Assembly (NCBI GenBank): GCA_035574275.1
Contig: DATLYY010000007.1
Location: 4,928 to 68,927 of the forward strand
Length of the DNA stretch: 64,000 nt
Reading direction: 5' to 3'
From: Verrucomicrobiia bacterium
Lineage (GTDB): Bacteria; Zixibacteria; MSB-5A5; DSPP01
Shown here: positions 1-64,000 of the stretch, one piece after another
Layout: every line of letters begins with the position of its first letter
Numbering within the stretch: position 1 is the stretch's first letter
Notes under the pieces: generated by a model
The model's database searches: none
What the model was told of the DNA's origin: nothing
The model's input: only the letters and a program-made list of their open reading frames with translations
Position numbers and translations under genes: made by a program

Positions 1-998
1 CGAGGGGCGTTTTGGTCAAAAATCTGGCTTCCGCGCTTGCGGAAAATGCGGAGTTGGTGGAGGCGCACCTCGGGAAATACGCCTCGCCGGATGCCAACAT
101 TTTCACGGCGCTCGGAACGGCGTTTCTGGAAGAAGGGGCGTTCGTTTATCTCCCTGCCGGCACAGTTCTGGAGAGACCCATTCACCTTCTTTTCATATCC
201 ACGGCAGAAAAAGAGGTCACCGTGGCGCACCCGCGCATCCTCATCGTCGCCGAAACGGGGAGTCGCGGCGCAATAATCGAAAATTATCTTGGCAAATCGA
301 ACCAGCCGTATTTCACGAACGTGGTCACGGAAATCGTAGTCGGGGAGAATGCTTCTCTCGAGCATTACAAACTGCAGCGGGAGGATGGGCACGGGTTTCA
401 CATCGCGGCCACGGAGGTTTATCAAAAGCGGGCCAGCCATTATTCCGGATTCACGCTGGATGCCGGGGCGCAACTGGGGCGGAACACCCATCGCGTAGTT
501 TTGGATGGAGAAGAAGTGGAGTGCCATTTGAACGGGCTTTACATCGCCGGCGGCAAACAGCATATCGACAACCATACCGCCATCGACCACCGGCGGCCGA
601 ACGGCAAAAGCTTTGAAGTTTACAAGGGGATTGTGGACGGGCGGGCGCGGGCCGTTTACAACGGCAAAGTATTCGTCCGGCAACCGGCGCAGAAGACCGA
701 TTCCAAACAGACCAACCGGAATCTTTTGCTCTCCGATTTGGCGCGAGTGGATACCAAGCCGCAGCTGGAAATTTTTGCCGACGACGTCAAGTGCACGCAC
801 GGGGCGACGGTGGGGCAATTGGACGAAACGGCAATTTTCTATCTGACTGCGCGGGGGATCAGCCGGGCCAATGCCCAAAGGCTTTTGACCTTCGGGTTCG
901 CCAACGACGTCATCAACCGCATAAAACTGGAACCGATGCGCGCCGAGCTGGAAGCGGAACTTTTGGCCCGGATAGAAAGCGGCTCCAACACAATATAG
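1..998 (+). CDS. sufD: Fe-S cluster assembly protein SufD (5'-partial; gene runs off the left edge)
   Basis: 328-aa C-terminal portion with SufD/SufB-family beta-helix sequence features. No in-frame stop back to position 3. Followed directly by sufS, sufU and sufA. Confidence 0.85.
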   Translation, partial: RGVLVKNLASALAENAELVEAHLGKYASPDANIFTALGTAFLEEGAFVYLPAGTVLERPIHLLFISTAEKEVTVAHPRILIVAETGSRGAIIENYLGKSNQPYFTNVVTEIVVGENASLEHYKLQREDGHGFHIAATEVYQKRASHYSGFTLDAGAQLGRNTHRVVLDGEEVECHLNGLYIAGGKQHIDNHTAIDHRRPNGKSFEVYKGIVDGRARAVYNGKVFVRQPAQKTDSKQTNRNLLLSDLARVDTKPQLEIFADDVKCTHGATVGQLDETAIFYLTARGISRANAQRLLTFGFANDVINRIKLEPMRAELEAELLARIESGSNTI

Positions 999-1004
999 GT
1001 TTTT

Positions 1005-2267
1005 ATGGCGACAACAATGACCCCCGAAGTAAAAGCCGGGAAGCGATTTCATCTTGATGTAGAGAAAATCCGCAAGGATTTTCCGGCTTTGCACCAAAAG
1101 GTGTACGGCAAGCCGCTGGTCTATTTGGACAACGCCGCCACCAGCCAGAAGCCGCAGACGGTCATCGACACAGTTTCCCGCTACTACACCATCGAGAATT
1201 CCAACATCCATCGCGGGGTGCATTATTTAAGCGAACGGGCGACCAAGGCGTACGAAGATGCACGTACAAAAGTAAAGGAATTCATCAACGCCCGCGAAGT
1301 GCGGGAAATCGTTTTCTGCCGCAGCACCACGGAGGGAGTCAATCTGGTGGCGCAGAGCTTTGCGCGGGGCCTTCTAAAGCCCGGCGATGAGATACTCATC
1401 ACGGCAATGGAACACCATTCCAACATCGTGCCGTGGCAGATTTTATGCGAGCAAACCGGCGCCGTTTTGCGGGTGGCGCCCATCAACGATGCGGGGGAAC
1501 TTGTGCTTCCAGAATTCGAGAAGCTTTTGACCTCGAAAACCAAGCTGGTTTCAGTCGCCCATATTTCCAATGCGCTGGGAACCATCAACCCGGTCGAGCA
1601 GATTATCGAGACAGCCCACCGGCGCAGCGTTCCGGTCGTCCTCGACGGCGCGCAGGCGGTGCCGCATCTCAAGGTGGACGTGCAGAATTTGGACTGCGAT
1701 TTTTATCTTTTCTCCGGGCACAAGATGTTCGGGCCCACCGGCATCGGCGTGGTGTACGGCAAGGCGCATTTGCTTGAAGCCATGCCGCCGTATCAAGGGG
1801 GCGGGGATATGATTCTCTCGGTCACATTTGAAAAAACAACCTACAACGTGATTCCGCACAAGTTCGAAGCCGGGACGCCGAACATCGCCGGGGCCATCGG
1901 GCTGGGGGCGACTGTCGAATATCTGGCCGGCATCGGGATGGAGAACATCGCCGGATACGAACAGGAGCTTTTGGAATACGGGACGGAGAAACTTTCGGCC
2001 GTTCCGGGGTTGCGGCTGGTCGGCACGGCAAAGAAGAAAGCCAGCATTCTTTCGTTTGTGATGGGCGGAATTCACCCGCACGACATCGGCACGATTTTGG
2101 ACCGCGAGGGGATCGCCGTGCGCACCGGGCACCACTGCGCCCAGCCGGTGATGCAGCGCTTCGGCGTGCCGGCCACGGTGCGGGCCTCGCTGGCTTTTTA
2201 CAACACCAAAGAGGAAATCGACGCTTTGGTTGCCGGGCTTTTGGAAGTGCGAAAGGTTTTTGGATGA
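1005..2267 (+). CDS. sufS: cysteine desulfurase SufS (class V aminotransferase)
   Basis: 420 aa. Conserved PLP-fold motifs ([34 protein letters not shown]). Lies immediately after sufD. Confidence 0.92.
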
Positions 2268-2716
2268 TTTCGGAAATCGGCGAACTGTATCAGGAGGTCA
2301 TCATCGACCACAGCAAACGTCCGCGCAACTTCCGGGTTTTGGAAAAAGCGGACCGGCAAGCGGAGGGATACAACCCGCTCTGCGGCGACCGGCTCGTGCT
2401 TTATTTGAAGATGAATGGCGACACGATTGCCGACGTCAGCTTTCAGGGCTCCGGCTGCGCCATTTCGACCGCCTCGGCCTCGATTATGACCTCCGAACTC
2501 AAAGGGAAAACGGTGGAGGAAGCGGAGGAGATTTTTGAAAAGTTTCACCAGATGGTTACCGGGACGCCAAACGAGAATTGGGAAGAACAACTGGGAAAGC
2601 TGGCCGCTTTTTCGGGCGTGTCGCAGTTTCCGGTGCGGGTCAAGTGCGCCAGCTTGTGCTGGCATACTTTGAAAGCCGCTTTGGAAGAGAAGAAGGAAAC
2701 TGTTTCTACTGAATAG
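2264..2716 (+). CDS. sufU: SUF system Fe-S scaffold / sulfur acceptor SufU (NifU/IscU-like)
   Basis: 150 aa with the three conserved Cys (CGD..., GSGCAIS, KCASLC). ATGA overlap with the sufS stop. Confidence 0.88.
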
Positions 2717-2749
2717 CTGTTTAAATAAACAATGGAAGGAGAACAATAA

Positions 2750-3109
2750 ATGGTAACGTTAACGCCAACGGCCGGCGAGGCCGTGCGGGGAATAATCGAG
2801 CAGGAAAAACTGCCCCAGACGACCGCTTTGCGGCTGGGGGTTACCACGGAAGGGTGCGAAGGGAGCGGGACGAAGTTCCGCTACGTTCTGGATTTCGACG
2901 CAACGCCCGCCAAGGAAAACGACTCGGTTTTCGAATCCGAGGGGATGAAAATTTTGGTGGACAACGACAGCTTGCCTCATCTTTCCGGGTTGCAGCTCGA
3001 TGCGCGGAAGCAGATGGGCGGGGTGCAGTTCGTTTTCCGCAACCCGCAGGCGAAGCACAGCTGCGGCTGCGGGCACTCCTTTTCCGAGGAAGCGCCGGAG
3101 TCGCATTAA
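2750..3109 (+). CDS. Fe-S cluster insertion protein, HesB/IscA/SufA A-type carrier
   Basis: 119 aa. C-terminal CGCGHSF motif typical of A-type carriers. Good RBS (GGAAGGAG) upstream. Confidence 0.85.
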   Translation: MVTLTPTAGEAVRGIIEQEKLPQTTALRLGVTTEGCEGSGTKFRYVLDFDATPAKENDSVFESEGMKILVDNDSLPHLSGLQLDARKQMGGVQFVFRNPQAKHSCGCGHSFSEEAPESH

Positions 3110-3112
3110 ACC

Positions 3113-3451
3113 GTGCTGGAGACGATGGAAAAGACCCCCCTTACCGCGTTGCCGCTCGAAGCGCAGGTCATTGAGGCGATCCAGAGCTGTTACGACCCGG
3201 AAATTCCGGTCAATATCTACGAGCTGGGGCTGATTTACGATTTGAAAGTCAGCGCGGAAGGGGAAGTGGAAATAAAAATGACTTTGACCACACCGCACTG
3301 CCCGGTGGCGGGCTCGCTTCCCGGCGAAGTGGAGGAGCGGGTGCGCGCCGTGCCGGGGGTCAAGGAGGTCAAACTCGAACTCGTCTGGGAGCCGCCTTGG
3401 GATATGAGCAAAATGTCGGAGGCGGCCAAGCTGGCGTTGGGGCTTTTGTAA
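3113..3451 (+). CDS. DUF59/MIP18-family Fe-S assembly protein (SufT-like)
   Basis: 112 aa. Sequence 'PVNIYELGLIYDLKV...TLTTPHCPVAG' matches the DUF59/PaaD-like fold. Last gene of the suf cluster. Confidence 0.75.
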   Translation: MLETMEKTPLTALPLEAQVIEAIQSCYDPEIPVNIYELGLIYDLKVSAEGEVEIKMTLTTPHCPVAGSLPGEVEERVRAVPGVKEVKLELVWEPPWDMSKMSEAAKLALGLL

Positions 3452-3472
3452 CTTTTCGGATGCAAAACAAAA

Positions 3473-3497
3473 GGGCGCCCATAGGGCGCCATTTTTA
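3473..3497. terminator. bidirectional rho-independent terminator between sufT (+) and the LacD-like gene (-)
   Basis: GGGCGCCC-ATA-GGGCGCC perfect hairpin followed by ATTTTTAT. Lies between convergent genes. Confidence 0.6.
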
Positions 3498-3514
3498 TCT
3501 GTATTGTAAGATTA

Positions 3515-4597
3515 TCAGCCGATGATGGCCGGCTCGGCGTGCTTTTCCAATTCGTCAATCGAGGAGGCGCCGAATTTTTTGAACCAGGGGGCGGCGGCTT
3601 TAAGCCGCTCGTTCAGGGCCCGGATGTTTTTGACGCCGACGTCCGCCAGCCAATCCTCGAGCGCCTTCAGCCCCTGCTTGGCGTAAACCGGAATTCCTTC
3701 CTTCCAGGTGGCGCGGCCGCACAAAACGCCGTTGAAGTCGATTTGTGCCTCGGCGGCCAGTTCCAAGCTTTCGAGAAATTGGGCGTTGGAAACACCGGCG
3801 CTCAAGTAGATGAACGGTTTTTTGGCGGCTTTGGCGGCCTTTTTGTAATGCTCCATCGCCTCTGATTTTGAATACGCCTTGGTTCCCTTGAAAGCCCTGG
3901 TTCCCTCGACAAATTCCAAGGCGACGGGGATTTCGACTTTCAGAACGTCCACTTTGTACTCCGGCTTGGAAAACTCGGCGATGCTCTCGGTCACGATTTC
4001 CGGTTTTTGCCTGGCATATTCGACCGATTTTTCATCCCCACCCTTGGGGTCGTAGCCCACAAACTCGAGGAAATAGGGGATGTCATAAAGCGCGCACTCG
4101 GCGCCGATGCGCTCAACAAAGGAATGCTTTTCGGCGTTCACCTTGGCATCGTCAAAAGGGGTGTAATAAATCAGGAGCTTCACGGCGTCGGCACCGGCTT
4201 CCTTCAGCTTCCGCACGGTCCAGTCAATCAGCAAATCGGGGATTCTTCCCGGGCGGGTATTGTCGTAGCCGGATTGTTCGTAAGCAAGAAGCACACCTTT
4301 GCCTTGGGCCCTTTGTTTCATCGCCGGCAGGCCGTATTCGGGGTCGAGCAGGATGGCGGAGGCGTAAGGGGTCAGAATCCGGGTAACCGCCGATTTGAAC
4401 TCGGCCATCATTTCATTTGTAATCCGGTCGGCCGAAACTCCTTTTTCCTTGGCAATCGCTTTCTTTAACGAGCCGCGCTGATCCATCGCCGCGGCGGCAA
4501 TCACCCCGCGGGAATCGGCCAGTGCTTTCATACCGTTCAGTTTTCCCGGCGTCCAGTTCATTTCCCGCAAGGTAATTTCTTGAGACGGAAAATTCAA
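3515..4597 (-). CDS. class I aldolase, tagatose-1,6-bisphosphate aldolase (LacD) family
   Basis: 360 aa. N-terminal 'GKLNGMKALADSRGVIAAAAMDQRGSL' resembles the LacD family N-terminus. TIM-barrel-like periodicity. Confidence 0.55.
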   Translation of the reverse strand: MNFPSQEITLREMNWTPGKLNGMKALADSRGVIAAAAMDQRGSLKKAIAKEKGVSADRITNEMMAEFKSAVTRILTPYASAILLDPEYGLPAMKQRAQGKGVLLAYEQSGYDNTRPGRIPDLLIDWTVRKLKEAGADAVKLLIYYTPFDDAKVNAEKHSFVERIGAECALYDIPYFLEFVGYDPKGGDEKSVEYARQKPEIVTESIAEFSKPEYKVDVLKVEIPVALEFVEGTRAFKGTKAYSKSEAMEHYKKAAKAAKKPFIYLSAGVSNAQFLESLELAAEAQIDFNGVLCGRATWKEGIPVYAKQGLKALEDWLADVGVKNIRALNERLKAAAPWFKKFGASSIDELEKHAEPAIIG

Positions 4598-4722
4598 CCG
4601 GTTCTGGAAAAAAATGCGGGATTCTTCGCTGCGCTCAGAATGACAAAAATTGGGGACAGTTGACGTTCCGGCGTCGATTCTGTCCCGCGACGGAAGTCGA
4701 GGCTCCGGAGCAATGGATAGAT

Positions 4723-5967
4723 TCAGTATTCGTACCGGCGACGGCCGATGCCGGCCAATACCCCGAGCATAATCCAGGAGGTTATCATCGAGGTGCCGCC
4801 GTAGGAAACGAGGGGAAGGGGGAGGCCCGTGACGGGCATCAAACCGATGGTCATCCCGATATTCACCAGAACCTGAAAAACCAAAACGGCGGTGATGCCC
4901 AAGGCGGTGAAGCTGGCGAAGCTGTTGCGGGCTTTCTGGGCGTAGTCAATCCCGCGGTGAATCAGGTAGCCGAAAAGGGCGATCAGCACCAAAACCCCCA
5001 GAAAGCCGAACTCCTCCCCCACTACGGAGAAAATGAAATCGGTATGCTGTTCGGGCAGAAAGGCAAGCTTGGTCTGCGTCCCCCCCATGTACCCCTTCCC
5101 CAAAAGTCCGCCGGAGCCGACGGCAATTTTGGACTGGATGATTTGATACCCGGCGCCGCGGGGATCCCGGTTGGGGTCCAAAAAAATCAGGATGCGCAGC
5201 TTTTGATAATCGTGCAGCCGGTTCCAGACCAAAGGCATAATCATGCCGGCCAAAAGATTCACGGTCACCGTGGCGGTGGAGAAAAAGCCGCCGGGGCGGA
5301 CGAGATACAGGACGGCCAAAAGCAAAAGGAAAAAAAGCCCCCAGGAAATCCAGTGCAGGGCGGCCAAAAGACTCAAAGCGGGGGAGATGATGAAAAACAG
5401 GTAGATTGCCGGGATGGAGGACCAAAAAAGCATGGCCAGAAAAATGGCGAAAAAGACAAGCGAGGTGCCCAAATCAGGCTGGCGCAGAATCAAAAGCATC
5501 GGCAACAGGGCCAGAAAAAGGGCCGGCAGGAGCCGCTTGGGGATGTTCGTTTCGTACTTGGAGGAATAGGCCAGAAAGCGGGCCAAAGCGAATACGGTGG
5601 CAATTTTGGCCAGTTCCGAGGGCTGCAGGTTCAAAAATCCCAGATCGTACCAACGGGTGGCTCCCAAGCGGGTGGAGCCGAGAAAGAAAACGCCGATGAG
5701 GGCGAGGATGGCGACGATGTAAAAAAGGTAGGCGAAAGCCTCAAAAAATCGGAAGGGCAGGGCGTACACAACCCAGAAAGCGACCAGCCCCAAGGCGATC
5801 CAGAACAACTGTTTCAAATAGAGATCCTGCTCCAGCGGGTTGGGGGACATGTGGGTGGAACTGTAAATCAAGGCGACGCCGGAGAGGGAAAGGAGAAGCC
5901 CGATGGCCCAGAGCCGGCGGTCCACTTCGTTCCAGAACTCAAGGATTACGGTTTTTACGGCGCGCAT
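4723..5967 (-). CDS. rodA: rod shape-determining protein RodA (SEDS-family peptidoglycan glycosyltransferase)
   Basis: 414-aa polytopic membrane protein with FtsW/RodA motifs. Directly downstream of mrdA in a mreCD-mrdA-rodA operon. Confidence 0.88.
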   Translation of the reverse strand: MRAVKTVILEFWNEVDRRLWAIGLLLSLSGVALIYSSTHMSPNPLEQDLYLKQLFWIALGLVAFWVVYALPFRFFEAFAYLFYIVAILALIGVFFLGSTRLGATRWYDLGFLNLQPSELAKIATVFALARFLAYSSKYETNIPKRLLPALFLALLPMLLILRQPDLGTSLVFFAIFLAMLFWSSIPAIYLFFIISPALSLLAALHWISWGLFFLLLLAVLYLVRPGGFFSTATVTVNLLAGMIMPLVWNRLHDYQKLRILIFLDPNRDPRGAGYQIIQSKIAVGSGGLLGKGYMGGTQTKLAFLPEQHTDFIFSVVGEEFGFLGVLVLIALFGYLIHRGIDYAQKARNSFASFTALGITAVLVFQVLVNIGMTIGLMPVTGLPLPLVSYGGTSMITSWIMLGVLAGIGRRRYEY

Positions 5968-5968
5968 A

Positions 5969-7792
5969 TCAGTCGGAATACTCGAAGGTGGCGGAATCGG
6001 CCGGGCTGACCAGCGGGCCGGTCGGCTTTCTTTTCAACAGGTAGGCCTGCAGCATCTGCTGGGCCACCGGCGCCGCAATATCGCTACCATGGCCCGCATT
6101 CTCGACCAAGACGGCAATGGCGATGACTGGATTTTCCGCCGGGGCGAAGCAGGCAAACCAGGCGTGGGGCTCGCCGTGGGGGTTTTCCGCCGTGCCGGTT
6201 TTGCCGGCGACTTTGATCCCCTCCACCTGCGAGCGGTGGGCCGTGCCCCGCTGGCCGTGGACCACCTCGACCATCGACTTTCTTAGAATTTCAAGCGTTT
6301 CCTGCGAAAAAGGAAGCCGCTCGACGATTTCCGGCCGGTATTCCTGCACGCCGGTTTGATCCTGCACTTTCTTCAACAGATGGGGTTTCCACAAAACGCC
6401 GCCGTTTCCCAAAGCGGCGTAGAAATTCGCCAGTTGGAGCGGGGTGGTCAGATACTCCCCCTGCCCGATGGACAAATTAAGCATGACCCCCTGCGACCAT
6501 TTCCCCTTTCCCAGCCGGCGGTCATACCAGTCGGTGTTCGGCACCAGCCCGCGCGCCTCGTCGGGCAGATCGATTCCGGTGCGTTTGCCGAAGCCGCATT
6601 TTTTGCCGTACTCCGCCCATTTGTTGATACCGAGTTTCTGGCCGAGTTGGTAGAAGTAAACATCGCAGGATTGCTCGATGGCGCCGATAAGGTTCAAGCT
6701 GCCGTGCCCCTCCGGCTTCCAGCAGCGGAAAAAACGGGTGCCGAATTGATAGCCGCCGCGACAGGGAGTCGGCATATGGGTTTGAGGTTTCACCAAGCCA
6801 TCCTCCAAGGCCGCGCCGGCGGTCAACAGCTTGGCCGTGGAGCCGGGAGGGTATTGCGATTGAATCACCCGGTTAAGAAGGGGGTGATTGGGATCCTCCA
6901 CAATCCGGTTCCACTCCTCGTAGGTAATCCCGACGGAAAGCCCGGCCGTGTTGTAGACCGGTTTTGAAACGAAAGCCAGAATTTCCCCGTTGGCCGGATC
7001 CAGCGCCACGGCGCCGGCACAGCAAAAGTTAGCCAGCGCGGATTCGGCGGCCGCCTGCACATCCATATCGATGGCGATGACCATGTCGCTGCCGGAGATG
7101 GGGTGGAGCGGGGGCTTGTCCGGCACTTCCCCCAAAACCTTTCCCTGGGCGGTGACTTCGAGGTACAAGACGCCGTCCGAGCCGCGCAAAAGCTGATCGT
7201 ACTGTTTTTCAATCCCCCGCTTGCCGATGTAGCCCCCCTGCCGGTATCCCTTGGAGGCAAGCTGCAAAAGCTCCTGTTCCGAGATTTCGGAAATGTAGCC
7301 GACCAGATGGCTGCCCCAGTTGTTGGGGGGGTAGTCGCGGGCCTGCTCCGCTTGATAAATGACCCCCGGAAGGTCCTCGTTCAGTTCCTCCAGTTGCGCA
7401 ACGGTGGCGAAATCGACATCTTTTTTCACCTTGATCGGCTCGTAGCGGCTGGTGCGCTCCCGCTTTATCGCCGCATCCAGTTCCGCTTCGGTGAGGCCGA
7501 TCAAAGGGGCCAGTTTTTGGATGGTCAGTTCCAGGTCGCGCACCTCGTACGGCAGGATCGACACGGAATAGGCGGGGCGGTTGGCCACGATTTTTCGCCC
7601 GTGCCGGTCGTAGATCGCGCCGCGGGGGGCGGGAATGGGGATCAGGCGCAGCCGGTTGACGTCCGCCATCCGCCGGTAGTAGGGGTGAAAGACAATTTGC
7701 AGAAAGAAAAGCCGGATCACCAGGGCGCCGGCCAGAAGGGCCAAAACGGCCAAAAGGATTGCATTTTTGTTCCTCCGGGAAAATTCGTTCAA
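5969..7792 (-). CDS. mrdA: penicillin-binding protein 2 (peptidoglycan D,D-transpeptidase MrdA)
   Basis: 607 aa. N-terminal TM segment, PBP dimerisation domain and transpeptidase domain (STAKLLTAGAALEDG; SxN and KTG motifs present). Confidence 0.9.
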   Translation of the reverse strand: MNEFSRRNKNAILLAVLALLAGALVIRLFFLQIVFHPYYRRMADVNRLRLIPIPAPRGAIYDRHGRKIVANRPAYSVSILPYEVRDLELTIQKLAPLIGLTEAELDAAIKRERTSRYEPIKVKKDVDFATVAQLEELNEDLPGVIYQAEQARDYPPNNWGSHLVGYISEISEQELLQLASKGYRQGGYIGKRGIEKQYDQLLRGSDGVLYLEVTAQGKVLGEVPDKPPLHPISGSDMVIAIDMDVQAAAESALANFCCAGAVALDPANGEILAFVSKPVYNTAGLSVGITYEEWNRIVEDPNHPLLNRVIQSQYPPGSTAKLLTAGAALEDGLVKPQTHMPTPCRGGYQFGTRFFRCWKPEGHGSLNLIGAIEQSCDVYFYQLGQKLGINKWAEYGKKCGFGKRTGIDLPDEARGLVPNTDWYDRRLGKGKWSQGVMLNLSIGQGEYLTTPLQLANFYAALGNGGVLWKPHLLKKVQDQTGVQEYRPEIVERLPFSQETLEILRKSMVEVVHGQRGTAHRSQVEGIKVAGKTGTAENPHGEPHAWFACFAPAENPVIAIAVLVENAGHGSDIAAPVAQQMLQAYLLKRKPTGPLVSPADSATFEYSD

Positions 7793-8274
7793 AGGGTAAA
7801 CTCCGGCTCTTTTTTCCTTGTACGCCCGGCCAGGTAGAAAAGAACAAAAGCCAAAAGCATGGAATAAACGGCGCCCAAAAGGGAGTAGCGCCCCAGGATA
7901 TACAGCGTCGCGGTGGGGGAAAAACCGGTATCCGCGAGGTGGTACCCCAGTTCGTAAATCACCACGGAGAGGCCGGCGATGATCCCCTTGGAGTAGAAGT
8001 TTTCCAAGAAAAGATTATCCTTGAATCCCCCCAGCCAGTAACCCAGCGTCAGCCGCAAAAGGGTTCCCCATCCCAAAAGTGAGGGATGGAGCACGTCGGT
8101 CAGAAGCCCGGAGACGAAACCGAAGAAAAGCCCCTCCACGGAACCCCGCGTCAAGGCGAAGTAGGCGGTCAAAACAAGGCCGATATCCGGGTGGGCGCCC
8201 CCCACCGCGAGCCAGGACCGGAGGAGGGATTCGTACAAAACCACGGCCAAGAGGCCGGAAATGAAGGCCTTCAC
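7789..8274 (-). CDS. mreD: rod shape-determining protein MreD
   Basis: 161-aa hydrophobic protein between mreC and mrdA. Overlapping start/stop codons. Confidence 0.75.
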   Translation of the reverse strand: MKAFISGLLAVVLYESLLRSWLAVGGAHPDIGLVLTAYFALTRGSVEGLFFGFVSGLLTDVLHPSLLGWGTLLRLTLGYWLGGFKDNLFLENFYSKGIIAGLSVVIYELGYHLADTGFSPTATLYILGRYSLLGAVYSMLLAFVLFYLAGRTRKKEPEFTL

Positions 8275-9077
8275 CGGTTTTCCCGTTCCGGAGAATTTTT
8301 GGGAACCAGGATGAACAGCTCGTCCAACGCAGAGAAGCCGACGGCGGGCAGGAGGTCGATGCTGCGGAAAAAGGAGAGCGTGTCGGCAGTCACGGTTTTC
8401 ACCGTCCCGACCACCAGCCCCTCTGGAAATATCCCCCCCAGCCCGGAAGAGACGATGGTGTCGCCGACGGCCACGTCGTCGGCGGGGGAAATGTTTTCAA
8501 AAGAGAGGCAGGGGCCGGATTTCCATTTGACAATACCCAAGACCCGGCTCCTTTGGTCGCGGGCCGCAACCCGGCAGCCCGGATCAAAGAGGAGTTGAAT
8601 CACGGCGGCGTCCGGCGTGGCGTCCAGAACCTTGCCCACCAGCCCGTTCAAGTGCACGACCGGCAGATTTCGGCGTATTCCATCCCGGGTGCCGCGGTTG
8701 ACCGTGATTTCGGTCGGCCTCGGGGTGGCCTCGGCCCCCACCAGTTCGGCGGCAACCGGGCGGAAATCGGGCGGGGCGGAGAGGCCCAATAGTTTGCGCA
8801 GCCGCTCGTTTTCGAGCGAGCTTTCCTTTAAGGCCCGGTTTTCCATCTTCAGGCCCAAAAGCTCGTTTTTGAGGAGCCGGTTCGTCTCCCGTACGGCCAA
8901 AAGTTCGGAAAACGCTTTGCCGAGGGAGAAAAACGGAGCGTAGAGGGTGCTGGAGATGGCGGTCGCGAAGGTGTACTTAACCGGTTTGGGTAAAATTAAA
9001 AGCAGAAGGGAAAAGCCGGCCGTCAAGGCAATGGCGGCTTTCGGCTTTGTTTTAAACGGTACGGACAGTTCGCTCAA
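8271..9077 (-). CDS. mreC: rod shape-determining protein MreC
   Basis: 268 aa. N-terminal TM segment, coiled-coil region (LLKNELLGLKMENRALKE) and C-terminal beta domain. No mreB is adjacent. Confidence 0.85.
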   Translation of the reverse strand: MSELSVPFKTKPKAAIALTAGFSLLLLILPKPVKYTFATAISSTLYAPFFSLGKAFSELLAVRETNRLLKNELLGLKMENRALKESSLENERLRKLLGLSAPPDFRPVAAELVGAEATPRPTEITVNRGTRDGIRRNLPVVHLNGLVGKVLDATPDAAVIQLLFDPGCRVAARDQRSRVLGIVKWKSGPCLSFENISPADDVAVGDTIVSSGLGGIFPEGLVVGTVKTVTADTLSFFRSIDLLPAVGFSALDELFILVPKNSPERENR

Positions 9078-9123
9078 CGGTTTCGCCCCCTCCTATGTTA
9101 ATTCGGCAAAACCCGGATTTTAT

Positions 9124-9585
9124 CTATCCGTTGTCGGAGGCCTTATCCAAGGCCTCCAGCAGTTCCCCCGGGCTTTTGACGTCCATGAAACGCCGCCGGT
9201 TTTTTTCGTCCTTCATGATGAAGGAGAGCTGGGCCATCACGTTCAAGTGCGCCCCGATCGCATCCTCCGGAGCGGCGATCAGGAATAAGAGATAGACCGG
9301 CTTTTTATCCATCGCCTCGAAATCCAGGCCGCTTTTGGAACGGCCGAAGGCGATCACCACGCCGCGGGTGGCCGTGGTTTTGGCGTGGGGAAAGGCGACC
9401 CCGTATCCCACCCCCGTGGTCACCAGCTTTTCCCGCTCCAGAACGGCGGAAAGCAGCTCCTTTTCATCCTTGACCAGCTTGGAGCGGGCCGCCAACGCGA
9501 CCAGCTCGCGAATCGCCTCCTCCTTGGATTTGGCTTTCAGGTCCAGTGAAATCAGTTCCTCGCCGCAAAATTTTGACAATTTCAT
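9124..9585 (-). CDS. ptsN: PTS EIIA-Ntr-type regulatory protein (PtsN-like)
   Basis: 153 aa. EIIA(Fru/Ntr) fold signature with active-site His in 'GVGYGVAFPHAK'. Confidence 0.8.
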   Translation of the reverse strand: MKLSKFCGEELISLDLKAKSKEEAIRELVALAARSKLVKDEKELLSAVLEREKLVTTGVGYGVAFPHAKTTATRGVVIAFGRSKSGLDFEAMDKKPVYLLFLIAAPEDAIGAHLNVMAQLSFIMKDEKNRRRFMDVKSPGELLEALDKASDNG

Positions 9586-9593
9586 CTGCGCTC

Positions 9594-9759
9594 CTAAAAT
9601 TTTTCCGCCTCTTCCACCAGCATGATCGGGATCCCCTCCTCGATTTTGTATTTCAGCCGGCAGGCAAAGCAGGTCAGCCGTTCATTTTCTTCATCGTATT
9701 CGAGATTCCCCTTGCAGGCCGGGCAGGCCAGAATTTCCAGAAGCTTTTTGTCCAGCACC
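9594..9759 (-). CDS. Trm112/UPF0434-family small zinc-ribbon protein (not in the ORF track, <60 aa)
   Basis: Reverse-strand translation V-LDKKLLEILACPACKGNLEYDEENERLTCFACRLKYKIEEGIPIMLVEEAEKF* has CPxCK...C..C spacing diagnostic of Trm112/YcaR. GTG start. Lies between accA and ptsN. Confidence 0.7.
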
Positions 9760-9766
9760 AGTCCTC

Positions 9767-10774
9767 CTATTGTTTTTCTTCCGGTTCCGCGACCGGTTTG
9801 GCCAGCGATTCCGGTTCCGGCTCAATCGTATAGCGGCCCATCGAGCGGTATTTTTCTATGCGGTGCATAATCAACTCATCGGGCGGGAAGACGACCAGCT
9901 CGCCCAGGGCGGCCAGCACCTCTTTTTTCACGGCTTCAAAGGTTGTTTTGGGATCCCGGTGGGCGCCGCCCAACGGTTCCGGCACGATTTTATCGATAAT
10001 TCCCAGCTCGAGCAAATCAAACGAGGCGACTTTCAAGGCCTCGGCGGCCTCCTCTTTTTTTTCGCTGTCCCGCCAGAGAATGGCGGCGCAACCTTCCGGC
10101 GAGATGACCGAATACCAGGCGTTTTCCAGCATCAAAATCCGGTCGCCGATGCCGACCCCCAGGGCGCCGCCGGAGGCCCCCTCGCCGATGATCACCACCA
10201 CGATGGGGACCGGCAGGTTGGTCATTTCCCGCAAATTGCGGGCAATCGCCTCCGCCTGGCCGCGCTCCTCGGCGCCGATTCCGGGATAGGCGCCGGGGGT
10301 GTCTATAAGCACCAGAATCGGCAGCCCAAAACGGGCCGCCAGCTGCATGGCGCGCAGGGCCTTGCGATATCCTTCCGGATTGGCCATTCCGAAATTGTGA
10401 AACAGCTTTTCCTTGGTGTCCTTCCCTTTCTGCTGGGCGACCACCAAAAGCTTTTGATGGTCCAGCTTTCCGAACCCGGTAATTACGGCATGGTCGTCGG
10501 CAAACCCCCGGTCGCCGTGCAACTCGATAAAGTCGGTGATTAAGGCCTTGATGTAGTCGGAAGCGATGGGGCGTTTGGGATGGCGGGCGAGCTGGACGCG
10601 CTGCCAGCGGGTGAGCTTGGAGTAAATCTCCTTCTGCAGCCGCTCCAGCTTTTTTTCCAGCGCCGCGATTTCGCGGGAGAGTTCCACCGACTCGCCGGTG
10701 GCGAAATCCCGGATGTCGGCGATTTTTTTCTCCAGCTCGACGATCGGCTTTTCAAAGTCCAGGTAGCCGTTCAT
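9767..10774 (-). CDS. accA: acetyl-CoA carboxylase carboxyltransferase subunit alpha
   Basis: Strong AccA similarity from MNGYLDFEKPIVELE. Start chosen at the internal ATG (10774), preceded by GGAG. The longer ORF-track start would overlap the upstream gene. Confidence 0.9.
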   Translation of the reverse strand: MNGYLDFEKPIVELEKKIADIRDFATGESVELSREIAALEKKLERLQKEIYSKLTRWQRVQLARHPKRPIASDYIKALITDFIELHGDRGFADDHAVITGFGKLDHQKLLVVAQQKGKDTKEKLFHNFGMANPEGYRKALRAMQLAARFGLPILVLIDTPGAYPGIGAEERGQAEAIARNLREMTNLPVPIVVVIIGEGASGGALGVGIGDRILMLENAWYSVISPEGCAAILWRDSEKKEEAAEALKVASFDLLELGIIDKIVPEPLGGAHRDPKTTFEAVKKEVLAALGELVVFPPDELIMHRIEKYRSMGRYTIEPEPESLAKPVAEPEEKQ

Positions 10775-11799
10775 TTTTTCCTCTCCGCCACGTGCCGTAC
10801 CAAGATAATAAATGCGACCGACAAAAACAGGTACAAAAGCACAAGCCCGGATAAAATAAAACGCCGGTCCAACGTCACCAAGCACAAAACGAGAAAGGAA
10901 AAAGCAACCGACGAGGAGTAAAAGAGCCAGACCGTCACCTTGTGGGAAAGCCCCAGTTCCAACAGCCGGTGAAAGAGATGCTCCCGGTCGGCGGCATGCC
11001 AGGGCCGGCCGCCTTTCAACCGGCGGAAAAGGGTGGTGGCGGCTTCCGCCAGAGGGACTCCGAGGGTCAACAGCGGAATGAAAAGCGCCGTGGCGGCAAA
11101 CCCTTTGATGGGAAACAGGAGCCCGAGCGAAGCGAACAAAAACCCGACGGTAAGCGAGCCGGAATCCCCCATAAAAATTCGGGCGGGAAAATAATTAAAG
11201 GGGAGAAAGCCGGCGAGCGCACCGGCCATACACAAGGCAAAAACGGCCAAGAGCGGGATTTGCAGAAAATGGCCGGACAAAAACAAAGTCACAGCCACAA
11301 TCAACGAGACGCCGGCGGCCAGCCCATCCAGCCCGTCAATCAAGTTGATGCTGTTGGTCAGCACCACAACCCATAAAAAAGTGACGGGGAGGGACCAAAA
11401 ACCAAGATTCCAGGCGCCGAAAAACGGGATGTAAAGCACCCTGATGGCCAGACCTCCCGCCACCAGAATGGCACCGCCCAGTATTTGCACGAGCAGCTTA
11501 AGCCGCCAGTCGGAGGTATGCAGATCGTCGAACAATCCAACGGCAAAAACGACCGATGAACCGAAAAACACGAAATAGAGCTCCGAGGGAATGGGGCCGT
11601 TTAAGAAAAAAACGGCGAAAAGTCCGGCCCAAAAGGCGGCAAAAATGGAAATGCCGCCCAAACGGGGAGTCGGCTCGACGTGAATTTTACGAGGGCCGGG
11701 CTGGTCGAAAAGCCCTTTTTTTCGACAAAGGTACGTAACCAGCGGCGTCAAGGCCAGACCGATTCCAAAAGAGAGCAAAAACGCAATCCAGCGGCTCAT
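10771..11799 (-). CDS. polyprenyl-phosphate N-acetylhexosamine-1-phosphate transferase (WecA/WbpL/MraY family, PNPT)
   Basis: About 342-aa polytopic membrane protein with MraY/WecA family motifs (DDxxD-like 'LFDDLH', 'NSINLIDGLDGLAAG'). ATGA overlap with the upstream GT2. Confidence 0.82.
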   Translation of the reverse strand: MSRWIAFLLSFGIGLALTPLVTYLCRKKGLFDQPGPRKIHVEPTPRLGGISIFAAFWAGLFAVFFLNGPIPSELYFVFFGSSVVFAVGLFDDLHTSDWRLKLLVQILGGAILVAGGLAIRVLYIPFFGAWNLGFWSLPVTFLWVVVLTNSINLIDGLDGLAAGVSLIVAVTLFLSGHFLQIPLLAVFALCMAGALAGFLPFNYFPARIFMGDSGSLTVGFLFASLGLLFPIKGFAATALFIPLLTLGVPLAEAATTLFRRLKGGRPWHAADREHLFHRLLELGLSHKVTVWLFYSSSVAFSFLVLCLVTLDRRFILSGLVLLYLFLSVAFIILVRHVAERKK

Positions 11800-12632
11800 C
11801 GATGCATCCCAAGGAGGCGGAAAAGGGCGCGCTGAATCCAAAAAAGGCAAGCCAGCCACACGCGGAAGAGTCGGTGGGTAGGAAAATGTTTTTTAAAGTA
11901 GTAAAGGAGGGAGGCGTGCTGCTGCCCGAGTTTTTGCAAAGAATTTTGACCGGTGGAGAAACTCCAGTAATGCCGGACCCTTACTTCCGGCGTAAAGAAG
12001 ATTTTGGCGCCGGCTTCGGACAGCCGCCTGCAGAGGTCGGTGTCCTCCACAAAAAGGAAAAAATTGGGGTCAAAGCCGCCGACTTCGAGAAACTTTTTCT
12101 TTCGCACCAAAAAGCAGGCGCCGCCGACAAACCCCGTTACCGGTTCGGTTTTTTCGGGCAACGGGCGCAAATAACCGCCCCTAGGGCCAAGCAGCCATCC
12201 CAACGGAGAGCGGCGGGCAAAAAGGATGGTCGACGGCGTGGGAAAATTGCGCACCGTCGGGATCGGTATTCCTTCGGGCGTTTCCTGCAGGGGGGCCATC
12301 AAATCCGCCTCGTCCGCTTCCGCCAATTCCCGCAATCGGCTAATTTGCGCGGGATTGATTTCCAAATCGCCGTTCATAATCAAAAGCCAGTCGCCTTTGG
12401 CTTGGTTCGCACCGCGGTTGACCGCCGCGCCGTACCCCCGGTTCTTTGGCATCGGCAGATAATTTAACGCAAGAAAATCGGTTTTCAGCTTTTCACCGGT
12501 CTGGTCCGGAGAGGCGCTGTCCACCAGGATGATTTCATCCAACTCCTTGCCTATCCCTGCAATCAGCGGCTCCAGGAGCCGCCGGGTCAAAGGGTAGCTC
12601 GCATAGGTAACCATCACCACCGAGACGCCCAC
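11796..12632 (-). CDS. glycosyltransferase family 2
   Basis: 278 aa. N-terminal GT-A fold (VVMVTY..., 'VDSASPD', DxD 'NGDLE'). Confidence 0.8.
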   Translation of the reverse strand: MGVSVVMVTYASYPLTRRLLEPLIAGIGKELDEIILVDSASPDQTGEKLKTDFLALNYLPMPKNRGYGAAVNRGANQAKGDWLLIMNGDLEINPAQISRLRELAEADEADLMAPLQETPEGIPIPTVRNFPTPSTILFARRSPLGWLLGPRGGYLRPLPEKTEPVTGFVGGACFLVRKKKFLEVGGFDPNFFLFVEDTDLCRRLSEAGAKIFFTPEVRVRHYWSFSTGQNSLQKLGQQHASLLYYFKKHFPTHRLFRVWLACLFWIQRALFRLLGMHR

Positions 12633-12635
12633 TTT

Positions 12636-13349
12636 TCACAGTTTCCCTAAAATGGACATAAGCCGCAGCCGCCAGACCATCCAAACAGCCTCGCGCACGA
12701 TTTTTTTAGACATTTTGCTCGTGCCTTCCCGCCGGTCGATGAAGATGATGGGGATTTCCTTCAACCGGAACCCCTTTTTCCAGGCGCGAAAGCTCATTTC
12801 GATTTGGAAGGAGTAGCCGTTGGAGCGGACCTTGGACAAATCAATCGCTTCCAGCACCTGCCGGCGGTAACACTTGAACCCGCCGGTGGCGTCCCGCAGG
12901 GGCAAACCGGTCACGATTCGGGAATAGGTGTTGGCGTAGTAGGAGAGCAAAAGCCGCCCCATCGGCCAGTTCACCACGTTGACGCCGGAGATGTAGCGGC
13001 TGCCGATGACCAGGTCGGCCTCCTTGACGGCCTGCAAAAAGTCGGGGAGGTATTTGGGGTCGTGGGAAAAATCGGCATCCATTTCAAAAAGGTAATCGAA
13101 ATCTCGTTCCAGCCCCCAGCGGAAACCGGCCAGATAGGCCTGCCCCAGTCCGTTTTTCTTTTCCCGGTGCAAGACAAAAATCCGGTTGTTTTGGGCGGCC
13201 ATCCGGTCGGCGATTTGCCCGGTTCCATCCGGGGAGTTGTCGTCCACTATCAAGACGAAAAGGGAGGGATCGACCGCCAAAACCGCCGGGACGATTTTTT
13301 CGATGTTTTCCTTTTCGTTGTAGGTTGGGATGATGACTAAGGCCTTCAT
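12636..13349 (-). CDS. polyprenol-phosphate mannose/hexose synthase (DPM1/Ppm1-like GT2, soluble catalytic domain)
   Basis: 237 aa. 'IIPTYNEKENI...VDDNSPDGT...FEMDADFSHDP' is typical of the dolichyl-phosphate mannosyltransferase family. Confidence 0.82.
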   Translation of the reverse strand: MKALVIIPTYNEKENIEKIVPAVLAVDPSLFVLIVDDNSPDGTGQIADRMAAQNNRIFVLHREKKNGLGQAYLAGFRWGLERDFDYLFEMDADFSHDPKYLPDFLQAVKEADLVIGSRYISGVNVVNWPMGRLLLSYYANTYSRIVTGLPLRDATGGFKCYRRQVLEAIDLSKVRSNGYSFQIEMSFRAWKKGFRLKEIPIIFIDRREGTSKMSKKIVREAVWMVWRLRLMSILGKL

Positions 13350-15788
13350 TTATGCGGGAGCGGGAGTTTCGGTTTGGGTGAAGCCTTTTTGCCGTGAAAG
13401 AAAAAGGAAAAATCCGACGGCCAGAAGCACGAGGAGCGAAAAAGCCCAAGTGATGGCGCGGGCTTTGCTATAAAGTGTAGGGATGTAGCGCCACTCAACG
13501 GTATGACTGCCCGCCGGGAGATAGACGGCTCGGAAGGTGATGTTGGCCTGGTACACTTTCAACTCTTTTCCATTCTCAAAGGCGCGCCAGTTGGGATAAA
13601 AATTTTCGCTCAAAAACAGAAAGCCGGGGCGGGGGAGATTCACGCTCGTTTTGTACGATTCAATTTGACGGTCGGTAATTTCGGCCACCACCGGAGATGC
13701 CAGCGTATCCGGCTGCCAGCCGGGAGGAGCGGGGTCTTCAGTGAAGAATATTGTTTTTGCTGGGTTGAAAGTTTGCGGGCGGATTCGCTCGACTATCTCG
13801 GCGGTGCTTTTGACGGTCCTGTAATCGAACACGGCAAAGGCACGCGGGAGAGCGGAGAGGTTTCGGTAGAGATAGATGCCGCCATAGCTGCCGGCCATTT
13901 CCAGAACGCCGGGCATTACAAATGAATCACGACTGACAATGTAGCGGGTGTTGAGCAGGTTCAGAAAATTCAAGTTCCCCAGATTGGCGAAGGGTTTGCC
14001 GCCGATGAAGTCCTCGTACCACCGGAGCTGGTTGCCGTGGTAGCCGGTGATGCTTTCAATGTCAAAATAAGGAAGATAGTCCTCCGTGCCGAAGATGGAA
14101 GCGCCGGTCATGCTTTGCGGGGGAACAAAAATGCGGCCCGGTGCGGGGTCGGATTTGACCGCATTCACCAGCGGGTGGGGGCTGAAATGCGCCGCCAAGT
14201 CGGTTGTTTCGATGAAGTTCTTGTCCAGCCGGAACAAATCGAACGCGCCGATCAAGAGCAGGGCGGCCACCAGAACAGAGGCCGTCACGCTTCTTTTAAA
14301 ATAGAGCCAAATCAAACCGAAGGAGAGACCGCCGATGAAGAGGGAAAGCCAGGCCCGGCCCGCGATTTTGGAGTAATTGGCCTGAAAGATCGATTCTTTG
14401 AAGGGGGGCATATCGGAATAGAAAAATCCCTTCCAGAAACCGGCAAAGCCCTTGCCCGTGAAAGTGATTAAAAGCGTTAAAAGCAGAATCAAACCCACGA
14501 TGGAACCGAGGGTTACAAAAAGGCGTTTTTTTAACTTCTGGTTCAATTCGTTCAGGCGCGCCAGCAGTTGTTCGAGGCCGATACCGGCCAGAAGCGCTCC
14601 GGAAAAGGCAAACAGAAACATTATCATACTGGGAGCGCGCATCTTTTTTACTTGGGGAATCAAATAATAAAAAAGCTTAAAGAGAGGGGTGGTCGCACCG
14701 AGAGCGTAAATTAAGGCGAAGAGCGCCAGAGCAACAAAAAACCACTTTTTGCGTTCTTTCCACAAGACCACACCGGTCAAAGCAAGAAGCAGGCAAACCA
14801 GGCCTGTGTATTCGGAATTGTCCTTGAAGGGATTTTTTCCCCAATAGCTTTGTTCGGCCTGCGTCATCATTCCCGAAAAGCCGCCGATGAGCTGTCCCAC
14901 CAACTCCTCCGTGTGCATCGACCAGGAGGCGGCCCATTCGTAGCCCCGCTCTTCGGCGCGAGGGGAGTAGTTGTTCACGTAGTGAATGCCGGGCCACATC
15001 TGGATGGCGGAAACGCCCAGGCCGACAACCACTCCAAGCGCAATGGCGGCCGAGCGAATGACCGCCCAACTCCAGGCCTTTTCTATCCAGATTTTCTCGA
15101 TAATCCGATAACCGGCGTAGAAGGCCAGCGCAAGATGGGTGAAATAGGCCATCTGGGGATGGGGAGTGAGCCAGATTAAACCTAAGACACCGCCCATTAA
15201 AACGGAATTTAGGAACGGTTTTTCCTGCAGGGCGACTTCCATGAAAAGCAGAGCCAGCGGAAAGAGAGCGGTGACGAAAATCTTTCCGTCATGCCCTGGG
15301 CTGACCAGGGAAACGAGATAGGTGGAGAGCATATAGAAAAGGCCAGAGGTGAAGGCGCCGAGATAACTTGCTCCGAAGCGGCGGGCGCAGGCGTACATAA
15401 AACAGCCGGCCAGAAAGATGTGCAAAACTTGAATCCAGCCCAAAGCCCGGTCGAGCGGCATCAAAAATTTAAGAAAGCTTAACGGGTAAAAAATGTCGCC
15501 GTGGAAGGCATCCACAAACGGCATCCCGCCGAAGATGTAAGGGTTCCACTGGGGAATGTGGCCGTAGTTTTTAAAAAACTCCACCAGATAGGAACGGAAA
15601 AAAATGCCGGCTTGCAGCGTGTCGGAACCGGCCAGCATCTGGTTGGAAAAGACAAACTTGGCGAAGAGAATTATCACCAGCACAAGGTAAACGCCCACCG
15701 GCAGATAGGGAAAAAGGCGCTCGTTTTCCCACCAGAGGACGGCTTGCATCGCTTTTTTGGGTGTGGGTTTATTCTTTTTGTCAGTCAT
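13350..15788 (-). CDS. YfhO-family large integral membrane protein (putative GT-C-fold glycosyltransferase)
   Basis: 812 aa. More than 10 predicted TM segments in the N-terminal 500 aa and a C-terminal soluble region. Architecture typical of YfhO. Contiguous with the GT2 and flippase-like genes. Confidence 0.65.
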   Translation of the reverse strand: MTDKKNKPTPKKAMQAVLWWENERLFPYLPVGVYLVLVIILFAKFVFSNQMLAGSDTLQAGIFFRSYLVEFFKNYGHIPQWNPYIFGGMPFVDAFHGDIFYPLSFLKFLMPLDRALGWIQVLHIFLAGCFMYACARRFGASYLGAFTSGLFYMLSTYLVSLVSPGHDGKIFVTALFPLALLFMEVALQEKPFLNSVLMGGVLGLIWLTPHPQMAYFTHLALAFYAGYRIIEKIWIEKAWSWAVIRSAAIALGVVVGLGVSAIQMWPGIHYVNNYSPRAEERGYEWAASWSMHTEELVGQLIGGFSGMMTQAEQSYWGKNPFKDNSEYTGLVCLLLALTGVVLWKERKKWFFVALALFALIYALGATTPLFKLFYYLIPQVKKMRAPSMIMFLFAFSGALLAGIGLEQLLARLNELNQKLKKRLFVTLGSIVGLILLLTLLITFTGKGFAGFWKGFFYSDMPPFKESIFQANYSKIAGRAWLSLFIGGLSFGLIWLYFKRSVTASVLVAALLLIGAFDLFRLDKNFIETTDLAAHFSPHPLVNAVKSDPAPGRIFVPPQSMTGASIFGTEDYLPYFDIESITGYHGNQLRWYEDFIGGKPFANLGNLNFLNLLNTRYIVSRDSFVMPGVLEMAGSYGGIYLYRNLSALPRAFAVFDYRTVKSTAEIVERIRPQTFNPAKTIFFTEDPAPPGWQPDTLASPVVAEITDRQIESYKTSVNLPRPGFLFLSENFYPNWRAFENGKELKVYQANITFRAVYLPAGSHTVEWRYIPTLYSKARAITWAFSLLVLLAVGFFLFLSRQKGFTQTETPAPA

Positions 15789-16691
15789 TTACAATTTCCA
15801 GGCCACCAAAGCCCCTGCGGTTTCCCCCAAGACGACCCAGAGGCGGGAAAGGGTGGAAATCAAAATCGCCACGGGGTCGGGAAAGTAGATGCTCAAAATC
15901 AAGGCCAGAACCGCCTCGCGCACTCCCAGCCCGCCCGGGGTGAAAAAGCTCAAGTAACCAATCAAGTAGGCGGCCACGTAGGCGCCAACGACCGGAAAGA
16001 AGTTGCCGACCTCCCCGGTCACCGCCACCGTAAAGAAAAAAAAGGCCGTACCGTGCAGAAACCATCCGAAAACATAGGAGGCGAATATACCGGCGAGAGA
16101 AGTTTTCTTCAAGGCCAGAGCGGGCTCGGTTTTCTCGAGCCTGCGCAAAAGCCAGCGGAGCGTTTTTTCGGTCAAATTGGGCCGGGTGATAACAACCAGC
16201 GCCCCCAGCGTCACGGCGCCCCCCAAAATCCAGATGGTATCCTTAATCCACCCCTGCCGGGTTACAGCCGGGAGGACTCCGGTGGCTAAAATCAAAAGCA
16301 ATGCGGCGGGGATGTTTATCAACTGGCTCAAAACAAAGGAGGCCGTCGAGGTGCTTTTGGAAATTCCCTCCCGCTCGCACATCGCCACCAAGCTGACGTA
16401 CTGCCAGATGCGGCCGGGTAGGTAGCGGGCCAGGTTGGAAAGATAGGAGATTTTAAAGGCCTTTTTGAGCTTCAAGGATTTGCCGAAAATTTTCAAAATC
16501 TCGCTCCAGACCCAAGAGAGATAGACAAAATTCCCCAGCAGAATGAGCAGAGAAAAGCCGAGCCAGAAGTAATTTATTTTCCACTCATACTGCCGTACCT
16601 GCTGCCAGTCGGCAACGACTTTTTTCCCCAAAAAAATGAAAATCAGAAGGACGGCCGCCCAGCGCAGAAAGATGAACAGCTTTTGTTTCAA
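15789..16691 (-). CDS. flippase-like domain protein (UPF0104 / LPG-synthase TM-domain family)
   Basis: 300-aa polytopic membrane protein. Sequence resembles the MprF-type flippase domain family (conserved Arg/Lys after TM1, 'NLARYLPGRIWQY'). Confidence 0.6.
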   Translation of the reverse strand: MKQKLFIFLRWAAVLLIFIFLGKKVVADWQQVRQYEWKINYFWLGFSLLILLGNFVYLSWVWSEILKIFGKSLKLKKAFKISYLSNLARYLPGRIWQYVSLVAMCEREGISKSTSTASFVLSQLINIPAALLLILATGVLPAVTRQGWIKDTIWILGGAVTLGALVVITRPNLTEKTLRWLLRRLEKTEPALALKKTSLAGIFASYVFGWFLHGTAFFFFTVAVTGEVGNFFPVVGAYVAAYLIGYLSFFTPGGLGVREAVLALILSIYFPDPVAILISTLSRLWVVLGETAGALVAWKL

Positions 16692-17803
16692 CGGTCGAAG
16701 GGGAACTTCGGTTCGGATTCTTCCGGCAGCGGGGTTTCGGGAACCCCGGCGTCCCGCGATTGTCCCGAAACGGGAGCGGGGCGGCCCTGCGGCGGCCGAT
16801 TCTGGTGACGGGGGCGCAGAGGGCCGTGCGCCGGGCGGTTTTTCAGTTCCCCCACCTCGCGCGCCAAATTGTCCATCCGGATCTGCAACTCAACCAATGT
16901 TTCCCCCAAAAATCCCAAGGCGAAAAAGGAGATGCCCAGAAGCTCCAGAAGCATCACCAGGTACAAAATCGGCCGGTATCCCTCGTGGGCGAAGACCCGG
17001 AAACCGATGGCAACCAGTCCGATTATGATTCCGAGGGCGATTAAAACCAAACCCCAAGAGCCGAAGAAAAGAAGCGGTTTTTTGGAAAAGGAAAGCTGGA
17101 ATTTGACCGCCAGCAAATCCAAAAAGCCGATAGGGATGCGCCAGAAGCCAAACTTTGATTTGCCGAACTTGCGGGGATAGAGGCGGACCTTTACCTCGGT
17201 CACCTTGAACCCCTGCTCGTGGGCCATCACCACCAGATAGCGGTGCCAGTCCTTGCGGAAGGAGAGGGCGTTCAGCACCTCCCGCTTGAACCCCTTGATG
17301 GAATTCAAATCGTGCACCGGGACTTTAAACAACACCCGCGAAAGCGAATTGTAGATGAAAGAGACGAAGCGCTTGGGGCCGTAACGCCCCTGTTTCCAAC
17401 CGGTCACCACGTCGAATCCGGAGGTGAGCCGGTCCACCATCTGGGGCAAATCGTTGGGGTGATACTGCAAATCGGCGGGGAAAAAGAAAAGGAAGCGCCC
17501 TCGGGCCAGGCCAAAACCGGTGTTCAGGGCCGCCGTCACCCCCTGGCGTCTTTTGTGGTAATACACCCGCAGAAAACGGTAGCGGTTGGCCAAGTCGCGC
17601 GCTTTGGCATAGGTTTTGTCGGTTGAACCGTCATCAATCAGAATCAATTCGCCAGAAATCCGTTCGCGGCGGAAGACCTCGTCAAACGTCTCCAGAAGCG
17701 CCGGCAGGTTCTCCTCTTCGTTGTGGGCCGGGACGACTACGGAGACCAAAAGCCCGCGGGGACGGTCGGGACGCCGGCGGACGGGAGGACGGGTCTCCGG
17801 CAT
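16688..17803 (-). CDS. GtrB/ArnC-like GT2 polyprenyl-phosphate sugar synthase with C-terminal TM anchor
   Basis: 371 aa. N-terminal GT-A ('VVVPAHNEEENL', 'IDDGSTDKT', 'PADLQYHP'), then two TM helices (LLFFGSWGLVLIALGIIIGL..., ILYLVMLLELLGISFFALGFLG) and a Pro/Arg-rich tail. Confidence 0.8.
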   Translation of the reverse strand: MPETRPPVRRRPDRPRGLLVSVVVPAHNEEENLPALLETFDEVFRRERISGELILIDDGSTDKTYAKARDLANRYRFLRVYYHKRRQGVTAALNTGFGLARGRFLFFFPADLQYHPNDLPQMVDRLTSGFDVVTGWKQGRYGPKRFVSFIYNSLSRVLFKVPVHDLNSIKGFKREVLNALSFRKDWHRYLVVMAHEQGFKVTEVKVRLYPRKFGKSKFGFWRIPIGFLDLLAVKFQLSFSKKPLLFFGSWGLVLIALGIIIGLVAIGFRVFAHEGYRPILYLVMLLELLGISFFALGFLGETLVELQIRMDNLAREVGELKNRPAHGPLRPRHQNRPPQGRPAPVSGQSRDAGVPETPLPEESEPKFPFDR

Positions 17804-17804
17804 T

Positions 17805-19076
17805 TCAACTCACCGTCTCCAACTGCGGGACCTTGCTTTCGTTGATGTGGGAGATGATGCGGTCGGCAAAGCCGGAGGTGGATACCAGCTGTGCACCGGA
17901 CATCTGCCGCTCCAGATCGTAGGTTACGGTTTTATGTTTCAGCGCCCTTTCCAGCCCGGCGTAAATCAGGGCCGCCGCTTCTTTCCAGCCCAGATACTCC
18001 AGCATCATCGCCCCGGAAAGAATCAAGCTGCCCGGGTTGACCTTGTTCTGCCCGGCGTACTTGGGGGCGGTGCCGTGGGTGGCCTCGAACACCGCCGTGC
18101 CTTCCCCCACGTTGCCGCCCGGCGCCATTCCCAATCCCCCCACTTGGGCGGCGGCGGCATCCGAAAGAAAATCCCCTTCAAGATTTGGGCAGGCCAGAAT
18201 ATCGTATTCCTTGGGGCGGGTCAGAATCTGCTGGAAAATGGAGTCGGCAATCCGGTCGTTGACCAGAATCTTTCCCGGCGGCACTTCGGCGCCGCGCAGT
18301 TCCTCTTCCGTAACGGTCACTTTGCCGAATTCCTTTTTGGCCACTTCGTAGCCCCAGTCCCGGAAGGCGCCCTCGGTGAACTTCATAATGTTTCCCTTGT
18401 GAATCAAGGTCACCACCCGGCGGTTGTTGTCGAGTGCATACTGAAGGGCCTTGCGGACGAGCCGCTTGGTGGCGAAGGCGGAGATCGGCTTGATTCCCAC
18501 GCCGGAATCGGGACGGACTTTGGCCTTCAAGGTTTTCCCCAAAAAGGAAATCAGCTTTTTGGCCTCGGGCGTCCCTTTTTTCCATTCCAGCCCGGCGTAG
18601 ACATCCTCCGTGTTTTCCCGGAAAATGATCAGGTTCACATCTTCCGGGGTTTTCACCGGAGCCGGAACCCCCTCGAAGTAGCGCACGGGCCGGATGCAGG
18701 CGTAGAGGTCCAAAACCTGGCGCAGGGTGACGTTCAAACTGCGGTGGCCGCCGCCGATGGGGGTGGTCAAAGGCCCCTTTAAAGCGACGACGAAGAATTT
18801 GATGGCATCGTAGGTTTCCCTCGGAATCCATTCGCTAAAGCGTTTTTGGGCTTTCTCTCCGGCGAAGATTTCCACCCAGACCAGCTTGCGGCCCGGGCCG
18901 TAGGCCCGCTCGACGGCGGCGTTCAACACCTTCTGCGCCGCCGGGGTTATGTCGACGCCGATGCCGTCCCCTTCAATAAAGGGAATCACCGGATAATCCG
19001 GCACGAGCAGCTTCTTGTTTTTGAAACTGATTTTCTCCCCTTCGCGGGGGACGGTGAAGGTTTTGAATTTGCGCAT
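17805..19076 (-). CDS. icd: NADP-dependent isocitrate dehydrogenase
   Basis: 423 aa. High similarity to prokaryotic homodimeric IDH ('[19 protein letters not shown]', '[12 protein letters not shown]'). Confidence 0.92.
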
Positions 19077-20002
19077 CAGTAGCCCAGGAATTTGAGCATG
19101 TCTTTGTAGGTGGCGGCGGAGCGCGCGAGCGCCTCCTTCTCCTCTTTTTCCAGTTTCAACTCGATTACTTTTTCCACGCCGCCGGCACCCAAAATCACCG
19201 GCACCCCAATATACAACCCGGAGAGGCCGTAGGGACCGTCCACATAGGCCGAGGCGGGCAGAAGCTTCTTTTCGTCCAGAAAGACCGCCTTGGCCATTTC
19301 GGCCGAGGCAGCCGCCGGGGCATAGTAGGCCGAACCGGATTTCAAGAGCTTCACAATTTCGGCCCCCCCATCGCGGGTGCGGGCGGAGATGGCGTCAATC
19401 CGCTCCTTGGAAATCAACTCGGTAATCGGCACGCCGGAGACCGTGGAGTAGCGCGGCAGGGGGACCATCGTATCCCCGTGTCCGCCCAAAACCATGGCTT
19501 GCGTATCACTGAAGGCCACGCCCAGCTCCATCGCCACGAAAGTACGGAAGCGGACGGAGTCCAAGACGCCAGCCTGGCCGAAAACCCGGTTGGCTGGAAA
19601 ACCGGTTTTGCGGAACATATGGTAGGTCATTATGTCGAGCGGGTTGGAAACCACCAGCACAAAAGCGTTGGGGGCTTTGGCTTTTATTTCGTCCGCCACT
19701 TTGCCGACGATATCGGCGTTGGCGGAAAGCAAATCCTCCCGACTCATCCCCGGTTTTCTCGCCAATCCAGCCGTTACAATCACCATGTCGCTGCCGGAAA
19801 TTTCCTTGTAGTCGTTCGTTCCGGTTATTTTGGCATTGTAGCCGCGCACCGGCCCGGCCTGGGACAAGTCCAGGGCTTTCCCCTGCGGGATACCCTCCAG
19901 AATATCGACCAGAACGATGTCGGCCAGGTTTTCTTCCGCCAGATAGAGCGCGAGGCTGGCCCCGACGTTGCCGGCCCCGATGACGGATATTTTCCTTTTC
20001 AT
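19076..20002 (-). CDS. mdh: malate dehydrogenase (LDH-like MDH)
   Basis: 308 aa. N-terminal '[15 protein letters not shown]' Rossmann motif and LDH/MDH catalytic region. Confidence 0.9.
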
Positions 20003-20412
20003 TTCCCCTCCGAGTTTGGAAAGAAGAACTCGATTTCAATTTTGGCATTCTCCGGTGAATCGGAGCCATGCACGGAATTTTTTCCCATATCGATCGCCAG
20101 ATCGTGGCGCACGGTGCCGGGATCGGCCTTGGCCGGGTTGGTCGCGCCGATCAGCTTGCGCAGATCGGCCACGGCGTTCTCCTTTTCCAAAACCATCGGC
20201 ACCACCGGGCCGGAGGACATGAAGGCGACCAACTCGTCCAGGAACGGTTTGCCTTCGTGCACCGCGTAAAAGCGGCGGGCCTCGGCCGGTTTCAACTGCA
20301 CCATTTTCATGGCCTTGATTTTAAAACGGGCTTTTTCCACCCGGGAGACGATTTCCCCAATCAGGTTGCGGGAAACGGCATCCGGCTTGATAATCAAAAG
20401 CGTTTTTTCCAT
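19999..20412 (-). CDS. ndk: nucleoside-diphosphate kinase
   Basis: 137 aa with '[12 protein letters not shown]...NxxHGSD' signature (NSVHGSD present). Confidence 0.92.
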
Positions 20413-20415
20413 TCC

Positions 20416-21420
20416 TTATCGTTTCCTTCTTCCTTTGGCCGCCCAAGCGGGAGTTTTTTTGAACGACCTCCCTTTTGCGGCGCGTGTTTTCATTGCGGGA
20501 AGTCGTTTCTTTGGTTTGGCTGCAACGACGGAAATTTTTACTTTCTTGGATTTTCCCAAGGCCCGCTCCACCAAAGCCGGGATTTCGGCCGGAGTGGAGG
20601 CGACCGGAACGCCGACCTTCCTGAATGTTTCGATTTTTTCTGCGGCGGTGCCGGAGCCACCGGAGATGATGGCACCGGCATGCCCCATCCGCTTGCCCGG
20701 CGGGGCGGTCTGGCCGGCGATGAAGGCGACTACCGGCTTGGACACTTCGGCTTTGATGAAAGCCGCCGCGCGTTCTTCATCCGTGCCGCCGATTTCTCCA
20801 ATCAGAACAATAGCCTTGGTCTGTTTGTCTTTCTCAAAGAGGGCCAAAACGTCCACGAAGTCAGTGCCGATGACCGGATCGCCGCCGATACCGATGGCGG
20901 TGGACTGGCCGATGCCGGATTGCGTCAGGTTGTAAACCACCTCATAGGTCAGAGTGCCGGAGCGGGATACGACGCCGACCGGGCCCTCAGTGTGAATCTG
21001 GGCCGGCATAATGCCCACTTTACATTTGCCTGGAGTTATCAAACCGGGGCAATTGGGGCCGACCAGACGGGTTTTTGTGGTTTTCAAATAATGATAAACT
21101 TTCAGCATATCAAAGGCGGGAATGCCTTCCGTGATGCAGACGACAAGCGGCAGGCCGGAATCAGCCGCTTCGTAGATGGCGTCCGCAGCAAATGCCGGAG
21201 GGACGTAGATAACGCTGCAATTTGCGCCGGTGGCCTCTTTGGCCTCTTTCACCGAATCGAAGACCAAAACGCCATCCTCTTTTTCGCCACCCCGCCCCGG
21301 TGTCACGCCAGCGACAATCTTGGTGCCGTATTCCTTCATCTGTCGGGCGTGGAAGGAGCCGTCCCGGCCGGTGATCCCCTGAACGATTACTTTGGTTTTT
21401 TCGTCGATTAAAATTCCCAT
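20416..21420 (-). CDS. sucD: succinyl-CoA synthetase subunit alpha, with an about 45-aa Lys/Arg-rich C-terminal extension
   Basis: Canonical SucD core (CoA-binding and phospho-His loop '[10 protein letters not shown]'), followed by [45 protein letters not shown]. About 290 aa is the usual length. Confidence 0.88.
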
Positions 21421-21421
21421 T

Positions 21422-22558
21422 TTACGCCGCCTTGGACAGTTCGATGGCCTTTTTGACTACTTCGGTCATCGAGGAATAGACGTTGAGGTTGACTTTTCGC
21501 AAAATTTCCTTGGCCAGTTCTTCGTTGGTGCCAACCAGCCGGATGGCAATCGGCACCTTCGGCTTCAAGGTATTCACCGCCTTTACGATGCCATTGGCGA
21601 CGTCGTCGCCGCGGGTTATGCCGCCGAAGATGTTGAAGCAGATGGCTTTCACGTTGGGGTCGGCCAGGATGATTTTCATGGCGGCAATAACTTTTTCCGG
21701 ATTGGAACTGCCGCCGATATCCAGAAAATTGGCGGGATTTCCGCCGTAGAACTTGACCAAGTCCATAGTGGCCATTGCCAGGCCGGCGCCGTTGACGATG
21801 CAGCCGATGCTGCCGTCCAGCTTGACGAAGGAAAGCCCGGCTTTTTTGGCTTCTTCCTCGATTTTTTCCGCGCCGGAGAACTCCTTGTACTTCTCAAACT
21901 CCGGGTGGCGGTCCAAGGCATTGTCGTCGATGCTCACTTTGGCGTCGAGGGCTACCAGTTCGTTTTTTTTTGTAACAACGAGCGGGTTGATTTCAGCCAG
22001 CGTCAAGTCGGCCAGAAAGTAGAGCGAATAGAGCTTCTTCAAAATTTCCTCCGCCTGTTTGCGGATGTTTTTATCGGCATACAGAAAGCCGGAGACCTGC
22101 CGGGCGTGGTAGGGGAGCAGGCCGGTCAAGGGGTTGACGCGCAGTTTTAAAACCTTTTCCGGAGTTTGTTTGGCCACTTCCTCGATTTCGATGCCGCCGG
22201 CGGGAGAGGCAATGATTACCGGCATCTTGAATTCGCGGTCGAGCGTGACGCTCAAGTAAGCCTCCGAAGCGATGTCGGCGGCTTCGGTGATCAGGACCTT
22301 TTCAACCGTGTAGTTTTTGATGTCCATTCCCAAAATGGCAGTCGCCTTTTCTTTCGCCTCCTCCGGCGTTTGGGCAAGTTTTACGCCGCCGGCCTTGCCC
22401 CGGCCGCCGGTGTGCACTTGGGCCTTGACCACCACGGTTTGGCCGAACTCGGAAGCGATTTGAAACGCTTCTTCGGGCGTTTGGGCGACTTTCCCTTTGG
22501 GAATGGGAATCCCGGCTTGGGCGAAGAGTTCTTTGGCTTGGTATTCGTGCAGGTTCAC
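21422..22558 (-). CDS. sucC: succinyl-CoA synthetase subunit beta (ADP-forming)
   Basis: 378 aa. ATP-grasp N-terminus '[12 protein letters not shown]' and sucC-sucD adjacency. Confidence 0.92.
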
Positions 22559-23940
22559 TTGGCCTCCAGCCCGGTATAATAATCTTTTGCGAGCTTTAAC
22601 AAAGCACTTTTTTCGTTTAAAGTTGGATCGTCCAAGACCTGTTCCAAAAGGTGGTTCAGCACTTTGCCGACGGCCGGTCCGGCCGGAACCTGGAGATGCT
22701 CCATCACATCATGGCCGCTGACAGCCAAATCGCGCACGCTGAAGGGGGGCCTTTTTTCCAGTTCGGCTTTGATGCGGGCCTCCAGCTCGTCCACATCGTC
22801 CGTTTTCCCTCCCATTCCCTGGCCTGCCACATCCGCGCGGCGCAAATCGAGCAAATCAAAGACCAGTTCCGGCCCGACCTTGCGAATCAGGCGGCGCACC
22901 CCCTTGTCGGTAACCTGGGTGGTGAACATATGCTTGTCTACCAAAAGAAAAACCTGGTCGATGAAGTCGTTGGAATATTTCAGCCGGCGCAATATCTGTT
23001 TGGTCATTTTGGAGCCGAGCTTTTCGTGGCCGTAGAAAGTGGCGCCTTCTCCCGTTTCCACCTTGGTGCGGGGTTTGGCGACGTCGTGGAGCAAACAGGC
23101 CCAACGCAAGTGTAGTTTAGGCGGGGCGGCATCCACCACGTACAACGTGTGCTCAAAGACCTCCCAGCGGTGGTAGCCGCCCGGCTGGGAAACGCCCACT
23201 CCTTCGGCCAGCTCCGGCAGCAAAATTTTCAAAAGTCCCGACTTTTCCATCAGTTTGAAGCCGACCGAGGGTTTGGAAGAGAGGAGAATCAGTTTGTTCA
23301 ACTCCTCGGCAATCCGCTCGGCGGAGACGGTTTCAATCAGTCGCACCGAGGCGACCAGATGCTCCCAGGTTTTCGGCTCGATTTCAAAGTTGAAGCGGGA
23401 GGCGAACTGGATGGCGCGCAGCATCCGCAAAGGGTCTTCTTCAAACGCCTGTTCAAACACCTGACGCACCAGTTTGGCTTTAATGTCGTTCCGGCCGCCG
23501 AAGGGGTCGATTAGTTTCTGCGCGGCAACGTCGAAGGCCATGGCGTTGATGGTGAAATCACGCCGGCCCAAGTCGGTCTCAACCGGCAGGGCCGGGTCAA
23601 AATCCACTTCAAAATCCTTGTGCCCCGTGCCGGTGCTTTTTTCCTTGCGGGGGAGAGAAATGTCGAAGGTGGTGCCGGATTCCCGGTCCGTGAATTTGAT
23701 AACGCCGAAAAAACGGCCGACCAAATCGACGTAGCCGAATTTTTTTAACAGCGCCACGAGCTCGGCCAACGGGATGCCGGTGACCAAGTAGTCCGTGTCC
23801 TTTTGGGTGCGGGGGATGCCCAACAGCCGGTCGCGGACGGCCCCGCCGACCTCATACAATTTCCCTTTTTTTAGAATGGCTTCCGCAACTTTGACGCCAA
23901 TGGCGGTATTCAAATCAACTCTTTCTTCAAAAAGAATCAT
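22555..23940 (-). CDS. cca: CCA tRNA nucleotidyltransferase with C-terminal HD domain
   Basis: Pol-beta nucleotidyltransferase motif ('GGAVRDRLLG...DTDYLV') and HD-domain motifs ('HD..K'). Start placed at the ATG that overlaps the arcC stop (ATGA) rather than 60 nt inside arcC. Confidence 0.82.
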   Translation of the reverse strand: MILFEERVDLNTAIGVKVAEAILKKGKLYEVGGAVRDRLLGIPRTQKDTDYLVTGIPLAELVALLKKFGYVDLVGRFFGVIKFTDRESGTTFDISLPRKEKSTGTGHKDFEVDFDPALPVETDLGRRDFTINAMAFDVAAQKLIDPFGGRNDIKAKLVRQVFEQAFEEDPLRMLRAIQFASRFNFEIEPKTWEHLVASVRLIETVSAERIAEELNKLILLSSKPSVGFKLMEKSGLLKILLPELAEGVGVSQPGGYHRWEVFEHTLYVVDAAPPKLHLRWACLLHDVAKPRTKVETGEGATFYGHEKLGSKMTKQILRRLKYSNDFIDQVFLLVDKHMFTTQVTDKGVRRLIRKVGPELVFDLLDLRRADVAGQGMGGKTDDVDELEARIKAELEKRPPFSVRDLAVSGHDVMEHLQVPAGPAVGKVLNHLLEQVLDDPTLNEKSALLKLAKDYYTGLEAK

Positions 23941-23941
23941 T

Positions 23942-24883
23942 TCAGCCCGGCAGGATGTGCGTGCCGGCTTTTCCCAAAACGGCCGGATAAGCCCGGTCAA
24001 TCGAGGTGATTATAACCTCTTTGCCGCCGGACTCAAGGAAATTTATGGCCGCCTTAATCTTCGGCCCCATGCTGCCGGGGGGAAATTCTCCGGCCTCGAG
24101 ATATTTTTGCGCTTCCTTCAAGGTGATTTTGTCCAAAAATTGCTGATCCAGACGACCAAAATTTATTGCGACCTTGTCCACGCCGGTTAAAATCAGGAGC
24201 AGCTCGGCCCCAACTTCGCGGGCCAAGACGGCGGAAGCCAAATCTTTGTCAATTACCGCATCCACCCCTTCCAAGGAGCCGTCCGGCATCCGGCACACCG
24301 GTATCCCCCCGCCGCCGGCGGCGATGACCACCACTTTCTGATCGAGTAGTTTCTTGATGGACTCCTTTTCAATAATATCGAGCGGTATAGGGGAGGGCAC
24401 GACCCGGCGCCAGCCGCGGTTGGCATCTTTCTTCATCTTCCAGCCCCTTTTTTTCATCAGCTCTTCGGCTTCCTCCTTGGAATAGAACTGGCCGATGAAT
24501 TTGGTCGGGTCGGAGATGGAGGGATCATCCTTGTCCACCAGGACTTGGGTCACCACGGTTACCACCGGACGGTCGATTTTTTCTTTTAGCAGCCGGTTTT
24601 TGAGGGACTGGGCAATCATATACCCCATTCCGCCTTCCGTGTCGGCTACGCAGATTCCGAGCGGGAGAATAGGGGCCTTGTCGGCCGCCAGCTCCACCCG
24701 CAAGATGGCGTTGCCGACCTGCGGACCGTTGCCGTGGGTCAAGGCGATGTCGTACCCTTCGCGCAAAAGCTCCACCAGCCCGCCCAGGGAGGCGCGGGTG
24801 TTGGCAAACTGGTTGGCAATCGTATCCGGCTCGCCCGCTTTGGAGATGGCGTTGCCCCCGAGGGCAACCACGGCCCGCTTCAT
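23942..24883 (-). CDS. arcC: carbamate kinase
   Basis: 313 aa. 'VVALGGNAI...THGNGPQVG' and C-terminal amino-acid-kinase family motifs. Confidence 0.88.
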   Translation of the reverse strand: MKRAVVALGGNAISKAGEPDTIANQFANTRASLGGLVELLREGYDIALTHGNGPQVGNAILRVELAADKAPILPLGICVADTEGGMGYMIAQSLKNRLLKEKIDRPVVTVVTQVLVDKDDPSISDPTKFIGQFYSKEEAEELMKKRGWKMKKDANRGWRRVVPSPIPLDIIEKESIKKLLDQKVVVIAAGGGGIPVCRMPDGSLEGVDAVIDKDLASAVLAREVGAELLLILTGVDKVAINFGRLDQQFLDKITLKEAQKYLEAGEFPPGSMGPKIKAAINFLESGGKEVIITSIDRAYPAVLGKAGTHILPG

Positions 24884-24889
24884 TTCGGC

Positions 24890-26203
24890 CTACTTCAAGA
24901 AGGGAGAAAGCACCGCCTTCAAATCCGGCTTCCCCAACTCTTCCAGTTCGTAGCGGACGCGCAGCATCGGTTTTTTCACCTTCAGAAGCCGACCCAAATC
25001 AATCGGCGTGGCGACGATGACCAAATCGGCTGGAACGCGGTTGATGGTGTTCTGCATATCCTTGATTTGCGCCTCGCCATATCCCATCGCCGGCAGGAGT
25101 TTGCCGATGTGGGGATATTTTTTGTACACCCCCACCAGGCTTCCCTTGATGTAGGAGCGGGGGTCAAGTAACTCGGCGGCGCCGAATTTGCGGGCGGCCA
25201 CCACCCCGGCGCCGTATTCCATTTCCCCATGGGTCAAAGTGGGCCCATCCTCGATAACCAGCACTTTCTTGCCGCGGATGCCGTTCCCTCCTTCGACGAA
25301 AATAGGCGAGGCCGCTTCGATGACCACAGCGTCCGGATTCGTGCGTTCAACGTTTTTCTTCACGGTCTGGATGTTTTCAAACGCCGCCGTGTCCACTTTG
25401 TTAATCACCACCACGTCGGCCGACCAGAGATTCTGCTCCCCAGGGAAATAAGCCAGCTCGTGCCCGGGGCGGTGGGGATCCACCACGGTTATCAATAAAT
25501 CCGGCTTAAAGAAAGGATAATCATTATTGCCGCCGTCCCACAGAATGACGTCCGCCTCTTTTTCGGCCTGCCGCAGAATTTTTTCGTAATCAACCCCGGC
25601 ATAGACCACCGTTTTGCGCTCCAAATGCGGCTCGTATTCCTCCCGCTCCTCAATCGTGCAGTCGTAGCGGTCCAAATCCTTGAAATCGGCGAAGCGCTGG
25701 CAGGTCTGCTTGACCAGATTGCCATAGGGCATCGGGTGGCGCACCACCACCAGCTTTTTGCCTGCTTTCTTCAAAATGTCGGCCACCTTGCGGGTGGTCT
25801 GGCTTTTGCCGGATCCCGTGCGCACGGCGCAGACCGCCACGACGGGGACTTTGGATTTTAGCTGCGTTTCTTTCGGCCCCAGCAGCATAAAACTGGCCCC
25901 CTCGGCCATCACCTGCGAGGCTTTATGCATCACGTAGGTATGGGGCACATCCGAGTACGAAAAGACGACCGTGTCGATTTTTTTCTTTTGGATGATTTCG
26001 GTCAACTCCTCTTCTGCGTAGATCGGAATACCCTTGGGGTAGCCCCGTCCGGCCAATTTTGCCGGATATTTGCGATCCTCGATATTCGGTATCTGGGTGG
26101 CGGTGAAGCAGACCACTTCGTAATTCTTGTTGCCGCGGAAGGCGGTGTTGAAATTATGAAAATCCCGCCCGGCGGCGCCCATTATCAAAACCTTCCTTTT
26201 CAT
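24890..26203 (-). CDS. P-loop protein of the cyclic 2,3-diphosphoglycerate synthetase-like family (assignment tentative)
   Basis: 437 aa. N-terminal 'MGAAGRDFHNFN' and Walker-A 'TGSGKSQTTRKV' recall proteins annotated as CPGS-like. Function not verifiable from sequence alone. Confidence 0.45.
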   Translation of the reverse strand: MKRKVLIMGAAGRDFHNFNTAFRGNKNYEVVCFTATQIPNIEDRKYPAKLAGRGYPKGIPIYAEEELTEIIQKKKIDTVVFSYSDVPHTYVMHKASQVMAEGASFMLLGPKETQLKSKVPVVAVCAVRTGSGKSQTTRKVADILKKAGKKLVVVRHPMPYGNLVKQTCQRFADFKDLDRYDCTIEEREEYEPHLERKTVVYAGVDYEKILRQAEKEADVILWDGGNNDYPFFKPDLLITVVDPHRPGHELAYFPGEQNLWSADVVVINKVDTAAFENIQTVKKNVERTNPDAVVIEAASPIFVEGGNGIRGKKVLVIEDGPTLTHGEMEYGAGVVAARKFGAAELLDPRSYIKGSLVGVYKKYPHIGKLLPAMGYGEAQIKDMQNTINRVPADLVIVATPIDLGRLLKVKKPMLRVRYELEELGKPDLKAVLSPFLK

Positions 26204-26400
26204 TTTGTTTCTCTCCTTTCTTTTCTCAAAAATCCGGAAAGGGCGAGCATTCGCCCTGCCTCAGCGTTCCGTTAAATTGTATGAGAAAAGAAAAGTCAGA
26301 TGGAAGACGAGAGCCAGAGCTGGGAAACGAGGTAATGCTCCGGTTGATTTTCAGCAAAGCAAACAAACTTATTCGGCTTCATATATCGAACTTCAGGCGC

Positions 26401-27897
26401 TCATTCCACGTCGATTTGGGCCTTTTGCAATTTACCGGAATAGTCGATGTAGAGAACCTTCCACTCGGAGAAAACGTCCAAGGCGGCCTGCCCCGCTTCG
26501 CGATGGCCGTTGCCGGTCTGCTTGGTGCCGCCGAAGGGGAGATGCACTTCCGCTCCAATAGTGGAGGCGTTGACGTAGAAAATGCCGGTGTAGACATCCC
26601 GCATCGCCACGAAGGCCCGGTTGACATCCTGTGTGTAAATGGAGGCGGAGAGGCCGTAGGCCGTATCGTTGACAATTTTGATACCTTCTTCGAGTGAATT
26701 TGTCGGGATTACTGCGACGACCGGACCGAAGATTTCTTCCTGAGCGATGCGCATATCGGGATCGACGTCCCCAAAGATAGTCGGTTCGTGGAAATTTCCG
26801 TGGGCATACTCCCCCTTGGTCAAGCGGTGTCCGCCGGTCAAAAGGGTAGCGCCGTCCTCTTTTTTGCCGACCTCCACATATTTCATCACCGTTTCCAACT
26901 GGCTTTCGTTGACGGAGGGGCCCATTTCGGTTTTGGCATCCAGCCCGTTGCCGACTTTCAAAGCCCGGGCGCGGGCCACGAATTTCTGGGTGAATTCCTT
27001 CAGCACTTTTTTATGCACAATCACCCGACTGGCGGCCGTGCAACGCTGGCCGGTGGTGCCGAACCCGCCCCAGACGGCCCCTTCCACGGCCAAATCGACT
27101 TTGGCGTCGTCCATCACCAAAATGGCGTTTTTCCCCCCCATTTCCAAATTGGTGTGCTTGAAGGTGGAGGCGGTCGCCTCCGCCACCGATTTGCCAACGG
27201 CCGTGGAACCGGTGAAGCTGACCAGCTTTACGTCCGGATGGGTCATCAACGGCGTGCCTACTTCGGAACCGGTGCCGGTCACAAAGTTCAAAACCCCTTT
27301 TGGCAACCCGGCATCCTCACAGGCCTTCACCAGATTATAGGCGGAAAGGGGGGTATCGGTAGCTGGTTTGAAGACCACTGTATTGCCCAAGATGAGAGCA
27401 GGCATCAGCTTCCAAGAGGGGATGGCCATCGGGAAATTCCAGGGAGTAATCAGAGCGCAGACGCCCAAGGGCATCCGCACGGACATCATAAACTTGTTGG
27501 GGAGCTCGGACGGCGTGGTCTGGCCGAACTGGCGGCGCCCCTCGCCGGCCATATAGTAGGTCATGTCAATCGCTTCCTGCACGTCGCCGCGGGTCTCCTT
27601 CAAGACCTTTCCCATCTCGCGGGTCATATCCCGGGCAAACTCCTCTTTTTTCTGTACCAGAATTTCCGCCACCCGGAACAAAATTTCCGCCCGTCTCGGC
27701 GCTGGGTAAAGCCGCCAGCTTTCGAAGGCCTTTTTGGCCGCTTCCACGGCGGCGTTCACATCATCCTGATTGGAACGCTGAAAAAGCCCGATTAAATCCC
27801 GTTTGTCGGCCGGGTTTCTGTTTTCAAACGTTTCCCCCGAGCCGGACTCCACCCATTCGCCGTTTATATAGTTTTTGTAAACTTTGGTCTTCGGCAT
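26401..27897 (-). CDS. NAD(P)+-dependent aldehyde dehydrogenase family protein
   Basis: ALDH superfamily motifs (ELGGKN-like 'LEMGGKNA', catalytic Cys 'GQRCTA'). Start placed at MPKTKVY (27897), preceded by GGAGGA. The ORF-track start is 72 nt upstream without an RBS. Confidence 0.85.
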
Positions 27898-28211
27898 TTT
27901 TCCTCCTGAAAGTAAGTTGCAAGGGCGGTTGCAAACGCCCTCAATTTTTCTATTTACAGTTGCTTGCAAACCATTTTTGAAACCTCAAAAGCCAGAAAGT
28001 TCCCCTCTTACAAAGGGGGCTCTGGACGGGTAAAGTTACATTTTAAATGCGGTTTGGCAAGGGCGGTTTTTGACAACACCCTTTGAGCCGTCTCCGGCGG
28101 GCTTTAAACTCTCCCCACAAGGTGAGGTGAATGCTCGATTAATGGACTAAATAAAGAGACAAGAATTGATCTAAGCGCTTGATTACTAAATTGTTAGGTC
28201 GGTGGAAATCC

Positions 28212-29192
28212 CTACCGGGTTACGGGGACGGCGCGGAACTGGGCTTTGTACTGGCCGACCCCTTCCAAGTGGCAACTGATTTCAAAAAGCGCGATTGTGC
28301 GTACACTTGGTGAAACGCCGGTAAAGCTGGCGGCGGCCTTTGTGGCAATTCCGTTTACCAACGGTCGTTGAACGGAATCCCATCCCTCGGCCGTGCCAAG
28401 CTGGAGTTTTTGAGCACGGTATTCGTTGCCGGCAGGGTCGATGATACGGGTATCGGCTGTGGTCAGTTTGTAGCTTTTGTCTTCCTTTACGTTGGTCAGA
28501 AGCATGGAGCAGGTCAGATTCGGGCCGGAGGCCCAGCACTCTTGAAGCTCCAAGACAAACTCCGGCGTTTCCACCTTCTGCCGAATTTCGACCGGCGGCG
28601 GGGCCGGTGCCGGTTTAGATGGAGCAACCGGAGTTACGGAGGCGCTCGGCGGCGGGTTTTGGGCCGGGGGATTCCTTTTTTCCGGTGTATTGTCTCCCAT
28701 GATGATTTTCGATTTCGGAAAATCGGTGCTGGTGGCAAATAGAATTTTTGCGTTCCCGGCATCCAGAATTTTTACCGAAAGGTGCAGACTGTCGCCGAAC
28801 GGGGTCAAATTCCCGGCAATGATGGCGTTAATCCCAGCGGCCTTTTTGAGTTTTTTCCCCATTTCCGGGTCAACCCAGCCGGTGGCTTCCAGTCCCTGCT
28901 CCTTCAGCAAACTTTTCAAACGCATCCTGTCGACGACCTCAAACTCCGTGCGGCTGCCCAAACTGGAAAGTTGAACGGAAAGCTCTTCGGCCAAAAACCG
29001 CCCGGCATAGATGGTGTGCCCCTCCATATCGGTGAAATCGACTATGGCCACCTTCTTTTTTCTTCCTTCAAGCAGCTTTTGGGTCAAGGACCCGGCCAAG
29101 GCGTTCAATTCTTTTTCATAACAGAATGAAAGCGTCGGATAAATCAAAAGGAGAACCGCCAAGCCAACCGTCCATTGAGCCAATTTGCGCAT
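28212..29192 (-). CDS. secreted/periplasmic hypothetical protein with a Pro-rich linker
   Basis: 326 aa. N-terminal signal peptide (MRKLAQWTVGLAVLLLIYPTLSFC), an N-domain reminiscent of CsgG/LpoB-type periplasmic folds, a PPAQNPPPSASVTPVAPSKPAPAPPP linker and a C-terminal beta domain. Confidence 0.55.
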   Translation of the reverse strand: MRKLAQWTVGLAVLLLIYPTLSFCYEKELNALAGSLTQKLLEGRKKKVAIVDFTDMEGHTIYAGRFLAEELSVQLSSLGSRTEFEVVDRMRLKSLLKEQGLEATGWVDPEMGKKLKKAAGINAIIAGNLTPFGDSLHLSVKILDAGNAKILFATSTDFPKSKIIMGDNTPEKRNPPAQNPPPSASVTPVAPSKPAPAPPPVEIRQKVETPEFVLELQECWASGPNLTCSMLLTNVKEDKSYKLTTADTRIIDPAGNEYRAQKLQLGTAEGWDSVQRPLVNGIATKAAASFTGVSPSVRTIALFEISCHLEGVGQYKAQFRAVPVTR

Positions 29193-29254
29193 GTATCCCT
29201 TCCCCTTAATATCTTATCGGATGTAACGGCTTTGGCTTTAGGGGGTGTTTTTCC

Positions 29255-29518
29255 TTGCCTTATTGGCTTGCCGGTTTAAATTTACGGCCTACTATGCCGG
29301 TGGAGGAGGCCAAGGCCCAAGTTGTAAGGAACCGCAAAGCGGTCGGGAAGCGGCTTTTGTTCAACGTGGCGCTCTGCTTTGAATGCGGGGCCTGCGTGGG
29401 GGTTTGTCCCCACGATTCACTGGCTTTAACTCCGCGCGGCATCGAAATCGACCACCACACCTGCACGCTTTGCAACGCCTGCGTGCGCACCTGCCCTACG
29501 GGAGCGTTTACTTTATGA
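29255..29518 (+). CDS. 2x[4Fe-4S] ferredoxin (start uncertain; ATG at 29294 also possible)
   Basis: Two CxxCxxCxxxCP motifs (CFECGACVGVCP; CTLCNACVRTCP). Stop overlaps the start of the downstream oxidoreductase (ATGA). Confidence 0.65.
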   Translation: MPYWLAGLNLRPTMPVEEAKAQVVRNRKAVGKRLLFNVALCFECGACVGVCPHDSLALTPRGIEIDHHTCTLCNACVRTCPTGAFTL

Positions 29519-30702
29519 ATTCCGAGAATCGGTATGATGTAATCGTGGTCGGAGCAGGGCCGGGGGGCTCTTCGGCAGCAATGGCGGCGGCTAAGAAAGG
29601 GAAAAAGGTTCTTCTCTTAGAGAAACATCCCGTCGTCGGCTATCCCCTCTGCTGCGCGGAGGGAATTTCCAAGTCTGGCTTGGAAGATATCGTTCCTTTG
29701 AATCCGCGTTGGGTGGCTTCGCGCGTGGAGCGGGTTTTACTCGTCGGCCCGGGTGGCGCGAAAGCGAAAATCGTGCATCCGGAAGCGGGGTATGTGCTGG
29801 ACCGGAAAATTTTTGACCGGGATTTGGCCGGGCTGGCAGCCAAAGAAGGAGCTACGGTGAAAGCCGGAACGCCGGTCGTGGGGTTGCTAAACGGTGACGG
29901 CGGGCTGATTCGGGGGGTCAAGGTTTTAGAGGAAGGGAAGCCCAACGAATACTTTGCGCCGGTCATCATCGCTTCCGACGGCATCGAATCCCGCATCGGC
30001 TATTGGGCCGGGTTGAACACGACTTTATATCTTTCCGGTTTTGATTCCGCCGCGCAGTATCTTTTGGGAGGGTTGGATGTCGATGAAGAATGTTTGCAGT
30101 TCTACTTCGGCCGGGACTTGTGCCCCGGCGGCTACGGCTGGGTTTTTCCCAAAGGGAACGGCACGGCCAACGTGGGGCTGGCATTCACGCCGGCTTTGAA
30201 CGCCAAAGTAAAGGCGGTTGAACTTTTGAACAAGTTTGTGGCGGAGCGCTTTCCGCGCGCCTCGATAGTCGAAACCATCGTCGGCGGAGTACCCGCCTAT
30301 GTCGGCAAGAAATTGATGCGGGTCAAGAACGTGCTTTTGGCCGGGGATGCCGCCCGGCTGGTGGATTCCATTTCAGGAGCCGGGATTGCCAATGCTCTTT
30401 TATCCGGCAAAATCGCGGGGGGAACGGCGGCGGAATATCTGCCGTCCAAGCATTCGCCCGATTTTCTGGAGCGGTATCAACGTGAATGGGATAAAGTCAA
30501 AGGGCGGGAGATGCGCTTCTATCTTTATGCCCGGCAAATTTACATACGGATGAGCGATTCTGAATTTGATAACGTGATTAACTTCGTCCGGCCGCTTTTT
30601 GAAAACAATCCCGTACGGGGTATCGAGCCTATTGGGCTTTTGAAGCGGGTATTAAAAGAAAACCCCAAGCTCCTGCTTTTGGCCCGCCATATACGATGGT
30701 GA
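29515..30702 (+). CDS. geranylgeranyl reductase-family FAD-dependent oxidoreductase
   Basis: N-terminal 'YDVIVVGAGPGGSSAA' FAD fold and 'GDAARLVDSISGAGI' motif typical of the GGR family. Start at MNSENRY (29515), translationally coupled to the ferredoxin. Confidence 0.8.
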   Translation: MNSENRYDVIVVGAGPGGSSAAMAAAKKGKKVLLLEKHPVVGYPLCCAEGISKSGLEDIVPLNPRWVASRVERVLLVGPGGAKAKIVHPEAGYVLDRKIFDRDLAGLAAKEGATVKAGTPVVGLLNGDGGLIRGVKVLEEGKPNEYFAPVIIASDGIESRIGYWAGLNTTLYLSGFDSAAQYLLGGLDVDEECLQFYFGRDLCPGGYGWVFPKGNGTANVGLAFTPALNAKVKAVELLNKFVAERFPRASIVETIVGGVPAYVGKKLMRVKNVLLAGDAARLVDSISGAGIANALLSGKIAGGTAAEYLPSKHSPDFLERYQREWDKVKGREMRFYLYARQIYIRMSDSEFDNVINFVRPLFENNPVRGIEPIGLLKRVLKENPKLLLLARHIRW

Positions 30703-30718
30703 AAAAACCAGAGAAAAA

Positions 30719-30967
30719 TTACGCGGCCTTGGAACGGGACAGGCGGGATTTGAGCCGGGCGGCGCGGTTTTTGGGAATCAGCTTCCGCTTGGCGGCTTTG
30801 TCGATGAGCGAAAAGGCCTTGCGAATCTCCTCCGATTTCTTGGAGGCGTCGCTTTCGGTCAGGGCGGTTTTGAAAACCGTTTTCAACCGGGTCTTCAGCG
30901 CCTTGTTATGCTCGCGCAGTTTTTCCGACTTCCTAAGCGCCTTTTTGGCTGATTTATGTCTTGGCAT
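30719..30967 (-). CDS. rpsT: 30S ribosomal protein S20
   Basis: 82 aa, 'MPRHKSAKKALRKSEKLREHNKALKTRLKT...', highly basic. Classic S20. Confidence 0.92.
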   Translation of the reverse strand: MPRHKSAKKALRKSEKLREHNKALKTRLKTVFKTALTESDASKKSEEIRKAFSLIDKAAKRKLIPKNRAARLKSRLSRSKAA

Positions 30968-31009
30968 TCATTCTCCTTTGGCCCTCCAAAGTAATTTTTT
31001 GGTCCCCAT

Positions 31010-32596
31010 TTGTCAACCGAAAACCAACAGTTAGCCCGGCGGGCCGGGGGCGTTTCGGCCGCCACCACCGGCTCGCGCATTTTGGGGTTGGTGCGGGAGC
31101 AGGTTTTCGCCTATCTCTTCGGCGCCGGGCTGGCCACGGATGCCTTCATCGCCGCTTTTCGCATTCCAAATTTGTTGCGCGACCTCTTTGCGGAGGGGGC
31201 GATGTCGGCGGCCTTTGTGCCGGCTTTCAGCAAAAAACTTTCGCGGGAAGGAAAACAGAACGCATTCTTTCTTTTCAATTTAGTGGGGAACGCGCTCGTT
31301 GTGGTCTTGGCCGTCGTCGTCTTGCTCGGGATTTATTTCACGCCGGCCATCGTTTCGGCCATCGCGCCGGGGTTTGAGAAAATCGCCGGCAAGGCGGAGC
31401 TGACCGCCTTTATGGCCCGGATAATGTTTCCCTATCTCGTCTTGGTCGCCCTGGCGGCTTTGACGATGGGGGTTTTAAATTCGCTCGGGCACTTTACCTG
31501 GCCGGCGTTTTCCTCCGCCTTCCTTAATATAGGGATGATTGGCGCGGGCTTTCTTTTATGTCCGTTTTTTGACCCGCCGATTGTCGGGATGGCGTACGGC
31601 GTTTTGTTGGGTGGATTTTTACAGTGGAGCGTGCAGATGCCTTCCTTGCGAAAGGAGGGGTACCGCTACCGGCCGATTTTTTCCTTCCGCCATCCGGAGC
31701 TTTTGGCCGTCGTAGGGCTTATCCTTCCCGCCTTGGCCGGGATTGCCTCCACCGAAATAAACATTTTCGTCAATACGCAAATCGCCTCCTTGATGCCGGA
31801 GGGGGCGGTGTCATACCTCAATTACGCCTTTCGTTTGATGCACTTTCCGCTCGGGGTCTTCGGGGTGGCTTTGGCTACCGTTTCCCTGCCCACTCTTTCC
31901 CAAAAGGTGGCCGCCAACGATTTGAAAGGGGTGGGGGATACGGCGGCCTCCGCCTTGGGGCTGGTTTTCTTTCTCAACGTGCCGGCTTCGCTGTTTCTAA
32001 TCGTCGCCGCCGTTCCGGTCGTTTCGGTCTTGTTTCAGCACGGGCAATTCGGCCCGAATGATACGCTTATGACCGCCTCGGCTTTGCAATTGTACGGTCT
32101 TGGGCTTCTCGGCTATTCCGGTGTCCGTGTACTCGCGCCGGTCTTTTACGCCTTTGCCGACACCAAAACGCCGGTCCAGGTGGGAATCCTGGCCGTTTTT
32201 TCCAACATCATCTTGAACGTTTCTTTTTACAAACTCGGCTTTGGCTTCCGCTGGCTGGCGTTTTCCGCTTCCGTCTCGGCTTTTGTGAATTTCTTCGTGC
32301 TCCTCCATTTGTTCAGAAAAAAACTACCGGAATGGGATGGGGGCGCGGTCTGGTCGAAATTCTGGCGGATTTTGCTGGCCGCCCTTGTTCCGGCGCTGGT
32401 TTGTTGGGGGGGGCTTGCGTTTTTCTACGAGCACCACACAGCGACACTTTTGCGGCAGCGGGTTTTGGTGCTGTTTGTTTTGTTCCTGGTTTTTAGCGGT
32501 TTGTATCTTGTGGCAGCCAAGCTTTTCAAAGTTGAAGAAACAAAGTTGTTCGCGAACGTTCTACAGCGGATGTTTGCGCGGTTTAAGTCAACGTGA
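31010..32596 (+). CDS. murJ: lipid II flippase MurJ
   Basis: 528 aa, 14 predicted TM segments. N-terminal 'GLVREQVFAYLFGAG...DAFIAAFRIPNLLRDLFAEGAMSAAFVP' is the MurJ signature. Confidence 0.9.
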   Translation: MSTENQQLARRAGGVSAATTGSRILGLVREQVFAYLFGAGLATDAFIAAFRIPNLLRDLFAEGAMSAAFVPAFSKKLSREGKQNAFFLFNLVGNALVVVLAVVVLLGIYFTPAIVSAIAPGFEKIAGKAELTAFMARIMFPYLVLVALAALTMGVLNSLGHFTWPAFSSAFLNIGMIGAGFLLCPFFDPPIVGMAYGVLLGGFLQWSVQMPSLRKEGYRYRPIFSFRHPELLAVVGLILPALAGIASTEINIFVNTQIASLMPEGAVSYLNYAFRLMHFPLGVFGVALATVSLPTLSQKVAANDLKGVGDTAASALGLVFFLNVPASLFLIVAAVPVVSVLFQHGQFGPNDTLMTASALQLYGLGLLGYSGVRVLAPVFYAFADTKTPVQVGILAVFSNIILNVSFYKLGFGFRWLAFSASVSAFVNFFVLLHLFRKKLPEWDGGAVWSKFWRILLAALVPALVCWGGLAFFYEHHTATLLRQRVLVLFVLFLVFSGLYLVAAKLFKVEETKLFANVLQRMFARFKST

Positions 32597-32602
32597 CGGC
32601 GT

Positions 32603-34861
32603 ATGGGGGTCGAAAAAATCGTCAAGTATTCCCTGCCGGCCCCGGCCTTCTGGGCGGCGGTGGCCTTTGCCGCCGGAATCTTCATCTCCGCACTTACCAC
32701 CAATCACCTTTTATTCTGGTTTATTTTCTCCGCCCTGGTCGGGATTGGCGCCTCATTTTTTCATTTTCGCTCCAATAATGCGGCCGCCAATTTAGGCGTT
32801 CTTCTCCTTCTTGTCGGTCTGGGAGCCGTGCGGTATTCGGCGGCCACGGATGTTGCCGAAGAGCGCTCGGTGGCCCATTTTGCCGGCCTCGACAAACGGT
32901 TGTTGATCACCGGCCGGGTTTGCGATCTGCCGGATGTCAAGCCGGAGCGTACCCGGATTTATCTGGATGAAATTACAATCGGCTGGACAAGCAAGCTCCA
33001 CTTGGATGGGAAAGTCCGGCTTACCATCGGCCGGGCGGTCACTTCCTACGTGGTGGGAGACCGGATTGGGTTCGTGGGTCGTCTTGATTCCCTTTGGCAG
33101 CCGGCCAACCCGGGAGCTTTGGATTTTGCCCGGTTGATGCGCATTCGCGGCGTGCAAGCGTCTGTTTATTTGAAAGATGATGAAGCAATCTCCGTTGTTG
33201 CTCAAAATTTGGGGAGCTGGCGTGCGCGTCTATCCAAAATTCGGGACGGCGTCGAACGAAAACTGACGACAGGATTGCCGCGCAAAGCATCCGGAGTCAT
33301 CAAAGGGTTCGTGCTCGGAGATACCAGGGACATCGAGCCCTCCACCTACGATTTGTTCCGGAAAACCGGCACGCTGCATCTTTTGGCCGTTTCCGGCGCC
33401 AACGTGGCCTGGGTGGCCATGTTGCCAATTTTTCTTTTGAAACTGTTTTTCCTTCCCCTGCGTACCCGTTACCTCGTTGCCCTGTTTGTCGTCTGGGTCT
33501 TCGTTTTGCTTACCGACTTGCAGGCCTCCGTTTTGCGGGCGGCCATTATGTTTACGGTGTGGACTACTTCACGAGTTGTTTATCGTGAAATATCCGGTTT
33601 GCAAAGCTTGGGGCTTTGCGCCCTCGTTCTGCTTGTCTTAAACCCGCTCTGGTTTTTCGACATCGGTTTTGAATTGTCCTTTCTGGCAGTTTTTGCTTTG
33701 ATCTTTTCCTTTGAAGAGAAAGATGAGCATCAGAAAAACTGGGCCAAACGATGGCTCATCCAGCCGTTTCACACTAATCTGGGCAGCTCGGTAGCGGTTT
33801 TTTTATTGATAACACCCCTTTTGGCTTACTATTTCAATCAGGTGGCTTGGACTTCGCTTTTGGTGAACGTCATGGCTATGCCACTGGCCGCCTTGATTTC
33901 CTGGTGTGCGCTCGTACGACTCGGTATTGGCTTTACGGAATTTTCGAGCCCTTTGGCATTCGTTCAGGAAAAACTGTTTGAATGGTTATTCGCCATACAG
34001 AATCTGTTTGTCAATCTGCCACACACACTTGTGCGGGTTCCCCATCCAAACGGTGTAGAGACCTTTTTGTTGACGATCGCCGGGTTTGGACTCTTTTTGA
34101 TTTTCTTCAAATCACAATATAAAAAGGTTGGTGTCTATCTTTTTTTGCTCGGTCTTGCGCCGGTTTTGTGGGGTTGGGGTTTCAAACGTTCATCGGGCTT
34201 TTCCCTTTCAGTTTTGGAGGCCAAGGGAGAGATGGTATCCGTTTTATCTCTTTTGGACCAGATAATCGTTATCGGGGGAGGCGAGGTACGCGATGCCCAG
34301 CATACGCCCCGGCAGGTTGTGGAACCGGTCTTGGCTTACTTGGGAAGGGACAAAATCGAGGGCTATTTGCCTTTGCGATTCGATTCTTTCGGGCAGGCCG
34401 CTTCGGCGGAAATCGTCACAAGGTTCCGGCCCGGCTTTGTCGGCTGGCCTGTGGCCCGTCAGCCGAAGGAGGAAACGGCTGATTCAATGACGTTGAAGTT
34501 TGAATACCTTCTGACAAGCGGGGATTCCGTCCCCTTCGCCCTCCGGGTAATAAAAGAGGACTACACCTTTCTGTTTGTTCCTCAGTTCAAGCGGTTTAGG
34601 CCGCCCCGATGGGATTCCCTTTTTGACGGCCCGACCGTCCTTATTGCCCCTTTGGAGTTTCCCCGGGCCGAGAGTTTGGCCCGGTTTTCCAACGTGAAAG
34701 TGGTGGTCTCTACCCGGCGGGATTACCGGCTTTTCCAAACCGGTCCGGATAGAGTTTTCTTCACTTTTCGGGACGGAGCAGTCAACTTCCGGGTCAAAAA
34801 AGAAGAATGGGAGGTTCGAACCCACTTTTCCAAGCGGAAGTTGGCCTTCGGCAACCGGTAG
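32603..34861 (+). CDS. comEC: ComEC/Rec2-family DNA internalisation channel protein
   Basis: 752 aa. N-terminal DUF4131-like TM/OB region, central competence domain ('LHLLAVSGANVAWVA'), and a C-terminal region that may be a degenerate metallo-beta-lactamase domain. Confidence 0.8.
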   Translation: MGVEKIVKYSLPAPAFWAAVAFAAGIFISALTTNHLLFWFIFSALVGIGASFFHFRSNNAAANLGVLLLLVGLGAVRYSAATDVAEERSVAHFAGLDKRLLITGRVCDLPDVKPERTRIYLDEITIGWTSKLHLDGKVRLTIGRAVTSYVVGDRIGFVGRLDSLWQPANPGALDFARLMRIRGVQASVYLKDDEAISVVAQNLGSWRARLSKIRDGVERKLTTGLPRKASGVIKGFVLGDTRDIEPSTYDLFRKTGTLHLLAVSGANVAWVAMLPIFLLKLFFLPLRTRYLVALFVVWVFVLLTDLQASVLRAAIMFTVWTTSRVVYREISGLQSLGLCALVLLVLNPLWFFDIGFELSFLAVFALIFSFEEKDEHQKNWAKRWLIQPFHTNLGSSVAVFLLITPLLAYYFNQVAWTSLLVNVMAMPLAALISWCALVRLGIGFTEFSSPLAFVQEKLFEWLFAIQNLFVNLPHTLVRVPHPNGVETFLLTIAGFGLFLIFFKSQYKKVGVYLFLLGLAPVLWGWGFKRSSGFSLSVLEAKGEMVSVLSLLDQIIVIGGGEVRDAQHTPRQVVEPVLAYLGRDKIEGYLPLRFDSFGQAASAEIVTRFRPGFVGWPVARQPKEETADSMTLKFEYLLTSGDSVPFALRVIKEDYTFLFVPQFKRFRPPRWDSLFDGPTVLIAPLEFPRAESLARFSNVKVVVSTRRDYRLFQTGPDRVFFTFRDGAVNFRVKKEEWEVRTHFSKRKLAFGNR

Positions 34862-35014
34862 GAGCGCTCTTTTTTCCGGTTGTCCGTCGGGTGCTGAAGT
34901 TGGGCTTTCCTGCCCGAAAGAGGCGGCCAAGCCGAGCCCGTTGAGGCTTTTTAACTTGTAAAGAAAAATCCGGCTTTACCCGATACTAATAAAGACAAGG
35001 GGGTATTTGAGAAG

Positions 35015-36184
35015 ATGGCGTTTACCGGCAACCTGAATACCGTCGCTTTTTCGGACATTCTGCAGCTGCTTTCCCAAGGGAAGAAGACGGGGGCCTTGGC
35101 GGTCAGCAAGGGGCCTTTGAAAAAAGAGGTCTATTTCCGGAACGGCAACATTGTCTATGCTCTTTCCGCCAATGCCGAGGAGGATTTGCTGGGGAATCTG
35201 CTCCTGAAGCGGGGAAAAATCTCCAAGCCGGATCTGGAGCGGGCCATCTCCCTGCACAAGTCCACCGGCAAAAAGCTGGGGGTCACCTTAATCGAGCTCA
35301 ACTTGTTTTCGCGGGAAGAGATCGTGGCGGCCTTGAAGCTGCAAATCGAGGAGATCGTATACAACCTGTTCGGCTGGAATGAAGGGGAATTCATGTTCTA
35401 TGAAGGGAAAGCCCCGGCGGCCAGCCAGATTTTAACCGAACTGCCCACTTCCTCGGTCATGCTGGAGGGGGCGCGGCGAATCGACGAATGGGTGGAGATT
35501 CAAAAAGCCCTGCCGGCCGCCCATCTGCCCTTAAAGCTTTCCTCCAACCCAAAAGTCCGCGGGGAAGAAGTGACCTTGAGCGTGGACCAACTGGTCGTGA
35601 TGTCCCTGATTGACGGCAGCCGTACCTATCCGGAGGTTCTGCGGGCCTCGCCGATGGGGGAATTTGTAACCTCCAAGGCGTTGCACCAGCTCGTGCAGAG
35701 CGGGCTGGTGGAGGCGCTGCCCAAAAGCCGCTCCCGGCTTTCCTCACGGGAGGAGGAGGAATTGGTGTTTTCGGTCTCCCTGCGGGTTTTTTCCGCCTGC
35801 TTTGCCGTCTTGGTCCGTTTATTCGACAAAAAGGTGGGAAAGAGCTTTTTCCGCCGCCGGCTGCCGACCCCGCAGGAGAAAAAGGGAATCGACTTTTATC
35901 TGGCCTCTTTTTTATACGGGGAGGAGCATTTCAACCAGAACGATTTTTTGAGCCGGCTCTCGGAGCTGCCCAAGGAAATCCGGCTGCACAAGCTTCTGGC
36001 CGGGTTGGGGGCCATTCTGGAGGAAGGACTGGAGGTGGTGCGGCTGGTTTTGGGGGGGGCGGTTTACAAACGGGCCTGCAGCGACATGCGCAAGGAGGCT
36101 GCCGCCATCTTCGCCGAGGAACGGGAACTGGTGGGGAAATACGACCTGGAAACCGAAGTGTACCGGCAGATAAGGAAGGAGTGA
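35015..36184 (+). CDS. DUF4388-like domain protein (first gene of the polarity/T4P locus)
   Basis: 389 aa. N-terminal 'GNLNTVAFSDILQLLSQGKKTGALAV...VYFRNGNIVYA' matches the DUF4388-type domain. Remainder alpha-helical with no recognisable domain. Confidence 0.55.
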   Translation: MAFTGNLNTVAFSDILQLLSQGKKTGALAVSKGPLKKEVYFRNGNIVYALSANAEEDLLGNLLLKRGKISKPDLERAISLHKSTGKKLGVTLIELNLFSREEIVAALKLQIEEIVYNLFGWNEGEFMFYEGKAPAASQILTELPTSSVMLEGARRIDEWVEIQKALPAAHLPLKLSSNPKVRGEEVTLSVDQLVVMSLIDGSRTYPEVLRASPMGEFVTSKALHQLVQSGLVEALPKSRSRLSSREEEELVFSVSLRVFSACFAVLVRLFDKKVGKSFFRRRLPTPQEKKGIDFYLASFLYGEEHFNQNDFLSRLSELPKEIRLHKLLAGLGAILEEGLEVVRLVLGGAVYKRACSDMRKEAAAIFAEERELVGKYDLETEVYRQIRKE

Positions 36185-36188
36185 CCCC

Positions 36189-36554
36189 ATGAAAACGGCC
36201 GTTTTCACTTTTGCTTTACTTTTGTTTGCCCTTGGCAGCGCCCGGGCCGATGATTTGGCCAACCCGGCGGCCCCTTTTTGGGGAATCATTCTTTCCCTCG
36301 TTGCCGGGGTCTTCGGCGCGGCGGGATTGGCCTTTGCCTTTCGGGTGTACCGGCTTACCAGGGGAGGGGAACTGGCGGCGGGCTGGCAGTGGCTGGTGGC
36401 GGCCCTGTTTCTTTTCGCCGCTTCCCAAATTTTAAGTTTTCTCTCCTCCGCCGGCTGGGCCGAGGTTTCCCCCACCACCCTTTCGCTTTTGCAGTTCGGC
36501 GCAGGACTGGGGATTGCCTTCGGTGTGGCGCGCATAAAAAAAGTGATGAGTTGA
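36189..36554 (+). CDS. small integral membrane protein (signal peptide + 3 TM)
   Basis: 121 aa, MKTAVFTFALLLFALGSARA signal then hydrophobic segments. 4-nt gap to the upstream gene. Confidence 0.5.
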   Translation: MKTAVFTFALLLFALGSARADDLANPAAPFWGIILSLVAGVFGAAGLAFAFRVYRLTRGGELAAGWQWLVAALFLFAASQILSFLSSAGWAEVSPTTLSLLQFGAGLGIAFGVARIKKVMS

Positions 36555-36596
36555 CCTTGCCGAAAACCACCGACCCGCATAATTTGAAGGCGCCGA

Positions 36597-37484
36597 ATGC
36601 TTAATATAGCCGAACTGGACGACCGCATCGCCAAGTGCGAAAAAATTCTGGCGGAAAATCCGAATTCCCAAATTTTTGCCGCCCTGGCGGACGCCCACCG
36701 GCGCAAGGGGCAGTTGGACAAGGCCCTCGAGGTTTGCCGCAACGGACTGAAGCTGCATCCCAACTACGGCTCGGCTCATCTGGTTTTAGCCAAGGTGCAT
36801 ATGGACCGGCAAATGTACGAGTTGGCTGAAAAGGCGCTCGAAGAAGCAATCCGGCTGGACGGTCGCACCCGCGCCACCGAACTCTTGCTTTGCGAGATAT
36901 TCATTCACAAAAAGAAGCTGCCCGAAGCGCTTTCCATTTTGGAGAAGCTGCACATCACCGATCCGGAAAACCAGGAGGTTAAGTATCTGTTGGAGCTCTG
37001 TCGCAAGGAAACGGGAAAAACCCGCCCGACGGCGGAGATCACCCGCCCCAGTTTTTCCGCGCCCGCCCGGCCCGGGTCGAAGCGGGGGGATTCCGACATT
37101 TTTACGCTCGACACCGAGCGGGCGCAGGACTCCGTCATCGGTCCGGAGGAGGCGTTGGACGAGCTTTTTGCCATTCCGGAGGTGGACGCCCTGATGGTGG
37201 TAAACCGGGAGGGGCTCATCATCGACAAGCGTTTCCGCGGTAGCTGGGAGGCCGACAGCCTGGCGGCGGTCTCCGCATCCATTTTCACTGTGGCGGAAGA
37301 CAATCTGGAAAAAGTGGATTTGGGGCAGCTGGAAAAAGTCTGGATTGATGCGGACGGCGTCAGTTTCCTGGCCGTGCGCATGGAAGAAAAGGTCTTGATG
37401 GTGGTGTATCGTCCGGACATCAATTTGGGGGCTTTCAAGATGAAGGTCGGGGCGTTTTTGGATTACGCCCTTTTGGCCGGATAA
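36597..37484 (+). CDS. TPR-repeat / roadblock(LC7)-domain fusion protein
   Basis: 295 aa. The N-terminal about 140 aa are TPR-like helices. The C-terminal about 110 aa ('VDALMVVNREGLIIDKRF...VSFLAVRMEEKVLMVVY') have roadblock/LC7 (MglB-like) topology. Confidence 0.7.
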   Translation: MLNIAELDDRIAKCEKILAENPNSQIFAALADAHRRKGQLDKALEVCRNGLKLHPNYGSAHLVLAKVHMDRQMYELAEKALEEAIRLDGRTRATELLLCEIFIHKKKLPEALSILEKLHITDPENQEVKYLLELCRKETGKTRPTAEITRPSFSAPARPGSKRGDSDIFTLDTERAQDSVIGPEEALDELFAIPEVDALMVVNREGLIIDKRFRGSWEADSLAAVSASIFTVAEDNLEKVDLGQLEKVWIDADGVSFLAVRMEEKVLMVVYRPDINLGAFKMKVGAFLDYALLAG

Positions 37485-37493
37485 GGAGCGACG

Positions 37494-38426
37494 ATGTCAA
37501 AAGAACTTTCCAAAGCGTTGATTCTGGTTTTTTTGTTGGCCGCCGTTCCGATGATCTTCCATCCGGCCGACTTCGGCCTGGAATACGCCGGGTGGGCCGG
37601 CCCCCGGCTTCTGATCGCCGAGGCAATTTTCTACTTTTTGGTTTTCTTCTGGGTCTTTCCGGAAGCCGGAATGGGAAAAAAATTCGGCTTTGCCCTCGGC
37701 ACGCTCGCGTACCGCCTTTTTGCCGGGACGGTTTTGGGCATTTTTTTGGCCATCACCCGCTCGATCCCGCTGGGTGCCGCCCTGCAGCAGGGATGGTACG
37801 GCTATTTCCCCGGTTTTCTTTTGATGAGCATCATTACCCCGTTTTTGCTGAAGGGCATGTGGGCCGCTTCGCTTAAAAAGCCTCGCGCCGCCCGGCCCCA
37901 TGAGCCGGCCGCCCGTCCGGAACCCTCGGCTTCTTCCGTGATTCCGGTCCGCTCCGAAACGGGCCGGCCCCGCCACGAACCGGCGCCGGCGCGCCACGAT
38001 TTGCGGGAAATCAACTTTGACGACGCGTTGGCCTACATCGGGGAGCAGAAAGGGGTTTCGAAGGCCTATTTGGTTGACGAGGAGGGGCTGGTTTTGGCCC
38101 GCTTTGAGGCCGGCGGCACCTGGGAAGATGAGCTCTGGGCGGCTTGGGGGCTGGTTTTGGTTGAAAGAAACAAAGAGCTTGCCGCCCGGGTGGACCAGTC
38201 AAATTTTTCGGCCCTCGAGCTTTCCACCTCCGCCGGCAAGGTGTACGTGCAAAAGGTCTTGGATTTCTATTTGGTGGCCGTGGTCGAGCCCCATGCCGAC
38301 GAGCTGTTGAACGTCCGGCTGGTGCGGGCCTCCGAAATGATCAAACGCCACTGGCAGGAGAAATATGAACCGGTTTTGAAAACCAATCGGGAGGGACACC
38401 ATGTACCAGATCTTAGAGGAGCTTAA
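37494..38426 (+). CDS. membrane-anchored roadblock(LC7)-domain protein
   Basis: 310 aa. N-terminal 4-TM domain, Pro/Arg-rich linker, then a C-terminal roadblock-like domain ('VSKAYLVDEEGLVLARFEAGG...GKVYVQKVLDFYLVAVVEP'). Confidence 0.65.
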   Translation: MSKELSKALILVFLLAAVPMIFHPADFGLEYAGWAGPRLLIAEAIFYFLVFFWVFPEAGMGKKFGFALGTLAYRLFAGTVLGIFLAITRSIPLGAALQQGWYGYFPGFLLMSIITPFLLKGMWAASLKKPRAARPHEPAARPEPSASSVIPVRSETGRPRHEPAPARHDLREINFDDALAYIGEQKGVSKAYLVDEEGLVLARFEAGGTWEDELWAAWGLVLVERNKELAARVDQSNFSALELSTSAGKVYVQKVLDFYLVAVVEPHADELLNVRLVRASEMIKRHWQEKYEPVLKTNREGHHVPDLRGA

Positions 38427-38739
38427 CCGCACCTCCGGCGTCACCGGCAGCATGCTGGTGGGGCAGGACGGCATCGTCATCGCCGCCGATTTGAACACCG
38501 GCGTGGAGGATGACACGGTGGGGGCCTTGGCCGCCGCCATCACGACCAATGTGCAGAAGTCGCTGGAGCGCTTGCGCCAGACGCCGATGAAGCAGGTAAC
38601 CATCGAGGCGGAGCGGGGAAAAATCTTTCTGGCCGACGTGGGAAAGGGGATTTTGGTGGTGACCACCGATCCCCGGGTGAACATCGGGCTGGTGCGGCTG
38701 GAGATTAAAAACGCGGCCTCGCGCCTGGCACTGATGTAA
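38401..38739 (+). CDS. stand-alone roadblock/LC7-domain protein (MglC/MglB-paralogue-like)
   Basis: 112 aa. 'GVTGSMLVGQDGIVIAADL...GKIFLADVGKGILVVTTD' is a canonical roadblock fold. Directly upstream of mglA. Confidence 0.75.
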   Translation: MYQILEELNRTSGVTGSMLVGQDGIVIAADLNTGVEDDTVGALAAAITTNVQKSLERLRQTPMKQVTIEAERGKIFLADVGKGILVVTTDPRVNIGLVRLEIKNAASRLALM

Positions 38740-38747
38740 GGCAGACG

Positions 38748-39818
38748 ATGGTTTCCATCAATTACGCGTTCAAGGAAATCTCCTGCAAGATCGTCTATTA
38801 CGGTCCCGGGCTTTCCGGCAAGACCACGAACTTGCAGTACGTTCATAAAAAGGTGCCCCAGCCGACCAAGGGGGAGCTGATTTCGTTGGCGACGGACGCC
38901 GACCGGACCCTTTATTTTGACTTCCTCCCGATCAATATCGGGTCCGTGGCCGGTTTCACGACCAAGTTTCAGCTCTACACGGTACCCGGACAGGTGTACT
39001 ACAACGCCACCCGCAAACTCGTTTTGCGGGGGGTGGACGGGCTGGTTTTCGTGGCCGACTCCCAGGAATCGAAGATGGAGGAGAACGTCGAGAGTTTGAA
39101 AAATTTGTTGGACAACCTCCAGGAGTATGGCTACAGCTTGAACGAAGTGCCGATGGTCATCCAGTACAACAAACGGGATTTGCCCGGGGCTTTGCCCCTG
39201 GATGTTCTGGAGAAAGCGTTGAACCCGAACGGACTCCCCTCTTTTGAAGCGGTCGCGGTGAAAGGGGACGGGGTTTTCGACACGCTCAAGTGCATCATCA
39301 AAATCGTATTGGAAAAAGCCCGGGCGAAGTCGGAGACGGGGTCCAAAGCCTCCGAAACTGCACCCGCTCCGATGTCGGAGCCGGCTTCGCCGCCGGCGAG
39401 GCAGTCGATACCGGAACCGTTGGAAAGTGGTAGCGAGGAACGGCCCGCACCCCCGCCGCGGCCCAAAATGGAACCGGTCGGCGTCCAGTCGGACTGGTCG
39501 GTCCCCACGGCTTCGGAGCAGTTTCGCCCCGTGCCGGGGCTGTCCAAACCGGCCTCCGCTCCGGCGCCCCTGGAAGGACACCGCCCTGTGGTCGTGCCGG
39601 GTGTGCGTCAGACCTCGGGTTCGGAAGTGGAGCAACGGGCTCGCCAATCGGTCGAACGCCCCAAGCCTTTGGCCGCAGCCGAGCGGCCTTCCCCCGCCCG
39701 GCCGGAATTGAATTTGAAAAACCGCCCCGTTCTGCGCCCCAGCGAGCTGGCGCGCAGCCGGAAGGAAGAAAAGAAAAAAGGTTTTTTTTCGCGTCTGTTC
39801 GGGCTCTTTAAAAAGTAG
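38748..39818 (+). CDS. mglA: Ras-like small GTPase MglA with a long disordered C-terminal tail ending in an amphipathic helix
   Basis: The first about 195 aa align closely to Myxococcus MglA (P-loop 'YYGPGLSGKTTNL', 'DRTLYFDFLP', 'YTVPGQVYY', 'IQYNKRDL'). About 160 extra residues are Pro/Ser/Ala-rich and end in ...RKEEKKKGFFSRLFGLFKK. Confidence 0.88.
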   Translation: MVSINYAFKEISCKIVYYGPGLSGKTTNLQYVHKKVPQPTKGELISLATDADRTLYFDFLPINIGSVAGFTTKFQLYTVPGQVYYNATRKLVLRGVDGLVFVADSQESKMEENVESLKNLLDNLQEYGYSLNEVPMVIQYNKRDLPGALPLDVLEKALNPNGLPSFEAVAVKGDGVFDTLKCIIKIVLEKARAKSETGSKASETAPAPMSEPASPPARQSIPEPLESGSEERPAPPPRPKMEPVGVQSDWSVPTASEQFRPVPGLSKPASAPAPLEGHRPVVVPGVRQTSGSEVEQRARQSVERPKPLAAAERPSPARPELNLKNRPVLRPSELARSRKEEKKKGFFSRLFGLFKK

Positions 39819-39827
39819 GAGGGAATC

Positions 39828-40313
39828 GTGGACGAAAATCTGATCCTCTACGAAGAGGAAATAAGCCGCATCGACAAGGTGCTCTCGCGGCTGATCAAGG
39901 GGGCGGAGGCCAAGTGCGCCCTCCTGGTGGACAAAGACGGGCATTTGATCACCCGCCAGGGGTTCACCCATTCGCTGGACACCACCGCCTTGGCGGCGCT
40001 TCTGGCCGGCAGCTTTGCCTCCACCCGGGAGATCGCCCGGCTGGTGGGGGAACCGGAGTTCTCCGTGCTCTTTCATCAGGGGAAGCGGGACCATATCCAC
40101 ATTTCACTGGTCGGCGAGCGAACCATTCTGGTGGTCATTTTCGACGACCGCACCACCATCGGCATGGTCCGGCTTTACGCCAAGGAGGTGGGGGATGAAC
40201 TCGCCTTGATTTTCCGCGAGGCGAAGGAGAAGGCCAAAAAATCGGTCAAGCCGATTTCCAGCGAATTCTCCAATCAGGCGGAAAGCCGCCTGGACGACAT
40301 TTTCAAGGATTAG
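39828..40313 (+). CDS. mglB: MglB (roadblock/LC7-domain GAP of MglA)
   Basis: 161 aa. Collinear similarity to M. xanthus MglB ('LILYEEE...VDKDGHLITRQG...DTTALAALLAG...ILVVIFDDRTTIGMVRLYAK'). Confidence 0.85.
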   Translation: MDENLILYEEEISRIDKVLSRLIKGAEAKCALLVDKDGHLITRQGFTHSLDTTALAALLAGSFASTREIARLVGEPEFSVLFHQGKRDHIHISLVGERTILVVIFDDRTTIGMVRLYAKEVGDELALIFREAKEKAKKSVKPISSEFSNQAESRLDDIFKD

Positions 40314-40357
40314 CACCGTTTTCCCCTTAAAGGGGCAGGGCGCAAAAGGAGGGTTTT

Positions 40358-42052
40358 TTGACGGCCGAATTGGGGGCCTTACTGGTCAAAGCGGGCAAAA
40401 TCACGCAGCAGCAGCTCGCCAAGGCCTTGGAAATCCAGAAACAGACGAACGGCAAGCTGGGCCAGATTCTGGTCCAGATGGGGGCGGTTCCGGACGAAAA
40501 CGAAATTTCCGAATTCGTCGGGCGCCAGCTCAACATCGGGGCTTTGCGTTTGTCGGATTTGGAGCTGAACCCGGAGGTGGTCAAGCTCATCCCGCTGGAT
40601 ATCGCCCGCAAGTTCAACGTTATCGCCATCTCGAAATTGGGCAAAACGCTGGTCGTTGCGATTTCCGACCCGAACAACATCTACGTTTTGGACGCCATCA
40701 AGTTCATCACCGGCTGCACGGTACAGCCGGTCATCTCCCCCGAAAAGGCGATTCAGAAAGCGATCGAGACCCAGTACCAGGACTCCGGCGGGTTGAAGGA
40801 AATTCTGGACAAAATCGAGGGGGACAGCCTCGAAGTTATCGACAGCGGCGAGGAGACGATCACCGAGCAGGACCTGCAAAGCCAGGTGCAGGACAAACCG
40901 TTGGTCAAACTGGTGGACCATCTCATCGCCGATGCCATCCGCAAGGGGGCTTCCGACATTCATATCGAATCGTACGAAAAACGAATCCGGGTGCGCTACC
41001 GCATTGACGGCGCCCTGCAGGAGATGGCTCCCCTGCCTTTTCGTTACCGGGCGGCCATTGTCTCCCGCGTCAAAATCATGGCGGACCTGGACATCTCCGA
41101 GCGGCGGCTGCCGCAGGACGGACGCATCAAGGTGAAAATCGGCGACCGGACGGTCGATCTGCGCGTCTCCGTTCTGCCCACCATTTTTGGCGAAAAAGTG
41201 GTCATGCGTATTTTGGATTCCAAAAGCTTGATGGTCGATCTGACCCGGCTGGGGTTCGAGGAGCAGGCCTTAAAGCAGTTCGAAGCGGCCATCAATCAGC
41301 CCTACGGCATCATTCTGGTCACCGGGCCGACCGGCTCCGGTAAAACCACATCGCTTTACTCGGCCTTGAAAACCATCAACACCACGGACATCAACATTAT
41401 GACCGCCGAGGATCCGGTGGAGTTCAACTTCGACGGCATCAACCAGGTTTTGGTCAAGCCGGACATCGGGCTCACCTTTGCCGCCGCGCTACGCTCCTTT
41501 TTGCGCCAGGACCCGGACGTCATACTGGTTGGTGAGATTCGCGACGGCGAGACGGCGGAAATCGCCATCCGCGCGGCCTTGACGGGGCATTTGGTTTTCT
41601 CCACCCTGCATACCAACGACGCTCCTTCTTCCATAAGTCGACTTATCGATATGGGGATTCCGAACTATCTGGTGGCATCGGCCACCAAGATGATCGTCGC
41701 CCAGCGGATGGTGCGCAAAATCTGCCAGTTCTGCAAGGTAGAGGTGCCGGTCACCAAAGAGGTGCTGTTGAAACTGGGGGTAACGGAAAAAGAGGTGGGA
41801 TCGTTCAAGGTTTTTGAAGGGAAGGGCTGTCAGGAGTGCGGGCAGACCGGTTATTCCGGCCGAAGCGGCATTTTTGAGGCGATGCCGATCACTCCGGCCA
41901 TTGAAGAGATGATCTTAAAACAGGCCTCCACGGCGGCATTGCGCGAGCAGGCGATAAAAGAGGGGATGCTGACTTTGCGGATGGCCGGTCTGATGAAAAT
42001 CAAGCAGGGGCTCACTTCCGTGGAAGAGGTTTTGGCGGAAAGCTCGGTCTAA
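40358..42052 (+). CDS. pilB: type IV pilus assembly ATPase PilB (GspE family)
   Basis: 564 aa. N-terminal T2SSE_N domains, Walker A 'GPTGSGKTTSLY', Asp/His boxes and a tetracysteine motif (CQFC...CQEC). TTG start after AAAGGAGGG. Confidence 0.88.
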   Translation: MTAELGALLVKAGKITQQQLAKALEIQKQTNGKLGQILVQMGAVPDENEISEFVGRQLNIGALRLSDLELNPEVVKLIPLDIARKFNVIAISKLGKTLVVAISDPNNIYVLDAIKFITGCTVQPVISPEKAIQKAIETQYQDSGGLKEILDKIEGDSLEVIDSGEETITEQDLQSQVQDKPLVKLVDHLIADAIRKGASDIHIESYEKRIRVRYRIDGALQEMAPLPFRYRAAIVSRVKIMADLDISERRLPQDGRIKVKIGDRTVDLRVSVLPTIFGEKVVMRILDSKSLMVDLTRLGFEEQALKQFEAAINQPYGIILVTGPTGSGKTTSLYSALKTINTTDINIMTAEDPVEFNFDGINQVLVKPDIGLTFAAALRSFLRQDPDVILVGEIRDGETAEIAIRAALTGHLVFSTLHTNDAPSSISRLIDMGIPNYLVASATKMIVAQRMVRKICQFCKVEVPVTKEVLLKLGVTEKEVGSFKVFEGKGCQECGQTGYSGRSGIFEAMPITPAIEEMILKQASTAALREQAIKEGMLTLRMAGLMKIKQGLTSVEEVLAESSV

Positions 42053-42102
42053 GCGCTTCAGAAGCAACGCATTTTGCCGATACTCTTTAAGGAGGGAAAA
42101 TC

Positions 42103-43182
42103 GTGGTCACGTTAAAGGATTTACTGGATTTGATGGTAAAAAGAGGGGCCTCCGATCTGCATTTGACCGTCGGCACGCCGCCCCAGATACGGGTGGACGG
42201 CAAGCTCACCAAGTTGGAAGGATACGACATCCTCACACCCGAGGAGACCAAAAAGCTGGCCTACAGCATTATGAACGAAAAGCAGCGCCAGCGCTTCGAG
42301 GAAAAATCGGAACTGGATTTGTCGTTCGGCATCGAGCAACTTTCCCGCTTTCGGGCCAACGTCTTTGTGCAGCGGGGGAATGTGGCGATGGCTTTGCGCC
42401 AGATCCCGTTCAAAATCCGCAGCTTTGAGGAGTTGGGCGTCCCCAAGGTGGTATCGGAATTGGCCAATTTACCGCGCGGGCTGGTTTTGGTCTGCGGCCC
42501 GACCGGCAGCGGCAAATCCACCACGCTGGCGGCTTTAATCGATAAAATCAACCGGGAGCGGCGCGATCACATCATCACGGTGGAAGACCCGATCGAATAT
42601 TTGCACCGCCACCAGTCCTGCCTGGTCAACCAGCGGGAGGTCGGGGCGGATACCCAGACCTTTGCCTCTGCGTTGAAATACGCCCTGCGGGAGGATCCGG
42701 ATGTGGTGTTGATCGGCGAGATGCGGGATTTGGAAACCATCGAGGCGGCCTTGACCATTTCCGAGACCGGACATTTGGCTTTCGCTACCCTGCACACCAA
42801 TTCCTGTGCAGAAGCGATCACCCGTATCGTGGACGTTTTTCCGACCAATCAGCAGGAACAGGTGAGGGTGACTCTTTCCTTTGTTCTGCAGGCTGTGGTC
42901 TGCCAGCAGCTTTTGCCCAAAATCGGCGGCGGCCGGGTGATGTGCATGGAAATCATGGTTTGCACGCCGGCCATTCGGGCGCTCGTCCGGGACGATAAAA
43001 TTCATCAAATTTACAGCCTGCTTCAAGCCGGGCAGAAGTACGGGATGAAAACGATGAACCAGTCCCTGGCGGAGCTCTATCTGGCCCGCAAAATCACCCA
43101 AGGGGACGCTTTGGCCCGCTGCTCCAACCAGCAGGAGTTCGCCGATCTGGTCGGGCGTAAAATGGAACTGGCGGCGGTCTAA
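42103..43182 (+). CDS. pilT: twitching-motility retraction ATPase PilT
   Basis: 359 aa. 'GPTGSGKSTTLAA' Walker A and PilT family features. GTG start after GGAGGG. Confidence 0.88.
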   Translation: MVTLKDLLDLMVKRGASDLHLTVGTPPQIRVDGKLTKLEGYDILTPEETKKLAYSIMNEKQRQRFEEKSELDLSFGIEQLSRFRANVFVQRGNVAMALRQIPFKIRSFEELGVPKVVSELANLPRGLVLVCGPTGSGKSTTLAALIDKINRERRDHIITVEDPIEYLHRHQSCLVNQREVGADTQTFASALKYALREDPDVVLIGEMRDLETIEAALTISETGHLAFATLHTNSCAEAITRIVDVFPTNQQEQVRVTLSFVLQAVVCQQLLPKIGGGRVMCMEIMVCTPAIRALVRDDKIHQIYSLLQAGQKYGMKTMNQSLAELYLARKITQGDALARCSNQQEFADLVGRKMELAAV

Positions 43183-43197
43183 CACAGGGGAGAAGCG

Positions 43198-44397
43198 ATG
43201 CCGGTATTTGAGTACAAGGGAAAATCGATGGGGGGCGCCGCGGTAGCCGGCGAGTTGAAGGCCAAAAACCGCGCCGAACTGGAACGGATTCTCCGCTCCA
43301 ACCGGATTCTGGTCACTTCCGTGACCAAAAAAGCGTCTGAAATCAAGCTTCCCACGTCCAACCGTATCCGGAAAATCGACATTTCCCGTTTCACCCGGCA
43401 GTTCGCCACGATGATCGGGGCCGGGCTGCCGATGGTGCAGTGCTTGGATATCTTGGCCCAGCAGATGGAATCTCTGGCTTTTCGCAAAATTATCGCGGAA
43501 GTGCGGGATTCGGTCTCTTCCGGTTCCACCCTGGCGGAGGCCTTGGGAAAGCACAAAAAAGTTTTTGATGAACTGTACTGCAACATGGTTGAAGCGGGAG
43601 AGGTCGGTGGCGCATTGGATACCATTCTGGTCCGGTTGGCTACTTACCGGGAGAAAGCGGACGCTTTGAACCGCAAGGTAAAAGGGGCGATGGTCTATCC
43701 GGCGGTCATTATGATCGTGGCCGCGGGCGTTACCTTTGCCATGCTTACCTACATCGTGCCGATTTTTGCAAAGATGTTCGCCAATTTGGGGACGGAACTG
43801 CCGGCCCCCACGCGGATGGTTTTGAAAATCAGCAACTTTATCCGGGATTTTTTCTGGTACGGCGTGACCTTGCTCGTGGTCGGTGCCTTCGTCTTCAGCC
43901 GCTGGATCAAGACGGACAAGGGGCGGCTGGCTTTCGACAAGTTTAAACTGAAGATACCCTTGATCGGGTCCTTGATCCGCCGCACGGCCGTAGCCCGGTT
44001 CACCCGGACGCTGGGCACTTTGATCTCCTCCGGTGTTTCCATTCTGGACGCGTTGGATACGACCGCAAAGACGGCTGGCAACCGGGTCGTGCATGACGCC
44101 ATCAAAAAATCGGTTTTGTCGATTGCCGAAGGGGAAACCATCACGCAGCCCCTAAAGGAGTCGGGCGTTTTCCCGCCGATGGTAATCCAGATGATTTCCG
44201 TGGGGGAAAAAACCGGCGGATTGGATGAGATGCTGCAAAAAATTGCCGATTTCTATGACGAAGAGGTGGATGCCGCCGTTTCGGCCTTGACCTCCATCAT
44301 CGAGCCGGTCATCATCCTTTTTATGGGTGTGGTTATCGGCGGCATTCTGATTGCCATGTATCTGCCGATGTTCGACATCGTGGGCGCCATCAAGTAG
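43198..44397 (+). CDS. pilC: type IV pilus platform protein PilC (GspF family)
   Basis: 399 aa. Two T2SSF repeats and three TM segments. Confidence 0.85.
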   Translation: MPVFEYKGKSMGGAAVAGELKAKNRAELERILRSNRILVTSVTKKASEIKLPTSNRIRKIDISRFTRQFATMIGAGLPMVQCLDILAQQMESLAFRKIIAEVRDSVSSGSTLAEALGKHKKVFDELYCNMVEAGEVGGALDTILVRLATYREKADALNRKVKGAMVYPAVIMIVAAGVTFAMLTYIVPIFAKMFANLGTELPAPTRMVLKISNFIRDFFWYGVTLLVVGAFVFSRWIKTDKGRLAFDKFKLKIPLIGSLIRRTAVARFTRTLGTLISSGVSILDALDTTAKTAGNRVVHDAIKKSVLSIAEGETITQPLKESGVFPPMVIQMISVGEKTGGLDEMLQKIADFYDEEVDAAVSALTSIIEPVIILFMGVVIGGILIAMYLPMFDIVGAIK

Positions 44398-44511
44398 CGT
44401 TTGGCAACCCGAAAGCCCTTCTCCCGTTTGGCAACAACAGACCGGATAAGGGCTTTTTTGTTGGGTTTGCTTTGTCGGGCCGGGCGGAGCTCGGCCGGAG
44501 CGTGAAAGCAA

Positions 44512-46275
44512 GTGAGTTTCCTTAAATTCAAACTGGAAAAGATTGAAAAGGGTGACGAGGCCCGCCAGAGGCTGTTCTTCGTTCTCGGATTGCGCCTTTT
44601 GGTTTTTCTGGCGCTTCTGGCGGGATTGGTCGCCGGCACGCGCGTACCTCCGGAGCTTTTTTGGCCCCTCGTGGCGTACGGCGTTTTTTCGCTGGGCTTT
44701 CTTTTTCCGCTCGGCTGGAAGACGCCCTTGGCACTTTCGCGCAGCTGGATGTATTTCTACACCGCCCAGCTCATTCTCGAAGTGTGCTTGGAAGGGGCTG
44801 TTTTGCGCTACACGGGGGATTTTTCCAGCCCCTTTTCGGCTCTGTTTGTTCTTTCCATCATTTCCGCCGCGCTCATTTTCCGCTTTGCGGGAACCCTGCT
44901 TTTCTCCACGCTTTCGGCGTTGGTCTATACGATTGCGCTGGCGGTGTCGGTCGCCGGAGATTTCCACGGGCCGGAGGTCCTCCTTAATTTCTGGGTGGCG
45001 CTGTTTGCGTCCCGGAGTTTTTTCGCAACTTATGTTTTAAACCTTTCCGTTTTCTATCTAACCGCCCTGACCGCCGGGTTCATAGCCCGACGGCTTACCC
45101 AAAAAACAGAGGAACTGGCCCGCGCGGCCCGGGAACTCCGCCAGGCGCGGCTCGATTCCGAAGAGGTTTTGCAGACCATGAACTCCGGCGTTCTGTCCGT
45201 GGACCGGCTGGGAAAAATTCTTTTTGTCAACCGCACGGCGGAGGAGATTCTGGGACTTTCGGCCAAGGAACTGCTCGGCCGGGACAGCCGGGAGGCGTTG
45301 AAGGCGCCGGAGCTGGTGGAGCGGCTCTTTTCCGCCCTCTATTTTTTGAAGCCGGAGAACCGCTCCGAAATCAGCATCGTATCCAGCAAGGGGCGGTTGA
45401 TTCCCTTGGGAATCTCCACCGCTTTATTGGGGGAAAAAGAGACCGGCGTCCGCGGGGTGGTGGCGGTTTTTCAGGATTTGACCCAGGCCAAATTGATGGA
45501 GGAAAAAATAAAGGAGCAGGAGCGGTTGGCGGCCATCGGGGAGCTTTCCGCCGGCATTGCCCACGAAATCCGGAATCCTTTGGCCTCTCTTTCCGGATCG
45601 GTGGAGGTTTTGAAAAACGAACTGGTTTTAAGTGCCGAACAAAGGACTTTGTTCGAGTTGATACAAAAGGAGGCCACCCGGCTCAACTCCATCATCACCG
45701 ACTTTTTGTTTTTCGCCCGCACCTCGCCCCCCCGACTGGAACGGTTAGACGCGGCCAAGGTAGTCCGGGAAACCGTCGAGCTTTTGAAATCGAATCCGGC
45801 GTATCGTTTTTTTGACATTGAGTTGAAACTTTTGGCTCCCAACGTTTGGGTGCAGGGGGACGAGGGGCAGTTGAAGCAGATTCTCTTGAATCTGGCGGTC
45901 AACGGGTTGGAGGCGATGGAAAAAAATCTTTCCGAATCCCCTACCGGTATTTCCCGCGGCCGGAAGCTTTTGATCGCCTGCGGCTACAAGGCCCGCCGGC
46001 CGGAAAGCGATCCTTCCCCGTTTGTTTCCGTTGCCGACGAGGGGAGGGGAATGTCTCCCAATTTGCATGCCAAAATATTCCAGCCCTTTTTCTCCACCAA
46101 AAAAAGCGGCACCGGGCTTGGGCTGCCCATCGTCCAGCGGCTGGTTGCCAACCTTGGCGGTGCGCTCGATTTTACCTCCGAGCCGGGCAAGGGCACGACT
46201 TTTCTCCTTTTTCTGCAACGGCCTGAAGTCAAGAAAGAGCTGCCCTTGCCGCAATTGGTAAAGTCGTTCCAATAA
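44512..46275 (+). CDS. sensor histidine kinase, PilS-like (polytopic membrane domain + PAS + HisKA + HATPase_c)
   Basis: 587 aa. About 6 N-terminal TM helices, PAS-like region, H-box 'ELSAGIAHEIRNPL', and N/G1/G2 boxes. No response regulator gene is adjacent. Confidence 0.8.
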   Translation: MSFLKFKLEKIEKGDEARQRLFFVLGLRLLVFLALLAGLVAGTRVPPELFWPLVAYGVFSLGFLFPLGWKTPLALSRSWMYFYTAQLILEVCLEGAVLRYTGDFSSPFSALFVLSIISAALIFRFAGTLLFSTLSALVYTIALAVSVAGDFHGPEVLLNFWVALFASRSFFATYVLNLSVFYLTALTAGFIARRLTQKTEELARAARELRQARLDSEEVLQTMNSGVLSVDRLGKILFVNRTAEEILGLSAKELLGRDSREALKAPELVERLFSALYFLKPENRSEISIVSSKGRLIPLGISTALLGEKETGVRGVVAVFQDLTQAKLMEEKIKEQERLAAIGELSAGIAHEIRNPLASLSGSVEVLKNELVLSAEQRTLFELIQKEATRLNSIITDFLFFARTSPPRLERLDAAKVVRETVELLKSNPAYRFFDIELKLLAPNVWVQGDEGQLKQILLNLAVNGLEAMEKNLSESPTGISRGRKLLIACGYKARRPESDPSPFVSVADEGRGMSPNLHAKIFQPFFSTKKSGTGLGLPIVQRLVANLGGALDFTSEPGKGTTFLLFLQRPEVKKELPLPQLVKSFQ

Positions 46276-46327
46276 ATGGTGACATGGGGATAGGGATTCT
46301 CGAAAGAAGTTTAGAGATGACAAAAAA

Positions 46328-46358
46328 GCCCCCGACGTACGTCGGGGGCTTTTTCTTT
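46328..46358. terminator. bidirectional rho-independent terminator between the PilS-like gene (+) and the PilX-like gene (-)
   Basis: GCCCCCGACG-TA-CGTCGGGGGC perfect 10-bp stem, flanked by A-run (5') and T-run (3'). Confidence 0.7.
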
Positions 46359-46365
46359 GTGGACG

Positions 46366-48048
46366 TTATTCCGCGGCCCAGCGGGAAACGTTGAACGAGG
46401 CCAAGTCGGACAGATAGGAGGGCCGGGTTGGGAAGAACGGCGGGGCGAAGCCGGTGGCATAGCGGTTGTCGTACCAGTAACGGCGGGAATAGCCACCGGA
46501 AAGTGCGCCGCTGCCGTTCAAGGTGCCGACCGTCTGTGATTGGTACTCGATAATCCCGCCCAAAAGTTTCACCGTGCCGTGCGGGTTGGACAAATCCTGC
46601 GAACCGAACCCGCGGTTAGTACCGCTGGCCATGATAGTGGCATGGACGTTGATGTTGTCCGGCGCGCCGGTACCGAGCTTGACGTCGCCGCCGGAGGAGA
46701 ATAGCCCCAGGGTGACCGTGGCGTTCGGGTCGATGTCCGGAATCGCCTCGGCCAAAGTCGGGTCGGACAGAATGGCGCCTCCCGAGTCCTTGAAAATGGC
46801 CCCTTCGTAAATCAGGTCGTTTTTAATCAAGATGTCCCCGGTGGTGGCGAGAGTCAGTTGTGTTTGAGCCGCCACGGTGGCCGTAGTGCGGGAAGTACCT
46901 CCCAGCCAGTTGACCGCACCGGCCACAAACAAGGCGCCGTTCGGCACGCCGCTGTAGGTGGTGCCGTTCAAAATTGTCTGGCGGTTGGCGTAGTCCACCG
47001 TCAGGGTATAACTGCTTCCGCCTTGCGCAAAGCGATAAATCTGTTCCCCGTTGGAGCCCCGCGTCAATTTGAGCGAATCCAAAGTTCCCTGCACGTAAAT
47101 GCCGCCCGTGACGTTGGTGGTGCCGTTGTTGGCCACATATACCCCGGTAGGCACCGCGCCGCCCCCTCCGAGACCTAATCCAGACCGTATTTCGTTGTTG
47201 TTGGGAGCCGTGGTATTATTAAAATCACCGCCAAAGGCCGCCCGCTGCTGGCTGTAGTTGTTGGTCGGCAGGGCCACCGTGGGGACGCCCCACTGGCTGC
47301 CGCCGTTGAAAACCGGGTTGGCGTTGTTGATGCGGGAACTGGTGGCATAGGAGCCCCAGGAGGAAGTGAACGGCCCGTTGAAAATCGGCGAACCGGAAAA
47401 GCCGGGTTTGCCGTTGGTATGCACCGGCCCGTTGAACTTCTCCCCGCCGGCAAAGTAAAGCTGACTGCCGGAGGTTGAAGTGGTCAGGTTACGGAAAAGG
47501 GCATATTGGGCAAATGACGGCCGGTCCAGATTGATGGAAAACGAGCCGGCGATGGTGTTGTTTTTCTGGTTGAAGCCGAGCGCCGGGTCGGCGTATTTCC
47601 CCTGCGAGGTTATCGTGTACTTGTAGGTAAACGTATACCCCCGCGAGGTGACTGCCGTGTCAAACGGCACGATGGAATATTTCAACCGGTAGGATTCCCG
47701 CCCCCCCATATAGGCGGCGGCCTTGAAGGAGTCCTGCGGGAAGCGATTGTTAAAGTTGGTGATGTATTTGGTCAACAGCCGCATAGGGTCGTCCAGAAAG
47801 GCAATCGCCGTATCCCGGTCGATGACGTAGCCCCCGATGCCGTTTATGGCGGTTCTCAAGTCCCCCTGGGCCGCCGCCAGCCCGCCTTCTGCGGTGTAAA
47901 ATGCCTTGGCGTCGTTTTTCTGGTTGACCGCGATATTGGTCTCCGTGTCGGACGTCAAAACGGCCGCCAGCCCGATTAAGCTGACCATCAGGAGCAACCC
48001 GACGGCCACAATCAGGGCGATGCCTTTTTGGTTTTTAAGCGTTTTCAT
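46366..48048 (-). CDS. PilX-like minor pilin / pilus-tip-associated protein with a large Gly/Asn/Thr-rich domain
   Basis: N-terminus 'MKTLKNQKGIALIVAVGLLLMVSLIGLAAV' matches the PilX_N-type hydrophobic segment. About 560 aa. Start at 48048 preceded by GGAGG. Confidence 0.6.
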   Translation of the reverse strand: MKTLKNQKGIALIVAVGLLLMVSLIGLAAVLTSDTETNIAVNQKNDAKAFYTAEGGLAAAQGDLRTAINGIGGYVIDRDTAIAFLDDPMRLLTKYITNFNNRFPQDSFKAAAYMGGRESYRLKYSIVPFDTAVTSRGYTFTYKYTITSQGKYADPALGFNQKNNTIAGSFSINLDRPSFAQYALFRNLTTSTSGSQLYFAGGEKFNGPVHTNGKPGFSGSPIFNGPFTSSWGSYATSSRINNANPVFNGGSQWGVPTVALPTNNYSQQRAAFGGDFNNTTAPNNNEIRSGLGLGGGGAVPTGVYVANNGTTNVTGGIYVQGTLDSLKLTRGSNGEQIYRFAQGGSSYTLTVDYANRQTILNGTTYSGVPNGALFVAGAVNWLGGTSRTTATVAAQTQLTLATTGDILIKNDLIYEGAIFKDSGGAILSDPTLAEAIPDIDPNATVTLGLFSSGGDVKLGTGAPDNINVHATIMASGTNRGFGSQDLSNPHGTVKLLGGIIEYQSQTVGTLNGSGALSGGYSRRYWYDNRYATGFAPPFFPTRPSYLSDLASFNVSRWAAE

Positions 48049-48073
48049 TGTGATTGCCTCCATTCCTTTTCAA

Positions 48074-48958
48074 TTAGAGAAGGTTCAAATTGCGCAAATG
48101 TACTTCGGAAGTCAGCGTCCGCAGGCGGAAACCGCCGTCGGACGGCCAGTTTGGATCCCGTTTTTGGGTGCGGCTCTGCACCAGAATCTGCACATTCTGG
48201 ATATCGCGGGCGTCCCGGCCGGCGGCCACAAAATCGGTCACCGTGTCAGGTGTTGCGCCACCCAGGATGTAGACGAACTGCAAATCGACGATGTCTTCGG
48301 CATAGATCTGGGGGGCCTGGCCGTTACGCACCTTCATCAGTTTGGGATGGGCGGGGTCGGTGGTGTTATCGATGTAGTATTTGGCTTCTTCCATCACCAG
48401 AACAAAGTCTCCCGGTTTCGGTTCCCCCTGCAAAACTTCGGCATGGTGGATTTCCTGCCAGCCGTTGCCGGGATTGTAGGAAGTGTTGGTCAAGGTAAAC
48501 CATTCCCCGGAAGGTTCGCCGGGTGAAGGGTTGAGGTGGACCAGGTAAACCTGCTGCCCGATGAAGGGGGTAAAACAGTTCACCGTGTCCCGCGTGTGGA
48601 TGGGGCGGGACTGTTGAATTTGAGTATGGTCGCCGACCGTGATGATGCAGCCGGTTTTGTTGTACCGGACGAGAATGGTATCCGGGTTGGCATCCACCGC
48701 GACCACCGGAGCAAAACCGGCGGGGATTTCCGCCCCGGCCGCCATGATGTTCGTGGTTAGCTCATCCAGCGCAATGCGGCTATTTTGCTGGGCGTTGGCG
48801 ATTTCTTCCTGCACGGAATAAACCTGATGCTCCCGGCCGTAGAATTGAAAGGCGGCCAGGCTTATGATGGACAGCAAGATGGCGGAGACTAAAAGTTCCA
48901 CCAGGGTGAAACCGCATGATTTTCGGATTCTTGCGAGCACTTGAATTCTCTTTTTCAT
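48074..48958 (-). CDS. type IV pilin-like protein (PilW-like minor pilin)
   Basis: Class III signal peptide 'KSCGFTLVELLVSAILLSIISLAAF' (G/FTLxE prepilin peptidase motif). About 295 aa, typical PilW size. Start at 48958 preceded by AAGGAG. Confidence 0.7.
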   Translation of the reverse strand: MKKRIQVLARIRKSCGFTLVELLVSAILLSIISLAAFQFYGREHQVYSVQEEIANAQQNSRIALDELTTNIMAAGAEIPAGFAPVVAVDANPDTILVRYNKTGCIITVGDHTQIQQSRPIHTRDTVNCFTPFIGQQVYLVHLNPSPGEPSGEWFTLTNTSYNPGNGWQEIHHAEVLQGEPKPGDFVLVMEEAKYYIDNTTDPAHPKLMKVRNGQAPQIYAEDIVDLQFVYILGGATPDTVTDFVAAGRDARDIQNVQILVQSRTQKRDPNWPSDGGFRLRTLTSEVHLRNLNLL

Positions 48959-49155
48959 ATTCGCTCCTTCGTCTTTCACGGTTTCGCAAGGGGTGTGCCC
49001 GTTATTTTGGTAAAATTCCCCAAGGGGGACAAGGACTTACCTGGGCGCAAGTTTGGGGGGGTGTTTTTTAATATGGGAACTTTCCCATAGCCTTCCCGTT
49101 GTAGGCGCGCAAGTCAGCTCCAATCATAAATGCGGGGGAAGGGCAGCAGTCGCTG

Positions 49156-49171
49156 TTGTGAAAATCTTCAC
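49156..49171. promoter_or_regulatory. CRP/FNR-family consensus palindrome TGTGA-N6-TCACA upstream of hppA
   Basis: Perfect TGTGAaaatctTCACA about 87 nt upstream of the hppA start. A second palindrome TTGGCTTGCCAA lies at 49175-49186 and a TATATT -10-like hexamer at about 49204. Confidence 0.45.
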
Positions 49172-49257
49172 AATTTTGGCTTGCCAAAAGTTTTTGGGCG
49201 CATATATTGGACGGCCTTTGAAAATCGGAAACAAACGCTCGAAAAGGAGAGAGAGGA

Positions 49258-51597
49258 ATGTCGAACTTGTTTAGAAAACTGGCCGGCTGCACCCTTTTGG
49301 CCGTTTTTGTGCTGGCCCCGGCCGTCGTTTTCGCCGGTGAAGGGAATGTGGTTTTGCCGCCGTTTGACCGCTCGGTGAATATCGCTTTGTATCTGGTCTT
49401 GTTTTCGGCCGTGGTGGCGCTGGCCTACGGTGCCTACCTCATCCGCAAGGTTATGGCGCAGGAGGAAGGTACGGCCAAAATGATAGAGGTCGCCCGGGCC
49501 GTGCAGGAAGGGGCCAAGGCGTATTTGACCCAGCAGATGAGGGTACTGGCGGGCTTCATCGTTCTTCTATCCATCATCATTTTCCTGGTCTATTCCAACG
49601 TTTATAAAATGGAGGATGGTGCCACCAATTGGAAGTTGGTTTGGGGCATTGCCGTCGCCTTCTTTCTCGGTTCCTGTCTTTCGGCGGCCACCGGCATCAT
49701 CGGAATGTCGGTTGCCGTGCGCGGGAACGTCCGCACGGCCAACGCCGCCCGCACCTCTTTCAAAAAGGCCTTGGAAGTGGCCTTCGAAGCCGGCACGGTG
49801 ACCGGAATGTTCACGGTCGGAATGGGGCTTTTGGGAGCCACCATCATCTTTATGATTTTCAAAGAGCATGCCATGCAGGTTTTAATCGGCTTCGGCTTCG
49901 GCGGCTCCTTGGTCGCTTTGTTCATGCGTGTCGGCGGTGGGATTTACACCAAGGCCGCGGATGTGGGCGCTGACCTCGTAGGCAAAGTGGAAGCCGGCAT
50001 TCCAGAAGATGACCCGCGCAACGCTGCCACCATCGCCGACAACGTGGGGGACAACGTGGGGGACTGCGCCGGGATGGCTGCCGATTTGTTCGAGTCATAC
50101 GAAGTGACACTTGTCGCCGCCATGATTTTAGGGGCCGCATTTGTTCAGTACGACCCGGATTTGGCTTTGAAAATGATTCTTTTCCCGCTTTTGGTGCGTG
50201 CTGTTGGCGTTTTCGCCTCCATTTTTGGCGCAATGTCGGTACGCGGGCAGGATCGGGATGATTTCAACCCGATGCGCCCGATTCAAAATGGTTTTGTGGT
50301 CGCCGCCATCATTTCCACCATCGGCTTCGGATTGGTGAATTACTTTTACATCCAGGGCCCGCCGGGATTTTTCTGGGCCACCTTCTCCGGAATTTTGCTG
50401 GCCGTGATAATCAGTTACCTGACCGAATACTATACCGCTTTGGAATACTCCCCGGTCAAAGAGACCGCCAAGGCGACCCGCACCGGGCCCGCCACCACCA
50501 TCCTTTCCGGCTTTGCGGAGGGGCTGGAATCCACTTCCGTGGCGGTTTTGGTCATCGCCGTCACCGTGGTCACATCATTTTTGATATTTCGGAATTTCTC
50601 CGCCGATGCGGGGGCCAATCTGGCGATGGCCGCCTACGGCATCGCCTTGGCAGGGATGGGGATGCTGACCACCACCGGTATCATCGTCTCGATGGATACC
50701 TACGGGCCGATTTCGGACAACGCCAACGGTATTTTTGAAATGTCCAAGGTTCTGGAGGAGGACAAAAACCCAAAGGCGCACGCCATCGTTCACAAACTGG
50801 ATGCCGTCGGCAACACCACCAAGGCAGTGACCAAGGGATTCGCCATCGCTTCGGCCGTCGTGGCCGCCGTGGCCCTTTTCCGCTCCTTCACCTCCGACGT
50901 GGATTTGCTGGACCCGGCCTTGAATTTCCCGGCGCTTGGCATTCAGGTGAATCTGCCCTTCGTTTTTGTCGGTCTTTTGATCGGCGGGGCGATGCCATTT
51001 CTTTTCTCCTCGATTGCCATCCGCGCCGTCGGCCGGGCCGCTTTCCTGGTGGTGGAAGAAGTGCGCCGCCAGTTCCGCGAGATACCGGGTATTATGAAAG
51101 GGACGGCAAAGCCGGAATACGGCAAGGTGGTCGCCATCACCACCGCCGCCGCCCAAAAAGAGCTTTTGGGGCCGGGGCTTTTGGCAATTTTGTCCCCCAT
51201 CATCGTCGGTTTCTATCTCGGCGTGGAAGGCCTGGGCGGCTTTCTGGCCGGCATCATTTTGACCGGTCAGCTCTTGGCCGTTCTTCTGTCCAACGCCGGC
51301 GGAACCTGGGACAACGCCAAAAAACTGGTGGAACAGGGGATGTACGGCGGCAAGGGTTCGGAAGCGCACAAAGCCGGCATCATTGGCGACACGGTGGGGG
51401 ATCCGTTCAAGGACACCGCCGGGCCTTCGCTCAACCCGCTCATCAAGGTGATGAACTTAGTGGCGCTTTTGATTCTGCCCTTAATCGTCGGCCCAAGCAA
51501 ACTTTCCAACGCGCTCGCCGTCGGCTCCGCCTCGGTGGCCTTGGTCGTTCTGATTATTTTCCTTATCCGCTCCAAGCGGGCCGCGCAGACGGATTGA
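49258..51597 (+). CDS. hppA: membrane-bound proton- or sodium-translocating pyrophosphatase
   Basis: 779 aa, 15-16 TM segments. Hallmark 'GGIYTKAADVGADLVGKVE' and 'DNVGDNVGDCAGM' motifs. Confidence 0.92.
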   Translation: MSNLFRKLAGCTLLAVFVLAPAVVFAGEGNVVLPPFDRSVNIALYLVLFSAVVALAYGAYLIRKVMAQEEGTAKMIEVARAVQEGAKAYLTQQMRVLAGFIVLLSIIIFLVYSNVYKMEDGATNWKLVWGIAVAFFLGSCLSAATGIIGMSVAVRGNVRTANAARTSFKKALEVAFEAGTVTGMFTVGMGLLGATIIFMIFKEHAMQVLIGFGFGGSLVALFMRVGGGIYTKAADVGADLVGKVEAGIPEDDPRNAATIADNVGDNVGDCAGMAADLFESYEVTLVAAMILGAAFVQYDPDLALKMILFPLLVRAVGVFASIFGAMSVRGQDRDDFNPMRPIQNGFVVAAIISTIGFGLVNYFYIQGPPGFFWATFSGILLAVIISYLTEYYTALEYSPVKETAKATRTGPATTILSGFAEGLESTSVAVLVIAVTVVTSFLIFRNFSADAGANLAMAAYGIALAGMGMLTTTGIIVSMDTYGPISDNANGIFEMSKVLEEDKNPKAHAIVHKLDAVGNTTKAVTKGFAIASAVVAAVALFRSFTSDVDLLDPALNFPALGIQVNLPFVFVGLLIGGAMPFLFSSIAIRAVGRAAFLVVEEVRRQFREIPGIMKGTAKPEYGKVVAITTAAAQKELLGPGLLAILSPIIVGFYLGVEGLGGFLAGIILTGQLLAVLLSNAGGTWDNAKKLVEQGMYGGKGSEAHKAGIIGDTVGDPFKDTAGPSLNPLIKVMNLVALLILPLIVGPSKLSNALAVGSASVALVVLIIFLIRSKRAAQTD

Positions 51598-51616
51598 AAC
51601 TCTTTTGCCTTACTTG

Positions 51617-51648
51617 AGGGGCGCGGCTCTCCGCGCCCCTTGTTTTTT
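51617..51648 (+). terminator. rho-independent terminator of hppA
   Basis: AGGGGCGCGG-CTCT-CCGCGCCCCT 10-bp stem followed by TGTTTTTTG. Confidence 0.75.
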
Positions 51649-51652
51649 GCCT

Positions 51653-51698
51653 CAACTGTCAACTTTTGGACACCAAGTGTCAACTTTTTTGCATTGAC
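51653..51698. repeat. 46-nt direct repeat, copy 1 (contains TGTCAA-N4-TGGACA and TGTCAA-N10-TTGAC)
   Basis: 43/46 identical to 54930-54975. Sits immediately after the hppA terminator and about 250 nt upstream of the Cys-rich lipoprotein gene. Confidence 0.8.
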
Positions 51699-51948
51699 GG
51701 GCGTTTGGTTTTCCTCTCATTTTATTCCCGTATGCTATGGCAGGAGCGTAACTGGGGTAGAGATTTTTGGGGAAATAGCCGCATCATAAACCGCAACCTC
51801 ACCCGGCTTGGCAACCGGGGGAGATCTCTTCCAGCCTCCGTTCGTGTGAAAGGAGGTAGTTTATAACCTAAAACAATCCATTTTGAGTGTAAGTGAACAG
51901 CATTTTGTTGGACCGAACTTGACCCGTTTCTTGGAAAGGAGCAGGTTT

Positions 51949-52806
51949 ATGCTATCCAGATTCCGCTTGACACAAACTTTCAAAGGGCTTACTCTTTTTG
52001 TGCTTATGTCCTTTATTTTATCCGTTTGGGCAGGATGTTCGGATACTAAAATCACGGGTACAGATGTGCCGTTAGTCAGCTCAGCACCGGAATTTTTAGG
52101 GAAAGTTGATACGGCCGGGTGCGAACAATGTTCCGCCAAAAAAGAAGTGGATAGTGGTACACCAAACAAGATCGGATTGTTTCTTGCAACCGATCGTGGC
52201 GACGATGGAACAGAGTCGGAGCCCGCGCCGCCATATTTGGTGACCGATGGACCGGAGCTCCAACTTTTGGTGGGGATGGCCAATGGCAACCCCACGGTAG
52301 CCGCCGCAAAGGCATATTTGATTGCCGGCGGGTTCTATTATGCTCCTTCAGTCGCAATAGGGGTAAGAGATCATTACGGTGGAAATGAAATCGTCTATCT
52401 GCCATTTGGTGTGTTTTCCGACCCCAATACAGCTGCTTATCTCATTTATGCCAATTCACAAGGCCAAAGCGCTTCCGCCGTTGGTTATGTAAAAGCCACC
52501 AATACTTATCCAGGAAATGGGTACGAATACTGGACCACCTTCCAGACGGATGATGGTTCGTATAAACAAGTATGGGTTAAGACAGTAAGCCTGACTCCCA
52601 TTGGAGGTAACACAGTTGTAACCGATTGCAACGCTCGATACTGGAAGTGTTTTTTGGGTGGAGCGCTGTTAGGTTGCCGCGGAGCTACGCTTCGGTGTCT
52701 GATAATGGGGCCGGCTACGCTGGTTTGTGCTGCCACAGGTTGCGCATTCGCTATGATTCCCGCTGCGTTGGGTTGCGGTGTTCGTACCGCTCAAGGATGC
52801 CAATAA
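51949..52806 (+). CDS. secreted (lipo)protein with a Cys/Gly-rich hydrophobic C-terminal region; no recognisable family
   Basis: Start at MLSRFRLTQ... preceded by AAGGAG. Signal peptide ending VWAGC. Last about 60 aa contain 10 Cys within hydrophobic/Gly context (CNARYWKCFLGGALLGCRGATLRCLIMGPATLVCAATGCAFAMIPAALGCGVRTAQGCQ). Local GC is lower than the rest of the window. Confidence 0.6.
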   Translation: MLSRFRLTQTFKGLTLFVLMSFILSVWAGCSDTKITGTDVPLVSSAPEFLGKVDTAGCEQCSAKKEVDSGTPNKIGLFLATDRGDDGTESEPAPPYLVTDGPELQLLVGMANGNPTVAAAKAYLIAGGFYYAPSVAIGVRDHYGGNEIVYLPFGVFSDPNTAAYLIYANSQGQSASAVGYVKATNTYPGNGYEYWTTFQTDDGSYKQVWVKTVSLTPIGGNTVVTDCNARYWKCFLGGALLGCRGATLRCLIMGPATLVCAATGCAFAMIPAALGCGVRTAQGCQ

Positions 52807-52845
52807 TAAACGGAATGGTGTAACTTCGGAAAAAGGAGGAAAAAG

Positions 52846-53067
52846 GTGAGCAATTCTAATTCCAATTTCAGAAATGGAAGGCAACTGCTTATTTCGCTCA
52901 TTGTGGCTATTATTGTGGGTGTTCTCTGGGGTTGGTTAACCACGATTAAGGCACTCGACGAGTGGTGGCGGTACTTCACGTTTGGCCTCCTTATTTCCGA
53001 GATTTATCATTACGGCTACTGGATTCCCAAACTCAAAGCCGAAGGGAAGCTTATCATTAAGAAATAA
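52846..53067 (+). CDS. small two-TM membrane protein (73 aa)
   Basis: GTG start after AAAGGAGG. Two hydrophobic helices (LLISLIVAIIVGVLWGWL; YFTFGLLISEIYHYGYWI). Followed by a terminator. Confidence 0.5.
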   Translation: MSNSNSNFRNGRQLLISLIVAIIVGVLWGWLTTIKALDEWWRYFTFGLLISEIYHYGYWIPKLKAEGKLIIKK

Positions 53068-53083
53068 ATTTTCGTTCCGTTGC

Positions 53084-53115
53084 AAGGCCGCTTCATTGAA
53101 GCGGCCTTTTTATTT
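53084..53115 (+). terminator. rho-independent terminator after the small membrane protein gene
   Basis: AAGGCCGCTTC-ATT-GAAGCGGCCTT stem followed by TTTTATTT. Confidence 0.7.
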
Positions 53116-53148
53116 CCTAAACTCACAATCGCCTTCCTAAAAAAGCAC

Positions 53149-53176
53149 TTGACAAGCTCCTAAAGCACCTTATATA
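53149..53176 (+). promoter_or_regulatory. near-consensus sigma70-type promoter (TTGACA-16 nt-TATATA)
   Basis: TTGACA at 53149-53154 and TATATA at 53171-53176. Upstream of the small secreted ORF and the TPR-HTH regulator. Confidence 0.5.
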
Positions 53177-53225
53177 TTTTTTCCGATATTAAAAGTAGAG
53201 CCATAGACCGAAAGGAGTGGTGATT

Positions 53226-53513
53226 GTGCGTCCGCTGGCCTTTAAATTTTTAACCCTTGCGTTAACCATGTTCCTGCTCCTTTCGTTTTCCCTTTCCGCT
53301 TTCGCCTTGCCCCTCCGCTATTGGCTGGCCACTCGGGATGTGGATGAACAACCGTACCCGGCGGCTTCCCGCAATGCGACCTATTTTGTGGTTCTGAAGA
53401 CGACGTACGGAATTGTGTTAATACCGGTTTTTGTAAAATCGGGCAAAATCTCAAACGCCATTACCCCGGAAAAGTCGGGTTTTTCATCAGGGAAAAATGA
53501 AATCCTCGACTAA
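53226..53513 (+). CDS. small secreted protein (about 95 aa), hypothetical
   Basis: GTG start 8 nt after AAAGGAG. N-terminal signal peptide (FKFLTLALTMFLLLSFSLSAFA). Overlaps the start of the downstream regulator by 17 nt. Confidence 0.4.
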   Translation: MRPLAFKFLTLALTMFLLLSFSLSAFALPLRYWLATRDVDEQPYPAASRNATYFVVLKTTYGIVLIPVFVKSGKISNAITPEKSGFSSGKNEILD

Positions 53514-54927
53514 ACGGCTCTCCGTACTGTCCGAAAAGCTTAGAAAGACCAATTCCCTGGTCAAAACGAACAAGTTTCAGGAAGCGCTTGCGGAATTAAA
53601 TTCCTTGTCGGATGCTTTTGACGCAACGGATTTCTCCGAAGAGCGGGCCCAATTTAATTATTTGCGCGGACTTGTCCTCTGGCGGTTGGGAGAAAAAAAG
53701 CAGGCCTTGGAGCCAGCTCGAAACGCTTTGAAGTCCTATTTATTTCTGAAGAGTTTCGTGGGAGTAGCCAAATCGCAAAGTTTGCTTGGGTATGTTCTTA
53801 TCGATTTAGGCAATTTAGAGGATGCGGAAGAGCATTTGCAATTGGCGGTTTCCAGTTTTAAGCTGGCGAACGATTGGTCGCAGGCCGCCAGGGCTTTGAA
53901 CCGCATCGCTTACCTGTACAGCATTCGTGGAAAGCTGGACTTTGCAAACTATTTCAATGACCAAGCCCGAACCTGCGCCGTTAGGGCCAACGACCGGTAC
54001 TATGAGCAGTTGTTAGGGTGCAGTCGCGCCGTTCATTGCCGGTTGGCCGGGGATTGGAAATCCGCCCTTGAAAAGTTGGATGATTTTTTGAATCAAAGCA
54101 AAAAGGCCGCGGACTACTTCAGCCATGTTTTCGGATTGATTAACGCGGGTCATGCCAAATTTCTTGGCAATCTTTTGAAACAAGCGCGGGATCATTATTT
54201 GGAAGCCATCCGGGTCGCAAGCCGAGAGAATTTGATAGGCAGTTTGAAAGTCGCCTACGAATTTTTAGCCGAGCTGGATATTGCCGAAGGGCGGTATGCC
54301 GAGGCGGAGGAGAACCTCAAAAAGGCGCTGGAAATCGGCGAGCGAGTCTCCCCGTACGGCACCATTATGACCCAGTGCTGGCGCTTGATGGGGGATTTGC
54401 GGCTGGCCCAAAAAGAATACGATCGGGCCATGGAGGCCTACGCCACTTGCCGGAGCTACTTGATTAAACTGCCCGAGAAACTCGAAGAAGGTGCGATGTA
54501 TCGCGGGATGGGTATCTGCCACATCCGCAAAGACCAGTTCTCGCTGGCGCAGGCGGCATTCAAAAAAGCGATTGAAATTTTCGAGGCGTGCGAAAACGAT
54601 TGGGAGCTGGCAAAAACCTACGTGGAAGCGGCCGAGTGCGGGGCATTTGCTCTGGCCGAACTCCGCTCCAAGCTCGCCTGGGCCAAGGGGATTTTCCATG
54701 AACTGGAACACCCTTCTTGGGAGAAAAGAGTGGAGGTGCTTTTGGGGCATTCTGAACCCTCCTCGAACGGAATCCCGTTACGCTTGGCCCACGAAATGGC
54801 CGACCGCCAAAGAGTCACCCAGGCCCTTTTCGAAACCGGAGGAAACATCTCCCACGCGGCCGAAAAGCTGGGGATTTCCCGCCCGGCCCTGCACTACAAA
54901 ATCAAACGCTACAAATTGGCGGTATAG
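53497..54927 (+). CDS. TPR-repeat transcriptional regulator with C-terminal Fis-type HTH (HTH_8)
   Basis: 476 aa. Multiple TPR-like helical repeats. C-terminal 'RQRVTQALFETGGNISHAAEKLGISRPALHYKIKRYKL' is a canonical Fis/NtrC-type HTH. No AAA+ domain. Confidence 0.75.
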   Translation: MKSSTKRLSVLSEKLRKTNSLVKTNKFQEALAELNSLSDAFDATDFSEERAQFNYLRGLVLWRLGEKKQALEPARNALKSYLFLKSFVGVAKSQSLLGYVLIDLGNLEDAEEHLQLAVSSFKLANDWSQAARALNRIAYLYSIRGKLDFANYFNDQARTCAVRANDRYYEQLLGCSRAVHCRLAGDWKSALEKLDDFLNQSKKAADYFSHVFGLINAGHAKFLGNLLKQARDHYLEAIRVASRENLIGSLKVAYEFLAELDIAEGRYAEAEENLKKALEIGERVSPYGTIMTQCWRLMGDLRLAQKEYDRAMEAYATCRSYLIKLPEKLEEGAMYRGMGICHIRKDQFSLAQAAFKKAIEIFEACENDWELAKTYVEAAECGAFALAELRSKLAWAKGIFHELEHPSWEKRVEVLLGHSEPSSNGIPLRLAHEMADRQRVTQALFETGGNISHAAEKLGISRPALHYKIKRYKLAV

Positions 54928-54929
54928 CC

Positions 54930-54975
54930 CAACTGTCAACTTTTTGACACCAAGTGTCAACTTTTTTACGTTGAC
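54930..54975. repeat. 46-nt direct repeat, copy 2 (contains palindrome TGTCAA-N4-TTGACA and TGTCAA-N10-TTGAC)
   Basis: 43/46 identical to 51653-51698. Begins 3 nt after the regulator stop codon, about 310 nt upstream of the Yip1 gene. Confidence 0.8.
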
Positions 54976-55287
54976 CCCCTTTTATATTCCCTTTCATATT
55001 ACCACCGGTTTTGGAAGCGCGTCCCTGAAATGGGACTTCGGGGGAATGCCCATTTGCCCCACGCCTCCTCCGGCAGAGCCGCTCCACCCTTTTTCGGGGA
55101 GATTGCCGGGGGAGGCATTTTTTAGTTCCCATCAAAACGATGCCCGGCGGGTAAGCGGCCTTGCCGTTGTCTGTTTGCCCTCCAACCCCTATTCCAAGAC
55201 CCCCTCTCAATCGTTATATTAAAATTTGTGACGGTAGTCAGTTTTTGCAACCTCACGGAAAAAACGGCGTATGAGAAAATGACGTAG

Positions 55288-56034
55288 ATGGGAGGAACGA
55301 TGGAACAAGCGATGGCGGCCCCGGCGGCCATGCAGCCGGGCGGCGATTTGGGTTTTTTGGCCCGCTGGGCCAATATCTATTTTTCGCCCAAGAAGGTCTT
55401 TGAGGCGGTGAAAGCCCGCCCTTATTGGGTGGTACCGATGGTTCTTCTCGTGCTTCTGGGAACCGGATTCTATTTCTGGACCTCCGGGGCGCGGATGAAC
55501 GACACGTTAGAGAAGATGCGCAAAAACGAAAATATCATGGCGATGCCGGCCGAACAGCGCCAGGAAATTTTCGACCGGGTGGAAAGCCAGTTCAAAAGCC
55601 CGCTGTGGGGTTCCGTGGGGGTTCTTTTCGGAATCGCCTACTTTTTCATCGCTGCCGGAATTTTGTTTTTCGTCGGCAACATTATAATGGGAGGGGAAGC
55701 CCGCTTCGCCCAGGTTTTGGGGGCCTTCGTGTACACCGGGTTTATCGGCGTCCCGGAAATGCTGGTGCAGGGGCTTTTGGCCGCAGCCAAGGGAAGTTTG
55801 AACACGGCTTTGTCGTTGGCTGCCTTTTTCCCGCCCGACCAATCGGAAACTTTCGTCTATCGGTTGATCAACGGCTTCGACATTTTTTCCATCTGGTTCA
55901 TCTCGGTTTTGATTATCGGCCTGGCCACGGTTTACAATTTCAAAGCCGGCAAGGTGGCGGCTTGGATTCTGCCGCTCTGGGTTCTTTGGAAGGTGATTGC
56001 CGCGGCCTTGGCCGGTCTGGGCATGGGTTTTTAA
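55288..56034 (+). CDS. Yip1-domain integral membrane protein
   Basis: 248 aa. Soluble N-terminus then 5 TM segments with Yip1-family spacing. Alternative start at MEQAMAAP (55300). Confidence 0.65.
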   Translation: MGGTMEQAMAAPAAMQPGGDLGFLARWANIYFSPKKVFEAVKARPYWVVPMVLLVLLGTGFYFWTSGARMNDTLEKMRKNENIMAMPAEQRQEIFDRVESQFKSPLWGSVGVLFGIAYFFIAAGILFFVGNIIMGGEARFAQVLGAFVYTGFIGVPEMLVQGLLAAAKGSLNTALSLAAFFPPDQSETFVYRLINGFDIFSIWFISVLIIGLATVYNFKAGKVAAWILPLWVLWKVIAAALAGLGMGF

Positions 56035-56047
56035 ATTTGGAGGAAGG

Positions 56048-57364
56048 ATGAAGAGAATAGTACTCATTAGTTTTTGTCTTGTCTTTGGGGCGGTCGCCGC
56101 TTGGGCGCAGGTCAAGCCGCTGACCTTGAACGACGCCCTTTCGACCGCTTTGGAGAAAAACTTCGGCTACCGCATTGCCGAGGGAAACTGGGAAGTGGCG
56201 AAAGCGGAAAAAACGGGTGCCGCGGGAGGGCTTTTGCCCTTTGTCTCCGTCGGTTTGTCCTACGGCTGGACCAAGCGGGGCCCTTCCTCCTCCTTTACGC
56301 AGGGTCTCATAGTCGTTCCCGGTTCGAATCAGACCACCACCACGGCCAACTACAGTTTGGGGCTGGAGATCCGCCAGGATTTGTTCGACGGAGGGGCTTC
56401 CTTCTCCGGTTACAAAGCCGCTTCGGCTTCGGAAGCCGCCGCGCGCGAGGGTTTTCGCGGCGCCCGGCAGCAGCTTGTTTTCGACGTCCGGAATTCCTAC
56501 TATTCGGCTCTCAAAGCCAAATTGCTTTTGGAAGTCCAAAAAGACGTAGTAAAAAGGGGGGAGGAGCAGTTGAAAATCGCCCAGGCCCGCTACGATTTGG
56601 GCTCGGCCTCCCTATCCGACGTTTTGAAAGCGAGGGTTTCCTACGCCAACGACCAGCTGGCCTTGATTTCGGCCGAGAACAGCTATCAGGTTTCGCTGGC
56701 CAATCTGAACTCCATCATCGGCGAAAACGTCAATGATTCCATTGAACTGGCCGATACATTGGTGCCTCCGTCCGAGTTGAATTTGGGTTTTGAAGAGGCC
56801 CTGCTAAAGGCCGAAAAAAATCATCCCGACTTATTGGCTGCCCAGGAAAATATGAAGGCGGCCGACTGGGGAGTGCAGGCCGGGCGGGCAGGGCTCTATC
56901 CATCCTTATCCTTGAACGCCGGCTACGGCTGGAACAACCGGGATTTTTCCCGTGTCACCTCCCTTTTTGACCGGGATTACCAGTGGCGGTTTGGGTTTTC
57001 CATCGGCTACAACATTTTTGACCGGTTTTCCACCTACCAGTCGATAAAATCCTCCCAGGCCCGGCATTCCAACGCGCGGGAAACGTACCTGCAGACCAAA
57101 AGCCGGGTGGCGCTCGAAGTCAAGCAAGCGTTTCTGGATATGGCTCAGGCCAAACAGAAGCTGGAGGTGACCAACCAGCAATCGGAATCGGCGGAGGAGG
57201 ATTTGAACATCGTGCAGGAAAAATACAATCTTGGAGCGGCCACCATTCTGGAACTCTTGGATGCCCAGGTGAGCTACAAGCAGGCCAAGTCGGACCAGGT
57301 GCAGGCGCTCTTCGACTACAACCTGGCGGCGGCGCGGCTTAAAAAATCAATCGGCGAGGAGTGA
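56048..57364 (+). CDS. tolC: TolC-family outer-membrane efflux channel
   Basis: Start at MKRIVLISF (signal peptide) preceded by GGAGGAAGG. Two OEP repeats, 'LTLNDALSTALEKN' N-terminus, coiled-coil periodicity. Confidence 0.85.
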   Translation: MKRIVLISFCLVFGAVAAWAQVKPLTLNDALSTALEKNFGYRIAEGNWEVAKAEKTGAAGGLLPFVSVGLSYGWTKRGPSSSFTQGLIVVPGSNQTTTTANYSLGLEIRQDLFDGGASFSGYKAASASEAAAREGFRGARQQLVFDVRNSYYSALKAKLLLEVQKDVVKRGEEQLKIAQARYDLGSASLSDVLKARVSYANDQLALISAENSYQVSLANLNSIIGENVNDSIELADTLVPPSELNLGFEEALLKAEKNHPDLLAAQENMKAADWGVQAGRAGLYPSLSLNAGYGWNNRDFSRVTSLFDRDYQWRFGFSIGYNIFDRFSTYQSIKSSQARHSNARETYLQTKSRVALEVKQAFLDMAQAKQKLEVTNQQSESAEEDLNIVQEKYNLGAATILELLDAQVSYKQAKSDQVQALFDYNLAAARLKKSIGEE

Positions 57365-58614
57365 AAATGAAAACCAAGACAAAAATCTTCATCGGCATAG
57401 GCGCGGGGCTTGTCATTCTGGCCTTGGTGCTGGTCAACCTCAAGCGCTCCTCCTCTTCGGAGATAAAAGTGGAGGCGGAAAAACTGAAGCGGACCGACAT
57501 CGTCTCCATCGTTACCGCCAACGGCAAAATCAAGCCGCGAACCGACGTCAAAATTTCGGCCAACATTTCGGCCCAGATTATTGAACTTCCGGTGGAGGAG
57601 GGGGATCGGATCCATCGCGGCCAGCTTTTGGTCCGGCTGGACCCCGGCCGCTATCGGGCCGCCGTGGACCAGGCCAAGGCCCAGTTAAAGCTGGAAAAGG
57701 CGAATCTGGATCAAGCCGAGCAGAATTTTAACCGGATCAAACCGCTCTTTGAAAAAAACCTGGCTTCCCAGGAGCAGTACGACCAATCCGCCACCCAGCT
57801 TTCAGTAGTCCGGGCCCGCCACGAGGCGGCCCAGCACAACTTGGAGCAGGCGGAGGATGATTTGTCCAAGACCATAATCAATTCCCCCATCGACGGCATC
57901 GTCTCCGAGCTTAGGGCCGAAAAAGGAGAAACGGTGATTCCAGGCACGATGAACAATCCCGGCACGGTGATCATGACCGTGTCCGATTTGTCGGCCATTG
58001 AGGTGGAGGTGGATGTGGATGAAACCGACATCGCATTGGTGAAAGTGGACCAGACCGCGGAAGTTTCCGTGGACGCCTTCCGGGACACCACCTTCAGGGG
58101 CCGGGTCATAGAAGTGGGAAGCGCCGCCTTGGCTCCCGGCGCCGGTTTGGGACAGGAACAGGTGACCAACTTCCGGGTCAAAATCCTGCTTTTGGACAAA
58201 GTCGCCGGCATCAAGCCGGGAATGACCGCCACCGCCGATATCGTCACCGCCGAAAGGAAAAACGTCCTTGCTGTTCCCATTCAGGCCGTGGTGCTGCGGG
58301 ATTCGTCCGCTTTGGTAAAAGCCAAGGAGAAAGACAAAAAAGACAGCGGGGCATTCGCCTCCACACCGGCTTCCGCCCCGGCTTCAACCGCGGCTCCAAA
58401 AAAGAAAAAAGAGCTGGAAGGGGTATTCGTTATCCGGGACGGCAAGGCGGTTTTCGTCCCGGTCGTCGTGGGAATCGCCGACCAGACCAACATCGAAGTG
58501 CTATCCGGCTTGCAGGAGGGGGATATGATTATCACCGGCAGCTACAAAACCCTCCGGACGCTGGAGAACGAAGCGAAAGTAAAGACGGAGGAGAAGGGAA
58601 AGAAGGCCTCCTGA
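57361..58614 (+). CDS. macA: efflux adaptor (HlyD/MacA-family periplasmic membrane-fusion protein)
   Basis: 417 aa. N-terminal TM anchor, biotinyl-lipoyl-like and coiled-coil hairpin, beta-barrel and MP domains. Confidence 0.85.
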
Positions 58615-59300
58615 TGTTAATCCATATTCGCAATCTCTGGAAAACGTACGATATGGGGCAGGCCGTTCAGGTGCAGGCCCTGCGGGGGGTGGACTTGGAC
58701 ATCGAACGGGGGGAATACATCGCCATTATGGGCCCTTCCGGTTCGGGAAAGTCGACACTGATGAATCTAATCGGCTGTCTGGACACTCCCTCGGAAGGAA
58801 CCTACGAGCTGAACGGCCGGATGGTCTCCCAGCTTTCGGATGACGAGCTGGCCTTCATCCGGAACAAGGAGATCGGCTTCGTCTTTCAGACCTTCAACTT
58901 GCTGGCCCGGGCGACGGCCTTGCACAACGTCGAACTTCCCCTGATTTACAACGGCACTCCGGCCGGGGAGCGGAAGAAAAAAGCGCAGCAGGCCCTGGCG
59001 GCGGTCGATTTAACCGACCGGGCGCATCACAAGCCGAACGAACTCTCCGGCGGGCAGCGGCAAAGAGTAGCCATCGCCCGCGCGCTGGTGAACAGCCCTT
59101 CGATTATCCTGGCAGACGAGCCGACCGGGAATTTGGACTCCGCCACCGGGGCAGAGATTATGCAGCTTTTCGACCGGCTTCACAAACAAGGGAACACCAT
59201 CATTTTGGTCACCCACGAGCACGACATCGCCGCCTATGCCGAGCGGAGCGTGCATCTGCGGGACGGCAAAATTGAAAAGGACGAACGCCGGGCGGCGTAA
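58614..59300 (+). CDS. ABC transporter ATP-binding protein (MacB/LolD-type)
   Basis: 228 aa. Walker A 'GPSGSGKST', signature '[15 protein letters not shown]', Walker B '[11 protein letters not shown]'. Confidence 0.9.
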
Positions 59301-59312
59301 GGGTATTGCGAC

Positions 59313-60569
59313 ATGGGAAAACTGAAAACGCCGATTTGGGAAAGCGTTAAAATCTCGCTTACCTCCCTGCGGGCGAATAAGCTCCGCTCTATTTTGACCT
59401 TAGTCGGTGTCATCATCGGCGTCACCTCGATTATAACCATGGTCTCTTTGATTTCCGGTTTCAACAAGCTGGTGGCCGACCAGTTGGCGACTTTGGGCTC
59501 CACGACCTTTATCGTAGAAAAATTCGGCATCATTTTGTCCGACGACGACTGGTTCGACGCCATGAAACGCAAGGATTTGACCTTGGCTGACTACCAGGCG
59601 GTGGTAGCCGGCTGCACGGAATGCGAGGAGGTTGCGCTGCAAAAAGTTTCCAACCGCAAGGTCAAATACGGGCGGGAGCATTTTTCCCGTGTCCCGATTG
59701 TCGGCATCACCCCAAATTACATGAAAGTGGTGGCGCTGGACGACATCGTGGACAAGGGGCAGGGGCGGGTGATCACCGAGTTCGAAAACGACCACCGCCG
59801 GCAGGTGGTGATTTTGGGGCCGGAGCTGACCGACAAATTTTTCCCGATGCTCGACCCGATCGGCAAAAAAGTCAGAATCGGCGACGCCGACTTCACCGTG
59901 GTGGGAGTGCCCAAAAAGCGGGGTTCTTTTCTGGGAGACAACCAGGACCGTTTCGCCGCCATCCCCTTCAGCGTTTATCAAAAATATTTTTCCAACAAGC
60001 TGGAACCCTGGGAAGGGCTTCAGTTTTACATCAAGGCCAGGGATTATCCTTCGATGGAAAAAGCCCAGGATCAGGTGCGGGCCATTCTGCGCGCCCGCCG
60101 TCACGTTCCCTACCACGCCAAGGATGATTTCGGCATGTACACGGCGGAAACCTTGATGGATCTGTTCAAACAGGTGACCACCGGGATTTCCTTCACGCTG
60201 GTAGGCATCGTTTCCATTTCCCTTCTGGTCGGCGGCATCGTGATTATGAACATCATGCTGGTTTCCGTCACCGAGCGGACCCGCGAAGTCGGCGTCCGCA
60301 AGGCCCTCGGCGCCCGCCGCCGCTCGATTTTGTTGCAATTTTTGATTGAATCGGTCACCCTCGCGGTGGTGGGCGGCACAATTGGGATTTTTCTGGGGGT
60401 TTTATTGGCCAAAGTGATTTCCTGGACCACCCCGATACCGGCCGCCATCGAGCCCTGGTCGATAATCGCCGGGCTTTTGGTTTCCACCGGCGTGGGGGTT
60501 TTCTTTGGCGTTTTCCCGGCCGCCAAGGCGGCCCGGCTGGATCCCATCGAGGCGTTGCGTTATGAATAA
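59313..60569 (+). CDS. ABC transporter permease, FtsX/MacB-type (periplasmic domain + 4 TM)
   Basis: 418 aa. MacB_PCD-like periplasmic region between TM1 and TM2. C-terminal FtsX domain. Confidence 0.85.
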   Translation: MGKLKTPIWESVKISLTSLRANKLRSILTLVGVIIGVTSIITMVSLISGFNKLVADQLATLGSTTFIVEKFGIILSDDDWFDAMKRKDLTLADYQAVVAGCTECEEVALQKVSNRKVKYGREHFSRVPIVGITPNYMKVVALDDIVDKGQGRVITEFENDHRRQVVILGPELTDKFFPMLDPIGKKVRIGDADFTVVGVPKKRGSFLGDNQDRFAAIPFSVYQKYFSNKLEPWEGLQFYIKARDYPSMEKAQDQVRAILRARRHVPYHAKDDFGMYTAETLMDLFKQVTTGISFTLVGIVSISLLVGGIVIMNIMLVSVTERTREVGVRKALGARRRSILLQFLIESVTLAVVGGTIGIFLGVLLAKVISWTTPIPAAIEPWSIIAGLLVSTGVGVFFGVFPAAKAARLDPIEALRYE

Positions 60570-61812
60570 ATTCCGCTGGGCGGAGATGCGGGAGGGGATG
60601 GCTCTGGCCTTCGACAGTTTGCGCGCCCACAAAATGCGCTCCTTTTTAACCATGCTCGGAGTTTTCATCGGCGTACTTTCGGTCATCGCCATGGCTTCCA
60701 TCATCGAGGGGCTGAACCGTTCGGTCTCCGACCAGATTCAAAACCTTGGCTCCAATGTTATCTTCGTCACCCGGTTCAAAATTGGTTTTCAATTCGGCGA
60801 CCGTTCGGAAGAGGAGCGGCTGCGCAAGCCGATCACCTTCGAAACCGGCGAGGCAATCAAGGAGTTCTGCCCGGCCGTGGACGCCGTTTCCCCGCAAAAC
60901 TACGTTTTCGTGGACGGCGGCAACGTCGCCAAATACAAGGGAAACACCTTCAAGCGTCCCTCCCTTTTCGGCACCCTGCCGGACTACGAGCGTGTGAACA
61001 ATCACTATGTGGAGCAGGGGCGTTTCATCACCGATATCGACCACCATTTCAAGGCGATGGTCTGCGTCATCGGCGCCGACGTAGCCGAAGCGCTTTTTCC
61101 CAAAATCGAGCCGATCGGCAAGGAGATTTTGGTGAACAACCACAAGTACCGGGTGGTGGGGGTGATGGAGCACCGCAAATCCAATCTGGGGCGAAACTCC
61201 AACAACATCATCGTGCTTCCTTACGGCACCTTCGCCCGGCTGCATCCCTGGGAAAAGGAGCTTCTACTTGTAGTGCGCAGCCGCTCGCTGGAAGAACAGC
61301 AGTTGGCGATGGATCAAATTGAATCCGCCCTGCGCCGCCAGCGGGGGGTTCCCTACAACAAGCCGAACGATTTCGAGCTGGCCACCCAGGAGCAGTTGTT
61401 GGAATCCTTCCGCTCCGTCACGATGGGAATTTTCTTTTTGATGATAGGCATTTCCGGCATTGGGCTTTTGGTCGGCGGCGTCGGCGTGATGAACATCATG
61501 CTCGTTTCGGTCAAGGAGCGCACGCGGGAAATCGGCATCCGCAAGGCGATCGGCGCCAAGCGCAGAAACATCCTCTGGCAGTTTTTGATTGAGGCCGTCA
61601 CCCTTTCCTGCTCCGGCGGCATAGCCGGAATCCTCATCGGCACGGGCATCGCCCTTTTAATCGGTGCCACCACGCCCTTGCCGGCGGCCGTCTCGCCGGT
61701 CTGGGTTTTCATCGGCTTCACCGTATCCGTTTCGGTTGGGCTGGTCTTCGGCATCTACCCCGCCTATCAGGCCGCCAAACTGGACCCAATAGTTGCCTTG
61801 CGGTACGAATAG
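60562..61812 (+). CDS. second ABC transporter permease, FtsX/MacB-type (LolC/LolE-like pair with the upstream gene)
   Basis: Start at MNKFRW (60562) overlaps the upstream stop. Same architecture as the preceding gene, about 35% identical by eye. Confidence 0.85.
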   Translation: MNKFRWAEMREGMALAFDSLRAHKMRSFLTMLGVFIGVLSVIAMASIIEGLNRSVSDQIQNLGSNVIFVTRFKIGFQFGDRSEEERLRKPITFETGEAIKEFCPAVDAVSPQNYVFVDGGNVAKYKGNTFKRPSLFGTLPDYERVNNHYVEQGRFITDIDHHFKAMVCVIGADVAEALFPKIEPIGKEILVNNHKYRVVGVMEHRKSNLGRNSNNIIVLPYGTFARLHPWEKELLLVVRSRSLEEQQLAMDQIESALRRQRGVPYNKPNDFELATQEQLLESFRSVTMGIFFLMIGISGIGLLVGGVGVMNIMLVSVKERTREIGIRKAIGAKRRNILWQFLIEAVTLSCSGGIAGILIGTGIALLIGATTPLPAAVSPVWVFIGFTVSVSVGLVFGIYPAYQAAKLDPIVALRYE

Positions 61813-62577
61813 CTACCGCTTCTTCGCCTTATTCCACAACCTGTCCAATTCCTCCAACTCCATTTCCCCCAAATTCTTCTTTTGCTTTTTTAAACTTGCT
61901 TCGATAAAGGCAAACCGCTTCTCAAATTTCTCCACCGAGATCTTCAACGCCTTTTCGGGGTTAACTTTTAAATGCCGTGAGAGATTTATTGCTGTGAAAA
62001 ACAAATCCCCGATTTCCTCCTCCAATTTTCCCGACTTTTTCTTCAAATCCTTTTCAATTTCCTTTATTTCCTCTTTCAACTTCGGAACCACTTGATTCGC
62101 TTTTTTCCAGTCGAAACCAAACTGCGCCGCTTTTTCCTGTACCCTTTGCGCGCGGAATAAAATCGGCAGGGTTTTTGGTATCGATTCAAGAACGCCCGTT
62201 TCCTTCTCCTTTAACTTTCTTTTTTCCCAGTTTTCCAGCACCTGTGCCGGGGTCAGTTTTTCCTTTTTCCCGAAAACATGCGGATGGCGGCGTATCAGCT
62301 TGTCGGAGATTCCTTTGGCCACCTTCTCAATGTCAAAACGCTTTTTTTCTTTGGCCAACTGGGCGTGGAAAACCACCTGTAAAAGCAAATCTCCCAATTC
62401 CTCTTCCAGTTTCTTGTAATCCTTTTCATAAATCGCCTCAATCGCCTCGTGCGCCTCCTCCACCAAATAGGGGACGAGCGTCTCATGGTTCTGTTTCTTG
62501 TCCCAAGGACATCCCTTCGGCCCCCTTAGCGTGGCCATAATCTGTATCAGCCGCTCCATTTCCGACTTTTTCTTCAT
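61813..62577 (-). CDS. mazG: nucleoside triphosphate pyrophosphohydrolase MazG
   Basis: 254 aa. Tandem MazG domains ('EEAHEAIEAIYE...ELGDLLLQVVFHAQLA' and 'EEIGDLFFTAINLSRHLK'). Confidence 0.88.
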   Translation of the reverse strand: MKKKSEMERLIQIMATLRGPKGCPWDKKQNHETLVPYLVEEAHEAIEAIYEKDYKKLEEELGDLLLQVVFHAQLAKEKKRFDIEKVAKGISDKLIRRHPHVFGKKEKLTPAQVLENWEKRKLKEKETGVLESIPKTLPILFRAQRVQEKAAQFGFDWKKANQVVPKLKEEIKEIEKDLKKKSGKLEEEIGDLFFTAINLSRHLKVNPEKALKISVEKFEKRFAFIEASLKKQKKNLGEMELEELDRLWNKAKKR

Positions 62578-62655
62578 AGGGAACGGAAGTTAGGTTTTTA
62601 AAAGCAAAACCGCCACTTCCTTGACATTCCCGCCATAAAAACTATCCTTTGCAAA

Positions 62656-64000
62656 ATGGAGATTTTGCCCAAACAATACGATTTCGCCGCCGCCCGGCAG
62701 CGCTGGAATCTCTTTTGGAGAGAGGCGAAAATCTTTGAGCCGGACTTGAACACCAAAAAGCCGGTCTATTCCATCGTCGTGCCGCCCCCCAACGTCACCT
62801 CCATTCTGCACATCGGCCATGCCTTAAACGCCACCCTGCAGGATATCCTCATCCGCTGGAAAAAACTTTCCGGTTTCGAGGTCGAATGGCTTCCCGGGGT
62901 GGACCACGCCAGTATCGCCACCGAGGTGATGGTGGGGAAGGAGCTGCGCAAGCAGGGAATAAACAAGCAGGATTTGGGACGGGAGAAATTCCTGGAGCAC
63001 GCCTGGGCCTGGAAAAACAAATACGGAGATGCCATCGTCAACCAGTTCAAGGAAATGGGCTGCGGCTTGGACTGGAGCCGGCTGCGCTTTACGATGGACC
63101 CCGGCGCCTCCCGCGCCGTGATGGAGGTTTTCGTCCGGCTTTTCAACAAGGGGTTGATTTACCGCGGCAACTACATCATCAACTGGTGCCCGACGGACAA
63201 AACCTCCCTTTCCGACGATGAGGTCGAAACCAAAGAAGAGGATTCCTCCCTCTGGTACGTCCGCTATCCGGTGGAGGGTAGCAAGGAGTTTATCGTTGTC
63301 GCCACCGCCCGGCCGGAAACGATAATGGGGGATACTGCCATCGCCGTCCATCCGGAAAATCCGCGCTTCAAACATTTGATTGGCAAGAAAGCCATCGTTC
63401 CCTTCGTCAACCGAACCGTCCCGATTCTGGCGGAAACCTACGTCGATTTGGAATTCGGCACGGGGGCCTTGAAAATCACGCCGGCCCATGATCCTAACGA
63501 TTTTCAGCTCGGTCAGAAACACAAACTGCCGACGGTCAACATTTTGAATCCGGATGGAACCTTGAACGCCGAGGCCGGGCCGTTTGCCGGGCAGGAACGA
63601 TTCGAGGCCCGCAGGCAAGTAGTGAAGGCACTCGAAGAAAAAGGGCTTTTGGAAAAAATCGAGCCGTATCACCATTCGGTCGGCATCTGTTATCGCTGCA
63701 ACACGGTGGTCGAGCCGTATCTATCCGAGCAGTGGTTCGTAAAAATGCAGCCCTTGGCCCTTCCGGCTCTGAAAGTTTACGAGGAAGGAAAACTCCGCTT
63801 TCATCCGCCCCATTGGGGCTCGGTCTATTCCCATTGGTTGAATAACATCCGCGACTGGTGCATTTCCCGCCAGCTCTGGTGGGGGCATCGCATTCCAGTT
63901 TACTACTGCGACTGCGGCGAAACGTTTGTCTCGGTCGAGACACCTAAAAATTGTCCTAAGTGTAAATCGACCCGATTCCGGCAGGATGAAGACGTTCTGG
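62656..64000 (+). CDS. valS: valyl-tRNA synthetase (3'-partial; continues beyond the window end; not in the ORF track because no stop is reached)
   Basis: N-terminal 'PPPNVTSILHIGHALNATLQD' HIGH motif, 'WCPTDKTSLSDDEV', CP1 editing-domain start. Class I aaRS with clear ValS similarity. Confidence 0.88.
   Translation, partial: MEILPKQYDFAAARQRWNLFWREAKIFEPDLNTKKPVYSIVVPPPNVTSILHIGHALNATLQDILIRWKKLSGFEVEWLPGVDHASIATEVMVGKELRKQGINKQDLGREKFLEHAWAWKNKYGDAIVNQFKEMGCGLDWSRLRFTMDPGASRAVMEVFVRLFNKGLIYRGNYIINWCPTDKTSLSDDEVETKEEDSSLWYVRYPVEGSKEFIVVATARPETIMGDTAIAVHPENPRFKHLIGKKAIVPFVNRTVPILAETYVDLEFGTGALKITPAHDPNDFQLGQKHKLPTVNILNPDGTLNAEAGPFAGQERFEARRQVVKALEEKGLLEKIEPYHHSVGICYRCNTVVEPYLSEQWFVKMQPLALPALKVYEEGKLRFHPPHWGSVYSHWLNNIRDWCISRQLWWGHRIPVYYCDCGETFVSVETPKNCPKCKSTRFRQDEDVL

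Follow-up and report, generated by a model that had tools for sequence, protein, structure and literature searches.

It was asked whether six adjoining genes between accA and icd, on the 64,000-nucleotide stretch of DNA analysed here (the window), encode one periplasmic glycosylation pathway, and whether an MprF-type flippase-like protein takes the slot of a GtrA-type protein within it. The preliminary description had proposed both, and was partly supported: its domain assignments, GT-C motif and flippase profile stood, whereas the fixed six-gene unit and the implied novelty did not. We estimate at about 60% the probability that, in this uncultured diderm affiliated with Zixibacteria, the cluster encodes a multi-component pathway for transmembrane (periplasmic) glycosylation that depends on polyprenyl-phosphate sugars.

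Gene organization

Six co-oriented ORFs on the minus strand occupy positions 10771-17803:

g6, 16688..17803, minus strand: GtrB/ArnC/PgfS-like GT2 of 371 aa, predicted polyprenyl-phosphate sugar synthase
g5, 15789..16691, minus strand: stand-alone PplT/UPF0104/COG0392 membrane protein of 300 aa, predicted lipid flippase
g4, 13350..15788, minus strand: GT-C-fold glycosyltransferase of 812 aa with YfhO-like architecture
g3, 12636..13349, minus strand: soluble DPM1-like GT2 of 237 aa, predicted polyprenyl-phosphate hexose (mannose-type) synthase
g2, 11796..12632, minus strand: soluble GT2 of 278 aa
g1, 10771..11799, minus strand: WecA/MraY-superfamily polyprenyl-phosphate N-acetylhexosamine-1-phosphate transferase (PNPT) with 11 TM helices

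The contiguity described for the block was borne out, with flanking accA and icd and separations of 0-3 nt or 4-nt overlaps throughout. One nucleotide lies between icd and g6, g5 (start codon TTG) overlaps the stop of g6 by 4 nt, g5/g4 and g4/g3 abut directly (0 nt), 3 nt separate g3 from g2, and g2/g1 and g1/accA each share an ATGA overlap. The six genes are translationally coupled. The longest ORF of g1 begins at GTG 11859 (10771-11859, 362 aa); its start is most likely ATG 11799 (342 aa), because the 85%-identical ortholog in locus L001 is called at 342 aa and this ATG overlaps the g2 stop as ATGA. The block sits among housekeeping genes (icd, mdh, accA, mreCD, PBP2 and rodA) with equally tight junctions; accA, icd and mreCD, as conserved neighbours, give little functional clue. 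A TolC-like/HlyD/MacB pump encoded within the window indicates a periplasm and supports the earlier assumption of a diderm host.

Predicted functions of the enzymes

The domain calls for all six proteins were borne out. g4 has about 13 TM helices; residues ~526-770 form a beta-rich domain in the periplasm, and residues 771-803 a TM helix at the C-terminus. Its AF2 model (pLDDT 84.9, pTM 0.85) matched AftD, ArnT, AglB, EmbB, STT3, PglB and AftA in a Foldseek search of the PDB (E=3e-7 to 1e-3, probability 1.0); AftD, ArnT, AglB, STT3 and PglB were the top fold matches, PimE was also among the matches, and no solved YfhO structure was found among them. In Pfam, g4 weakly matched PF10131 and PF09586 (YfhO). 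Of 25 orthologs, 21 matched PF09586 (best E=1.7e-9), but the window protein scored 23.3 bits against a gathering score of 28.5, over its C-terminal 58 residues only. Invariant in the 25 orthologs were D56, H96-G-D98 and P164-G-H-D-G-K169, as well as R277, E295, K322-D-N324, E326 and R384. D56 and H96-G-D98 map to the first periplasmic loop in the AF2 topology, where a GT-C acidic motif had been expected, and D56 is the likely catalytic base.

g6 (PF00535, 98.6 bits) matched NCBIfam PgfS and ArnC over its full length at scores under their cutoffs, and residues 20-304 matched the solved structures of GtrB sll0501 (5eke, E=2e-24) and ArnC (9bhc, E=3e-23). These alignments include both of its C-terminal TM helices (~250-268 and 279-297), after which follows a Pro/Arg-rich tail of ~65 aa. 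Such a two-TM anchor is typical of polyprenyl-phosphate-sugar synthases. g3 (PF00535, 109 bits) has as its best solved relative the P. furiosus dolichol-phosphate-mannose synthase (5mlz, E=2.4e-32, 115 bits, residues 1-229). g2 combines PF00535 (79.7 bits) with C-terminal GT2 sub-family matches, matched NCBIfam and PDB entries only weakly and has no predicted TM helix; it would act as a cytoplasmic glycosyltransferase on a lipid-linked primer. g1 matched PF00953 (Glycos_transf_4) at 126.6 bits (E=1e-36), TIGR02380 (WecA) at 102 bits (cutoff 326), and MraY structures at E=1e-13.

By profile and modelled fold, g5 is flippase-like, as had been proposed. [quoted passage not shown] COG0392 already carries the name 'predicted membrane flippase AglD2/YbhN'.

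Conservation across Candidatus Zixiibacteriota

The order kept in this phylum is GT2-TM, [PplT], GT-C, DPM1-like GT2, GT2, [PNPT], accA, mreCD, PBP2, rodA, brackets marking members that may be absent. The arrangement is far beyond chance expectation. More than 50 loci from Zixibacteria genomes show the order g6-[g5]-g4-g3-g2-[g1], with g4 only ~40% identical there. Orthologs of g6 with 45-55% identity precede g4 or g5 in these loci, and g2 follows g3 in essentially all main loci (25-36% identity). Among 83 g4-like genes, a g5-like gene is directly upstream of 35, a g6-like gene of 30, and a g3-like gene directly downstream of 57. Within the block, conservation is highest in g3 (64-77% identity across the loci where g4 is ~40%); together with the multiple g4 paralogs that lack a synthase of their own, this points to g3 as the source of one donor shared by several GT-Cs. 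g5 is missing in ~40% of the main loci and is therefore not obligatory there, and g1 is missing in about a quarter of the Zixibacteria loci. As judged from these comparisons, g6-g4-g3-g2 form the constant core and g5 and g1 are variable members, and the six genes are not a fixed unit.

The variable presence of g5 and g1, and the equally tight junctions with unrelated housekeeping genes, are also consistent with a possible, though less probable, reading, in which two or three independent modules are held together only by the conserved order of a long housekeeping super-operon. g6 (with or without g5) would then serve another GT-C, g3 and g4 would form a two-gene glycosylation pair, and g1 and g2 would initiate a glycan of the O-antigen or ECA type that is linked to polyprenyl-PP and unrelated to the rest. 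The other GT-C could be encoded elsewhere in this genome, or, in relatives, be a ~710-aa TPR membrane protein that most of them encode in addition and that is absent from the window cluster. In at least 35 loci its gene immediately precedes g6, in some cases with a DegT aminotransferase gene before it in an ArnB/ArnC/ArnT-like layout, and the protein may be the real partner of g6 in most relatives. Against this, hhalign gave it a GT-C probability of 23% and its solved-structure matches were confined to the TPR region. Moreover, the g5-g4 pairing survives in other surroundings, with at least 10 pairs in unrelated contexts (for example, beside uvrA, acyl-CoA dehydrogenase or cytochromes), and g6-like, PplT, YfhO-like and g3-like genes are found together again outside the close relatives, in locus L085.

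Homologous loci in other phyla

In other phyla, PplT homologs always adjoin a GT-C gene, usually with a GtrB-like GT2. The order is g6-like-GT4-PplT-YfhO-like-g3-like in L085, YfhO-like-PplT-g3-like in L087 (a Gemmatimonadetes MAG), PMT_2-GT4-g6-like-PplT in L086, L089 and L090, and PMT_2-PplT in L088. Here g6 orthologs (37-46% identical) adjoin PplT genes, the g6-PplT adjacency being seen in three other lineages, and the g3 orthologs beside YfhO-like/PplT genes are 67% (L085) and 59% (L087) identical. These recurrent neighbourhoods support the view that the GtrB-like GT2, the PplT-like protein and the GT-C are functionally linked.

What g5 would carry is a separate matter. As a replacement for GtrA, it would most likely be the carrier of the polyprenyl-phosphate-sugar donor. 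However, it may flip a lipid acceptor instead, because every substrate that experiment or direct genetic association has linked to PplT-type flippases is a glycerolipid rather than a polyprenyl phosphate; the known or proposed substrates of the family (Lys-/Ala-PG, GlcN-PG and HNHDRG) are diacylglycerol-based. With the enzymology otherwise the same, a glycerolipid glycolipid would be made in the cytoplasm (by a GT4 in fuller modules, by g2 or another enzyme here), flipped by g5 and extended in the periplasm into a lipoglycan by YfhO-like or PMT_2 GT-Cs using polyprenyl-phosphate sugars made by g3 or g6. Actinobacterial PIM/LM/LAM synthesis, with the GT4 enzymes PimA/B, Ppm1 and the GT-Cs PimE/MptA, is an analogue. 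A GT4 gene, present in some relatives' modules, is the immediate neighbour of the PplT gene in L011, L059, L036, L085, L086, L089 and L090; g3 is DPM1/Ppm1-like, and the fold matches of g4 include PimE, AftA, AftD and EmbB. Nevertheless, neither GT4 nor any other GT-B was found in the window cluster by ORF list and Pfam domain calls, g5 is coupled to g6 by overlap here and by adjacency elsewhere, AglD is a Dol-P-sugar synthase fused to a g5-type domain, and the PNPT g1 suits a polyprenyl-PP-linked primer more than a glycerolipid. Acceptor flipping appears rather unlikely.

Comparison with known systems

Three-component GT-A/flippase/GT-C systems provide a precedent (PMC8035078), namely GtrA-GtrB-GtrC in enterobacterial O-antigen modification and CsbB-GtcA-YfhO in the glycosylation of B. 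subtilis/S. aureus LTA and Listeria WTA (PMC5836110, PMC8035078). The cluster shares with them a membrane-anchored GT2 of GtrB/CsbB-like fold with two C-terminal TM helices, a large GT-C of YfhO-like architecture whose first outer loop carries a conserved Asp, a membrane protein lying in between in the flippase slot, and tight operon coupling. In contrast, this slot holds a PF03706 (MprF-type) protein instead of the small four-TM GtrA/GtcA, and the cluster also encodes a PNPT, another GT2 and a second, soluble synthase of DPM1 type; the diderm host has no teichoic acids, and g4 is under the Pfam YfhO threshold.

Polyprenyl-phosphate-mannose pathways of actinobacteria combine Ppm1 with the GT-Cs PimE/MptA/PMT, or AftA-D/Emb with a WecA + WbbL primer. 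A DPM1-like g3 beside a GT-C, a PNPT and GT2 with the potential to make a PP-linked primer, and AftD, AftA, EmbB and PimE among the g4 fold matches recall these pathways, whereas sequence-level orthology is absent and phylum and envelope differ. The lipid A aminoarabinose pathway (ArnB-ArnC-ArnE/F-ArnT) is approached by the full-length match of g6 to ArnC, by ArnT as one of the best structural matches to g4 and by the DegT (ArnB-like) aminotransferase preceding the block in many Zixibacteria relatives. However, ArnA/ArnD-type enzymes, SMR-type ArnE/F and an aminotransferase are missing from the window, and g4 is much larger than ArnT with a different periplasmic domain.

HexSDF of C. difficile and GpgSDF of P. 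aeruginosa are glycolipid systems with an MprF-like/UPF0104 flippase (PMC10128005, PMC12713373), and likewise encode a stand-alone PF03706 protein of proposed flippase role with a glycosyltransferase, yielding HNHDRG and GlcN-PG. By analogy, g6 and g5 might form a GT-C-independent lipid modification, in which a glycosylated phospholipid or glycolipid is flipped and surface charge altered. This is highly improbable: those systems use GT-B synthases acting on glycerolipids and a deacetylase, neither of which the window has, and lack a GT-C, whereas g5 is accompanied by GT-A polyprenyl-phosphate-sugar-synthase-like enzymes and a GT-C, g6 is GtrB/ArnC-like over its full length including the anchor, and PplT homologs consistently adjoin GT-C enzymes.

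A further precedent is archaeal. In AglD, UPF0104 and a Dol-P-sugar GT2 are joined in one protein (Makarova et al. 2015, PMC5898192), and archaeal neighbourhoods combine UPF0104, an AglD-like GT2 and a PMT/STT3-like GT-C (arCOG00899/arCOG00897/arCOG00563; PMC5898192). A polyprenyl(dolichyl)-phosphate-sugar GT2, an MprF-flippase-like domain and a GT-C are common to both, with the flippase role predicted from context in each; here the proteins are bacterial and separate, whereas the archaeal ones are often fused (AglD), and the GT-C is of a different family. The overall logic was therefore already predicted for archaea in 2015, which makes the cluster less new than implied. The unusual element is the predicted MprF-type flippase-like protein in place of the usual GtrA-type, a pairing that recurs in several phyla.

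Proposed pathway

Under the favoured reading of one glycosylation pathway, for which we infer the acceptor, sugars and flippase substrate, g6 and g3 would each, at the cytoplasmic face, load undecaprenyl/polyprenyl phosphate with a sugar taken from a nucleotide sugar. The lipid-linked monosaccharide would then reach the periplasmic leaflet, with g5 as the likeliest carrier in the slot of GtrA/GtcA or ArnEF, and g4, with D56 as the likely base, would pass the sugar to a periplasmic acceptor held by its beta-rich domain. Candidate acceptors are LPS/lipid A, a lipoglycan, a peptidoglycan-linked polymer or proteins. g1 and g2 probably make a polyprenyl-PP-HexNAc-sugar primer, which could itself be the acceptor glycan or else a glycan made in parallel; they may also belong to a separate pathway. 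One GT-C served by two lipid-sugar synthases is unusual.

Organization of the putative envelope glycosylation cluster

The operon is real and well conserved, and its anatomy had been read correctly in the preliminary description: six co-oriented ORFs lie on the minus strand at 10771-17803 between accA and icd, and the domain assignments that had been claimed are confirmed. They are termed g1 to g6, with transcription running from g6 to g1:

g1, 10771-11859, minus strand: 362-aa ORF, PNPT; PF00953 (Glycos_transf_4), E = 1e-36, 126.6 bits
g2, 11796-12632, minus strand: 278 aa, soluble GT2; PF00535
g3, 12636-13349, minus strand: 237 aa, DPM1-like GT2; PF00535
g4, 13350-15788, minus strand: 812 aa, GT-C; PF10131 (24 bits) and PF09586 YfhO (23.3 bits), both sub-threshold
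g5, 15789-16691, minus strand: 300 aa, PplT-type membrane protein; PF03706 (LPG_synthase_TM), 90.3 bits (gathering score 33.4)
g6, 16688-17803, minus strand: 371 aa, GtrB/ArnC-like GT2; PF00535

Each junction from mdh/icd through g6-g5-g4-g3-g2-g1 to accA consists of a gap of 0-3 nt or a 4-nt overlap. Only the start of g1 was corrected: it is probably the ATG at 11799, giving 342 aa, because this codon overlaps the g2 stop (ATGA) and yields the same length as the ortholog in the relative locus L001.

GtrB from Synechocystis (5eke, E = 2e-24) and solved ArnC proteins align with residues 20-304 of g6, and its two C-terminal TM helices (250-268 and 279-297) fall inside this stretch. A GT2 domain followed by two C-terminal TM helices is the hallmark of membrane-anchored polyprenyl-P-sugar synthases, and g6 has this GtrB/CsbB/ArnC-type architecture; it aligned over its full length with the NCBIfam models PgfS and ArnC, with scores below their cutoffs. 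The C-terminal ~65 residues of g6 (window 16688-16890) form a Pro/Arg/Gln-rich low-complexity tail in the window and in close relatives (370-371 aa), which distant orthologs of 310-326 aa do not have. The second lipid-sugar synthase that had been claimed is predicted to be g3: in sequence matches to the structure database, its closest solved relative is dolichol-P-mannose synthase from Pyrococcus furiosus (catalytic domain, 5mlz, E = 2.4e-32, residues 1-229). Its GT2 catalytic domain is thus nearest to DPMS-type enzymes; matches to NCBIfam AglJ, dolichyl-P-hexose transferase (DPhHxTase) and PpgS were weak and all sub-cutoff (top score 63 bits, cutoff 325), so that sugar and lipid specificity is not assigned at equivalog level. 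g1 is a PNPT superfamily member (PF00953) with 11 TM helices and with MraY structures as distant relatives; its 102 bits against NCBIfam WecA (TIGR02380, UDP-GlcNAc:undecaprenyl-P GlcNAc-1-P transferase, equivalog cutoff 326) do not place it in WecA. NCBIfam and PDB sequence comparisons of the soluble GT2 g2 gave no informative close relative.

A GT-C enzyme and an MprF-type flippase-like protein

Searches of PDB chains with a g4 profile and the g5 sequence returned nothing meaningful, and fold comparison was therefore used for both proteins. The AlphaFold2 model of g4, built from 25 orthologs (pLDDT 84.9, pTM 0.85), matched only GT-C structures as its top PDB folds in Foldseek (AftD, ArnT, AglB, EmbB, STT3, PglB and AftA, all with probability 1.0). 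By DSSP, the model has ~13 TM helices, with helices to residue 525, a beta-rich periplasmic domain (~526-770) and a final TM helix (771-803). The 25 orthologs, only 40-45% identical, share the invariant residues D56, H96-G-D98 and P164-G-H-D-G-K169, and also R277, E295, K322-D-N324, E326 and R384. ArnT, PglB, PMT and other GT-C enzymes have their catalytic acidic residue in the first periplasmic loop. In the modelled topology of g4, D56 and D98 sit between TM1 (29-46) and TM2 (112-137), which is this loop; the protein thus combines a polytopic GT-C fold with conserved acidic residues in the first extracytoplasmic loop, as the proposed GT-C role had implied.

The likeness of g4 to YfhO, also proposed, held for the architecture in the model and not for the family threshold. 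Like YfhO, g4 has an N-terminal polytopic GT-C module, a large extracytoplasmic domain and a single C-terminal TM helix. The C-terminal end of the Pfam YfhO profile (PF09586) aligns with only 58 C-terminal residues of g4 (720-777) at 23.3 bits, below the gathering threshold of 28.5, and the N-terminal match to PF10131 (PTPS_related, 24 bits) is likewise sub-threshold; 21 of the 25 orthologs match PF09586 weakly at E <= 1e-3 (best 1.7e-9). The g4 superfamily is very large, with 66,827 cluster representatives (50% identity) at E <= 1e-3. Natural fusions of an N-terminal PMT_2-type GT-C module (~430-470 aa) with a full-length g4-like, YfhO-like GT-C were found in six homologous proteins of ~1210-1290 aa (P0207, P0212, P0213, P0218, P0223 and P0236); they link the two GT-C families that adjoin g5-type PplT genes.

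Residues 13-284 of g5 cover positions 7-292 of the 302 in PF03706, above the gathering threshold. The six top PDB fold matches of its AlphaFold2 model (pLDDT 84.8) are all MprF cryo-EM structures (9j8s, 9goe, 7duw, 9j8q, 6lvf and 7f47; TMq 0.52-0.61, probability 1.0), and all further matches have probabilities of 0.2 or less. Both results agree with the flippase-like nature ascribed to this protein. The 300-aa g5 matches PF03706 only and lacks the aminoacyl-PG synthase domain (DUF2156/PF09924) of MprF proper, and it is therefore a stand-alone PplT/UPF0104/COG0392 protein. As previously suggested, this MprF-type protein occupies the position where GtrA would be expected: matches to GtrA-type families are lacking in all six proteins, and the cluster encodes neither a GtrA/GtcA-family nor an SMR ArnE/F-type small flippase. 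Among the larger annotated ORFs of the window, to which the wider search was confined, no GtrA-family match was found.

Conservation within and beyond Zixibacteria

Orthologs of g4 with 71-89% identity occur on metagenome contigs of fully identical gene order, the 89%-identical contig (JGI 3300006865) coming from hot-spring and sediment samples, and the next tier (38-45% identity) occurs in hundreds of Candidatus Zixiibacteriota MAGs. A scan of the genome collection gave 246 confirmed relatives; nearly every one carries the label Zixibacteria or the automatic label Ignavibacteriales. The NCBI names of two relatives (proteins P0011 and P0125) and the public labels of loci L006, L007 and many CAZ* records point outside the phylum ('Limisphaerales bacterium', 'uncultured Ignavibacteria/Ignavibacteriales'), while gene order and sequence point to Zixibacteria; these are probably binning or taxonomy-label inconsistencies.

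When the window proteins were compared with 84 loci by tblastn, the phylum-wide order was g6-like GT2, (g5-like), g4, g3, g2, (g1), accA, Trm112, PTS-EIIA, mreC, mreD, PBP2, rodA. The last seven of these lie directly downstream of the cluster in the window:

4723-10774, minus strand: accA, Trm112-like, PTS EIIA(Ntr)-like, mreC, mreD, PBP2, rodA

This block keeps its order and strand across the phylum, and its first gene overlaps g1 at an ATGA; the linkage might reflect co-regulation of envelope glycosylation with the elongasome. The icd/mdh genes are found upstream in close relatives only; the upstream neighbors in relatives are varying housekeeping genes (pyrB, pyrC, CN-hydrolase, radA-like, flavin reductase), which say nothing about function. 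The most conserved gene is g3 (64-77% identity), followed by accA (62-69%), g6 (45-55%), g4 (~40%), g5 (27-36%) and g2 (25-36%). Among 83 g4-like genes, the upstream neighbor is g5-like in 35 and g6-like in 30, and the downstream neighbor is g3-like in 57. At least 10 g5-g4 pairs stand in unrelated contexts, beside uvrA, acyl-CoA dehydrogenase, multihaem cytochromes or methyltransferase. Several g4-like paralogs were also seen per Zixibacteria genome, with at least three in MAG B21T1B10; they include a tandem pair (L084:9989-12433 and 12670-15117) and further copies (L072:9974-12430, L027:9959-12433), and some lie in unrelated contexts without a local GT2.

Most Zixibacteria loci (at least 35) carry, directly upstream of g6, a protein of ~710 aa with ~12 TM helices and TPR repeats at its C-terminus (for example L011:4797-6935, L003:6876-9026 and L017:6880-9024); in some of them a DegT aminotransferase gene comes before it. 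Invariant 'ADPP...TDPPQY' motifs follow TM1 of this protein, which Pfam assigns to no family. It could be another GT-C; hhalign against g4 gave a probability of 23%, and a PDB profile search matched the C-terminal TPR repeats only. Some Zixibacteria loci also have a GT4 between g6 and g5. Since both the ~710-aa protein and the GT4 are absent, the window cluster is a reduced version.

Homologs of g5 beyond Zixibacteria have the following neighborhoods (identities to the window proteins in parentheses):

L085: g6-like GT2 (46%), GT4, PplT, YfhO-like (30%), g3-like GT2 (67%), dapF
L087 (Gemmatimonadetes MAG): YfhO-like, PplT, g3-like (59%)
L086, L089, L090: PMT_2-type GT-C, GT4, g6-like GT2 (37-40%), PplT; sometimes methyltransferase and a second PMT_2
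L088: PMT_2, PplT

A GT-C consistently adjoins the PplT subfamily of g5, usually with a GtrB-like GT2, and this pattern is good comparative support for a common pathway. The diaminopimelate epimerase gene dapF follows the YfhO-like/PplT/DPM1-like module in two of these non-Zixibacteria loci (L085:9971-10828, L087:3385-4557), a second peptidoglycan-related neighbor in a different lineage.

Proposed pathway and alternatives

The best-supported reading of the cluster is a polyprenyl-phosphate-sugar-dependent periplasmic glycosylation pathway. In such a pathway, g6 and g3 would form lipid-linked monosaccharides at the cytoplasmic face, a flippase would carry them outward, and the GT-C g4 would pass the sugar to an acceptor bound at its periplasmic domain; g1 and g2 could plausibly assemble a polyprenyl-PP-HexNAc-sugar primer. 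That g3 is so conserved, and that some g4 paralogs lack a synthase of their own, suggests a common donor made by g3 for several GT-Cs. The cluster would work like the GtrABC, CsbB-GtcA-YfhO and ArnC-ArnEF-ArnT systems (PMC8035078); unlike GtrABC-type systems, it has no GtrA-type flippase, and its GT-C scores below the Pfam YfhO threshold. The three-component logic put forward in the preliminary description is a prediction that comparative genomics supports.

Gene context favours a lipid-linked sugar as the substrate of g5. Flipping of the lipid-linked sugar donor by g5, to which we assign a rough probability of 0.45, is consistent with the g6/g5 overlap, with the adjacency of g6-like and PplT genes in other phyla, and with AglD, in which a Dol-P-sugar GT2 is fused to UPF0104 (PMC5898192). 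A small but real chance goes to a lipoglycan variant, in which g5 flips the lipid acceptor: all family substrates tied experimentally or by direct genetic association are glycerolipids (Lys/Ala-PG, GlcN-PG, HNHDRG), and a GT4 often stands beside the PplT gene. A pure glycolipid system of the Hex/Gpg type is unlikely. The HexSDF and GpgSDF systems contain GT-B synthases and deacetylases (PMC10128005, PMC12713373), and a GT4 accompanies g5 homologs in some relatives, but not in the window cluster; we rejected this type as the main explanation because both the GT-B enzyme and the deacetylase are missing among the six genes and their immediate flanks.

Archaeal UPF0104 genes have conserved neighborhoods with AglD-like GT2s and PMT/STT3-like GT-Cs, for which flippase activity was proposed (Makarova et al. 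2015, PMC5898192), and COG0392 is named 'predicted membrane flippase AglD2/YbhN'. The substitution by an MprF-type domain is therefore already predicted for archaea; what is new here is that the version is bacterial and split, contains PplT and has two lipid-sugar synthases. Among the papers searched, no experimental work on a bacterial PF03706 plus GT-C system turned up. Within periplasmic glycosylation systems, the flippases for polyprenyl-phosphate monosaccharides are understood least, and most stand-alone MprF-flippase-like (PplT/UPF0104) proteins are without an assigned substrate. A conserved bacterial module with PplT between a GtrB-like synthase and a GT-C, recurring with two GT-C families and in several phyla, would give this orphan family a concrete, testable assignment and would suggest that Zixibacteria and neighboring phyla have an envelope glycoconjugate yet to be characterised. 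With uncultured organisms and a logic that follows the existing archaeal prediction, the practical value is limited. As a tentative proposition, with the odds against it, g5-type PplT proteins could be widespread, unrecognised bacterial flippases for lipid-linked sugars that work with GtrB-like synthases and YfhO-like or PMT_2 GT-Cs; in Zixibacteria this machinery would be genetically welded to accA-mreCD-PBP2-rodA, with several GT-C paralogs fed by one highly conserved DPM1-like synthase, and would build a major envelope glycoconjugate not described so far, such as, in a diderm, a lipoglycan or a polymer associated with peptidoglycan.

Envelope context and window surroundings

The window encodes a tripartite pump, which supports a diderm envelope with an outer membrane and periplasm, and a motility/pilus neighborhood:

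55997-61812, plus strand: TolC-like outer-membrane efflux protein (OEP), HlyD-type adaptor, ABC ATPase, two MacB-type permeases
35015-48979: DUF4388 protein, TPR and Roadblock/LC7 (MglB-like) protein, Arf/MglA-like small GTPase, PilB (MshEN domain), PilT, PilC, PAS histidine kinase; on the opposite strand, PilX-like and N-methyl pilin-like genes

Pilin glycosylation is not specifically supported, because the type IV pilus genes (40358-48979) lie ~22 kb from the cluster and are unlinked to it in relatives. The neighbors mreCD-PBP2-rodA in Zixibacteria and dapF in L085 and L087 are a hint at the cell wall as the target field, which may be mere synteny. Literature searches brought up no experimental work on the envelope glycans of Zixibacteria, nor on any Bacteroidetes GT-C O-OTase from which the target could be named.

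Five ORFs of 283-437 aa had no Pfam match at E <= 1e-5:

24890-26203, minus strand
28212-29192, minus strand
37494-38426, plus strand
51883-52806, plus strand
62824-63675, minus strand

At 29383-32596 on the plus strand, the gene for a geranylgeranyl-reductase-family flavoprotein (PF22578) immediately precedes that of the lipid II flippase MurJ; this flavoprotein might saturate polyprenols, in which case it would matter for the kind of lipid carrier used.

Follow-up and report, generated by a model that had tools for sequence, protein, structure and literature searches.

The window analysed here is a stretch of 64,000 nucleotides from a member of the Zixibacteria, to our knowledge an uncultured phylum. 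It contains a block of seven open reading frames, all on the plus strand (as are all features described below), and the ORF check of the window gave exactly the boundaries reported in the first-pass annotation. The block encodes a PATAN (DUF4388/PatA_N) protein, a small membrane protein, a TPR + roadblock fusion (TPR-RB), a four-TM + roadblock fusion (4TM-RB), a stand-alone roadblock (RB) protein, MglA and MglB. Pfam and PDB matches, profile analysis and hydropathy confirmed all of these domain assignments, which had been proposed beforehand, as well as the location of the block directly upstream of pilB-pilT-pilC. PilB, the type IVa pilus extension ATPase (40358..42052), matched TIGR02538 with 722 bits (cut-off 676) and Pfam T2SSE and MshEN, the c-di-GMP motif model recognising its N-terminal MshEN domain at 1.2e-15. 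The retraction ATPase PilT (42103..43182) matched TIGR01420 with 499 bits, and the platform protein PilC (43198..44397) matched Pfam T2SSF (3.9e-68) and NCBIfam PilC models (504 and 424 bits). The conserved part of the block ends with a gene (44512..46275) for a PilS-like sensor histidine kinase with a TM region and PAS, HisKA and HATPase_c domains in Pfam; its pilC-adjacent orthologue in related loci displays a 6TM_PilS match. PilX-like/minor-pilin genes are also present near the block.

The first gene (35015..36184) encodes a protein of 389 residues with a PATAN domain at residues 4-159 (PF14332, 9.6e-33), followed by an uncharacterised C-terminal half of 230 residues. An orthologue occupies the equivalent position in 44 Zixibacteria loci. 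Within the helical insertion of the PATAN domain, residues 59-110 (35189..35344) form an MshEN-like tandem c-di-GMP-binding motif (NCBIfam NF053729, 46.8 bits with a cut-off of 38 bits, E 1.9e-12). The motif pattern is kept in the 44 orthologues, but motif 1 lacks the Arg of 'RLG' and motif 2 seldom has it. The next gene (36189..36554) codes for a membrane protein of 121 residues with a signal-peptide-like N-terminus, two TM segments above the hydropathy threshold (33-51 and 69-87), a borderline third one and a conserved cytoplasmic loop (GG...WQ). It had no match in Pfam or NCBIfam, and orthologues are found at the equivalent position in Zixibacteria loci.

Four roadblock proteins follow in the block. 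TPR-RB (36597..37484, 295 residues) consists of TPR repeats at approximately residues 1-140 (TPR_19, 5.5e-14), a linker and a Robl_LC7 domain at 184-290 (Pfam match 184-271, 8.5e-10); most of its 233 homologues belong to Zixibacteria. In 4TM-RB (37494..38426, 310 residues), TM helices located at about 3-22, 36-54, 60-89 and 93-127 in the hydrophobic N-terminal half are followed by a disordered linker (128-172) and a roadblock domain (175-300). The window protein itself reached only 19.6 bits against Robl_LC7 (gathering cut-off 23). Nevertheless, this weak roadblock call holds: Robl_LC7 was matched by 31 of the 88 family members with no other family recurring, hhalign aligned the family profile to the stand-alone protein with a probability of 88% (E 2.9e-6), and the AF2 model built from the 88-sequence alignment (pLDDT 86) displays an alpha-beta-beta-alpha-beta-beta-beta-alpha domain at residues 175-300. 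Roadblock folds are thus supported by searches in both fusions, the point on which the first-pass annotation had made its reading depend. The 4-TM fusion is present in the window but not universal, since in 13 of the 52 Zixibacteria loci the orthologue is a soluble roadblock protein of 133-171 residues. Membrane integration of 4TM-RB is therefore not essential to the module.

The stand-alone roadblock protein (38401..38739, 112 residues; Robl_LC7, 7.6e-16) is encoded by a gene overlapping the 3' end of the 4TM-RB gene by 26 nt, an overlap that recurs in 42 of 52 loci. Its best PDB matches were the archaeal roadblocks 7f8m and 7yh1, and MglB was matched as well. Equating the extra roadblock proteins with MglC is not supported, as no sequence match to MglC (7cy1) was obtained at E <= 1 with the 112-residue protein. 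With an HMM of the 4TM-RB roadblock domain, hits ranged from 1e-8 to 1e-12 for orthologues of the 112-residue protein, from 1e-5 to 1e-11 for the roadblock domain of TPR-RB and from 1e-4 to 1e-5 for MglB. MglB (39828..40313, 161 residues; Robl_LC7, 7.1e-14), which ends in an acidic C-terminal helix, aligned over residues 3-160 to M. xanthus MglB (6izw_B, E 7.7e-38) and also matched Thermus 1j3w (1.8e-20). It is the only roadblock protein of the window with strong similarity to characterised GAPs, C-terminal helix included, and by its sequence can be regarded as the canonical roadblock-domain GAP of MglA.

MglA (38748-39818) is a protein of 356 residues with an E-value of 2.7e-78 to M. xanthus MglA (5ymx, phmmer) and 2.1e-74 to Thermus 3t12_A. 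Its G domain, defined by the phmmer alignment to 5ymx as residues 1-192 (38748..39323), is approximately 70% identical to the Myxococcus protein. The P-loop (GPGLSGKTT), the intrinsic Arg53 and Thr78/Gln82 were all read from the translation, and the domain is a canonical one of the group-1 type. The most distinctive feature of the locus, which had escaped the first-pass annotation, is the acidic, proline-rich extension of 164 residues that follows and terminates in KKKGFFSRLFGLFKK. Composition analysis defined residues 193-341 (39324..39770) as a disordered acidic/proline/serine-rich linker; across MglA orthologues its length ranges from about 120 to 450 residues and its sequence is unalignable. 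The terminal polybasic amphipathic motif (39771..39815, hydrophobic moment 0.64) is a predicted membrane-targeting sequence. An equivalent motif was found in 50 of 50 Zixibacteria orthologues, the last 20 residues of which have a mean net charge of +6.9 and 3.3 aromatic residues, and the two deep-branching loci L083 and L084 carry it as well. In Fibrobacterota the orthologues terminate in KGLFSKFFGKK. A terminal hydrophobic segment of 19-23 residues (Kyte-Doolittle 2.1-2.9) characterises eleven Planctomycetota-type orthologues; it is a putative tail anchor that would be an alternative route to membrane attachment. There are clades in which tails do not exceed linker windows in hydrophobic moment, and the only PDB matches to the tail, two FtsY amphipathic membrane-binding segments, were non-significant (E 4.3). 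From its composition, amphipathicity and conservation, the tail probably pins MglA to the membrane.

Gene neighbourhoods were compared in 84 loci. Of 52 Zixibacteria loci, 42 have the genes in the order PATAN, small membrane protein, TPR-RB, TM-RB, RB, mglA, mglB, pilB, pilT, pilC, pilS, the remaining ones being truncated at contig ends or containing split ORFs. The proposal of a conserved MglA-centred module physically wired to type IV pilus genes is supported. Complete Zixibacteria genomes in which TPR-RB is only ~40% identical have the identical gene order, and the surrounding order is retained even with the most divergent 4TM-RB relatives (~20% identity). The seven-gene arrangement is far beyond chance and is best explained as a phylum-wide Zixibacteria operon. 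Among the 84 loci, direct linkage of the mgl genes to pilBTC is confined to Zixibacteria. With intergenic gaps of -26 to 50 nt and no promoter or terminator signal exceeding chance, the mgl block and the type IVa pilus motor genes are probably co-transcribed, and the latter are most likely the target controlled by the MglA/MglB switch. The adjacency could alternatively reflect conserved order devoid of functional coupling, with the MglA tail acting as a spacer or protein-interaction region. The unrelated genes murJ and comEC are indeed syntenic around the block as well, and promoter or terminator signals are not informative. We nevertheless consider this very improbable: the order persists at orthologue identities as low as about 20-40%, intergenic distances being short or negative; in three lineages MglA has converged on a C-terminus that is either basic and amphipathic or hydrophobic; and experiments in Myxococcus, Bdellovibrio and Thermus connect MglA with type IV pili (PMC7519303, PMC3983030, PMC12024867).

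Both in the window and in 32 related loci, the gene directly preceding the PATAN gene is comEC (DUF4131 and Competence domains). Given this conservation, the pili may be used for taking up DNA instead of for motility, the module placing or timing PilB/PilT activity for transformation with ComEC instead of setting twitching polarity. The title of Salzer et al. (2015), a reference in PMC12024867, connects MglA/MglB of Thermus with natural competence as well as with the functions of pili. On the other hand, comEC and the PATAN gene are separated by 153 nt with a weak hairpin and therefore need not be co-transcribed, the murJ-comEC adjacency may be plain conserved synteny, and PilS-type regulation together with PilX-like/minor-pilin genes is typical of motility type IVa pili. 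A role in competence is thus considered rather unlikely; it is also not mutually exclusive with the mechanism that we prefer.

This mechanism, every step of which is inferred and in which we place slightly more confidence than doubt, is that a membrane-resident MglA/MglB cycle on a roadblock platform gates PilB/PilT. MglA would be held at the inner membrane via its long linker and terminal helix, and the MglB dimer would act as GAP by analogy with Myxococcus and Thermus. The other three roadblock domains are proposed to dimerise into a membrane platform, with the 4-TM domain as its anchor; assembly into heteromeric platforms with a GEF or GAP role is common among roadblock proteins (PMC9481161). 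Given the overlap of their genes, and since each is the closest paralogue of the other, 4TM-RB and the 112-residue protein would be the most likely heterodimer. Such a platform may recruit, position or exchange nucleotide on MglA, in a manner comparable to Ragulator-Rag GTPases or MglC/RomR-MglA. Alternatively, the extra roadblock proteins may be independent GAP/GEF-type regulators or MglA decoys, with the 4-TM domain as a sensor modulating MglA activity, for example by sensing membrane potential or lipid through Glu43 and Arg74. Both residues lie inside TM helices and are invariant in 88 sequences of 33% mean identity, which exceeds the needs of a passive anchor; one clade does without the TM domain, and MglB-like roadblock dimers can have GAP as well as exchange activity (PMC6785124). 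Yet the gene overlap and close paralogy better fit an obligate complex, and strong resemblance to known GAPs is restricted to MglB. Independent regulators are considered unlikely, slightly more so than a competence role. In the platform mechanism, output would pass through the TPR repeats of TPR-RB and through the PATAN protein, both linking MglA-GTP to PilB and PilC and thereby determining where and when pili extend. In M. xanthus, PilB is recruited by MglA-GTP with the TPR protein SgmX (PMC7519303, PMC7668184, PMC11580455), and Synechocystis PATAN domains are membrane-localised, with the N-terminal domains of PilB1 and PilC as binding partners (bioRxiv 10.1101/2021.06.11.447907). The PATAN protein of the window may in addition sense c-di-GMP, although its MshEN-like motif lacks the canonical Arg.

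The polarity module of M. xanthus comprises MglA, MglB, MglC, RomR/RomX, RomY and the effectors SgmX, FrzS and SopA. Common to both systems are the MglA G domain with Arg53, Thr78 and Gln82 retained, MglB (homologous over its full length, C-terminal helix included), an additional roadblock paralogue, a TPR-containing partner and, by inference for the window, the PilB/PilT motor of type IVa pili as target. In contrast to the soluble M. xanthus MglA of ~195 residues, the window protein has the long linker and polybasic end; in place of one MglC there are three accessory roadblock proteins, of which one is fused to TPR repeats, another to the 4-TM domain, and the third gives no sequence match to MglC; no RomR-, RomX- or RomY-like genes were found in the Zixibacteria locus; and the genes form one block with pilBTC in the order mglA-mglB. 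This order, highlighted previously as reversed, is real but shared with Planctomycetota and Fibrobacterota, while Gemmatimonadota and Eisenbacteria have mglB first. It is phylum-dependent, with no evident mechanistic meaning. Thermus thermophilus also has a non-myxobacterial MglA/MglB pair that affects type IV pilus localisation, pili being mislocalised in mglA/mglB mutants (PMC12024867), but its proteins are minimal and single-domain, and no accessory roadblock, PATAN or membrane elements are described alongside.

The PATAN domain is shared with the cyanobacterial PatA-type (PATAN-REC) response regulators such as PixE and PixG, and in Synechocystis its binding to PilB1 and PilC sets the direction of pilus activity. 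The window protein has no receiver domain, carries instead its own C-terminal half and the MshEN-like motif in the helical insertion, and its gene accompanies mglA/mglB, not a chemotaxis-like system. The likeness to eukaryotic Ragulator-Rag, with LAMTOR roadblock heterodimers at the lysosomal membrane, is an architectural analogy only: the anchor is four fused TM helices instead of lipidated LAMTOR1, the GTPase is MglA instead of a Rag heterodimer, and the assembly is a predicted one. The MglA linker and tail may similarly be compared to the hypervariable region and anchor of eukaryotic Ras. The targeting sequences of MinD, FtsY and FtsA are, like the tail, short, terminal and composed of a basic cluster followed by an aromatic/aliphatic amphipathic stretch; E. 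coli MinD ends in KGFLKRLFGG. The resemblance of KKKGFFSRLFGLFKK to KEKKRGFFSWL and KEGFFARLK of FtsY is compositional and not statistically significant homology. The MglA tail differs in being joined to a Ras-like GTPase by a long disordered linker, and its lipid binding is predicted. In actinobacterial conservons (CvnA-D), an MglA-family GTPase is likewise encoded together with a roadblock and a membrane protein, but there a histidine kinase serves as membrane component, the GTPase is of another MglA group and no link to pili is known. The earlier description of the system as architecturally distinct stands in part: PATAN genes beside mglA/mglB were described in 2006 and 2014 (PMC4316618), and full-length TPR-RB homologues and an extra roadblock gene flank mglA/mglB in Planctomycetota and Gemmatimonadota. 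In the operon of the window, the genes for a Ras-like switch, its three extra roadblock partners and a PATAN adaptor directly adjoin those of the pilus motor.

All seven open reading frames that a first-pass annotation had described as an MglA-regulation module with four roadblock/LC7 (RB) proteins were found, on the plus strand and with exactly the proposed limits. They encode a DUF4388/PATAN protein (35015-36184), a small membrane protein (36189-36554), a fusion of TPR repeats with a roadblock domain (TPR-RB, 36597-37484), a fusion of four transmembrane (TM) helices with a roadblock domain (4TM-RB, 37494-38426), a stand-alone roadblock protein of 112 aa (RB, 38401-38739; Robl_LC7 7.6e-16), the small GTPase MglA (38748-39818; Pfam and NCBIfam) and MglB (39828-40313; Robl_LC7 7.1e-14). 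The small membrane protein displays a signal-peptide-like start and two to three TM helices in the hydropathy profile, and had no family match in Pfam or NCBIfam. The seven genes are spaced by 4, 42, 9, -26, 8 and 9 nt, the last value separating the end of mglA from the start of mglB. The type IVa pilus motor block follows with 44 nt between mglB and pilB, 50 nt between pilB and pilT, and 15 nt between pilT and pilC. A scan for promoters and terminators gave no signal beyond shuffled expectation. PilB (TIGR02538, 722 bits for a cut-off of 676), PilT (TIGR01420, 499 bits for a cut-off of 319) and PilC (Pfam T2SSF, 3.9e-68) score at equivalog or subfamily level in NCBIfam, and PilB has a clear MshEN domain (Pfam, NCBIfam). 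A gene for a PilS-like kinase comes after pilC; no pilR was found after pilS within the window.

A few further features of the window were recorded. A 633-aa antisense ORF (38199-40100, minus strand) running across RB, mglA and mglB was rejected as a gene; it is the shadow ORF of a coding sequence rich in GC. Two genes convergent to pilS on the minus strand (46366-48979) probably encode minor pilins or tip proteins: one product, of 565 aa, is a PilX_N/DUF4900 protein, and the other, of 301 aa, carries an N-terminal methylation motif. A 476-aa protein at 53497-54927 has a long array of TPR repeats and, at its C-terminus, a Fis-type HTH_8 DNA-binding domain; it carries neither a receiver nor an AAA+ domain, an unusual architecture for a regulator. 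Finally, a membrane protein with a Yip1 domain, which is named for eukaryotic Rab-interacting proteins, is encoded at 55288-56034 (Pfam 2.3e-16); it is probably unrelated to mgl, since it lies 15 kb off and adjoins efflux genes (OEP, HlyD).

Over residues 3-192 the G domain of MglA matched MglA of M. xanthus (5ymx, E 2.7e-78) and of T. thermophilus (3t12, 2.1e-74) in phmmer searches, and the residues of group 1 are all kept, namely the intrinsic arginine finger Arg53 (DADR53TLYFDF), Thr78 and the catalytic Gln82 (LYT78VPGQ82). From translation and alignment, Thr78 stands at the position of the Asp in DxxGQ. MglB matched M. xanthus MglB (6izw_B, E 7.7e-38) over residues 3-160, a range which covers the acidic C-terminal helix. 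No other roadblock protein of the window resembles characterised GAPs strongly and over its full length, and on this sequence evidence we infer that MglB would act as the GAP of MglA.

The first-pass annotation missed the C-terminal extension of MglA. Instead of a single domain of ~195 aa, the window protein has 356 aa, with 164 residues past the G domain that are rich in Pro, Ser, Glu and Ala and end in KKKGFFSRLFGLFKK. An extension is present in all 50 Zixibacteria orthologues whose ORFs are complete (total length 313-480 aa) and in two deep-branching relatives of 463 and 649 aa (from loci L083 and L084), which also have the tail. In one complete genome (L002; GCA_020343475.1, CP070796.1, 10181-11428) the gene table lacks a call at the expected place of mglA, but an intact MglA ORF of 399 aa fills the gap. 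The linkers cannot be aligned, yet the C-terminus of every protein consists of a cluster of basic residues and, after it, an amphipathic stretch with aromatic residues, as exemplified by KKRGFFKRLFGIK, KGFFLWRFLNKLLNR, KKSGLFGWLKKK and KKSLFGWFKKLGR. Averaged over the 50 tails, the last 20 residues have a net charge of +6.9 and include 3.3 aromatic residues, whereas the pooled linker is acidic; the mean maximal hydrophobic moment is 0.56 in the tail and 0.36 in the linker. The terminal motif is thus conserved and the flanking sequence is not, which is the pattern predicted for amphipathic membrane targeting. When the window tail was compared with the PDB, only two segments of E. coli FtsY were retrieved with a non-significant E of 4.3, KEKKRGFFSWL and KEGFFARLK, which we take to be the two lipid-binding amphipathic helices of this protein. 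The likeness is treated here as resemblance rather than homology. The terminus of MinD, KGFLKRLFGG, is a further sequence for comparison. An amphipathic helix of FtsY serves as membrane tag in another study (PMC6158289, citing Parlitz et al., 2007).

Extended MglA proteins of other phyla end differently. Two Fibrobacterota-type orthologues terminate in KGLF(S/G)K(F/L)FGKK. In eleven Planctomycetota-type MglAs (414-563 aa; loci L054, L055, L056, L060, L065, L067, L068, L071, L073, L075 and L079, nine of them titled Planctomycetota and L060 an unclassified MAG), a C-terminal hydrophobic segment of 19-23 residues is preceded by basic residues (Kyte-Doolittle 2.1-2.9). These proteins look like tail-anchored GTPases, with a predicted anchor that differs from the amphipathic motif of Zixibacteria. 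The Sumerlaeota MglAs (L058, L061, L064, L069) have ~350-370 aa and a different conserved C-terminal region ending in ...GMDRIYL(I/V)YPG...GP.GE..P(F/V); Pfam matches were confined to the G domain with none in the extension, and no roadblock or PATAN neighbours were detected at these four loci. MglA of Gemmatimonadota and Eisenbacteria is of canonical length. A literature search returned no paper on membrane-anchored or extended MglA. The survey of 2014 (PMC4316618) called Ras-superfamily GTPases single-domain and, among MglB homologues, retained those of 129-179 aa; extended or fused architectures may have escaped such criteria.

The roadblock identity of the two fusion proteins proposed by the first-pass annotation was upheld, by two different routes. 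TPR-RB was recognised directly, with TPR repeats and a Robl_LC7 domain (PF03259) at residues 184-271 (8.5e-10, 38.7 bits for a cut-off of 23) and a match to a PDB roadblock structure (7f8m, 1.4e-4). 4TM-RB alone reached 19.6 bits with Robl_LC7, under the cut-off of 23, and a PDB sequence search with it gave no match; its assignment came from a family profile and a structural model. A word-indexed search returned 20 relatives (at least 64% identity), whereas an exhaustive HMM search returned 170 cluster representatives, nearly all of 300-350 aa and aligned end to end. Among 88 aligned family members, 31 matched Robl_LC7 individually (best 2e-7) and no other family recurred. The family profile matched the neighbouring 112-aa RB in hhalign with a probability of 88% (E 2.9e-6). 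AF2 modelling with 15 close homologues gave a pLDDT of 56 and with the 88-sequence alignment a pLDDT of 86, and the latter model was used. It displays TM helices at residues 3-22, 36-54, 60-89 and 93-127; residues 128-172 form a disordered linker, and a domain of alpha-beta-beta-alpha-beta-beta-beta-alpha topology occupies residues 175-300. The top 50 PDB matches of the model in Foldseek were all of roadblock fold (archaeal roadblocks, p14/MP1 of Ragulator, MglB). From the family profile, the model and the Foldseek results it follows that four roadblock domains are encoded at the locus.

Read from the sequence, the loop charges of 4TM-RB fit an N-in/C-in topology by the positive-inside rule, which would place its roadblock domain in the cytoplasm. 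Within the TM domain (37494-37874), Glu43 in TM2 and Arg74 in TM3 are invariant among the 88 members, which average 33% identity, and Pro24, Tyr47, Tyr104, Pro106 and Pro116 are nearly invariant. The invariant, buried charge pair hints that this domain does more than anchor the protein. In a rival reading, the accessory roadblock proteins may be independent regulators, with the TM domain as sensor. In HMM comparison MglB is a more distant relative of the three accessory roadblock domains than these are of one another. The 112-aa RB was considered as an equivalent of MglC and rejected, as its sequence was no closer to MglC than to other roadblock proteins, and no RomR-like gene was found in the locus.

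The PATAN protein matched PF14332 (E 9.6e-33) with profile positions 1-121 spread over residues 4-159, indicating a helical insertion in the domain. Residues 59-110 hold an MshE-related c-di-GMP motif made of tandem 24-residue MshEN-type units (NCBIfam NF053729, 46.8 bits for a cut-off of 38). In MshEN domains the Arg of the RLG element contacts the ligand. The first motif of the PATAN protein reads L-L/F-G in 44 of 44 orthologues, and in the second one K, Q or R precedes LG, R being found in only 7 of the 44; the canonical Arg is thus missing from most orthologues. An input of c-di-GMP through this motif would be possible but uncertain.

The module is conserved throughout Zixibacteria. Homologues carry the label candidate division Zixibacteria. 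In two complete Zixibacteria genomes, whose TPR-RB is ~40% identical to that of the window, the gene order is identical: murJ, comEC, PATAN, a membrane protein of ~125 aa, TPR-RB, a TM-RB of ~320 aa, RB, long mglA, mglB, pilB, pilT, pilC and pilS. A wider survey scanned one genome per species for MglA and yielded 80 loci, annotated with jackhmmer profiles seeded with the window proteins. The seven-gene core is present in order in 42 of 52 Zixibacteria-type loci, the window counted, and 30 of these 42 have pilBTC on the same fragment; the remaining loci are cut by contig ends or contain split ORFs. With longest-ORF starts, the genes for TM-RB and RB overlap in 42 of the 52 loci, by 26 nt in the window. 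The context was also identical for the two most divergent TM-RB relatives tested (~20% identity). A pure synteny of mgl and pilBTC without any coupling is therefore unlikely, given an order conserved to such a distance with minimal spacing. Conserved directly upstream of the PATAN gene across Zixibacteria is comEC (32603-34861 in the window), preceded by murJ, which would allow the module to serve competence pili and DNA uptake, a possible role that is compatible with the control of pili by MglA at the membrane.

The 4-TM domain is carried by the roadblock protein in 38 Zixibacteria loci and in the window, and was lost to a contig end in one (L007). In a clade of 13 loci (L016, L018, L021, L025, L029, L035, L039, L041-L045, L051) the orthologue is a soluble roadblock protein of 133-171 aa, and none of these loci contained an ORF for the TM domain. 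Every locus of the clade that reaches the position of the small membrane protein has this protein, and every complete MglA has the basic amphipathic tail. In the sample, the 4-TM domain on a roadblock protein, the small membrane protein and the direct pilBTC-pilS junction are specific to Zixibacteria.

Other elements are more widely distributed. A neighbourhood of PATAN and mglA/mglB was known earlier (Makarova et al., 2006, as cited in a passage of Wuichet and Søgaard-Andersen, 2014; PMC4316618). The proposal that the TPR-RB fusion is unique to the lineage had to be dropped: homologues in both the TPR and the roadblock part adjoin mglA/mglB in Planctomycetota and Gemmatimonadota, usually accompanied by another roadblock gene and often by genes for PATAN proteins. 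TPR and Robl_LC7 domains were verified by Pfam in four of these loci (L055, L076, L080, L082). One Planctomycetota locus (L055) encodes a 1160-aa fusion of PATAN, TPR repeats, PEGA and a PQQ-type beta-propeller (2832-6314), followed directly by genes for a TPR-roadblock fusion and a roadblock protein and by mglA. The order mglA-mglB, to which significance had been attached, is indeed present, but it follows the phylum and is not meaningful: Zixibacteria, Planctomycetota and Fibrobacterota share it, and the loci from Gemmatimonadota and Eisenbacteria have the order mglB-mglA.

With the identities of the components, their conservation and their linkage established, we infer the remaining mechanism as follows. 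The tail would confine MglA to the inner membrane, and the long linker could give the G domain access to partners that lie tens of nanometres away from the bilayer. Roadblock domains work as dimers and often build heteromeric platforms with GEF, GAP or scaffold function (PMC9481161), and the overlapping, closely paralogous genes of 4TM-RB and RB suggest a heterodimer of both at the membrane. By analogy with SgmX, a TPR effector that acts with MglA-GTP to recruit PilB in M. xanthus (PMC7519303, PMC7668184, PMC11580455), TPR-RB would supply a TPR array. In Synechocystis a PATAN domain is membrane-localised and binds PilB1 and PilC at their N-terminal domains (bioRxiv 10.1101/2021.06.11.447907), which by analogy would make the PATAN protein the most likely adaptor to the pilus motor. 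As a tentative possibility, MglA would be permanently tethered to the membrane and cycle on a membrane-integrated platform of 4TM-RB, RB and TPR-RB, which would replace polar recruitment by RomR/RomX and gate PilB. The tether would consist of linker and polybasic amphipathic helix in Zixibacteria, with other anchors in Planctomycetota (a tail-anchor TM helix) and Fibrobacterota.

MglA is the model of a bacterial Ras-like polarity switch, and knowledge of it comes chiefly from Myxococcus. The Zixibacteria locus represents a different solution for the control of MglA, conserved across the phylum, in which the roadblock partners have grown in number, one being fused to a TPR array and another to a membrane domain. 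The early observation of an MglA module linked to type IV pilus genes was confirmed, and its interpretation was supported in part. The locus is a variant of the known MglA/MglB system with elements partly common to other phyla. Its distinctive traits are an MglA that, from its sequence, is probably membrane-tethered, a membrane-integrated roadblock paralogue, and the joining of the mgl module to the pilus motor block. If the tethering is true, it would offer a prokaryotic precedent for both routes of small-GTPase confinement in eukaryotes, the C-terminal anchor and the roadblock scaffold, and a compact, self-contained gene set for reconstituting the control of PilB/PilT by MglA. In Myxococcus, MglA is soluble and depends on the lineage-specific partners RomR/X/Y, MglC and SgmX, with polar recruitment based on RomR/RomX, whereas in the tentative mechanism a roadblock platform would take over this role and PilB would be gated directly at the pilus base. 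Such a system would combine, in bacteria, counterparts of the HVR anchoring of Ras and of Ragulator-type scaffolding.

Follow-up and report, generated by a model that had tools for sequence, protein, structure and literature searches.

The window analysed here is a 64,000-nt stretch of a Zixibacteria contig (DATLYY010000007.1, assembly GCA_035574275.1, positions 4,928 to 68,927), and the genes described below lie on its forward (+) strand. An ORF at 38748..39818 starts with ATG and encodes a 356-aa protein ending in RKEEKKKGFFSRLFGLFKK. It lies in a conserved cassette of genes. At the head of the cassette is a PATAN (DUF4388) protein (35015..36184) with an MshEN-type c-di-GMP-binding motif (PF14332, E=9.6e-33; NF053729 at 46.8 bits, above its cut-off of 38), followed by a 295-aa TPR and Roadblock fusion protein (36597..37484), which matches TPR families and has Robl_LC7 at residues 184-271. 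Next comes a 310-aa integral-membrane Roadblock protein (37494..38426) with at least 3 N-terminal TM helices (hydropathy segments 5-23, 39-57 and 69-87), a Pro/Ala/Arg-rich linker and then a Roadblock domain at residues 183-263, although the Robl_LC7 score of 19.6 bits is below the Pfam cut-off of 23. Immediately upstream of the ORF is a 112-aa Roadblock/LC7 protein (38401..38739; Robl_LC7 E=7.6e-16), which is not an MglB, since its best PDB hits are generic Roadblock proteins and MglB is matched only at E~3e-3. Downstream, mglB (39828..40313, 161 aa) starts with GTG 10 nt after the stop of the ORF, is preceded by GGAGGG, and encodes the cognate Roadblock-fold GAP (Robl_LC7; 6izw_B, M. xanthus MglB, E=7.7e-38 over residues 3-160). 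The type IV pilus motor genes follow directly (40358..44397), namely pilB (40358-42052; T2SSE and MshEN domains), pilT (42103-43182; T2SSE) and pilC (43198-44397; T2SSF). Scans of the window for tRNAs and Rfam families found nothing, so there was no RNA marker for taxonomy, but PBP2 homologues at 88% and 84% identity are from 'candidate division Zixibacteria'.

The first 195 residues of the protein (38748..39332) form the G domain. Residues 3-192 align to MglA of Myxococcus xanthus (5ymx_A, E=2.7e-78) and of Thermus thermophilus (3t12_A, E=2.1e-74). According to the definition of Wuichet and Sogaard-Andersen (PMC4316618), it is a canonical group-1 MglA: the P-loop G19PGLSGKTT27, the intrinsic arginine finger Arg53 next to the G2 threonine Thr54, the G3 motif T78VPGQ82 in place of DxxGQ and the G4 motif N141KRD144 are all present and are invariant in an alignment of 63 sequences, and the gene is coupled to an MglB GAP. 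GTP binding and hydrolysis, its stimulation by MglB and a role in polarity were not assayed. Among the features tested, the protein departs from the definition only in length, as the 2014 census excluded sequences longer than 240 aa. This is an operational filter and not a biochemical criterion, so the protein is an MglA with an appended tail. The chains matched in PDB are 195-203 aa long, thus about 160 residues are extra.

What does the additional region look like? Residues 196-326 (39333..39725) make up a hypervariable linker rich in Pro, Ser, Ala and Glu (P 20%, S 12%, E 11% and A 11% over residues 196-335). Column entropy is 2.4-3.4 bits here, against less than 1.5 in the G domain. AlphaFold2 with the 63-sequence alignment gives pLDDT below 50 over residues 240-345, block means of 50-57 over 201-240, and no secondary structure from 204 to about 309, so the linker is predicted to be disordered. 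Inside it lies a conserved short linear motif, F259-R-P-V-P-G264 (39522..39539), with the family pattern RP[YFV]PG. It is present in 81 of the 120 closest relatives, always 58-98 aa (median 80) from the C-terminus, and in 0.2% of shuffled tails. Conservation rises again from residue ~331. The pre-anchor segment P327-K344 (39726..39779; PVLRPSELARSRKEEKKK) corresponds to P-x-M-A-P-S-L-R-R-R...KK[RK] in the family and includes a polybasic cluster, and P327 is at least 90% conserved. The protein ends from G345 to residue 356 (39780..39815) in GFFSRLFGLFKK, an amphipathic helix by prediction that resembles the membrane-targeting sequence (MTS) of MinD.

A terminal segment that is not predicted to be amphipathic or helical had been named beforehand as an outcome that would refute the idea, but the terminus is amphipathic. 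The last 11 residues have a helical hydrophobic moment of 0.72 (Fauchere-Pliska scale, 100 degrees), which only 2% of shuffles reach, while the E. coli MinD and FtsA MTSs score 0.55 and 0.61. On a helical wheel F346, F347, L350, F351, L353 and F354 fill a 160-degree arc, and K344, G345, S348, R349, G352, K355 and K356 fill the opposite arc. The sequence is identical at 7 of 10 residues to KGFLKRLFGG, the E. coli MinD tag quoted in PMC5471200. Ten residues are too few to separate homology from convergence, and the carrier proteins have unrelated folds, so the comparison does not settle whether the two sequences share descent. The isolated last 50 aa is predicted to be helical over residues 331-355, with a mean pLDDT of 84 for the last 10, although this single-sequence prediction has a helix bias. 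The full-length model gives only a weak 5-residue helix at the terminus (pLDDT ~51-53) and low confidence in the switch regions, and as it shows no confident docking of the tail on the G domain, no conclusion on autoinhibition is drawn. In the family the core of the motif starts 8-14 residues (mode 9) before the stop in 142 of 145 members, and 11 residues before it in the window protein. Its positions 0, 1, 4 and 5 are F in 92%, F/W/L in 98% (F/W in 84%), L in 92% and F in 94%, while the polar positions vary among K, R, S and G.

Is the tail an artefact of annotation or assembly? It could be suspected, since characterised MglAs are 195-203 aa and the region is GC-rich enough to give long spurious ORFs, such as a 633-aa antisense ORF at 38199..40100, which was rejected as a real gene because all homology is on the + strand. 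However, a frameshift, a missed stop or a fusion with a downstream small ORF is refuted by the comparative data. The identical protein is found on an independent Logan assembly (SRR7882662). Every one of the 120 closest relatives is 324-475 aa long, and 117 of them keep the reading frame through a variable linker of at least 120 aa to the same C-terminal motif, with the consensus KK[RK]GF[FW][KR][RK]LFGxK. Relatives at 66-94% identity keep the frame despite indels, and the linker shows an excess of third-codon-position changes (58 against 32 and 17 for positions 1 and 2, in the comparison with L085). In addition, mglB has its own ribosome-binding site after the stop. Absence of the tail from closely related genomes had been named in advance as an outcome that would point to an artefact, but the tail is present in all close relatives.

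To test whether the C-terminal motif is more than chance, it was defined as at least 3 K/R followed by PhiPhixxPhiPhi within the last 24 aa. This motif-based classification with a shuffle control was used because a first classifier of C-termini under-called amphipathic endings. The motif is present in 117 of the 120 closest relatives and in 0.1% of shuffled tails, and it occurs 166 times in the last 24 aa and 8 times elsewhere in tails. In the fetched loci plus the window it is found in 36 MglA ORFs and in 7 of about 1,150 other ORFs. The linker is never shorter than 120 aa across 145 anchored sequences (median 152), which indicates selection for reach rather than mere tolerance. A search with the G domain alone recovered the same form, as 149 of 150 representatives are longer than 230 aa. 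This proportion is inflated, since fast-evolving tails split clusters at 50% identity and the hits are ranked by similarity to a zixibacterial G domain. Similarly, 69 of 80 loci are tailed, but they were ranked by tblastn to a tailed query, which favours tailed proteins, so the count is not an unbiased frequency. The nearest relatives of the window (65-94% identity) were not among these 80 loci.

The gene order PATAN / TPR-Roadblock / membrane-Roadblock / Roadblock / MglA-tail / MglB / PilB / PilT / PilC is conserved in Zixibacteria, Ignavibacteria and one Terriglobales genome. In the 28 AH-type loci (L001-L028) mglB is adjacent to mglA, a 55-73% identical copy of the 112-aa Roadblock protein lies upstream of mglA, and the membrane Roadblock protein keeps its position in L001-L023 and L025-L028. 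The TPR-Roadblock and PATAN genes are also conserved in the cassette. In all 28 of these loci pilB directly follows mglB, with pilT and pilC following wherever the contig is long enough, and this is not seen in other clades. In Planctomycetota, MglA homologues with the same mglB/Roadblock/PATAN neighbours replace the helix with a C-terminal transmembrane anchor. In these homologues, placed by their G-domain sequence in the Planctomycetota block, the extreme C-terminus after a long linker holds a hydrophobic TM helix of about 20 aa preceded by basic residues, in 35 of the top 150 representatives and in about 19 GTDB loci. It should be noticed that this clade picture comes from an NJ ordering without bootstrap. 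A PEP-CTERM or sortase-type signal was considered for these proteins and rejected, since there is no signal peptide and the basic residues precede rather than follow the TM. Other MglA clades end in motifs that look like protein-binding peptides (ELRPYVPKKK, FxDxxPF) or in a beta-rich C-terminal segment, thus a tail does not always mean a membrane.

The preliminary description had claimed a near-canonical MglA with a tail of about 160 residues of Pro/Ser/Ala-rich low-complexity sequence and a MinD-like terminus, and this observation is confirmed. Its interpretation, that the helix on a flexible tether would give nucleotide-independent or nucleotide-gated membrane association, is supported, as every element that could be checked held. 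Three refinements can be made. The tail is not a peculiarity of one gene but belongs to a large, multi-phylum family with a conserved operon; the TM helix in Planctomycetota favours the nucleotide-independent tether over gated binding; and the tail is not only a passive tether, as it holds the second conserved motif RP[YFV]PG. The preliminary description had also taken the feature to be undescribed, as far as its author knew. Searches for an MglA tail or MTS found no published description, although subscription journals were largely missing from the literature searched, and a July 2026 preprint still labels bacterial MglA 'cytosolic'.

Then how might the protein work? The explanation we favour, with fair though not full confidence, is that it is a bona fide MglA polarity GTPase tethered, most likely permanently, to the inner face of the cytoplasmic membrane by its own C-terminus. 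The polybasic stretch (RSRKEEKKK) would attract anionic lipid head-groups, and the 12-residue amphipathic helix would lie in the bilayer interface, as the MinD MTS does. The linker of ~130 residues, with an estimated r.m.s. reach of about 9-10 nm and a contour length of about 50-57 nm, would confine the GTPase to a membrane-proximal shell in which it can still move and dock. Within that shell it would cycle between GTP and GDP states under MglB and the three other Roadblock proteins of the cassette, one of which is itself membrane-embedded. In the GTP state it would license or position the PilB/PilT/PilC motor, with c-di-GMP input through the PATAN protein, and the RP[YFV]PG island is probably a docking site for one of these partners. 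The architecture, its conservation, the amphipathicity, the disorder prediction, the synteny and the TM-anchored homologues come directly from the analysis, whereas lipid binding, constitutive tethering, the pilus output and the partner of the linear motif are inferred from them. The TM-anchored homologues give independent support for the membrane as the selected function: a TM anchor cannot cycle, so permanent tethering is compatible with MglA function. In M. xanthus, MglA acts through a TPR protein to bring PilB to the membrane-embedded pilus machine (PMC11580455), and PATAN regulators bind the T4P motor in Synechocystis (bioRxiv 10.1101/2021.06.11.447907), but the link to T4P rests here on gene order only. 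There is no experimental evidence of lipid binding, and membrane localisation was not measured. Moreover, a single E. coli MinD MTS is too weak to hold a monomer on the membrane. Consistent with that, tandem copies were used in PMC5471200 and in the ArcoA work of the 2026 preprint. A monomeric MglA with one helix might therefore bind only transiently.

There is a rival that we consider unlikely but not negligible, in which the helix is a weak, conditional anchor and binding is gated as in MinD or Arf. MglA would then be mostly cytosolic and attach stably only when avidity or unmasking is provided, for example by GTP-dependent complex formation with dimeric MglB or other Roadblock partners, or by release of the tail from the G domain, creating an on/off membrane cycle that drives polarity. 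The motif is nearly the MinD MTS, which works in MinD through ATP-dependent dimer avidity, single copies of such helices are often insufficient, and the two conserved islands upstream of the helix (PxMAPSLRRR and RP[YFV]PG) could mediate masking or partner binding. However, an unconserved, disordered linker of at least 120 aa is an unlikely conduit for nucleotide-state information, related homologues use an irreversible TM anchor, and no confident docking of the tail on the G domain is predicted. With 6 hydrophobic residues and a polybasic cluster of 6-7 residues, this helix should also be stronger than that of E. coli MinD. Much less likely still is that the C-terminal peptide is a protein-docking motif, hooking MglA to a partner such as the TPR-Roadblock protein, the membrane Roadblock protein or PilB/PilM, in the way that FtsZ joins a globular GTPase through a disordered linker to a C-terminal peptide that binds FtsA or ZipA. 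Other MglA clades do end in clearly non-amphipathic conserved peptides such as DDEIELRPYVPKKK and SPFIDLQPF, a TPR protein, a typical peptide binder, is in the cassette, and RP[YFV]PG shows that the tail carries docking-type motifs. Yet the sequence is a textbook MTS, near-identical to one proven to bind lipid, and its replacement by a TM helix is explained by membrane anchoring but not by a specific peptide-protein interface. The hydrophobic positions also tolerate F/W/L/I swaps, which is typical of lipid-facing rather than protein-facing surfaces.

Compared with MglA of M. xanthus and T. thermophilus (5ymx, 6izw, 3t12), the protein shares a homologous G domain, the catalytic signature, an adjacent MglB and a link to type IV pili. 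Those proteins are soluble and positioned by partner proteins, while this one has the linker, the RP[YFV]PG motif, the polybasic cluster and the terminal helix, and is embedded in a PATAN / three-Roadblock / pilBTC cassette. With the MTSs of MinD and FtsA it shares the position at the extreme C-terminus, the PhiPhixxPhiPhi core flanked by basic residues and an equal or higher hydrophobic moment. It differs in being attached to a monomeric Ras-like GTPase rather than a dimerising ParA/MinD ATPase or an actin-fold protein, through a linker of at least 120 aa rather than a few residues. It is also longer and more hydrophobic, has a stronger polybasic preface, and is probably not nucleotide-gated. 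Eukaryotic Ras/Rho/Rab GTPases such as K-Ras4B follow the same logic of G domain, hypervariable flexible region, basic cluster and hydrophobic anchor at the very C-terminus, with an anchor type that varies between clades (AH or TM here; farnesyl, geranylgeranyl or palmitoyl there). Here the anchor is a genetically encoded helix or TM segment instead of a prenyl group, there is no CaaX box, the linker is about 10 times longer and no GDI-like extractor is evident, so the resemblance is analogy and not demonstrated homology of the tails. ArcoA, the archaeal Ras-superfamily GTPase of the Arco oscillator, and Arf/Sar1 and SR-beta are small GTPases that work on a membrane through their own amphipathic helix (ArcoA, Arf) or TM segment (SR-beta), and deletion of the ArcoA helix makes it cytosolic and abolishes oscillation. 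Their anchors are N-terminal and adjacent to the fold, and that of Arf is nucleotide-coupled, while here the anchor is C-terminal and far from the fold; the 2026 preprint explicitly contrasts ArcoA with 'cytosolic' MglA. FtsZ also combines a GTPase fold, a long disordered and poorly conserved linker under length constraint and a short conserved C-terminal element connecting it to the membrane, but its fold is tubulin-like rather than Ras-like, and it reaches the membrane indirectly through FtsA, ZipA or SepF, whereas the terminal element here looks like a direct lipid binder.

A broader scenario can be offered only tentatively. Self-anchoring through a hypervariable C-terminal tail may be the common, possibly ancestral, state of group-1 MglA across the FCB-group phyla sampled here (Zixibacteria, Ignavibacteria, Fibrobacterota), Acidobacteriota and Planctomycetota, and the soluble ~195-aa Myxococcus/Thermus proteins of the textbook model would then be the exception. 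In that case bacteria evolved the same design principle as eukaryotic Ras/Rho/Rab proteins, including Roadblock-fold regulators on the same membrane. MglA polarity circuits in most phyla would be two-dimensional, membrane-bound reaction-diffusion systems whose clade-specific tail endings (amphipathic helix, TM helix, ELRPYVPKKK, FxDxxPF, a beta-rich C-terminal segment) act as address labels.

MglA is the paradigm for small-GTPase-driven polarity in bacteria, and all mechanistic models (MglB GAP, RomR/RomX, SgmX, and so on) assume a freely diffusing cytosolic switch that is captured at the poles. The comparative data show that a length filter in the reference census hid a large part of MglA diversity, and the conservation of the tailed form across several little-studied phyla suggests that many bacteria run this switch on the membrane, as eukaryotic Ras-type GTPases do. 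The motif is short, transplantable and present in cultured genera with tailed MglAs (Ignavibacterium, Fibrobacter, planctomycetes), so the family offers a testable system. If the form found here is membrane-tethered, then in several large and mostly uncultured phyla the switch diffuses in two dimensions, its effective concentration near the pilus machine is set by the tether, and polar capture, GAP access and effector reach must work differently. It would also close a conceptual gap with eukaryotes, where membrane anchoring through a hypervariable C-terminal region is central to Ras-superfamily function and Roadblock-fold regulators (Ragulator/LAMTOR) sit on the same membrane.

An ATG-initiated open reading frame of 356 aa is found at 38748..39818 (+), ending ...RKEEKKKGFFSRLFGLFKK, exactly as given in the preliminary description, whose observation of an MglA extended by a long tail with a MinD-like end was confirmed. 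Residues 3-192 align end to end with the crystallised MglA of M. xanthus (5ymx_A, E=2.7e-78) and of T. thermophilus (3t12_A, E=2.1e-74), while those chains are only 195-203 aa long. All hallmarks of group-1 MglA as defined in the reference census (PMC4316618) are present, namely the P-loop G19PGLSGKTT, the intrinsic arginine finger R53 next to T54, the TVPGQ G3 motif (T78-Q82) and NKRD (141-144), and they are invariant in an alignment of 63 sequences. The stop codon is followed 10 nt later by a GGAGGG ribosome-binding site and the GTG start of a 161-aa protein, which is a full-length MglB orthologue (6izw_B, E=7.7e-38). The N-terminal half is therefore an ordinary MglA with its GAP. A 633-aa antisense ORF (38199-40100, -) spans the whole mglA gene, but it has no homology support and is judged to be a by-product of GC-rich coding sequence on the opposite strand.

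Is the tail a genuine part of the protein? Residues 196-335 are composed of 20% Pro, 12% Ser, 11% Glu and 11% Ala. Across the query plus its 120 closest database relatives, the column entropy is below 1.5 bits in the G domain, rises to 2.4-3.4 bits between residues 191 and 330, and falls again over the last ~25 residues. AlphaFold2 with a 63-sequence alignment gives pLDDT <50 over residues 240-345 (50-57 over 201-240), with no secondary structure from 204 to about 309. The linker is nevertheless translated: against relatives at 86% and 66% protein identity the frame is kept through indels, and substitutions are enriched at third codon positions, with 58 against 32 and 17 for positions 1 and 2. 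The identical protein is also called on an independent Logan assembly of run SRR7882662. A frameshift or assembly artefact, which the preliminary description had put forward as the reading that would overturn it, is excluded.

The other point on which that description had staked itself was whether the terminal segment is amphipathic and helical. The last 11 residues have a helical hydrophobic moment of 0.72 on the Fauchere-Pliska scale, a value reached by only 2% of shuffles, while the E. coli MinD MTS scores 0.55 and the FtsA MTS 0.61. On a 100-degree wheel, F346, F347, L350, F351, L353 and F354 occupy a 160-degree arc, and K344, G345, S348, R349, G352, K355 and K356 occupy the other side. 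KGFFSRLFGL shares 7 of 10 residues with KGFLKRLFGG, the E. coli MinD tag used experimentally to tether proteins to membranes (PMC5471200). A peptide-only AlphaFold model, which is a single-sequence prediction with the usual helix bias, makes residues 331-355 one helix, with pLDDT 84 over the last ten.

The tailed protein is a family and not a single case. All of the 120 best hits in a collection of 5.8 billion proteins are 324-475 aa long, and 117 of them end in a basic cluster followed by a PhiPhixxPhiPhi core within the last 24 residues. Shuffled tails satisfy this test 0.1% of the time, and in real tails the pattern occurs 166 times in the last 24 residues and 8 times elsewhere. Anchoring 145 sequences on the core gives the consensus P-x-M-A-P-S-L-R-R-R-x-E-x-K-K-[RK]-[GS]-F-[FW]-[KR]-[RK]-L-F-[GS]-Phi-K-COOH, in which the hydrophobic positions are 92-98% conserved. 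The linker is never shorter than 120 aa, with a median of 152 and a maximum of 463. Among all ORFs of at least 150 aa in the window and the retrieved loci (numbered with the prefix L), the motif marks 36 MglA proteins and only 7 of about 1,150 others, most of them spurious frames. A non-MglA ORF of 296 aa on the + strand of L034, a Chitinivibrionales locus, also ends in a polybasic amphipathic motif (...KIKNEKGILSRFFNRSRNSS) similar to the MglA ending of that clade; it was not identified. A second island of conservation, RP[YFV]PG (F259-RPVPG-264 in the window), is present in 81 of 120 close relatives. It always lies 58-98 residues (median 80) from the C-terminus and appears in 0.2% of shuffled tails. 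The tail therefore carries at least one docking-type motif besides the anchor.

The gene order around mglA is a PATAN/DUF4388 protein with an MshEN-type c-di-GMP motif, a small membrane protein, a TPR-Roadblock fusion, a Roadblock protein with at least three N-terminal TM helices, a 112-aa Roadblock protein, MglA with its tail, MglB, then PilB, PilT and PilC, and finally a PAS histidine kinase (PilS-like). The same order is found in relatives at 66-86% identity. It is also found in 28 GTDB loci labelled Zixibacteria, Ignavibacteria/Ignavibacteriales, one Terriglobales, and unclassified bacteria, and all 28 of those loci carry the amphipathic ending. The PATAN protein at the head of the cassette (35015-36184, +) matches NCBIfam NF053729, the 'cyclic di-GMP-binding domain, MshE-related', at 46.8 bits (cut-off 38), at residues 59-110 inside the PATAN region. 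As PilB downstream also has an MshEN domain, c-di-GMP may enter the module at two points. The Roadblock/LC7 protein with the TM helices (37494-38426, +), whose Pfam score of 19.6 is below the cut-off of 23, has its own Pro/Ala/Arg-rich linker, and its position is conserved in L001-L023 and L025-L028. It would be a membrane-resident Roadblock partner next to a membrane-tethered GTPase, reminiscent of Ragulator/Rag. Farther from the cassette, PBP2 (MrdA; TIGR03423; 5969..7792, -), an elongation-type transpeptidase, is 88% and 84% identical to proteins named 'candidate division Zixibacteria'. Its presence is compatible with a rod-shaped cell, which is relevant for any pole-based polarity model; the ORFs next to it were not examined. 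A SufS-type cysteine desulfurase (1005-2267, +) matches the C-terminal part (profile 216-621 of 623) of the family 2A encapsulin cargo model NF041166 at 716.6 bits, below the cut-off of 800, and the N-terminal cargo-targeting region appears to be absent.

How do other MglA proteins end? To this end, a representative library of 1.84 billion proteins was searched with the G domain alone, which returned 6,975 hits, 2,417 of them at E<=1e-30. Of the best 150 representatives, 149 are longer than 230 aa. It should be noticed that this count, as well as the 69 tailed proteins in 80 GTDB loci, is biased, since hits are ranked by similarity to a zixibacterial sequence and tails inflate cluster numbers. 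The endings fall into classes that follow the G-domain ordering, although the tree is an NJ ordering without bootstrap. There are 40 polybasic amphipathic helices in at least three blocks, one of which is a Chitinivibrionia/Fibrobacterota-type block ending ...PxNPK..KGF[FL]xKLF, and 35 C-terminal transmembrane helices of about 20 hydrophobic residues preceded by basic residues. The remaining classes are the Fibrobacter-type ...DDEIELRPYVPKKK, an ending ...SPFIDLQPF..., a beta-rich ...VLRLVLEIRV...RAA ending which may be a folded domain, and Sumerlaeota-type endings. In Fibrobacter (L051, L052, L054, L056, L064, L066-L068, L076, L079; library proteins P0176, P0261) the tails are about 120 aa long and end in a conserved acidic-then-basic peptide, DDEIELRPY[VI]PKKK, which is not amphipathic and is probably a protein-docking motif; no mglB was detected within these loci. 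Among the other tail classes (P0193, P0199, P0237, P0251, P0209, P0198; P0191, P0218-P0232, P0240, P0247, P0259, P0264), the one already given as ...SPFIDLQPF... ends more generally in ...SPF[IL]DLQPF.../F.DP[FY], and the one with the beta-rich segment has tails of 400-600 aa. In the GTDB loci the TM class belongs to Planctomycetota, in about 19 loci (L029, L030, L032, L033, L036, L039, L043, L046, L057, L058, L060, L061, L065, L070, L071, L074, L075, L078, L080, with the MglA ORF starting near locus position 8001 in most; also proteins P0140, P0157, P0182-P0188 and others). These proteins look like tail-anchored small GTPases, in which the helix follows a long low-complexity linker; mglB lies downstream and Roadblock and PATAN genes are nearby, but pilBTC is not. 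Myxococcota and Gemmatimonadota proteins are short, 198-211 aa.

The protein is a member of group-1 MglA by every sequence criterion except the operational length limit of the census, under which proteins longer than 240 aa were left out. That limit removed 39 of the 488 members of the MglA subclade, which explains why such tails were overlooked. Searches of the literature found no description of a tailed or membrane-anchored MglA, although a prior mention cannot be ruled out since most subscription-journal papers were outside their reach. Both modules are known, while their combination is undescribed and widely conserved. The anchor would work like a MinD/FtsA MTS, but ten residues are too few to claim common descent. 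The overall design resembles the hypervariable region plus polybasic/lipid anchor of eukaryotic Ras/Rho/Rab proteins, which is an analogy. A prokaryotic precedent for a helix-anchored Ras-superfamily switch now exists in archaeal ArcoA, whose helix is N-terminal and is required for membrane binding and oscillation; the same preprint calls bacterial MglA 'cytosolic'.

There is a further question, what the tail is for. Two lineages place different membrane anchors at the same spot, an interfacial helix in one and a bilayer-spanning helix in the other, both at the extreme C-terminus after a long disordered linker. This is best explained by selection for membrane tethering of the G domain. Because a TM anchor cannot cycle, it also argues that permanent tethering is compatible with MglA function. 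The architecture, its conservation, the amphipathicity, the predicted disorder, the synteny and the TM substitution rest on direct analysis of the sequences, while binding of the polybasic stretch and helix to the anionic inner leaflet, which was not assayed, and the steps that follow from it are inferred. The main uncertainty is whether a single helix holds a monomer on the membrane, as MinD-type helices are often used in tandem; this one, however, is more hydrophobic and has a stronger basic preface. We are fairly confident that the tail is a genuine membrane tether, and to this extent the interpretation offered in the preliminary description is supported.

In the mechanism proposed, the linker would confine the G domain to a shell near the membrane while allowing docking. 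By Kohn scaling, 150 residues have an Rg of about 3.9 nm, an r.m.s. end-to-end distance of about 9.4 nm and a contour length of about 57 nm. RP[YFV]PG is a candidate docking site for a cassette partner, and the TPR domain is an obvious candidate. MglB and the three additional Roadblock proteins, one of them membrane-embedded, would set the nucleotide state, and MglA-GTP would promote engagement of PilB with the pilus base. The last step has parallels: in M. xanthus a pathway from MglA through the TPR protein SgmX brings PilB to the membrane-embedded pilus machine (PMC11580455), and in Synechocystis PATAN regulators bind the T4P motor (bioRxiv 10.1101/2021.06.11.447907).
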